Origin: a virus
Length of the DNA: 15,830 nucleotides
Direction: 5' to 3' (one strand)
IMG/VR virus record: IMGVR_UViG_3300045988_115612
Coordinates: 1 to 15,830 of that record
The position numbers were made by a program, and so were the translations under genes. Positions 1 through 15,830 of the stretch are shown here, one piece after another (position 1 is the stretch's first letter; every line of letters starts with the position of its first letter). The notes under the pieces are model-generated. The model was not told where the DNA came from. It saw nothing but the letters and a program-made list of their open reading frames with translations, and did not search any database.

Positions 1-19
1 GACTGTGCTCTTCCGATCT
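1..19. other. Sequencing-adapter remnant (Illumina-type ...GTGCTCTTCCGATCT), not biological
   Basis: gactgtgctcttccgatct at 1-19 ends in the canonical adapter 3' end CTCTTCCGATCT. Its exact reverse complement is at 15812-15830. Confidence 0.85.
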
Positions 20-335
20 CCCACGTTGACATAAAATAAAACGATATTTAGAACATTTCCCCAATCACTTTACGCGACAAACTAAAAATAGTGAACGCGT
101 ATAAAATATTTTAAAAATACGCTTGACATTTCTATGTGCGCGTGCTATTATATAATTACAGAAAGGAAATAATAAGGAGGAAATGAAAAAATGATTAAAA
201 ATTTAGATTATTACTGGGAAGCAATCGTGAACATGATGGATGATGATATCCGCGAACGCGTAGCGTTTGAATTAGCGCCGTGCACCAACGAAGAATTTTT
301 AAATCGTTACTTAGAGCTTGCACCGGATTTCCAGA
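20..335. repeat. Left inverted terminal repeat (316 bp perfect; degenerate extension to ~377)
   Basis: Block-by-block reverse complementation shows 1-335 identical to 15496-15830. Mismatches then occur at 336, 337, 341, 352, 364, 365, 368 and 369, and similarity is lost after ~377. Confidence 0.95.
123..151 (+). promoter_or_regulatory. Sigma-A-type promoter inside left ITR
   Basis: TTGACA (123-128), 17-nt spacer, TATTAT (146-151), preceded by TG at 143-144 (extended -10). AT-rich inverted repeat gcgtat...atacgc (97-122) lies directly upstream. SD and ORF follow about 25 nt downstream. Confidence 0.7.
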
Positions 336-358
336 CTGTTTTGGATTCTGAGTTTTAA
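191..358 (+). CDS. ITR-encoded 55-aa acidic hypothetical protein (left copy)
   Basis: ATG at 191 lies 10 nt after AAGGAGG (174-180). Translation: MIKNLDYYWEAIVNMMDDDIRERVAFELAPCTNEEFLNRYLELAPDFQTVLDSEF, TAA at 356-358. Below the ORF-track length cutoff. A second copy sits in the right ITR. Confidence 0.7.
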   Translation: MIKNLDYYWEAIVNMMDDDIRERVAFELAPCTNEEFLNRYLELAPDFQTVLDSEF

Positions 359-371
359 GGAGGGCAATGAA

Positions 372-605
372 ATGAAACAAAAAGAATATGATAGACTTGT
401 AAATCGGTTAGCACAGCTTAAAGCTATACAAGCAAAATATGCGACATTACTGGCATGGAAACCCAGTTATATAAATGACGAGCGTGAACGCAAGTACGAA
501 CAAGCAGTAGACCGCATAAACTCTGAAATATGGGGTGTCATGGATAAACTTGATAACTGCGTTAACGATGACGAGACAGATAGTTTTATACCACATTTTG
601 AATAA
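372..605 (+). CDS. Hypothetical 77-aa early protein (predicted helical)
   Basis: Internal ATG of track ORF 318..605, chosen because AAGGAGG (357-363) lies 8 nt upstream. Begins MKQKEYDRLVNRL. The upstream extension overlaps the ITR ORF. Confidence 0.65.
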   Translation: MKQKEYDRLVNRLAQLKAIQAKYATLLAWKPSYINDERERKYEQAVDRINSEIWGVMDKLDNCVNDDETDSFIPHFE

Positions 606-628
606 GGAGCGGAAACCCGCTCCTTATT
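601..628. terminator. Hairpin terminator at the convergence of plus- and minus-strand transcription
   Basis: 12-bp stem aataaggagcgg / ccgctccttatt with 4-nt loop aaac, followed by a T-run on the plus strand. Lies between the stop at 605 (+) and the stop at 630 (-). The U-tract is weaker in the minus direction. Confidence 0.75.
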
Positions 629-629
629 T

Positions 630-1400
630 TTATTCGTGCTTTAGCTCTCCTTTCGCCAGCAGCACCACCAACTCCGTATTCTGTTCTGCCGTCCCGGTAT
701 ACTCTTCAATCCCGTTTGCCCTTGCGATCTCTTTCCGGTGCGCAAAACTGCTATCAATCCCAATCGTGTTCAGAGCAGCTGCCAGACCAATACCCGGGTA
801 GAATTTTTCAGTATCCATCTTTTTTGACATATCGAATTTTTTACCTCCGATCTTACTACTGTTAGTGTACTGCCATAACGCAGCACTTTTGGTATATTCA
901 TCTTCTTTTGTTGTATATCTTGCATACCATAACGGGAAGCCTTTCAGCTTGCTATGCAACAAGTGATTCAATAAATAATCCCTGTTTGCATAGTACCCGC
1001 ACTTATAACCGTAAAACTGCATAGTCTGGCAAAAGTTAGCAATCAGCGTACTTCTGGAAATACGCGTCAGGGTGTTCGTGTCATACCTTGACAACTTTTC
1101 TTCTGTGTCATATTCAAAATCACACCACACTCCCAGATTGATTTTATCTTTGTATGGTCTGATTGTCTGCTCAAATTTGATACAATTCGCATCGATCGTC
1201 CTACCAGAATGAATATACACAAACCAGTAAAAGCCAAGATCAAGACCGCGTTTTATGACTTCATTCGTGAAATATTTCATTCGTTCATCTTCTGTCACTC
1301 CGCTTCCCGCGCGAATAATAACACCAGTAACGCCTGCCTTGACAACTGTATCCCAGTCAACCGGATAATTCCACTTTGATACGTCAATGATTTTACTCAT
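630..1400 (-). CDS. Endolysin, GH25 muramidase with a short C-terminal putative wall-binding module
   Basis: GH25 hallmarks: IDVSKWN..VDW, GVIIRAGSG, GFYWF, DFEYD (D-x-E), LWYARY, WQYT. SD AAAGGAGA 7 nt upstream. Last gene of the late operon, after the holin. The C-terminal ~55 aa (IGIDSSFAHRKEIARANGIEEYTGTAEQNTELVVLL) is a separate module I cannot name. Confidence 0.85.
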   Translation of the reverse strand: MSKIIDVSKWNYPVDWDTVVKAGVTGVIIRAGSGVTEDERMKYFTNEVIKRGLDLGFYWFVYIHSGRTIDANCIKFEQTIRPYKDKINLGVWCDFEYDTEEKLSRYDTNTLTRISRSTLIANFCQTMQFYGYKCGYYANRDYLLNHLLHSKLKGFPLWYARYTTKEDEYTKSAALWQYTNSSKIGGKKFDMSKKMDTEKFYPGIGLAAALNTIGIDSSFAHRKEIARANGIEEYTGTAEQNTELVVLLAKGELKHE

Positions 1401-1608
1401 GTTCTGATCTCCTTTCTATTTCTTTTACACGCTGAGACAAGCCACTTACTTCTGTTTCAATTCGTATTAAGCGGTCATCCATGCTTGCATGCTTATCCAT
1501 GCGTTTCTCTAAAGCGTCCAAACGGTATTTAATTAACGAATTATTCATAACTGCGACTAGCAGCGCTGATGCCAAACTACAGGTAGCAGTTATAATAGAT
1601 TCTATCAT
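1393..1608 (-). CDS. Small membrane-anchored coiled-coil protein (possible lysis accessory or antiholin)
   Basis: 71 aa with an N-terminal hydrophobic helix (IITATCSLASALLVAVM), then heptad-like LDALEKRMDK...RIETEVSGLSQRVKEIE. Overlaps the holin stop (ATGA) and the endolysin start by 8 nt. Confidence 0.55.
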   Translation of the reverse strand: MIESIITATCSLASALLVAVMNNSLIKYRLDALEKRMDKHASMDDRLIRIETEVSGLSQRVKEIERRSEHE

Positions 1609-1868
1609 TTTTCCACCGCCTTTTTAATCTGCTTCGGAATCTGGTTGATTCCAATAGCAGCCAGACCGCTTGAAATACCAATAGCGAAAATGTCAATTGC
1701 GTTCCCTCCGCCGATATCGATACCGTACACAAGCGAAATAATAGAACAAAAAATTCCAATAAATACAGATACCAGCGGAATATATTCATCTGATACCAGC
1801 TTTGCACTTTTGACAACCTCCGAAGTACCGTAACAAATTATTGTAATTGCAATATAAGGCTCAATCAT
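1605..1868 (-). CDS. Holin (phi LC3 / SPP1-like class, about 3 TM segments)
   Basis: 87 aa with three hydrophobic segments and a charged C-terminus (KQIKKAVEK). Pattern IPLVSVFIGIF...GISSGLAAIGINQIPKQ is typical of this holin family. AAGGAGG 9 nt upstream. Sits just upstream of the endolysin. Confidence 0.8.
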   Translation of the reverse strand: MIEPYIAITIICYGTSEVVKSAKLVSDEYIPLVSVFIGIFCSIISLVYGIDIGGGNAIDIFAIGISSGLAAIGINQIPKQIKKAVEK

Positions 1869-1870
1869 TT

Positions 1871-2650
1871 TTAACTACCTCCTTTTATAAGTTTGTATAG
1901 GTTTATTCCGATTTTAAGATATTTAAAACCGTTTACGATAATAAGGCTTTCCGTTATATTTATTATCGGCGTTTTGTTAAAGAAAATTGGATTGATTAAC
2001 CTGTCCCCGTTTGACGGTAAAAACATGTCCTGTACTTTGAATAGATATTCCGGTGCTTCTGACACGATCGGAGGGTCAGGGTCTGGTGGTTCTGGTGGGT
2101 CTGGTGGCGGGTCTGGTTTCGGGTCGATGTCCTCCCCGTTATACAACTTTTGCCAAAAATACCATCCCATTTCTCCTCTGTTTGGCTGGTTTAGATTTTT
2201 CGGTCGCTCATAGTTCCGCAAAAACATGTCCGCTAACATTTTTATCATTGCTTCGACGCTCTCGCCTGTTTGCCATTGCGTAAATTCATAAAAGCTGTAA
2301 GGATACTTAGAGGTAGCCGCCCATTGTTTTTTGTTTGCAACCTCCCACTTAATCCGCTCTAGTTGTCCTGTCCCGCTGTCGTGTGCGTAACCGTTTTCAT
2401 CCAGCCAGCTGAAAAGCTTTGTCGCTGGTGTCCACTGTACAAGCCCAAAACCCAAGTCGGTATTCCCAGCATCCAGATTTTGCCAGATGCCCGGATTGAC
2501 ATGTGATTCTGTCCACATATTTCCCAACATCGCGCAAACTGCATAAGACGTCCATCTGCCTGTTACGGTGCTGCCCGCGAGGTAGTCATATACCTCACGG
2601 GCATTTTCCAACGCTTCGGCAAGTGTTAGCCACCTATTGCCGCTTATCAT
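1871..2650 (-). CDS. Tail-associated peptidoglycan hydrolase (phage tail lysozyme domain, phi29 gp13 N-domain-like)
   Basis: Motif MLGNMWTESHVNPGIWQ...GFGLVQWT is characteristic of the phage tail lysozyme family. Followed by a Pro/Asp linker (DPKPDPPPDPPEPPDPDPP) and a ~65-aa C-terminal domain. Start overlaps the upstream stop (ATGA). Confidence 0.75.
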   Translation of the reverse strand: MISGNRWLTLAEALENAREVYDYLAGSTVTGRWTSYAVCAMLGNMWTESHVNPGIWQNLDAGNTDLGFGLVQWTPATKLFSWLDENGYAHDSGTGQLERIKWEVANKKQWAATSKYPYSFYEFTQWQTGESVEAMIKMLADMFLRNYERPKNLNQPNRGEMGWYFWQKLYNGEDIDPKPDPPPDPPEPPDPDPPIVSEAPEYLFKVQDMFLPSNGDRLINPIFFNKTPIINITESLIIVNGFKYLKIGINLYKLIKGGS

Positions 2651-3405
2651 TGTGCAGGATTGACAGTGTACGTTAATTCGATGTCAAAACTTGAGTATGT
2701 CGGAACACCTGCACCACGATATAATCTAAAAGTATCCCCAGTTAATTTCTCTAAGTTAAAGGTAGCTGTTGTTCCGTTTGGAATAATAGTCAAGTCAGTC
2801 ACTCCCTCCACGGATACCCCGTTTTGGCATCGTGTAACGTTGGCAGACTTAAAGGTTAAATTCCCGTCATTTTTTTTATAAATGCAGCCTGTACCACCTG
2901 ATTCAGTGTTTCCAGCTGCTCCGCTCATACGAAACGTTACTTCTTCAGGCAATTTCGGCTTTTCTTCCAGAGCGGTCACTCTCTGACCAAGTTCATCCAG
3001 TGTCGTTTTGTTTCCGTCCGCTGTCTGCTTTGCTTTTGTTGCGTTCGCGCTGGCTGCGTTCGCAGCGTTTACAACATCGGTTGCGGCTGTCTGAGCAGCA
3101 GTTGCTTTCTGCTCTGCGCTGTTCGCTGCTTCCTGCGCTGCTGTCACGTATCCGGTCATGTCGTCCGCGGTTTCTTTCAGCTGCGCAACCTGTTTTTTGA
3201 CATCTTCGTGAACGGTTTTGATCTCTGTCTGTGCGCCTTTTACATTTTCCACATCGTTAACAGCTTCTTCCGCTGTCTGACTGACAGTAAATAAAGCACC
3301 GTCGATGATCTCCATATCGTTGTTATAATCCCCGAGAAAAGTTGGCTTGTCTGTGCCGATAAACTGAGATAATTTAAAATTGGCTGTTTTGTTTGTACTA
3401 CTCAT
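2647..3405 (-). CDS. Fibre protein: conserved N-terminus, Ala-rich coiled coil, C-terminal globular domain
   Basis: 252 aa. N-terminal NFKLSQFIGTDKPTFLGDYNNDMEIIDGAL is typical of phage fibre N-termini. Long A/Q/T-rich heptad region, then a beta-rich C-terminus. GGGAGG SD 7 nt upstream. Confidence 0.6.
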   Translation of the reverse strand: MSSTNKTANFKLSQFIGTDKPTFLGDYNNDMEIIDGALFTVSQTAEEAVNDVENVKGAQTEIKTVHEDVKKQVAQLKETADDMTGYVTAAQEAANSAEQKATAAQTAATDVVNAANAASANATKAKQTADGNKTTLDELGQRVTALEEKPKLPEEVTFRMSGAAGNTESGGTGCIYKKNDGNLTFKSANVTRCQNGVSVEGVTDLTIIPNGTTATFNLEKLTGDTFRLYRGAGVPTYSSFDIELTYTVNPAQ

Positions 3406-3420
3406 TGTTTTACCTCCCTT

Positions 3421-3867
3421 TTACGCATTTTCTAATGCTGCGATCCTTTCCTGCAAACTTGTGATCTTCCCAGCGTTCGCGCTGTTTGCATCGTTCGCAA
3501 TTTTTACCGCTTCTTCTGCTGCGGATACCAGACTTTTTGAATTGTCAATATCCGCGACTGCTTTCGCAGCTTTTGCTTCTGCTCCGCTTGCAACCTGAGT
3601 CAAAACATTCAGCGCGGGCATTACAGACAGCAATTTTCCCTGCGATAATGTAATGGTATTTTTTAATGTTATATTTTCTTCGTTCATTTTTGTGATCTCT
3701 GTCTGGACTGTGTTCATTTCGTTTTTTACACCGGATGTTTTACCTTTCAGCGCTTGCAAGGCTGCATCAATTTTTTTGTTGTTTTCGTTCCAGTCTCCCA
3801 TGATGTCAACAGCATCTTTTTTCTGGTACATTCCGAAATTAAAATAACGGGTATGACGTGTAAACAT
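3421..3867 (-). CDS. Short fibre paralogue (N-terminus and coiled coil only)
   Basis: ATG at 3867 lies 8 nt after GGAGG. The track's GTG at 3876 overlaps the SD itself. Shares FNFGMY..D..GDWNENNKKIDAAL and a SANA-containing coiled coil with the 252-aa neighbour. It ends where that protein continues into its C-terminal domain. Confidence 0.6.
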   Translation of the reverse strand: MFTRHTRYFNFGMYQKKDAVDIMGDWNENNKKIDAALQALKGKTSGVKNEMNTVQTEITKMNEENITLKNTITLSQGKLLSVMPALNVLTQVASGAEAKAAKAVADIDNSKSLVSAAEEAVKIANDANSANAGKITSLQERIAALENA

Positions 3868-3884
3868 TTTTTGCACCTCCTTTT

Positions 3885-5195
3885 TTAAATTGGTAATTCT
3901 TTTAATAGCACATTTGTGCTTCTGATTAAACCACGAATAGAAGAATAAGCGTAGCTCTCATATTCTTGCGCTGTTGGAATGTTAATTGTGTCTAGTATGT
4001 AGACCGTAGCTGATGGATGACCGTTAAAATAATAAATCCGGTCTAGCTCATTGATAACACTATAGTTTGCATTAGTTTCAACACTCAGCCACGCTTCCCA
4101 TTCGTTGTCATTCGTAACTTTAAACGGAAAAGTAATAGACTGTCTCCAATTAGTCGGAAAGCTGGTTTTGTTTGGCTTTTCGCCCGAGTTAATGCTTTTT
4201 ACTCCAATTTTAACAAAACCGTGCTTGCTTCTGCCAATAGTTCGCACTCCCAAGCCGTTGCCCACATTATAGGTATCGTAATAAGTCGCGTTTTCGGTAT
4301 CCCACCACAGCGCATCTTTATTTTTTGTTTTGATTGCCTGACAAGTTTCTGTCATCACGGAATCAAACTCCTGCGCTGTCAAGTGTAGTTCTGCATCCAC
4401 CTGCATCACTTCGTCCAACGCTCTTGCATGTGTGATTGCGTCCCCACTCACCGGACTGTTCACACTTGCATCAAAAACGCCGTACATTTTGTAATAACTT
4501 TCAGCATCAAATGCACCCGCGCGGATATACAATGTTTTAAAATCGTCACAGTCCTTGTCAAAAGCTGTAAACCAGTTGTCAAACTGCCCGCAATTGATCG
4601 CTCGCACTCTTAAAATGTCGTATACATTATTGACAGTGTTTCCAACTCTGTCCCGGTATCCGGTTGTAGGATCAAAAATCCGGAAACCATCTTCATTTAC
4701 TTCGTCAATTTCCAGACGAAGCTTTTCCAGCTGCTCTTCCACCCATTCTTTCAGACGCTGAACAGCAAAGTCTGTATACTGTTCCAGATACGCTTTTGTC
4801 TCGTCGATCTTACCATTCAGCTGCGCAACGTCTTTTTCATGCGTCAGCTTTACATTGTCCACATAATACCTTAACTCTGTTATTAAATCTTCCAGCCGTT
4901 TTACGTCTTTGGTATGCTCCGCCCAGTAGTAAGCGTCTTGAGTGTCAATGTAACTGTGCAAGGTTTCTACGGTCTGAGCGAGAGTTTTCAAAAGCTCTGC
5001 TTTTAATTCTGCTATTTTCGCGTCTGTATAGTTCTGGTAATTTGTCTCTAAGTCAGTCAAAAACTGAATGATCTGATTGATGTTATAAGCAATCTTCTGC
5101 ATCATTTCCAGCTGACTGATAGACGCATCCCATTCAGACGGCAATGACAGATAGGCATTATTAAAGCATAGCTTTTCCGGTAACTTTTTATCCAC
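3885..5195 (-). CDS. Tail appendage / receptor-binding protein (gp12 position)
   Basis: 436 aa. GTG start 8 nt after GGAGG. N-terminal ~170 aa coiled coil followed by a globular C-terminal region. Located directly after the lower collar gene, as the appendage gene is in phi29-type phages. Call rests on position and architecture only. Confidence 0.5.
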   Translation of the reverse strand: MDKKLPEKLCFNNAYLSLPSEWDASISQLEMMQKIAYNINQIIQFLTDLETNYQNYTDAKIAELKAELLKTLAQTVETLHSYIDTQDAYYWAEHTKDVKRLEDLITELRYYVDNVKLTHEKDVAQLNGKIDETKAYLEQYTDFAVQRLKEWVEEQLEKLRLEIDEVNEDGFRIFDPTTGYRDRVGNTVNNVYDILRVRAINCGQFDNWFTAFDKDCDDFKTLYIRAGAFDAESYYKMYGVFDASVNSPVSGDAITHARALDEVMQVDAELHLTAQEFDSVMTETCQAIKTKNKDALWWDTENATYYDTYNVGNGLGVRTIGRSKHGFVKIGVKSINSGEKPNKTSFPTNWRQSITFPFKVTNDNEWEAWLSVETNANYSVINELDRIYYFNGHPSATVYILDTINIPTAQEYESYAYSSIRGLIRSTNVLLKELPI

Positions 5196-5210
5196 CTCTT
5201 TTACCTCCTT

Positions 5211-5900
5211 TTAGTAGATTTTTAAGAAAAGAGTACGGGAAACTGTGTCGGAAAATTGCCCCACAACATCCATAAGCGTTTCTCGATATTTTAAAATCAA
5301 TTCCGCTTGCGGAACATTGTATCCGCTTTCCTGAAAGTGTTCTGAATACACCTCTTTTCCGTTTGAAGATGTCGTTCCGTTCCCGCTTCCCTGATCTACT
5401 GTAATTGTAGTTGCATAATCCGCATTTGTCAAGCGGTTTTCCGGTGTATCATCAAAAATATTTTTATTGTTGCTTTCGCTTGTGCTTTTTCCGCTTGCGT
5501 TTGTTTCTCTGTCACCATTCCGTGCACTTTCCCTGCTGTAGCTTTTCAATTTGTCCAGTTCCAACAAGCTTGATTCATAAAGTTTGTTGTACACTGGCAG
5601 CCAGCGCGAAACATTTTGATTAAATCTGAGAATAAAATATTCCGGTGTTTCGTACTCGATTTCCCGCATCATATTGTCAACGCAGAACTGTTGGAAAAAG
5701 GCGTTTTTAAATTCTTCGTTGAAAAAATTGTTTGTGTTATACAGCATTTTAGACTGCGCTTTTTCGATTCTTTCCATGACACTCATTTCATCTTCCAGCC
5801 GGATAAAAGCGTATCTTTTTTCTTCCTTTGGATGCAGCGGGTTCACGTCCTGCGAATAATGGTATATGATATTTCGTAATGTCGTAGTGTGGTTACTCAT
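5211..5900 (-). CDS. Lower collar protein (gp11-like)
   Basis: 229 aa. Segment FFQQFCVDNMMREIEYETPEYFILRFNQNVSRWLPVYNKLYES matches the F..REIG.ET..F....MP.YN.L.ES pattern of lower collar proteins as I remember it. Start overlaps the portal stop (ATGA). Confidence 0.65.
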   Translation of the reverse strand: MSNHTTTLRNIIYHYSQDVNPLHPKEEKRYAFIRLEDEMSVMERIEKAQSKMLYNTNNFFNEEFKNAFFQQFCVDNMMREIEYETPEYFILRFNQNVSRWLPVYNKLYESSLLELDKLKSYSRESARNGDRETNASGKSTSESNNKNIFDDTPENRLTNADYATTITVDQGSGNGTTSSNGKEVYSEHFQESGYNVPQAELILKYRETLMDVVGQFSDTVSRTLFLKIY

Positions 5901-6871
5901 TTTTTTATATTCCCCTCCGCGTTATTCATAACGATTTCAGTTCCACCGCCTTTTGAATCCATGTTGCCGATTCCGGCGATTTCCTGCGTGCCTAAACTTA
6001 AGCGGTTACAATTAGGATTAAAGTCTACACTAATTCCAGTCAAGTCCGGGAACAGTCTTTTAATTTTTTTCAGCGCTTCTCTGCGCATAAACAGCCCGCC
6101 ATCCCGCAGTGCAAGAATGTGTTCTTCGTTTGCTTCTGCTTCGGACTCTACCAGACGTTCTTTTTTGTAAATGTTAAGATTGTTATAACCTAGACGTGTA
6201 AGGTATTCGCTCCAGATGCAATTCTTTTCCTTTTCCAATTGTTCCAAAATGCACGGAACAGAAAAATCTAACACGCCCTTTGTATCAGCAGAAAATCCGT
6301 CTGTATCGTCCACCAAAACAAAAGGTTTCCCGTCCTCCGCTTCGTTGATCGCGTGTTTTGCGCTGTTTACGTTATCCTTATTTACAAAAATTCCTTTCGG
6401 TTTCATCTGCAATCGTGTGTTCACGTCTTTCGCCTTTTCAATCATAGTGAATTTTTTAGCGAAATAGTAAATTTCTGGCATGAACGGTCTAAACGTCTGA
6501 TCGTTAAAAATGATAGCGCTGTCTTTTTCGGTTGCCCTGTGGTGGTATCCGCTGGCGGTATTGATATAGCGGGTTGTCGGTATGTTATAAATGTTAAAGC
6601 TGCCCGCTTTTGCACAAGGTAAACACAGATACCCCATCACCTCATCCTTAAAAAAACAAACTGCGCCGTTAAAAATTAGTGCCTGTTCCAGTGCGCGGGC
6701 GCTCACTGTGTCTGGCAATCCTGACCATGTGTAGCGATTGATTGCTAACAAATACAGCTGATTTACAAAGTGATCGAACGTCACGCGCTCATCAAACTTT
6801 CGAACGATCTTTCCATCATAACCGACACCGCACAATCCTAGCGGGTCGGTCGAAAAACCAGTTCTTCCCAT
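5897..6871 (-). CDS. Portal / upper collar connector (phi29 gp10-like)
   Basis: 324 aa. [31 protein letters not shown] parallels phi29 gp10 [48 protein letters not shown] parallels KKERMVTDEVSSNDEQI. AAGGAGG 8 nt upstream. Confidence 0.85.
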   Translation of the reverse strand: [324 protein letters not shown]

Positions 6872-6886
6872 TGTTTCTTCCTCCTT

Positions 6887-8557
6887 TTACTTTGCATTGT
6901 TTCCGTATGTTCCAACATTGTTTTTGTCATGCCACAACGTAAAACCGTTTATAAACATATTGCGCAATGGCTGCAAAAATTCATTCGGAATATTGCCATA
7001 AACATTTACATTGTTGCACTTTATATAATTGTAGCGCGGTCTGCTATTTAAGTTCGGTACGCCGAAACGACTAACCTTGTACCCGTAAACATCAAAAAAC
7101 TGCTCGATCTTTTCCGCAAACTCAGGTTTTACTGTCCACCATCTGTAGAGGATTTCCAGCTTTTTTGAAGCAATAAACGTTGCAAGTCCTCCGCCACTTG
7201 CACCCGTAAGGCTAACGTTTGTTTGAATCTGTCCGATACGCTGCCTGTCCCTTTCGGAACTTTGAAGCTCAGACCGCACGTTTTTGTATGCGTCTATTCC
7301 GGTGGAAAGCACATTCAATGGATCTCCTGTAAATACAGCTTGCGCCACGTTTCCGACAGTGTCCCAAAAAATATTCGATCTGTTTTGTGCGTGCACGAGA
7401 GTGTTTGTAGCTTCTGTCTGCGCGGTCTGTAGTGGGTAGGTGTTATTTTGCACCGGGAAGCAAGGGAAACCGCTTATATTGTTCGCGTTCAATAAAAAAT
7501 CATCTTCCGCACCACAATAGTTTTCTGTGTATAGGTATAAATTCGGTGCGGGAATAAGTGTTCCAACTACTTTTACAGAGGGAATACCCTCCGGCAAAAA
7601 TTCCGGTTTTAATACAGTTCTCGCTCCATTCGGCAGCACAACCTCGATAAAAGAAAATTGAGACGTGTACATTTTTTTATTTTTATATGCCGGGAATTTC
7701 AATAGCCAGTTTGCAAGTACACCGTCTACAGGAATTACAGCCGGAGCAGAACTATCTGCAATTACACCTACCGAAAATCCCATTGCTGACTGTTCCACGG
7801 TTACTGCTCCACCTATATTATAAGATGTCACGGCGTAAATTGCCAATATGCTCTGCGACACCCACGGAAACGCGGAGAGTGAATTCATTACGGATGAAAT
7901 GGAACTAGTTCCCCGTCTAGGGCTTACTAAGTACGCTCTAGCACCGGACGGCAAACCAGCATACATTCCGCCTTTTGCACCTGTAACTTTAGGCTCTTCC
8001 AGTGTTCCTGGGTCGGCTAGAATGTCTATTGCGGAAACAATAACAAATTGATAATCTGTCTCTTCATCCAATTTGTCAAGATCAAACGTTTCTTCATGCG
8101 CGATAACATAATCGCCCACGTCAACAGGTTCTTGCACCGTGTTTGTTTTAAAATCATCGTTTTCAACATGCTCCCTGCTGATGTCACAGTCCCTTATAAC
8201 CATGTCAAACAAAAACGTCTGGTATACGTCTATTTCAAAATTCAATAACGACGTTTCCGGGTTGATATAAATAACCTGTGTTACAAAAGCATAATACCAT
8301 TTCCCGCTTGCCTGATTTTTAAAACATAGGTAACACGCGTTACCGATCTCTTCCGCGTTTACCGGAACTTTTACGCCACGATGCTCGCGGATATATTTAA
8401 AATCATTAAAAACACGGATTGCTTTTGAACGGAAATAATTATATTGTTCGTTCTTATCTGCGAAAGACAGCTGCCGGATCTGTGAAGCGTCAAGAGGAAC
8501 GTCTGCGCATATCATCAATTCATTCGATTGCATTGCGTATACTGTTTCTAGTGCCAC
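6887..8557 (-). CDS. Tail knob / distal tube protein (phi29 gp9-like)
   Basis: 556 aa. GKWYYAFVTQVIYINPETSLLNFEIDVYQTFLFDM parallels phi29 gp9 [35 protein letters not shown]. GTG start 7 nt after AAGGAGG. Confidence 0.85.
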   Translation of the reverse strand: MALETVYAMQSNELMICADVPLDASQIRQLSFADKNEQYNYFRSKAIRVFNDFKYIREHRGVKVPVNAEEIGNACYLCFKNQASGKWYYAFVTQVIYINPETSLLNFEIDVYQTFLFDMVIRDCDISREHVENDDFKTNTVQEPVDVGDYVIAHEETFDLDKLDEETDYQFVIVSAIDILADPGTLEEPKVTGAKGGMYAGLPSGARAYLVSPRRGTSSISSVMNSLSAFPWVSQSILAIYAVTSYNIGGAVTVEQSAMGFSVGVIADSSAPAVIPVDGVLANWLLKFPAYKNKKMYTSQFSFIEVVLPNGARTVLKPEFLPEGIPSVKVVGTLIPAPNLYLYTENYCGAEDDFLLNANNISGFPCFPVQNNTYPLQTAQTEATNTLVHAQNRSNIFWDTVGNVAQAVFTGDPLNVLSTGIDAYKNVRSELQSSERDRQRIGQIQTNVSLTGASGGGLATFIASKKLEILYRWWTVKPEFAEKIEQFFDVYGYKVSRFGVPNLNSRPRYNYIKCNNVNVYGNIPNEFLQPLRNMFINGFTLWHDKNNVGTYGNNAK

Positions 8558-8574
8558 TTTTAAACCTCCTTTTG

Positions 8575-8604
8575 AAAAAAGGGAACGTTTCCGTTCCCTT
8601 TTTA
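8575..8604 (-). terminator. Intrinsic terminator/attenuator downstream of the capsid gene
   Basis: aaaaaa-gggaacg-tttc-cgttccc-ttttt. On the minus-strand RNA this is a GC-rich stem followed by a U-run, 9 nt after the capsid stop. The tail knob SD follows directly. Confidence 0.8.
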
Positions 8605-8612
8605 TAAAATCT

Positions 8613-9899
8613 TTAGCCTGTGATCGTCACAGCCTTTGTTGTCTGTACATTCGTCTGCCCTGCTACAACTGCTTTCAGCGTCAATGTTTTGGCTGTTTCG
8701 TTGGGGCTGACTTCGATTGTTGCGCTCTTACTATCACTTGCAACTATCCTTGTGCTGGTGGCTTCCGCTCCCTCTAACGAGAAGATAACGCCGCCGTTTA
8801 CAGGTGTGGTAGCTGCTGTGTATTTACTCTGTGCGCCTTTTGCGATCGACGCTTCTCCGGTGATCGTCACAGCTGTGTACGTGCTGACAGCTTCCGTAGT
8901 AAGGGCAACCGCGTTATGAAAAGGACTGGTAAAATAAATCTGCCATACGTGTAACCAGTAATTCCAGTACAGCTTTTCTCCGTTAAAAAATTCGGATGTT
9001 TCAAGCAACTGGTCGTAGATATTCATCCATTCATCATCCGCAACAATTGCCAAAATTTCCGGATGTCCGGGAATTTCTGGAATTACGGTGATTCTACCTA
9101 AAATCTGCGCTTCGTCCATATGAAACGCATACGCAAGCGCCCGCACTGACGTGACAGCGTCCGCTTTTGGTGTAATAAATACCCGCTGGCTTTCCCTAGC
9201 AGTTGTATTTAAAACACCTGCTGCATTGTAATTTTCAGATGGAAACAGTAAATTGTTTGACACAATACGCATGGTAGTCAAAAAATCCTGTGCGGTGTCT
9301 GCGTCAACAGGGTCGACCGTGTGTACAAGCTTTACAAAACCGTTATCAAGCGCGGATGTGATCGCACCCATTGCGTAAAGCATTTCAGATACTTCATTTC
9401 CGGTGTACATGGAATCAATCACACGGTCAACGAAATTTCCAAGTCCCTGTGCGCTGTAAAATGCACTACGCAGCATTTCCCGGTTCACAGTCTTTTTGAA
9501 AAACTCTTCCCGGTTTCGGTTCATAAAAGCAACCGCGATATCGGGCTTTTCCTGCTTTAACATTGCCCACGGGTCAGTATCAGAACAAAAAGAATGTGCG
9601 GCTGCGATCTTTACCCAAACGGACTCAATCGTTTCCCCGTATTCCAGCATACCTCTTTTTGCAAAAGCGAACGGGGAAGTGAAATACATTTTGTCGATTT
9701 TCTGCAGCGCCCAGACGTTTACAAGCTGGTTCATGAATCTGTTCATGATTGGCTGGTACTGCATCATGACCTGCCCAAACTCTTTAATGTTTGTGTTTTT
9801 AACTTCGGGGAGTAAGCCCTCCCATTCTGTGCCTTTTAAGCTGTCTTTAAAGCTCTGTAATGCTAAAGGCACATTTTTCAAAACTCCTTTTACTGCCAT
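8613..9899 (-). CDS. Major capsid protein with C-terminal Ig-like (BIG2-type) domain (phi29 gp8-like architecture)
   Basis: 428 aa. Follows a small acidic scaffold gene. AAGGAGG 6 nt upstream and its own terminator. The C-terminal ~85 aa (TITGEASIAKGAQSKYTA...TLTLKAVVAGQTNVQTTKAVTITG) looks like a bacterial Ig-like group 2 domain, as in phi29 gp8. Confidence 0.8.
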   Translation of the reverse strand: MAVKGVLKNVPLALQSFKDSLKGTEWEGLLPEVKNTNIKEFGQVMMQYQPIMNRFMNQLVNVWALQKIDKMYFTSPFAFAKRGMLEYGETIESVWVKIAAAHSFCSDTDPWAMLKQEKPDIAVAFMNRNREEFFKKTVNREMLRSAFYSAQGLGNFVDRVIDSMYTGNEVSEMLYAMGAITSALDNGFVKLVHTVDPVDADTAQDFLTTMRIVSNNLLFPSENYNAAGVLNTTARESQRVFITPKADAVTSVRALAYAFHMDEAQILGRITVIPEIPGHPEILAIVADDEWMNIYDQLLETSEFFNGEKLYWNYWLHVWQIYFTSPFHNAVALTTEAVSTYTAVTITGEASIAKGAQSKYTAATTPVNGGVIFSLEGAEATSTRIVASDSKSATIEVSPNETAKTLTLKAVVAGQTNVQTTKAVTITG

Positions 9900-9911
9900 T
9901 TTTTACCTCCT

Positions 9912-10169
9912 TTACAGATCGAGAAAATCTTCTGTTTTGATTTCCTCTTTTTCCTCCACTTCTTCTTTGTCCTTTTCTTTTTCCGAACCGGACAGAAAAG
10001 CGTCTGCATACTGTTTTTTCACGTCTGCTACTTCTGTTTCCAGACGGTCATTTTCGTCTGCAATTTCCGCAATTAAATTTAAAATTGCGGATTCATCCAG
10101 CGCCCCCTCTTCTGGTGCATCAATTCGCGCGATCATGCGCGCTTTCGAAATTAAATCATCCCGTTTCAT
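9912..10169 (-). CDS. Scaffolding protein (gp7-like)
   Basis: Internal ATG at 10169 (MKRDDLISKARMIA...) preceded by GGGAGAAAGGA. 85 aa, helical, very acidic C-terminus (EKEKDKEEVEEKEEIKTEDFLDL). Immediately upstream of the capsid gene. The track's longer N-terminus runs through the promoter leader. Confidence 0.65.
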   Translation of the reverse strand: MKRDDLISKARMIARIDAPEEGALDESAILNLIAEIADENDRLETEVADVKKQYADAFLSGSEKEKDKEEVEEKEEIKTEDFLDL

Positions 10170-10293
10170 TTTTTTCCTTTCTCCCGTGTGCGGTTTTATA
10201 AGTAAGGGAAAACACGCGCATAATCCGATGCGCCACACCCGCAAGCCGTTTCACACGGGGATTTCCTGCTTGTGCTGTAAGTTCTCCCTCTAT
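10170..10293 (-). other. ~124-nt structured untranslated RNA (late-operon leader; prohead-RNA candidate)
   Basis: No credible ORF. On the minus-strand RNA, 8-bp helix CCCGUGUG (10259-10252) pairs with CACACGGG (10190-10183) and extends by CGG/CCG. It encloses hairpin GCGCAU-cggauu-AUGCGC (10233-10216). Lies directly downstream of a perfect consensus promoter. Confidence 0.4.
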
Positions 10294-10299
10294 GGTTTC

Positions 10300-10328
10300 A
10301 TTATAGCTTGCTTTTGTATCAATGTCAA
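10300..10328 (-). promoter_or_regulatory. Perfect consensus sigma-A promoter (TTGACA-17-TATAAT)
   Basis: Minus strand reads TTGACA (10328-10323), 17 nt ttgatacaaaagcaagc, TATAAT (10305-10300). The -35 box contains the ATPase TGA stop (10327-10325). Confidence 0.8.
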
Positions 10329-11374
10329 CCCCTAATTCCCAAAAAATCCATACCAATATTTTTACATTCTTGAGATTCGAAACGGAAATTTCCAACATTG
10401 AACTGCTTTCTACATATCGACACTTGCACGGAAATTGTTCCTGTTAAGCATGTATTTTCGTCATGATCTTTTGTCGAAATTGCGAAAAGTCTATGAAAAT
10501 TTCTATCTGCTTTTAAAGAAATATAATACCTTCCACTTTGTAACTCCCATAAACCATAAAAATTACCATTATGTTTTATTGTTAAAAGATACCGCGCACC
10601 AGCAAGACTTTGTTTTTCAATAAATTGTACATTATCCAGCAAAAAAATATTATCAATACTATAATCAAAATACGTAGAATCGGAAAAAGCTCGATAAAAT
10701 CCGCTTTGTTTTTTTTCCTCCGCTACATATTTATTTCTATAAACCTCCATCACCCACCCATGTCCTTTCATAAAATGGATTCCAGCTTTCCATCTTTTAT
10801 GAATCCCTAAAGCTACAAAATACGGATTCAGCAATGAAACCATGTTACTAGCTAAAAAATATGTAAGTTTTCGTGTTAATTGTTCATATCCTCTTCCAAT
10901 TGCATCATTTATTGCAAGAAATTTGTTGATCTCGTCTGCGCAATATTCCTCAGCTTCGCTTTGAAATTCATCTAAAAAAATATTGTCTGCATCATTAAAA
11001 AAAGTAGATATTCTTTTTACCTTATCAATCATACTAAGTGCAATAACGTATCCGCAAGATATTTCAAATTCTTCAGTTTTTATGAAAACCTCTGCAAACT
11101 TACCCGAACCGGATGAAATAGAATATAAATCGGCGCTAGGAAATTTATTTTTTATATCCGCCCAAAATGCCGGGATATAACTGTTTAGTTCGTCCTTTTT
11201 TCTAACTAGACAGATAAATTTTTTACTTTTATGCAAAAATTCATTGATTAAATATTCTTTTACGGCAAAAGATTTTCCTCCCCCTTTTGTGCCAGTTATG
11301 ATATAAATGTCTGGTGTATTCCCGTCAAGGTCTTTTGTTTTTAAAATATTGTCTAGTCTGTAATGCTTCTCCAT
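10325..11374 (-). CDS. DNA packaging (encapsidation) ATPase, phi29 gp16-like
   Basis: 349 aa. Walker A GTKGGGKS, Walker B IFLDEF. ASNMVSLLNPYF parallels gp16 LSNAVSVVNPYF. DNVQFIEKQS parallels DNQVFIEKRS. AAGGAGG 4 nt upstream. Confidence 0.9.
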   Translation of the reverse strand: MEKHYRLDNILKTKDLDGNTPDIYIITGTKGGGKSFAVKEYLINEFLHKSKKFICLVRKKDELNSYIPAFWADIKNKFPSADLYSISSGSGKFAEVFIKTEEFEISCGYVIALSMIDKVKRISTFFNDADNIFLDEFQSEAEEYCADEINKFLAINDAIGRGYEQLTRKLTYFLASNMVSLLNPYFVALGIHKRWKAGIHFMKGHGWVMEVYRNKYVAEEKKQSGFYRAFSDSTYFDYSIDNIFLLDNVQFIEKQSLAGARYLLTIKHNGNFYGLWELQSGRYYISLKADRNFHRLFAISTKDHDENTCLTGTISVQVSICRKQFNVGNFRFESQECKNIGMDFLGIRG

Positions 11375-11391
11375 GCTACCTCCTTTCCAAT

Positions 11392-11419
11392 AAAAAGAGG
11401 AACTGCTGTTCCTCTTTTT
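11392..11419 (-). terminator. Intrinsic terminator after the early replication genes
   Basis: aaaaagaggaac-tgct-gttcctcttttt: a 12-bp stem with flanking A and U runs, 11 nt after the SSB stop. The ATPase SD starts 5 nt after it. Confidence 0.8.
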
Positions 11420-11430
11420 ATGCCGGGGTG

Positions 11431-11766
11431 TTAAACAAGTACCAGCGTTAAAAATTCGTTTTTATTGTTGGATTTCCGGTACTCAGCTCTTAATGTAAGC
11501 GGATTGTCTGCGGTCGGCGCTCCAACAAACTGTTCAAGCGTCTGAATACAATCTGCTACGGTGGGTGACAGTGTGGTAATGCAGCGACCGTCTGCCAGTA
11601 CAAAACCAGTGCAAACGCACTCGTCCCCGGTGGCTTTTCTAGTGGTTTCCCACTGTGCCACCCCAACAACTGTCATATCTTCCCCGACGTGATCGGTCAA
11701 TCCCTCGCTGTTCTGGGAAAGGCTGTACAGCATTTTCTTATCTGTTACGGTGTTAATTAAACTCAT
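11431..11766 (-). CDS. Single-stranded DNA-binding protein (phi29 gp5-like)
   Basis: Internal ATG at 11766, 8 nt after AAGGAG; 111 aa. CVCTGFVLADGRCITTLSPTVADCIQTLEQFV...RKSNNKNEFLTLVLV parallels phi29 p5 [31 protein letters not shown]...GTSSKGNVFFSLQLSL (recalled from memory). Confidence 0.6.
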   Translation of the reverse strand: MSLINTVTDKKMLYSLSQNSEGLTDHVGEDMTVVGVAQWETTRKATGDECVCTGFVLADGRCITTLSPTVADCIQTLEQFVGAPTADNPLTLRAEYRKSNNKNEFLTLVLV

Positions 11767-11782
11767 GGTAAATTCTCCTTTT

Positions 11783-12082
11783 TTATTCTGCTTTTTCTGC
11801 TTCGTCAACTGTTACGACTTCGGAATACTTCAGAAAATCTTCAACGCTTAAACGTCTCAGCTCTTCTCTGTATTCTGTGTTCACGCAAAACAACCCTTTT
11901 GCATCCGGGTATGCCTTGTTAATCTCCCTTGTGATTGCCGTGTTAGAGCTTACTCTAACCGGAACAATAATATCAGGAAATTCAGTTACCTGTCCATCTG
12001 CAAACTGTGCTACCTTAATAACTGTAGTAGTCACAGTTCTTGTGAAAAACCGCGTTCTTGCGTCTCCGTCTCCTTTTCTCAT
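11783..12082 (-). CDS. Histone-like dsDNA-binding protein (phi29 p6-like)
   Basis: 99 aa. RTVTTTVIKVAQFADGQVTEFPD and VNTEYREELRRLSVEDFLKYSEVV with an acidic tail resemble phi29 p6 REITKTTVNVAKMVMVDGEVQVEQLP ... EVYELPVEKFLEVATV as I recall it. Adjacent to the SSB. AAAGGAG 8 nt upstream. Confidence 0.5.
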   Translation of the reverse strand: MRKGDGDARTRFFTRTVTTTVIKVAQFADGQVTEFPDIIVPVRVSSNTAITREINKAYPDAKGLFCVNTEYREELRRLSVEDFLKYSEVVTVDEAEKAE

Positions 12083-12128
12083 TTTTACTGCTCCTTTCTT
12101 TTTTGTGTTTTATTTTTATTACATTATT

Positions 12129-12157
12129 ATAGTATCACATATTGAGCGAAACGTCAA
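12129..12157 (-). promoter_or_regulatory. Candidate sigma-A promoter for the p6-like/SSB genes
   Basis: Minus strand reads TTGACG (12157-12152), 17 nt, TG-a-TACTAT (12134-12129). A perfect TATAAT lies 3 nt further on but at 20-nt spacing. The -35 contains the polymerase TGA stop. Confidence 0.5.
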
Positions 12158-14004
12158 CATCTTTTTGCACGTAAAGTATAAAAATCTTCTATTAGCACCA
12201 TACCACCACTTATATATTTTGGTTTTAATTTTCCGCCCACTTTTAAGCCGATCTTAAAATCCGTTATCGGATGCGTTGCCAAAAATAATTTTTTTGATTT
12301 TTCGGGCATCCCCGCGCATTTTATTTCCCAGTGTCCGGATACCTTTTTCCCGTCCTCTTTTTGCACAAACTCTGCATAAGTCTTTTGTCTTATAAATATA
12401 GCGCTAGACCAATCACTTTCCCGCTTCCAGCACAATAGATCTGTAGCGTGTTCTTTTATCATTTTCACTGGTTTCCCATCGTCCAGCATATGTATAGAAT
12501 CTGTATCACTGTATACAAAATTGTCATAATTCGCTTGCGCGTGCGTTATAGTAAAATATCGCGCATATGCTGTCACCGCTGCCCCTGCTGCAATGTATAA
12601 CGTGTCTTTTTCATGCTCCGGGTGCAATTCAAAACCTATGGAGTCTGTTTCCGGGTCGATGAATGGCTCACGGTAAGAACTATTGTCATTTATAGCAAGC
12701 CGACCGTATAAGTTATTCAGGAACAATTTTGCTTCCGTGCGTTCTCCCTTGTCTTTGGTGGTCATTTTAATTTTCATGTAGTGGTTTATATAAGTGTCAA
12801 ACAGACCTATTGCGCCATGAAAATAGCAGCCATCTAGAATATCTAAGTCATACACTTCATAATGCTCTAATAAAAGAAGATAGTCGGTCATAAAAAGAAT
12901 TAGCTCTGGTTTTGCTTCCTCTGTTTGTCCCTCTTTGTTTGTAAAATATCTGTAATATTTTCCGCGATAATAGATATCAGATGTTTCCAGCCATTGCGTA
13001 GAGTTATATCTATAATCTCCTTTTATTTGTACTGTTGGCAAGTAACCGTCCTTTAACTTAAACCGACAACGCAGCCGCACATAAAACGGATAAACGTTTG
13101 TCTCTAAGCATTTATAGGGGATTTTTTTTTCAAAAAATATTGGCTTGCCTGTTGGATAATAGTTACCACTTTTACTGTGCATAACACTAGGATATAAAGA
13201 ATTAACATCAAACGTCATGCCGTTCTGCTTAATGTGTTTTCTTTGTTTGTATTTGTAATAGCAATAACCACCTTTATAAGCTTTTCTTATATATTCATCC
13301 ACATTATCACTCCCTCGATCGTATTTTATCAACAATATGTCTTTTAAGTTCGGAAAAGCTGTCTTGAAGTCCATAGCATCAAATTTATTTTTGAATTCAT
13401 CCATACAGCACGAACCTATAGTTAATTTATCATGTCCGCTTTTTATCATAACTTCCAGTGCTTCCTTTAGCACATAGATATCGTTAATTATATAGGCGTA
13501 TTCCTCTGGTGTTATTTCACAGTTTGCGTGACGCAATCCTATATATTCCATTTCCAGTTTTCGATGCTGCGTATTAAATGCAGAACCAATTTGTGCAAGT
13601 GTCATAGGCATAAGTTTTACACTGTCCCTAAACTCTATCACTGTGTCAAATTTCGGTTTGACTGTGACGGTATACCATTTATTTGTATCTGATATTAAGG
13701 CTTTGAACTCTTTTGCGTTCATGTCTTTATTGCGTGCATTATTCCATGTATAACCGTTCTTTAATAGCCAATACACAATAAAAGCTCCATCAAAACGCAG
13801 ATTGTGAAAATAGCAGAGAACGTTTTTGTTCAAGTTAAAAATATCGTTCAAAAAATCTTCTATGTTACCGCGCAAGTGCGGCTGCTCTGTAAATAATTCT
13901 ATCCATGCAGCGCTCCAAACTTCTGTCGATGTCTGCCCGGCATATACAGTTGTTTCAAAATCTGCTGCTATTATAACGGGTTTTTTCGCTGTTTTTTTTG
14001 ACAT
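12154..14004 (-). CDS. Protein-primed family B DNA polymerase (phi29 gp2-like)
   Basis: 616 aa. ExoI DFETT, ExoII HNLRFDGAFIVYWL, ExoIII YIINDIYVLKEAL, motif A DVNSLYPSVM, motif B KLFLNNLYGRLA, motif C YSDTDSIH, RQKTYAE. All are near-identical to the phi29 polymerase motifs. Confidence 0.95.
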   Translation of the reverse strand: MSKKTAKKPVIIAADFETTVYAGQTSTEVWSAAWIELFTEQPHLRGNIEDFLNDIFNLNKNVLCYFHNLRFDGAFIVYWLLKNGYTWNNARNKDMNAKEFKALISDTNKWYTVTVKPKFDTVIEFRDSVKLMPMTLAQIGSAFNTQHRKLEMEYIGLRHANCEITPEEYAYIINDIYVLKEALEVMIKSGHDKLTIGSCCMDEFKNKFDAMDFKTAFPNLKDILLIKYDRGSDNVDEYIRKAYKGGYCYYKYKQRKHIKQNGMTFDVNSLYPSVMHSKSGNYYPTGKPIFFEKKIPYKCLETNVYPFYVRLRCRFKLKDGYLPTVQIKGDYRYNSTQWLETSDIYYRGKYYRYFTNKEGQTEEAKPELILFMTDYLLLLEHYEVYDLDILDGCYFHGAIGLFDTYINHYMKIKMTTKDKGERTEAKLFLNNLYGRLAINDNSSYREPFIDPETDSIGFELHPEHEKDTLYIAAGAAVTAYARYFTITHAQANYDNFVYSDTDSIHMLDDGKPVKMIKEHATDLLCWKRESDWSSAIFIRQKTYAEFVQKEDGKKVSGHWEIKCAGMPEKSKKLFLATHPITDFKIGLKVGGKLKPKYISGGMVLIEDFYTLRAKRC

Positions 14005-14018
14005 TGTGAAACCTCTCG

Positions 14019-14040
14019 AAATGTTTCACGTGAAACATTT
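14019..14040. repeat. Perfect 22-nt palindrome at the terminal-protein/polymerase junction
   Basis: aaatgtttcac|gtgaaacattt with a CACGTG core. Overlaps the terminal-protein stop codon (14039-14041). A third copy of the heptamer (gtgaaac, 14006-14012) lies between the polymerase SD and its ATG. Confidence 0.9.
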
Positions 14041-14665
14041 AATATTCGCCCCAGCCGTTATCATAGTCGAATGAATCTAAAAATTCTTTCTGCTGCTCCC
14101 GGGAAAGTCCTAGATTGTCTGATAACTCAGATAAAAATTCAGGCACAATGGACTGACCTCCATTTTTTTCTGCATCGTAACTTTCATGGATGGTTAGCCA
14201 AGGAACAGACGATAATGCTTCCGCTGTTGCTTCTTTTCCGTTCTTCTTTAAACTATTTTCTAACCATTGCCGACACATACGCTCCGCTACCGGAAAGTAT
14301 GTATAAGTAGTGTTTATAAAATTTTCTATTATGATATCTGCACTAGAGGGATAATCTGCTATGACTTCTCTTTTCTTTTTTGCTTTTCGTCTTTTTGACT
14401 TGTAAGCTACCCGATCTCTTTTCTTTTTTTCTTTTCGTCTTTTTGACTTATAACCGCTGTGTGTTATTAAAGATTCAGACGTTTTTTGTATTACGTCCGG
14501 CGTTATTTTTTTCAACCTCTGAACATCCGCTTTTGTTGGCTGTTGCTTTAATTTTGGAATATCTATAGATATTGCATAACCTTGTGCAAGCAATTTATTC
14601 ACTTGCTTTTCAATTCTTTTCAGTTCTTGCGCGTATACTTTGGCATACCTATTTTTTCTCGCCAT
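14039..14665 (-). CDS. Putative terminal protein (replication primer)
   Basis: ATG at 14665, 9 nt after AAGGAGG; 208 aa. Immediately upstream of the protein-primed polymerase, as phi29 gene 3 is. Basic N-terminal half with duplicated YKSKRRKxKKKR; acidic C-terminal half rich in S/T/Y. Call rests on position and architecture, with no recognisable sequence similarity. Confidence 0.55.
   Translation of the reverse strand: MARKNRYAKVYAQELKRIEKQVNKLLAQGYAISIDIPKLKQQPTKADVQRLKKITPDVIQKTSESLITHSGYKSKRRKEKKKRDRVAYKSKRRKAKKKREVIADYPSSADIIIENFINTTYTYFPVAERMCRQWLENSLKKNGKEATAEALSSVPWLTIHESYDAEKNGGQSIVPEFLSELSDNLGLSREQQKEFLDSFDYDNGWGEY
14367..14455. repeat. 48-nt tandem duplication (2 copies) inside the terminal-protein candidate
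   Basis: Unit starting at 14367 versus unit starting at 14415: 38 of 41 aligned positions identical (tctcttttcttttttgcttttcgtctttttgacttgtaagc versus tctcttttctttttttcttttcgtctttttgacttataacc). Encodes YKSKRRKEKKKRDRVA / YKSKRRKAKKKREVIA. Confidence 0.9.
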
Positions 14666-14696
14666 ATGAAAAAACCTCCTTTTATAATGTAGTTCT

Positions 14697-14725
14697 ATTA
14701 TAACATATTTTTTATAAAAATACAA
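14697..14725 (-). promoter_or_regulatory. Promoter for the terminal-protein/polymerase operon (extended -10)
   Basis: Minus strand reads TTGTAT (14725-14720), 17 nt, TGt-TATAAT (14705-14697). Lies immediately downstream of a terminator and about 30 nt upstream of the terminal-protein start. Confidence 0.65.
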
Positions 14726-14728
14726 TAA

Positions 14729-14752
14729 GAAAAGCCGCTTACACGGCTTTTC
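14729..14752 (-). terminator. Intrinsic terminator ending the right-end early unit
   Basis: Plus strand gaaaagccg-cttaca-cggcttttc. On the minus-strand RNA (loop uguaag) the stem is followed by UUAUU. It begins 3 nt after the stop of the 122-aa ORF. Confidence 0.8.
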
Positions 14753-14754
14753 AT

Positions 14755-15123
14755 TTATTTGTAAAGCATATAAAACGCGTCCAACATGTTATTTGTTTTT
14801 GCATAATCATGTTGCATTTGCTTTGCTTCCTCCGGTGTTTTGCCGTTTCGCAATTCTGCGTAAAACAATTCTACCAATAATGTTACATTGTCACTGAGCT
14901 TTCTTGAACGTTCCCATTCTCGATAGTTCCATAATATAACTGTTCTTGTATAACTGTTTATGTCAATCTTGACCCCCCTCTTAAATAATCCAACTATGAT
15001 TGTAAGTTCGTAGCTGTTTATGTAAGGGACGCGAACTGTGTCGCAACCTGTCGGCATCGGAATTATTTCATAGTTTGTTATTGTGTTTTTATGCAGTTTC
15101 TTTATTATGTTTTTTATTTCCAT
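14755..15123 (-). CDS. Hypothetical 122-aa early protein
   Basis: Intact ORF in the right-end early unit, with GGGAGGA about 10 nt upstream. No motif I recognise. Confidence 0.6.
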   Translation of the reverse strand: MEIKNIIKKLHKNTITNYEIIPMPTGCDTVRVPYINSYELTIIVGLFKRGVKIDINSYTRTVILWNYREWERSRKLSDNVTLLVELFYAELRNGKTPEEAKQMQHDYAKTNNMLDAFYMLYK

Positions 15124-15125
15124 TT

Positions 15126-15203
15126 CTATTTATCCTCCCATGTTAGAAAACCAGCGAATAGACTGATTGCTATTATAACTACTATAAGCGTTTCTTCGTT
15201 CAT
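15126..15203 (-). CDS. Possible 25-aa hydrophobic micro-protein
   Basis: ATG at 15203, 6 nt after GAGGG. MNEETLIVVIIAISLFAGFLTWEDK contains one TM-length hydrophobic stretch. It fills the only gap in this operon. An alternative 28-codon frame starts at 15216, so the call is tentative. Confidence 0.3.
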   Translation of the reverse strand: MNEETLIVVIIAISLFAGFLTWEDK

Positions 15204-15216
15204 TTTTTGCCCTCAT

Positions 15217-15459
15217 TTAATGCGCATCAGTTACGGTTACAATTGTATCTAACACGCTGTCCATATTCACTGCGCTATATGTAAAATCCACAAATAACGG
15301 TATATCATCCACAGTGTTTAAAACCCATGCAGTACCTTTTCCATCTTCACAGAGTATGCTATCAACCTCCCCGTTTCCGTCCCACAATTCACCTAGATAA
15401 TAATCCTCACCTTTGACTATTTCGCGCTGCTTCCCTTTAATATAACTCAATGTTTTCAT
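15217..15459 (-). CDS. Hypothetical 80-aa early protein
   Basis: Internal ATG at 15459, 8 nt after AAGGAGG; MKTLSYIKGKQREIV... The track's 98-aa version extends into the ITR ORF in another frame. Confidence 0.65.
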   Translation of the reverse strand: MKTLSYIKGKQREIVKGEDYYLGELWDGNGEVDSILCEDGKGTAWVLNTVDDIPLFVDFTYSAVNMDSVLDTIVTVTDAH

Positions 15460-15472
15460 TTTCTTATCCTCC

Positions 15473-15640
15473 TTAAAATTCAGAATCCAGAACGTTCTGG
15501 AAATCCGGTGCAAGCTCTAAGTAACGATTTAAAAATTCTTCGTTGGTGCACGGCGCTAATTCAAACGCTACGCGTTCGCGGATATCATCATCCATCATGT
15601 TCACGATTGCTTCCCAGTAATAATCTAAATTTTTAATCAT
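15473..15640 (-). CDS. ITR-encoded 55-aa acidic hypothetical protein (right copy)
   Basis: Mirror of 191..358. Identical except codon 49 (AAC Asn versus ACT Thr) and two synonymous changes (codons 51 and 54). Same SD and promoter. Confidence 0.7.
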   Translation of the reverse strand: MIKNLDYYWEAIVNMMDDDIRERVAFELAPCTNEEFLNRYLELAPDFQNVLDSEF

Positions 15641-15811
15641 TTTTTCATTTCCTCCTTATTATTTCCTTTCTGTAATTATATAATAGCACGCGCACATAGA
15701 AATGTCAAGCGTATTTTTAAAATATTTTATACGCGTTCACTATTTTTAGTTTGTCGCGTAAAGTGATTGGGGAAATGTTCTAAATATCGTTTTATTTTAT
15801 GTCAACGTGGG
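15496..15811. repeat. Right inverted terminal repeat
   Basis: Exact reverse complement of 20-335. Confidence 0.95.
15680..15708 (-). promoter_or_regulatory. Sigma-A-type promoter inside right ITR
   Basis: Exact mirror of 123-151: TTGACA (15708-15703), 17 nt, TGc-TATTAT (to 15680). Confidence 0.7.
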
Positions 15812-15830
15812 AGATCGGAAGAGCACAGTC
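15812..15830. other. Sequencing-adapter remnant, not biological
   Basis: agatcggaagagcacagtc resembles the Illumina AGATCGGAAGAGCAC... adapter and mirrors 1-19. Confidence 0.85.

Follow-up and report, generated by a model that had tools for sequence, protein, structure and literature searches.

The window analyzed here (the whole stretch of 15,830 nucleotides, positions 1–15,830 of IMG/VR record IMGVR_UViG_3300045988_115612) holds, at positions 20–15811, the entire linear genome (15,792 bp) of a phi29-like, protein-primed gut podophage. Both of its ends carry a perfect inverted terminal repeat (ITR) of 316 nt, and the unit repeated there comprises a predicted early promoter and a gene, referred to below as acr, whose 55-aa product belongs by sequence match to the AcrIC5 anti-CRISPR family (PF22147). 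The observations as a whole are probably best explained by genome ends that combine an origin, a promoter and a slot for cargo, with an AcrIC5-family member as the first gene, and by recombination between the ends, which would have generated the long ITR.

Phage Type and Host

The genome encodes a family-B protein-primed polymerase that is 34% identical to the phi29 polymerase, together with a gp16-like ATPase and phi29-type SSB and dsDNA-binding proteins. Pfam families PF03175, PF05894, and PF17427 are matched in the window, as are PHROG families of polymerase, terminase, connector, tail, and capsid proteins. Among cultured phages, its closest relatives are those of Clostridium symbiosum, and the host is probably a member of the Clostridia; a whole-genome megablast search against GenBank phages gave no match. 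A candidate for the terminal-protein gene adjoins the polymerase gene:

14039–14665, − strand: putative terminal-protein gene, a 208-aa basic ORF (assigned by its place just upstream of the polymerase gene)

This ORF matched no family in Pfam or PHROG. Its position upstream of the polymerase gene resembles that of phi29 gene 3.

Structure of the Genome Ends

Set against its own reverse complement without gaps, the window shows no mismatch over positions 1–335. The outermost 19 nt at either end are taken to be an Illumina adapter remnant, the same adapter is present on contig ends from other clades, and because they are adapter and not phage DNA, the phage ITR begins at position 20. The ends are organized as follows.

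1–19 and, as its mirror, 15812–15830, no strand: terminal non-phage sequence GACTGTGCTCTTCCGATCT, which marks the physical DNA end (sequence)
20–335, no strand: left perfect ITR, 316 nt (ungapped self-comparison)
15496–15811, no strand: right perfect ITR, 316 nt (ungapped self-comparison)
336–377 and, as its mirror, 15454–15495, no strand: imperfect inner extension, 8 mismatches in 42 nt (self-comparison)
20–67 and its mirror at the right end, no strand: putative terminal origin core, approximate extent (repeat conserved in relatives)

An earlier reading of this DNA, made from the sequence only, had described a perfect ITR of 316 bp with identity up to codon 48 of its ORF, followed by decay through eight mismatches and then loss. 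All of this was borne out: the first mismatch falls in codon 49, the two ends differ at positions 336, 337, 341, 352, 364, 365, 368, and 369, and beyond 377 the end-to-end identity is at chance level. The adapter remnant and the AcrIC5 kinship of the ORF had escaped that reading. The inner extension consists of the unconverted 3′ end of acr, followed by the Shine-Dalgarno (SD) sequence and start codon of the next gene. Four of the mismatches lie in the acr tail, two of them being synonymous single-base changes, and the tails of the two copies resemble different alleles seen in relatives. The same reading had called the boundary graded; the eight mismatches are present, whereas the similarity after the stop codon is explicable by shared translation signals alone. 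Homology of this post-stop segment was considered and set aside, since 4 of the 8 bases outside the SD and ATG-AAA match, which is uninformative.

In relatives for which the two ends are assembled, the first ~46–48 nt form the sole stretch that all of them repeat perfectly, which suggests that the first ~48 nt serve as the replication origin. Immediately after the adapter both ends begin with 5′-CCCACG, a terminus common to the relatives, the contigs of which start with CCCACG or with TCT followed by CCCACG. Sliding-back requires a repeated terminal base (PMC4974454, PMC6266182), and the 5′-CCC repetition would allow it. Nothing in the ITR matched an RNA known to Rfam, and the same search recognized no pRNA in the whole window.

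A perfect inverted repeat of 316 nt located exactly at both termini cannot be a product of chance, and the ITR is real rather than an assembly artifact. The opposite view, in which an assembler made the second copy by reusing a terminal node at both ends or by a fold-back, is extremely improbable, even though de Bruijn assemblers collapse inverted repeats, which makes perfect identity within a contig weak evidence alone, and though the contigs of several relatives are truncated at one end inside the ITR. Both ITR/unique junctions are crossed by independent low-coverage ENA contigs from two other samples, of which L155 equals window positions 144–670 at 100% and spans the left junction into orf77, and L156 equals 15734–15228 at 99.4% and spans the right junction into orf80; the objection, raised by the earlier reading against itself, is largely refuted. 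Moreover, the adapter is fused to the same terminal base at both ends, ITRs with differing boundaries occur in five other assemblies and clearly divergent ends in two, and the last 7 codons of the acr copies differ, unlike those of an artifactual copy. Repeat collapse could partly explain the perfect identity of the copies in one de Bruijn assembly; however, the divergent ends of L117 and L157/L159 were resolved by assemblers, which counts against such a collapse.

Terminal Transcription Units

Each ITR leads into a unit composed of the following elements.

123–151, + strand: predicted early promoter, TTGACA, 17-nt spacer, TG-extended TATTAT (motif match, conservation in 15 ends)
175–180, + strand: SD AGGAGG for acr (sequence, conserved 5′UTR)
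191–358, + strand: left acr copy, 55 aa, Thr49 (Pfam, PDB profile, fold, selection)
372–605, + strand: orf77, 77 aa, predicted coiled-coil, second and last gene of the left unit (ORF, relatives)
600–629, + strand: putative intrinsic terminator, end of the left unit (back-to-back with the endolysin gene end)
15680–15708, − strand: predicted mirror early promoter (motif match)
15473–15640, − strand: right acr copy, 55 aa, Asn49 (ORF comparison)
15217–15459, − strand: orf80, 80 aa, second gene of the right unit (ORF)
15126–15203, − strand: small hydrophobic 25-aa ORF MNEETLIVVIIAISLFAGFLTWEDK (sequence reading)
14755–15123, − strand: orf122, clade-restricted putative early gene, last of the right unit (homolog clusters)
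14729–14752, − strand: putative intrinsic terminator, end of the right unit (sequence motif)

The promoter hexamers agree with the consensus at 11 of 12 positions, with a TG before the −10, and no other site at either end is as good. In an alignment of 15 ends from relatives, the −35, −10, 5′UTR, and SD are essentially invariant and the promoter spacer is variable, a pattern that marks a functional promoter; a single L125 end among the 15 aligns differently at the −10. The 5′UTR with its SD is kept whichever gene comes next, and this layout is also present in a sister clade (52% polymerase identity). These features point to a strong sigma-A-type immediate-early promoter, lying ~100 nt from each end and directed inward, from which transcription would start near position 158 on the left and near 15673 on the right. 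Early timing is suggested by the quality and position of the promoter, and both the timing and the strength of transcription from the termini are predictions from sequence. A second TTGACA at 26–31 was considered as an outermost promoter and rejected, since the hexamer reads TCGACA in relatives and is paired with a poor −10.

The claim that the ITR holds a complete expression cassette proved correct, in that TTGACA-17-TATTAT with TG, the SD, and the 55-codon ORF are all in place. The companion claim, that each end fires an identical unit, is valid for the promoter, the 5′UTR, and the first cistron; the downstream genes and the terminators differ, and orf77 on the left and orf80 on the right are unrelated, as the earlier reading had it. 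A homolog of orf77 is located at the polymerase end in the relative L117, and orf122 has 92 homolog clusters, nearly all of which have a longest contig of <17 kb. Neither orf77, orf80, nor orf122 matched Pfam or PHROG. A role of orf122 as a phi29 p4-like or Aca-like regulator was rejected, as its confident model (pLDDT 92.8) has no meaningful fold match in the PDB and no match to a DNA-binding fold. On the 3′ side of the right-unit terminator, a separate TTGTAT-17-TATAAT promoter (with TG) serves the operon of the putative terminal-protein gene and the polymerase gene.

The terminal promoters might instead serve replication, opening the origin by transcription, with the ORF being incidental. 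In keeping with such a role, promoter and origin are within ~100 nt of each other in two clades, at either end and with any cargo; however, at every end assembled through the promoter, the conserved 5′UTR and SD are followed by a coding gene under purifying selection, and a purely replicative function is very unlikely. Replication and expression roles of these promoters are not mutually exclusive.

The First Gene as a Predicted AcrIC5-Family Member

The two acr copies differ by a single residue, at position 49 (T/N), and the polymerase-side (right) end is the usual acr position in the clade. Assignment to the AcrIC5 family is founded on a match to PF22147 (42.5 bits against a gathering cutoff of 27; E = 7e-11; residues 8–42), which is also annotated on 51 of 51 database homologs. 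AcrIC5 (7YHR) was the only match in a PDB sequence search, and it was again the sole match (E = 0.0044) when the family profile was compared with the PDB. The AF2 model of the 55-aa protein (pLDDT 94.3) has four helices, and its best Foldseek match is 7yhr (probability 0.66, TM 0.57/0.54, rmsd 2.8 Å, 40 columns, E = 1.3). An E-value of 1.3 is in line with expectation for a 55-aa helical protein. The protein contains 13 acidic (D/E) and 4 basic (K/R) residues, and resembles AcrIC5 (PF22147; PDB 7YHR) in its predicted helical make-up and in being small and strongly acidic, features that go with the proposed DNA mimicry; the acidity of AcrIC5 has been described (bioRxiv 10.1101/2025.06.06.658234). 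Variable sites of the ORF are distributed over the three codon positions as 11/7/34, and this third-position excess indicates purifying selection on acr.

Pseudomonas AcrIC5 inhibits type I-C interference, DNA binding is blocked, and orthologs have been reported in Firmicutes (PMC7913775); a Bifidobacterium homolog likewise inhibits type I-C (PMC10651486). By analogy, the phage protein would bind the type I-C Cascade and block its binding to target DNA, and both its anti-CRISPR activity and its target are put forward on this comparison.

It is also conceivable, albeit improbable, that the cassette is real and that the 55-aa protein has some other early function, as a DNA mimic directed against another host factor or as an accessory of replication or entry. 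Similarity to characterized AcrIC5 is remote, with ~32% identity over 40 aligned Foldseek columns, and an invariant ELAPC motif is peculiar to the clade's own subfamily and absent from Pseudomonas AcrIC5, so that the target could differ. In neither cassette was an aca-like regulator found by Pfam and PHROG searches on orf77, orf80, and orf122 or by a fold search on orf122. An acidic DNA mimic of 56 aa is also among the early proteins of phi29, namely p56, but its target is another one, UDG, which it inhibits. Against another function, the PF22147 score exceeds the curated gathering threshold, 7yhr is both the only sequence match and the top fold match, and inhibition of type I-C is known for divergent Gram-positive homologs (PMC10651486). 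Furthermore, acr is dispensable and swappable among relatives and is accompanied in some by a methyltransferase gene, which is the behavior of anti-defense cargo rather than of a core function.

Variation and Homogenization of the Ends among Relatives

Comparing ITR length, boundary, and polymorphism across related genomes had been proposed together with the first description of the repeat, and both comparisons were carried out. Among close relatives that share 95–97% polymerase identity, perfect ITRs are as short as about 46 nt and as long as about 582 nt, with breakpoints at about 46, 48, 158, 279, 316, 341, and 582 nt. Five genomes have an ITR that is perfect within the genome yet genome-specific; the window ITR is at most 90.5% identical to that of any relative. 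The variable 50–100 nt region behaves in the same manner, being identical within and different between genomes in all five. In one genome the two ends, 80% identical over ~355 nt, bear different acr alleles, and the sister-clade genome L163 has a 647-nt ITR that ends inside a truncated third gene.

The content of the ends varies as well. About 150 nt comprising the origin and promoter are kept at every relative end that was assembled that far, and what lies behind the promoter may be acr, a DNA methyltransferase gene, or unknown small genes. In L121/L122 and in the P0010 lineage the methyltransferase gene follows acr, and at some ends of relatives acr is replaced by other small genes. First-slot genes other than acr include orf105, orf95, orf59, and a 55-aa gene of the sister clade. 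With the exception of the 226-aa methyltransferase, the cargo ORFs of relatives received no Pfam or PHROG assignment. Most relatives have acr at the polymerase end only; its presence at both ends is a minority, derived state in the clade.

For the ITR boundary, the best interpretation is a breakpoint of recombination or conversion. The two ends evolve in concert. Perfect within-genome ITRs combined with scattered breakpoints support the ongoing homogenization that the sequence-only reading had suggested, and the genome with two acr alleles agrees with it. These comparisons suggest that recombination between the ends, which copied acr from one end to the other, made the ITR this long.

A simpler account would hold that the ITR arose by a single recent duplication of one end without continuing homogenization, and that the zone of mismatches is the edge of the copied segment. 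Any one genome is explicable by a single end-replacement event, and the 647-nt ITR of L163 with its truncated gene resembles exactly that. Nevertheless, the 42-nt zone is the rest of the same gene at an allelic level of divergence, and since it is homologous, acr must have been present at both ends before the perfect tract arose. In addition, the breakpoints differ in nearly every relative despite the similarity of their polymerases, and together with the genome-specific 50–100 nt region of five genomes this requires repeated events. A one-off duplication is accordingly unlikely.

A Model for the Termini

In the preferred model of recombining, cargo-bearing ends, each terminus would consist of an origin of ~48 nt, an inward promoter, and a slot for small accessory genes, the first of which at both ends would be the highly acidic AcrIC5-family member. 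Located 170 nt inward of each terminus and preceded by the strongest promoter, acr would yield the first protein whichever end enters the cell, and its presence at both ends would double the gene dosage. If packaging and ejection followed a fixed polarity as in phi29, the advantage of either end entering first would be void and only dosage would be left. The ITR would be long because the ends share their first gene and recombine, and 316 nt would not be an origin requirement. One crossover in which the left end of a genome copy recombines with the right end of a second copy could bring about homogenization, as could the corresponding repair through a panhandle or a switch of template on a displaced strand; by either route, the sequence from terminus to breakpoint would become identical. 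Here the breakpoint would lie at acr codon 48/49, and the last 7 codons would retain the divergence that is ordinary between alleles.

In protein-primed phages, ITRs are commonly regarded as replication origins of short length, whereas those of this phage and of a sister clade apparently also carry an immediate-early promoter and are able to accommodate entire genes. It is tempting to speculate, as a tentative generalization, that the genome ends in this gut picovirus group are mobile expression platforms for anti-defense cargo, with end recombination as a copy-and-paste device. If so, protein-primed replication would drive the ends to recombine, and this would spread a useful counter-defense gene to the other end, where its dose would be doubled and its expression made independent of entry polarity, and ITR length would be a readout of recent anti-defense selection rather than a fixed feature of replication. 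The anti-CRISPR homolog within the ITR would tie the dynamics of genome ends to the arms race with host immunity. Homogenization of the ends of protein-primed linear replicons has been described as lacking direct evidence (PMC11886824), and dozens of near-identical genomes with differing ITR breakpoints offer a natural system for its study; public assemblies hold more than 60 near-complete genomes of the clade. A search rule for anti-defense genes of gut phages may also follow, namely to inspect the first genes behind terminal promoters; the small unassigned cargo proteins at these ends are candidates.

Comparison with Known Systems

The Cp-1 group of pneumococcal phages, with ITRs of a few hundred bp, resembles the present phage in being protein-primed podophages with an ITR of comparable length (the Cp-1 length being given from general knowledge), and we know of no report of a complete gene or an anti-defense gene in the ITRs of that group. 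The likeness to phi29 and the Salasmaviridae/Picovirinae type extends to a small linear genome, a family-B polymerase gene adjoining a putative terminal-protein gene, a gp16-type packaging ATPase, a phi29-type SSB, the connector and capsid, a terminal base repetition that would permit sliding-back, and early promoters (predicted ones in this phage) near the ends. In contrast, ITRs are 6–16 bp in Bacillus phages (PMC6266182, PMC4974454) and 25–30 bp in C. perfringens phages (PMC3362512), as against 316 bp with a promoter and a whole gene in this genome, in which almost all genes are on one strand and the terminus is CCC instead of AAA.

PRD1 (Tectiviridae) and adenoviruses also have protein-primed linear genomes, with non-coding ITRs of ~100 bp, and would share the same kind of end-restoring process. 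Annealing of their ITRs has been proposed to restore non-identical ends (PMC11886824, citing Savilahti & Bamford 1993, Wang et al. 1991). The converted tract described here differs in entering and crossing a gene and in varying in length among natural isolates.

Long ITRs that hold expressed genes are found in rudiviruses and poxviruses, whose variable termini collect host-interaction genes and have anti-defense genes nearby; the ITR of SIRV2 measures 1.6 kb (bioRxiv 10.1101/2021.11.18.469202). Long gene-bearing ITRs and variable terminal regions are common to them and to the present phage, but they have hairpin ends rather than protein-primed ones, possess far larger genomes, and belong to unrelated lineages. 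T7 Ocr, the first-step-transfer terminal repeat of T5, and the leading regions of plasmids exemplify counter-defense genes that enter first under a strong early promoter, as acr would. In those systems entry polarity is fixed or the repeats are direct, whereas here an inverted repeat mirrors the gene; the concept of a counter-defense gene placed on the first-entering DNA behind a strong early promoter has been set out previously (PMC12455610).

In the annotated phi29-like phages of the GenBank phage collection, no acr homolog was found. Phages and prophages of gut Clostridia commonly encode homologs of AcrIC5. Unlike AcrIC5 prophage loci (bioRxiv 10.1101/2023.05.22.541795), the present cassettes have no adjacent aca/AP2 regulator. 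Judged by eye, apparent AP2-type proteins with zinc-ribbon-like CxxC motifs are located downstream of the homologs in the prophage loci.

Phage genome and its termini

The window is a complete phi29-like podophage genome, which encodes a protein-primed family-B polymerase (12154–14004, − strand), a basic candidate terminal protein of 208 aa just upstream of the polymerase gene, a phi29-type SSB, dsDNA-binding proteins, a gp16-type packaging ATPase, major capsid, tail, and upper and lower collar proteins, a holin, and a GH25 endolysin. Every gene except the two of the left cassette lies on the − strand. The closest annotated phage is the human faecal "Bacteriophage sp." MT835904 (polymerase identity 52%); polymerase identity is 45% to Clostridium symbiosum phages CS229P1-3 and 34% to phi29, and the GenBank phage collection held no DNA-level match to the window.

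Aligned to its reverse complement, the window is identical over positions 1–335 and mismatched at 336, 337, 341, 352, 364, 365, 368, and 369; past 377, similarity is at chance level. The outermost 19 nt at each end are GACTGTGCTCTTCCGATCT, a remnant from the 3′ side of an Illumina adapter, so the phage genome covers 20–15811 (15,792 bp). Its perfect ITR is 20–335, the 316 nt stated in the sequence-only reading. At the two ends, adapter is joined to the same terminal base, an indication of a physical DNA end, and independent IMG/VR contigs of relatives begin at the same CCCACG (or TCT+CCCACG). Adapter remnants occur at contig ends of the window (1–19 and 15812–15830) and of other phage contigs (TruSeq-type in L124, L164, L194, and L208; Nextera-type in L102/L176). 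Such adapter in public assemblies of these linear phages can serve to mark true physical termini, yet contaminates the deposited sequences.

A complete promoter–ORF cassette within the ITR

The promoter, Shine-Dalgarno sequence, and complete 55-codon ORF (acr) proposed to lie within the ITR were all located at both ends, and the genes that follow acr are indeed unrelated.

Features of the terminal units
123–151: promoter TTGACA-17-TATTAT with preceding TG, 11/12 positions matched, the best site of either end
175–180: Shine-Dalgarno AGGAGG
191–358 (+), mirrored at 15640–15473 (−): acr, 55 codons, the two copies unlike only at residue 49
372–605 (+): orf77, second gene on the left, 77 aa
600–629: left-unit terminator, 13-bp stem
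15459–15217 (−): orf80, second gene on the right, 80 aa
14752–14729 (−): right-unit terminator

The left unit thus runs promoter, acr, orf77, terminator, and the right unit promoter, acr, orf80, a 25-aa hydrophobic ORF, orf122, terminator; only the promoter, the 5′UTR, and the first cistron are common to both. Past the right-unit terminator, a separate TTGTAT-17-TATAAT (TG) promoter serves the terminal-protein/polymerase operon. No assignment was obtained for orf77 or orf80, and Rfam contained no family matching the ITR. A p4/Aca-like regulator was considered for orf122 and dropped: the gene is restricted to the window's clade, and its predicted fold is confident but has no informative structural match. 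The hydrophobic mini-ORF between orf80 and orf122 (15126–15203, −) encodes MNEETLIVVIIAISLFAGFLTWEDK, and a similar 36-aa hydrophobic ORF occurs in the early operon of a sister clade.

The ITR is not an artefact, although the sequence-only reading had raised the possibility that an assembler created one copy. Each junction is spanned independently by a short contig of low coverage from another ENA sample: L155 equals window 144–670 at 100%, from inside the ITR across the boundary through orf77 to the terminator, and L156 equals 15734–15228 at 99.4%, from inside the ITR into orf80, its 3 mismatches all within its first 40 nt. Furthermore, the acr copies differ over their last seven codons, which argues against a duplicated assembly node.

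A graded decay of identity at the boundary had also been proposed. The 8 mismatches stand, and positions 336–358 (4 mismatches in 23 nt) diverge as much as acr alleles from separate genomes do, each tail resembling alleles elsewhere; beyond the acr stop codon, only the Shine-Dalgarno sequence and ATG-AAA match above chance. The boundary is thus better described as identity up to a breakpoint, followed by allelic divergence until the shared gene ends.

The ITR gene as an AcrIC5 homolog

The 55-aa protein belongs to the already described AcrIC5 family. It matches Pfam PF22147 at 42.5 bits (gathering score 27), and its only PDB sequence match is 7YHR (AcrIC5; E = 0.17 for the sequence alone, 0.0044 for a 35-homolog profile). 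A confident AlphaFold model from the 35-homolog alignment (pLDDT 94.3, four helices) also has 7YHR as its top PDB Foldseek match (probability 0.66, TM 0.57/0.54, 32% identity); the E-value is weak (1.3), which is to be expected of a helical protein of this size. With 13 acidic residues against 4 basic ones, the protein is highly acidic. Across eight acr alleles, variable sites are distributed 11/7/34 by codon position and codon differences comprise 323 synonymous vs 136 nonsynonymous changes, so acr is a real gene under purifying selection.

Homologs were found at 238 loci in IMG/VR, mostly internal in phages of ~30–60 kb, and at 29 loci in bacterial genomes, chiefly gut Clostridia (including Acetatifactor, Subdoligranulum, Lactonifactor, Lachnospiraceae, and Oscillospiraceae). 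At several bacterial loci the adjoining downstream gene resembles an AP2-type protein, a neighbor already described for acrIC5 (bioRxiv 10.1101/2023.05.22.541795), whereas the window has no such regulator. AcrIC5 acts by blocking target-DNA binding; its orthologs extend to Firmicutes and Actinobacteria, and the protein from Pseudomonas is active against the I-C system of Eggerthella lenta as well (PMC7913775). In a published prediction, AcrIC5 occludes the site at which Cas8c binds the PAM (bioRxiv 10.1101/2025.06.06.658234), and type I-C inhibition was shown experimentally for a Bifidobacterium prophage homolog (PMC10651486). An ELAPC motif is invariant in the window's clade and absent from Pseudomonas AcrIC5, and the precise target could therefore differ.

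Two further matches were noted. In a much larger phage (110-kb IMG/VR contig L004, 10001–10195 and 11224–11370), an 87%-identical acr homolog is joined, ~1 kb downstream, by a homolog of the 55-aa gene with the motif VKV.GGY..MT...Y..WR.QK that heads the terminal cassette of the sister clade; this pair suggests that gut Firmicutes phages draw on a shared pool of small early genes. A tblastn match of the acr protein (51.5% identity, residues 8–40) in an unannotated stretch of a pig-faecal Microviridae sp. (MG945373.1, 3811–3909) hints that AcrIC5-like proteins may reach ssDNA phages.

Variation and homogenization of the ends

Relatives were compared as whole contigs (polymerase 95–97% identical, capsid 91–95%). 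As the sequence-only reading had advised, ITR length and boundary were compared among them, and the perfect ITR ranges from ~46 to ~582 nt.

Perfect ITRs of all genomes with both ends assembled
Window: 316 nt; acr at both ends (left, endolysin end; right, polymerase end)
L119: 341 nt; acr at both ends
L123: ~279 nt; acr at both ends
L157/L159 (one phage; 4,460-nt overlap at 100%): ~46 nt; different acr alleles at the two ends, which are 80% identical over ~355 nt
L116: ~158 nt; acr at polymerase end only, orf105 at endolysin end
L117: 48 nt; acr at polymerase end only
L125: ~582 nt; without acr, a 67-aa coiled-coil gene inside the ITR

In three more relatives one end is cut off by assembly: in L122 acr stands at the endolysin end and recurs, truncated, at the polymerase end, and L121 and L124 have acr at the polymerase end, the other end beginning with orf82 or orf105. 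The promoter lies ~100 nt from the terminus at every end assembled that far. Fifteen ends, once aligned, are nearly invariant over the first ~48 nt, both promoter hexamers (−35 and −10), and the 5′UTR, and each goes on to an AGGAGG Shine-Dalgarno site. The promoter spacer and the 50–100 nt region vary between genomes; in five genomes these positions are the same at both ends of each, and no relative's ITR exceeds 90.5% identity to that of the window. The ends therefore show concerted evolution.

The cargo behind the terminal promoter is modular. A 226-aa DNA methyltransferase (phrog_757, E = 1.6e-65), probably anti-restriction cargo in the same slot, directly follows acr in L121 (351–1031) and L122 (112–807), in L233–L237, and in the P0010 lineage; elsewhere the slot holds the small, unassigned genes orf105, orf95, or orf59, and a homolog of the window's left orf77 (78% DNA identity) lies at the polymerase end of L117. 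The commonest acr allele, P0034, occurs in 51 blocks of the collection; in 40 of these the longest contig measures 10–20 kb. At all ten of its listed locations, which come from ten different runs, it opens the polymerase end. This placement marks the polymerase end as the usual acr site and an additional endolysin-end copy as derived.

The same design recurs in the sister clade (52% polymerase identity, terminus CCCTGGGGGTCGCGGCCCC), with a TTGCAT-17-TATAAT (TG) promoter ~70 nt from both ends and ITRs of 45, ~146, ~147, and 647 nt. The longest (L163, 1–647 at both ends) contains two complete genes and a third cut at the boundary (48/83 aa), a clear footprint of one end copied onto the other. 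In a more distant 13–14.6 kb clade, ITRs are mostly 42–66 nt, a few 85–141 nt; published lengths are 6–16 bp in Bacillus phi29-like phages (PMC6266182) and 25–30 bp in C. perfringens picoviruses (PMC3362512).

The relatives form a graded series: L157/L159 unconverted, the window and L123 partly converted, L119 fully, and L125 and L163 extended beyond the first gene. A single duplication would account for a long repeat in any one genome, but fits this series less well than repeated events, and the ongoing homogenization proposed from the window gains support from both the variable breakpoints and the concerted evolution. Exactly the observed boundary would result if the left end region of one genome copy and the right end region of another underwent one crossover. 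The same pattern would follow from panhandle annealing and repair, or from a template switch on a displaced strand, as proposed for PRD1 and adenovirus (PMC11886824), both of which have models of ITR homology restoration. By any such route, end-to-end recombination would maintain and move the identical tract.

On entry, the terminal promoters would be fired by host RNA polymerase, and the first cistron would supply an acidic AcrIC5-type inhibitor of Cascade, probably type I-C, ahead of interference. A gene mirrored at both ends would double the dose and free expression from which end enters first. Ejection polarity is fixed in phi29; if it is so here, only the dosage argument is left.

Archaeal rudiviruses and poxviruses are already known to have genes in their ITRs and anti-defence genes at their termini, and T7, T5, and plasmids to have leading-region anti-defence genes. 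Our searches of the annotated phage collection and the literature returned neither a phi29-like phage with a promoter and a complete gene (here an anti-CRISPR homolog) in its ITR nor a natural series in which the ITR boundary moves through cargo genes.

Additional features of the genome

A 39-nt direct repeat (14367–14405 and 14415–14453, 95% identical) within the putative terminal-protein gene encodes two copies of a basic motif, YKSKRRK(E/A)KKKR; the protein is 192–208 aa among relatives, which suggests that the motif's copy number differs among them. At 10200–10327 (−), a consensus TTGACA-17-TATAAT promoter sits where the gp16-like ATPase gene ends; after it comes a conserved ~90-nt fold with a three-way junction, directly before a scaffold-like ORF. 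The fold matches no Rfam family and has a z-score of −2.3; across 10 relatives, 3 of its 32 predicted pairs carry compensatory changes. This region may be a packaging RNA (pRNA) gene.

What the first reader, a model, noticed from the sequence alone, without database searches (positions are those of the whole stretch)
10170..10328. Perfect consensus promoter plus ~124-nt structured untranslated RNA next to the packaging ATPase: prohead-RNA candidate or regulatory leader
This is the only sizeable non-coding gap in the genome. It starts with an exact TTGACA-17-TATAAT on the minus strand and then runs ~124 nt before the scaffold start. The transcript can form several structures. An 8-bp closing helix, CCCGUGUG (10259-10252) with CACACGGG (10190-10183), extends by CGG/CCG across an AAA bulge. 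An internal hairpin is GCGCAU-CGGAUU-AUGCGC (10233-10216). AGGGAG near the 5' end can pair with UUCCCU. The hairpin loop GGAUU is complementary to AAUCC (10263-10259), just 5' of the closing helix, giving a possible pseudoknot or intermolecular kissing contact. The phi29 packaging motor needs a ~120-nt functional prohead RNA (pRNA) that multimerises through loop-loop pairs. To my knowledge pRNAs have been described only for Bacillus phages. A constitutive-strength promoter driving a ~120-nt folded RNA beside the gp16-like ATPase is where I would look for one. There are three caveats. No terminator separates this RNA from the scaffold gene, so it may simply be a 5' UTR controlling late-operon expression. 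The closing helix abuts the GGGAGAAAGGA ribosome-binding region. The 5-nt loop complementarity could easily be chance.
Basis: partly seen in the sequence, partly recalled or inferred. Interest (0 to 1): 0.7.

Follow-up and report, generated by a model that had tools for sequence, protein, structure and literature searches.

The report
Prohead-RNA-like RNA in gut phage
Between the packaging ATPase and scaffold genes of this small phi29-like gut phage lies a ~96-nt folded RNA with the architecture of the phi29 packaging RNA, so an RNA part known only from Bacillus phage motors may be widespread.

Summary
The sequence features are real. TTGACA-17-TATAAT is the only 12/12 promoter match in the window, and a 124-nt leader lies in the largest internal non-coding gap. 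The RNA folds as a three-way junction: helix A from the 5'/3' ends, an arm C-5' bulge-E hairpin, and hairpin D. This is the element order of phi29 prohead RNA (pRNA). In 19 variants of this clade, six pairs show compensatory changes, two of them in the bulge/D-loop pairing (AAUCC:GGAUU versus AUCCC:GGGAU). Distant relatives (ATPase 35-40% identical, human gut) carry a 111-119-nt RNA of the same architecture beside the ATPase gene, usually with its own terminator. They include the cultured Clostridium phages CS229P1 and HM2. Each clade has its own bulge/loop complementarity (4.3 bp matched versus about 2.6 permuted; 0 of 20,000). Rfam's pRNA model finds none of them, and clade models do not cross-detect. 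In this genome no terminator separates the RNA from the scaffold gene. It is therefore made as the 5' leader of the late mRNA, and a cis-regulatory role cannot be excluded. A packaging function is inferred, not shown.

The parts
10323..10328 (-). -35 hexamer TTGACA; overlaps the ATPase stop codon TGA (10327-10325)
   Evidence: invariant in 19 clade variants
10300..10305 (-). -10 hexamer TATAAT, 17-nt spacer; predicted start about 10293
   Evidence: invariant with 14 distinct spacers. Start inferred from spacing, not measured
10198..10293 (-). Core of the structured RNA (96 nt): three-way junction with the pRNA element order
   Evidence: MFE and centroid identical; 96.6% of cells paired, 6 pairs with compensatory change, 0/500 shuffles; model R2 109.9 bits (by construction)
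10281..10290 (-). Helix A, 5' strand GAGGGAGAAC; a possible AUA (10293-10291):UAU (10200-10198) extension lies across an ACU bulge
   Evidence: 7 invariant pairs, 2 one-sided changes that keep pairing
10204..10213 (-). Helix A, 3' strand GUUUUCCCUU
10265..10275 (-). Helix C, 5' strand GCACAAGCAGG; has a 2x2 internal loop here and is a continuous 11 bp in several relatives
   Evidence: 4 pairs with compensatory changes (C:G to U:A, G:C to A:U, C:G to A:U)
10235..10245 (-). Helix C, 3' strand CUUGCGGGUGU
10259..10264 (-). 5'-side bulge AAAUCC between helices C and E, equivalent to the CE / right-hand loop of pRNA; AAUCC is complementary to the D loop
   Evidence: unpaired probability 1.0; covaries with the D loop
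10246..10258 (-). Hairpin E: CCGU-GUGAA-ACGG
   Evidence: 3 invariant pairs; the fourth is U:A or U:G and is broken in 6 sequences
10216..10233 (-). Hairpin D: GCGCAU-CGGAUU-AUGCGC; loop 10227-10222 is equivalent to the D / left-hand loop of pRNA
   Evidence: 100% paired; C:G to U:G and U:A to U:G changes; loop unpaired probability 1.0
10170..10197 (-). 3' tail joining the RNA to the scaffold gene: AU-rich single strand, small hairpin CCG-CACA-CGG, ribosome-binding region GGGAGAAAGGA. No terminator and no second promoter
10325..11374 (-). gp16-type DNA packaging ATPase (349 aa), immediately upstream
   Evidence: PF05894 8e-33 over nearly full length; phrog_2150 4e-90
9912..10169 (-). Probable scaffold protein (85 aa, acidic), first gene downstream, followed by the major capsid protein gene (8613-9899)
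   Evidence: position and composition only, with no family hit; capsid protein PF25622 4e-80
5897..6871 (-). Connector (gp10 homologue), the expected docking partner of a pRNA
   Evidence: PF05352 1.5e-40; its N-terminus lacks the basic RKR motif of phi29 gp10

Best explanation
The gap encodes a prohead-RNA-like (pRNA-like) RNA.

Shown:
- A conserved sigma-70-type promoter abutting the ATPase stop codon is placed to start transcription at the foot of helix A.
- The first ~96 nt fold into a three-way junction: helix A from the two ends, an arm made of helix C, a 6-nt 5' bulge and hairpin E, and a second hairpin D.
- The bulge (AAUCC) and the D loop (GGAUU) stay single-stranded in the fold and are complementary to each other. 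This complementarity is maintained by compensating changes.

Inferred by analogy with phi29:
- Helix A presents the gp16-type ATPase, so the RNA bridges prohead and motor during packaging of the protein-primed linear genome.

In this clade no terminator follows. The RNA is therefore synthesised as the 5' leader of the scaffold/capsid mRNA. It must either be cut off in the AU-rich tail after helix A or act while attached. This step is speculative.
For: 1. Genome context. The window is a complete phi29-like genome with a type-B protein-primed DNA polymerase, SSB, p6-like protein, gp16 ATPase, phi29-type capsid protein, gp9 tail knob and gp10 connector, plus 377-nt inverted terminal repeats.

2. 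Fold. The MFE equals the centroid and is a three-way junction. The bulge, D loop and E loop are unpaired with probability 1.0. The element order matches the Rfam RF00044 consensus and the phi29 fold.

3. Covariation in 19 variants of this clade. 96.6% of cells are paired and 6 pairs carry double changes, 4 in helix C and 2 in the bulge/D-loop pairing. 0 of 500 shuffles reach the observed score, and slid controls fall to 34-58% paired.

4. Strand. The many G:U pairs and the energies (-36.1 versus -26.3 kcal/mol for the opposite strand) point to a minus-strand RNA.

5. Distant relatives (ATPase 35-40% identical).
- 57 of 74 loci have a 111-119-nt element starting 0-50 nt after the ATPase stop (0-5 nt in most clades), followed by an intrinsic terminator.
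- RNAalifold recovers helices A, C, E and D, with 19 of 25 pairs compensated.
- Model R1 finds 66 elements in 75 loci, and one in cultured Clostridium phage CS229P1 at E = 1e-17.

6. Linkage to the ATPase. The RNA stays beside the ATPase gene whatever the neighbour is: a scaffold gene, a convergent polymerase gene or the genome end.

7. Bulge/D-loop complementarity. It differs by clade: UAGCA:UGCUA, CUGUA:UACAG, AGGC:GCCU, GGAA:UUCC, ACCA:UGGU, UAAACA:UGUUUA, AACC:GGUU, UUGCC:GGCAA, GUAGUC:GACUAC. Matched pairs average 4.3 Watson-Crick bp against 2.5-2.7 when permuted (0 of 20,000). Segment boundaries for 18 clades came from the R1 alignment, which does not model this pairing.

8. Short forms of 85-96 nt like this one have their own promoter placed at the foot of helix A, and are followed by a U-run (L128) or a terminator hairpin (Clostridium phage HM2).
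Against: - No experiment or transcript data exist, so the packaging role is pure analogy.
- RF00044 does not match anywhere in the window at E <= 10, although it finds phi29 at 145 bits.
- Model R1, built from distant relatives, does not find this element even with filters off. R2, built from this clade, finds none of the others. Common descent of this short form with the main family, or with Bacillus pRNA, is therefore not demonstrated.
- Helix A is 10-13 bp, against about 25 bp in phi29, where that helix carries the ATPase.
- There is no terminator, so no discrete small RNA is predicted from sequence.
- The connector N-terminus lacks the basic RKR motif that binds pRNA in phi29 (the phi29 role is from my own knowledge).
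- The bulge/loop pairing could be an intramolecular pseudoknot. Sequence cannot tell.
- The within-clade covariation may reflect few evolutionary events, because two sequence types differ as blocks.
Confidence: 0.6

Rival explanations
1. It is a cis-acting 5' leader of the late (scaffold/capsid) operon. The folded 5' domain stabilises the mRNA against 5' exonuclease or binds a phage protein such as scaffold or capsid. The downstream segment CACACGGG can alternatively pair with CCCGUGUG and so tune ribosome access. It plays no part in the packaging motor.
For: - In this genome, and in two other clades (L093, MT835904), the RNA runs straight into the ribosome-binding site of the scaffold gene with no terminator or second promoter.
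- The Shine-Dalgarno region is only partly open, with unpaired probability 0.59-0.75.
Against: - In most related phages an RNA of the same architecture is a stand-alone gene ending in a terminator. It is often convergent with the polymerase gene or at the genome end, with no gene downstream to regulate.
- The alternative helix has no compensatory change. Two natural variants weaken it while leaving helix E intact.
- The alternative helix costs 9.6 kcal/mol.
- A simple stabiliser does not need a three-way junction with covarying loop complementarity.
- No Rfam cis-regulatory family matches.
Confidence: 0.2
2. It is a structured phage small RNA with an intramolecular pseudoknot and a different trans function, for example control of replication or transcription, or interference with a host system. 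It sits beside the ATPase gene only for reasons of expression.
For: - The structure and the bulge/loop pairing are well supported, but nothing in the sequence says the pairing is intermolecular.
- No sequence homology to known pRNA is detectable.
- In the main family the long C/D linker of 8-10 nt could let hairpin D fold back onto the bulge.
Against: - The linkage to the gp16-type ATPase gene persists through several genome rearrangements.
- The size (111-119 nt in the main family), the element order and the position of the complementary bulge and loop all match pRNA point for point.
- By established knowledge of phi29, gp16 cannot dock on the connector without pRNA, and these phages have full-length gp16 homologues.
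Confidence: 0.12
3. It is a chance fold in a spacer that exists only to hold the promoter and ribosome-binding site.
For: Judged on this one sequence, the fold is only modestly better than shuffles (z = -2.5). 4 of 40 shuffled genomes contain a descriptor match as good.
Against: - Compensatory changes occur in helix C and in the bulge/loop pairing.
- Sequence is strongly conserved despite indels that rule out coding.
- Analogous elements occupy the same place in many distant relatives.
Confidence: 0.03

Closest known systems
Prohead/packaging RNA (pRNA) of Bacillus phages phi29, M2/Nf, B103, SF5 and GA-1 (Rfam RF00044 Phage_pRNA)
   Same: - The host genome is of phi29 type, with a gp16 ATPase and a gp10 connector.
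- Helix A is formed by the 5' and 3' ends.
- The three-way junction has the same element order: helix C, 5' bulge, hairpin E, return strand of C, hairpin D.
- The bulge and the D-hairpin loop share 4-6 nt of complementarity that covaries between lineages.
- It has its own strong sigma-70-type promoter.
- The main gut family is 111-119 nt long, against the 117-120-nt functional domain of phi29 pRNA.
   Different: - There is no detectable sequence or covariance-model similarity.
- Here the core is 96 nt and helix A is 10-13 bp.
- Junction strands are 5, 1 and 2 nt, rather than the roughly 1, 3 and 0 nt seen in the RF00044 consensus line.
- It is encoded next to the ATPase gene, not at the genome's left end.
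- It has no terminator and is fused to the late mRNA.
- The likely hosts are gut Clostridia, judged from the cultured relatives, not Bacillus.
- Function is untested.
The 'GGUAUCU...AGAUAUA' RNA next to the ATPase gene of human-gut phi29-like phages
   Same: - It lies immediately downstream of the gp16-type ATPase gene.
- It has the same A / C-bulge-E / D architecture.
- It has clade-specific bulge/D-loop complementarity.
   Different: - R1 does not detect the window element.
- That family is 111-119 nt long with a helix A of about 25 bp containing bulges, an 8-10-nt C/D linker and a 3-4-bp helix D.
- Its members are followed by an intrinsic terminator, and in most no promoter separates them from the ATPase stop.
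Short promoter-driven forms in Clostridium phage HM2 (LT600745, about 6100-6190) and metagenomic contig L128
   Same: - They are 85-96 nt long with a short helix A.
- A sigma-70-type promoter is placed to start at the foot of helix A (TTGACA-17-TATAAT in L128, TTGACC-17-TAAGAT in HM2). In HM2 it abuts the ATPase stop, as here.
- A 6-nt bulge is complementary to the D loop: GUAGUC:GACUAC in HM2 and UUGCC:GGCAA in L128.
   Different: - Both are followed by a U-run or terminator, and L128 then has a separate promoter for the scaffold gene.
- There is no detectable sequence similarity.

Membership tests
Rfam RF00044 Phage_pRNA | Match to the family covariance model at or above the gathering score (100 bits) | tested here: not met
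   No RF00044 match anywhere in the window at E <= 10, nor in 12 related loci. Positive control: phi29 scores 145.4 bits, E = 1e-35.
pRNA as a functional class | Encoded by a phage with a gp16-type ATPase, a gp10 connector and protein-primed replication | tested here: met
   PF05894, PF05352, PF03175 and PF25622; PHROGs; inverted terminal repeats.
pRNA as a functional class | Secondary structure: helix A from the 5'/3' ends; three-way junction; arm of C, 5' bulge and E hairpin; D hairpin | tested here: met
   MFE equals centroid; covariation; same dot-bracket topology as the phi29 fold and the RF00044 consensus.
pRNA as a functional class | Complementary right-hand (CE bulge) and left-hand (D) loops that covary | tested here: met
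   AAUCC:GGAUU versus AUCCC:GGGAU, with 2 doubly changed pairs. Across clades, 4.3 versus about 2.6 bp, 0 of 20,000 permutations.
pRNA as a functional class | Functional domain of about 117-120 nt with a long helix A that carries the ATPase | tested here: not met
   The core is 96 nt (10293-10198) and helix A is 10 bp, or 13 bp with a bulge. The main gut family does have 111-119 nt.
pRNA as a functional class | Discrete small transcript with its own promoter and its own 3' end | tested here: inconclusive
   The promoter is present and conserved. No terminator precedes the scaffold gene. Processing cannot be judged from sequence. Relatives do have terminators.
pRNA as a functional class | Forms intermolecular rings, binds the prohead connector and is required for DNA packaging | not testable with these tools
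   This needs native gels, prohead RNA extraction and RNase-sensitive packaging assays.
   No hit at the locus with default filters or with filters off.
Cis-regulatory leader (riboswitch, thermometer or protein-binding operator) | A known aptamer family, or mutually exclusive helices that gate a terminator or the ribosome-binding site | tested here: inconclusive
   No Rfam cis-regulatory match. One conserved alternative helix touches GGGAG, but it shows no covariation and is 9.6 kcal/mol worse.

The most novel reading that the evidence does not exclude
RNA-dependent packaging motors are not a peculiarity of Bacillus phages. They may be the rule among phi29-like phages of gut Firmicutes, using a pRNA family too diverged for existing models to see. 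In this clade the pRNA is made as the 5' end of the scaffold/capsid mRNA. This would couple the supply of the motor RNA to the synthesis of the prohead proteins, either by cleavage or by acting while still attached.
Probability: 0.5. Interest if true: 0.9.

Novelty: new variant of a known kind. Interest (0 to 1): 0.8.

Why it matters
pRNA is the only known RNA that is an essential structural part of a viral DNA-packaging motor. It is also a workhorse of RNA nanotechnology. The papers I could read describe it as unique to phi29 and related Bacillus phages (PMC11476376, 2024). They still find new ones only in Bacillus phages (PMC12670572, 2025).

How other phi29-like phages dock their gp16-type ATPase has been an open question. 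A large, diverse family of pRNA-like RNAs in human-gut phages would make that question testable. Two members are in cultured Clostridium phages, CS229P1 and HM2.

The family would also:
- supply dozens of natural three-way junctions and loop pairs;
- give real depth for covariation and 3D modelling;
- bear on whether pRNA is ancestral to this phage lineage.

The leader arrangement seen here would be a new way of expressing such an RNA.

Tried and rejected
- **Rfam.** Rfam 15 at E <= 10 on the whole window gave nothing at the locus.
- **tRNA/tmRNA.** None found.
- **Megablast.** The genome has no match in 50,697 phage records.
Rejected: no covariation, competes with helix E, and 9.6 kcal/mol worse.
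- **Coding potential of the gap.** The mechanical ORF 10156-10398 is rejected. The promoter-to-ATG segment varies between 162 and 168 nt among close relatives, in steps that are not multiples of three.
- **First automatic descriptor scans.** They were confounded by terminators and short D stems. I replaced them with segmentation from the covariance-model alignment.
- **Single-sequence significance.** The element is the top locus, but 4 of 40 shuffled genomes do as well. The sequence alone proves little.
- **Cross-detection between clades.** R1 (28 distant sequences) does not find the window, L093, L128, HM2 or phi29. R2 (this clade) finds only itself.
- **Promoter in the main family.** I found no convincing promoter between the ATPase stop and GGUAUCU. 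Those RNAs are probably co-transcribed with the ATPase gene.
- **Connector motif.** The phi29-like basic N-terminal motif on the connector is absent.

Full report
**What the window is**

The 15,830-bp window is a complete linear genome of a phi29-like podophage. Nearly all genes lie on the minus strand:
- a probable terminal protein (14039-14725);
- a type-B DNA polymerase (12154-14004);
- a p6-like protein and an SSB;
- a gp16-type packaging ATPase (10325-11374);
- then an 85-aa acidic protein taken as the scaffold (9912-10169);
- a phi29-type major capsid protein, a gp9 tail knob and a gp10 connector.

The ends are 377-nt inverted repeats, 98% identical. The genome has no nucleotide-level match among 50,697 phage records. 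Its ATPase is at most 35% identical to those of deposited phages, the best being Clostridium phages and human faecal contigs. Close relatives (ATPase about 90% identical) come from human-gut metagenomes.

**Checking the observation**

- TTGACA (10328-10323), 17 nt, TATAAT (10305-10300) is the only 12/12 promoter match in the window.
- The -35 overlaps the ATPase stop codon.
- In 19 distinct variants from relatives both hexamers are invariant while the spacer has 14 versions. That is what a working promoter looks like.
- A start about 7 nt after the -10 (about 10293) lies 124 nt before the scaffold ATG at 10169.
- The 155-nt gap is the largest internal non-coding stretch.
- Its length varies among relatives in steps that are not multiples of three, so it does not code.
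- No terminator lies between it and the scaffold gene.

**The fold**

The minimum-energy and centroid structures of the transcript agree. They form a three-way junction:
- helix A: GAGGGAGAAC (10290-10281) with GUUUUCCCUU (10213-10204);
- helix C: 10275-10265 with 10245-10235;
- a 6-nt bulge AAAUCC (10264-10259) on the 5' side of hairpin E;
- hairpin E: CCGU-GUGAA-ACGG (10258-10246);
- hairpin D: GCGCAU-CGGAUU-AUGCGC (10233-10216).

The bulge, the D loop and the E loop are unpaired with probability 1.0 in the ensemble.

Forcing it gives -33.3 against -42.9 kcal/mol.

The same DNA read on the plus strand folds 10 kcal/mol worse. The model contains many G:U pairs. The signal is therefore that of a minus-strand RNA.

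**Is it more than chance?**

On this sequence alone, barely. The z-score is -2.5. A descriptor for the architecture ranks the element first in the genome, but 4 of 40 shuffled genomes score as high.

The case rests on comparison. In the 19 variants of this clade (alignment A2):
- the junction plus the bulge/loop pairing has 96.6% of cells paired;
- six pairs are changed on both sides;
- 0 of 500 shuffles reach the observed covariation;
- sliding the partners by one to three columns drops pairing to 34-58%.

Four of the doubly changed pairs are in helix C. The other two are in the bulge/D-loop pairing. Nine to ten sequences have AAUCC with GGAUU and the rest have AUCCC with GGGAU. The two types differ partly as blocks, so the number of independent events is small.

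**Distant relatives**

The ATPase has no relatives between 90% and 40% identity. A profile search of IMG/VR gave 554 loci, of which the best 80 were fetched.
- In 57 of the 74 distant loci, a 111-119-nt element beginning GGUAUCU and ending AGAUAUA starts 0-50 nt after the ATPase stop (0-5 nt in most clades). An intrinsic terminator follows it.
- A plain MAFFT alignment of 28 representatives gives an RNAalifold consensus with helices A, C, E and D. Nineteen of 25 pairs show compensatory changes.
- Model R1, built from that alignment, finds 66 elements in 75 loci.
- These include a group with its own TTGACA promoter abutting the ATPase stop at a genome end, and a group where the RNA lies on the opposite strand.
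- R1 also finds one at 10552-10666 of the cultured Clostridium phage CS229P1, in an unannotated gap after the 'DNA packaging protein' gene (E = 1e-17).

The neighbour on the other side varies. It can be a scaffold gene, a convergent polymerase gene or the end of the genome. The RNA goes with the ATPase gene, not with any downstream gene.

Shorter forms like the window's also exist.
- In contig L128 (ATPase 40% identical), a TTGACA-17-TATAAT promoter drives a ~96-nt RNA. A U-run follows, then a separate promoter for the scaffold gene.
- In Clostridium phage HM2 a promoter abutting the ATPase stop drives an ~87-nt RNA followed by a terminator.
- Two further clades (L093 and MT835904) have the window's arrangement, with the RNA running into the scaffold gene without a terminator.

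**The hallmark**

In phi29 pRNA the bulge 5' of hairpin E (the CE or right-hand loop) pairs with the D (left-hand) loop of a neighbouring molecule. These loops covary between phages. This is established knowledge, restated in PMC12670572.

I took the bulge and D-loop segments from the R1 alignment, which knows nothing of this pairing. Each clade has its own complementary pair:
- UAGCA:UGCUA, CUGUA:UACAG, AGGC:GCCU, GACA:UGUC;
- UGGAA:UUCCA, ACCA:UGGU, UAAACA:UGUUUA, UGCA:UGCA;
- AACC:GGUU, the very pair of phi29.

Hand-parsed short forms add UUGCC:GGCAA, GCAA:UUGC, GGGA:UCCC and UUCC:GGAA, and HM2 contributes GUAGUC:GACUAC by eye. Matched bulge/loop pairs average 4.3 Watson-Crick bp, against 2.5-2.7 when loops are permuted among clades. 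This held in 0 of 20,000 permutations, with or without the hand-parsed cases.

**Comparison with the known family**

The Rfam consensus line for RF00044 reads helix A, helix C, a 9-nt 5' bulge, hairpin E, the return of C, three junction nucleotides, hairpin D, and the return of A. The window RNA, the gut family and the phi29 control all fold to that same topology. The main gut family also matches the 117-120-nt size.

Membership by model fails, however.
- RF00044 scores phi29 at 145 bits but finds nothing in the window or in 12 gut loci.
- R1 does not find phi29, GA-1 or the window.
- A model of the window clade finds only itself.

So I can say what the element works like. I cannot show common descent with Bacillus pRNA or with the longer gut form.

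The window form also differs in detail:
- helix A is 10-13 bp rather than about 25 bp;
- one nucleotide lies between C and D rather than 8-10 (gut family) or 3 (phi29);
- helix D is 6 bp.

The connector lacks the basic N-terminal RKR motif that binds pRNA in phi29 (the phi29 fact is from my own knowledge).

**Mechanism and its status**

Shown:
- a conserved promoter placed to start at the foot of helix A;
- a conserved, covarying three-way junction;
- two exposed, mutually complementary, covarying single-stranded segments;
- persistent linkage to a full-length gp16-type ATPase gene.

Inferred by analogy:
- presentation of the ATPase by helix A.

Speculative: in this clade the RNA is released from the late mRNA by cleavage in the AU-rich tail (10201-10194), or it works while attached.

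The main rival is a purely cis-acting leader. It fits the local layout, but not the many relatives in which the same kind of RNA is a terminated, stand-alone gene.

**Literature**

A 2024 review states that pRNA is, to current knowledge, unique to phi29 and related Bacillus phages (PMC11476376). A 2025 Infernal survey seeded with phi29, GA-1 and DLc1 found 12 more. The ones it names are from phages whose names (Goe, BSP, Bfsp) match Bacillus and Cytobacillus phage records (PMC12670572). A paper on Clostridium perfringens podophages mentions pRNA only as the partner of the ATPase (PMC3362512). I found no description of these gut elements, but the library lacks most subscription journals.

**Verdict**

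This is a real structured RNA, best read as a diverged, short, leader-fused variant of prohead RNA. It belongs to a previously unrecognised and abundant set of pRNA-like RNAs in gut phi29-like phages. Function is untested.

Noticed in passing
window 1-377 and 15454-15830: Inverted terminal repeats of 377 nt, 98% identical, far longer than the 6-bp repeat of phi29. Each carries an outward-to-inward TTGACA-17-TATTAT promoter with a TG extension (123-151 on the plus strand, 15708-15680 on the minus strand) and a 55-aa ORF.
   Followed up: partly
window 14024-14035; also L001-L013, L052, L070, L071, L073 (four copies), L085, L093, L130, L134 and others: The perfect palindrome (G)TTTCACGTGAAA(C) is conserved across clades whose ATPases are only about 35% identical. 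In the window it sits in the 34-nt gap between the polymerase and terminal-protein genes. In relatives it often lies next to the RNA's terminator or between the ATPase stop and the RNA. It looks like an operator for a shared regulator.
   Followed up: partly
L057 8745-8812 (-): A type II hammerhead ribozyme match above the Rfam gathering score (39.5 versus 37 bits, E = 1.5e-4) in a related gut phi29-like contig.
   Followed up: no
window 600-629: A strong bidirectional terminator-like hairpin (13 bp, GAATAAGGAGCGG-AAAC-CCGCTCCTTATTT) lies between the short plus-strand unit at the left end and the end of the minus-strand late operon. It accounts for several weak Rfam sRNA hits there.
   Followed up: no
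L064, L067, L068, L075, L080, L087, about 5181-5301 (-): In one clade the pRNA-like element lies next to the ATPase gene but on the opposite strand (R1 E = 7e-4 to 0.017 in five loci, 1.1 in L080). Its bulge and D loop still match (UAGC:GCUA).
   Followed up: partly
main-family loci, e.g. L069 5058, L118 5044: The main-family RNAs begin within 0-50 nt of the ATPase stop (0-5 nt in most clades) with no convincing promoter in between, and have near-invariant ends GGUAUCU...AGAUAUA. This suggests co-transcription with the ATPase gene and possibly a processing site.
   Followed up: partly
window 5897-6871 (-): The connector N-terminus (MGRTGFSTDPLGL...) lacks the basic MARKR motif of phi29 gp10 that binds pRNA. 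If the RNA docks on this connector, the contact must differ.
   Followed up: no
window 10246-10258 and relatives: The E-hairpin loop in this clade is mostly a GNRA-like tetraloop closed by U-A (GUGA, GUAA, GCGA). The main family has UUGAAA, UUGGAA or UUGACU, which recalls UUGAGU in the phi29 E loop.
   Followed up: no
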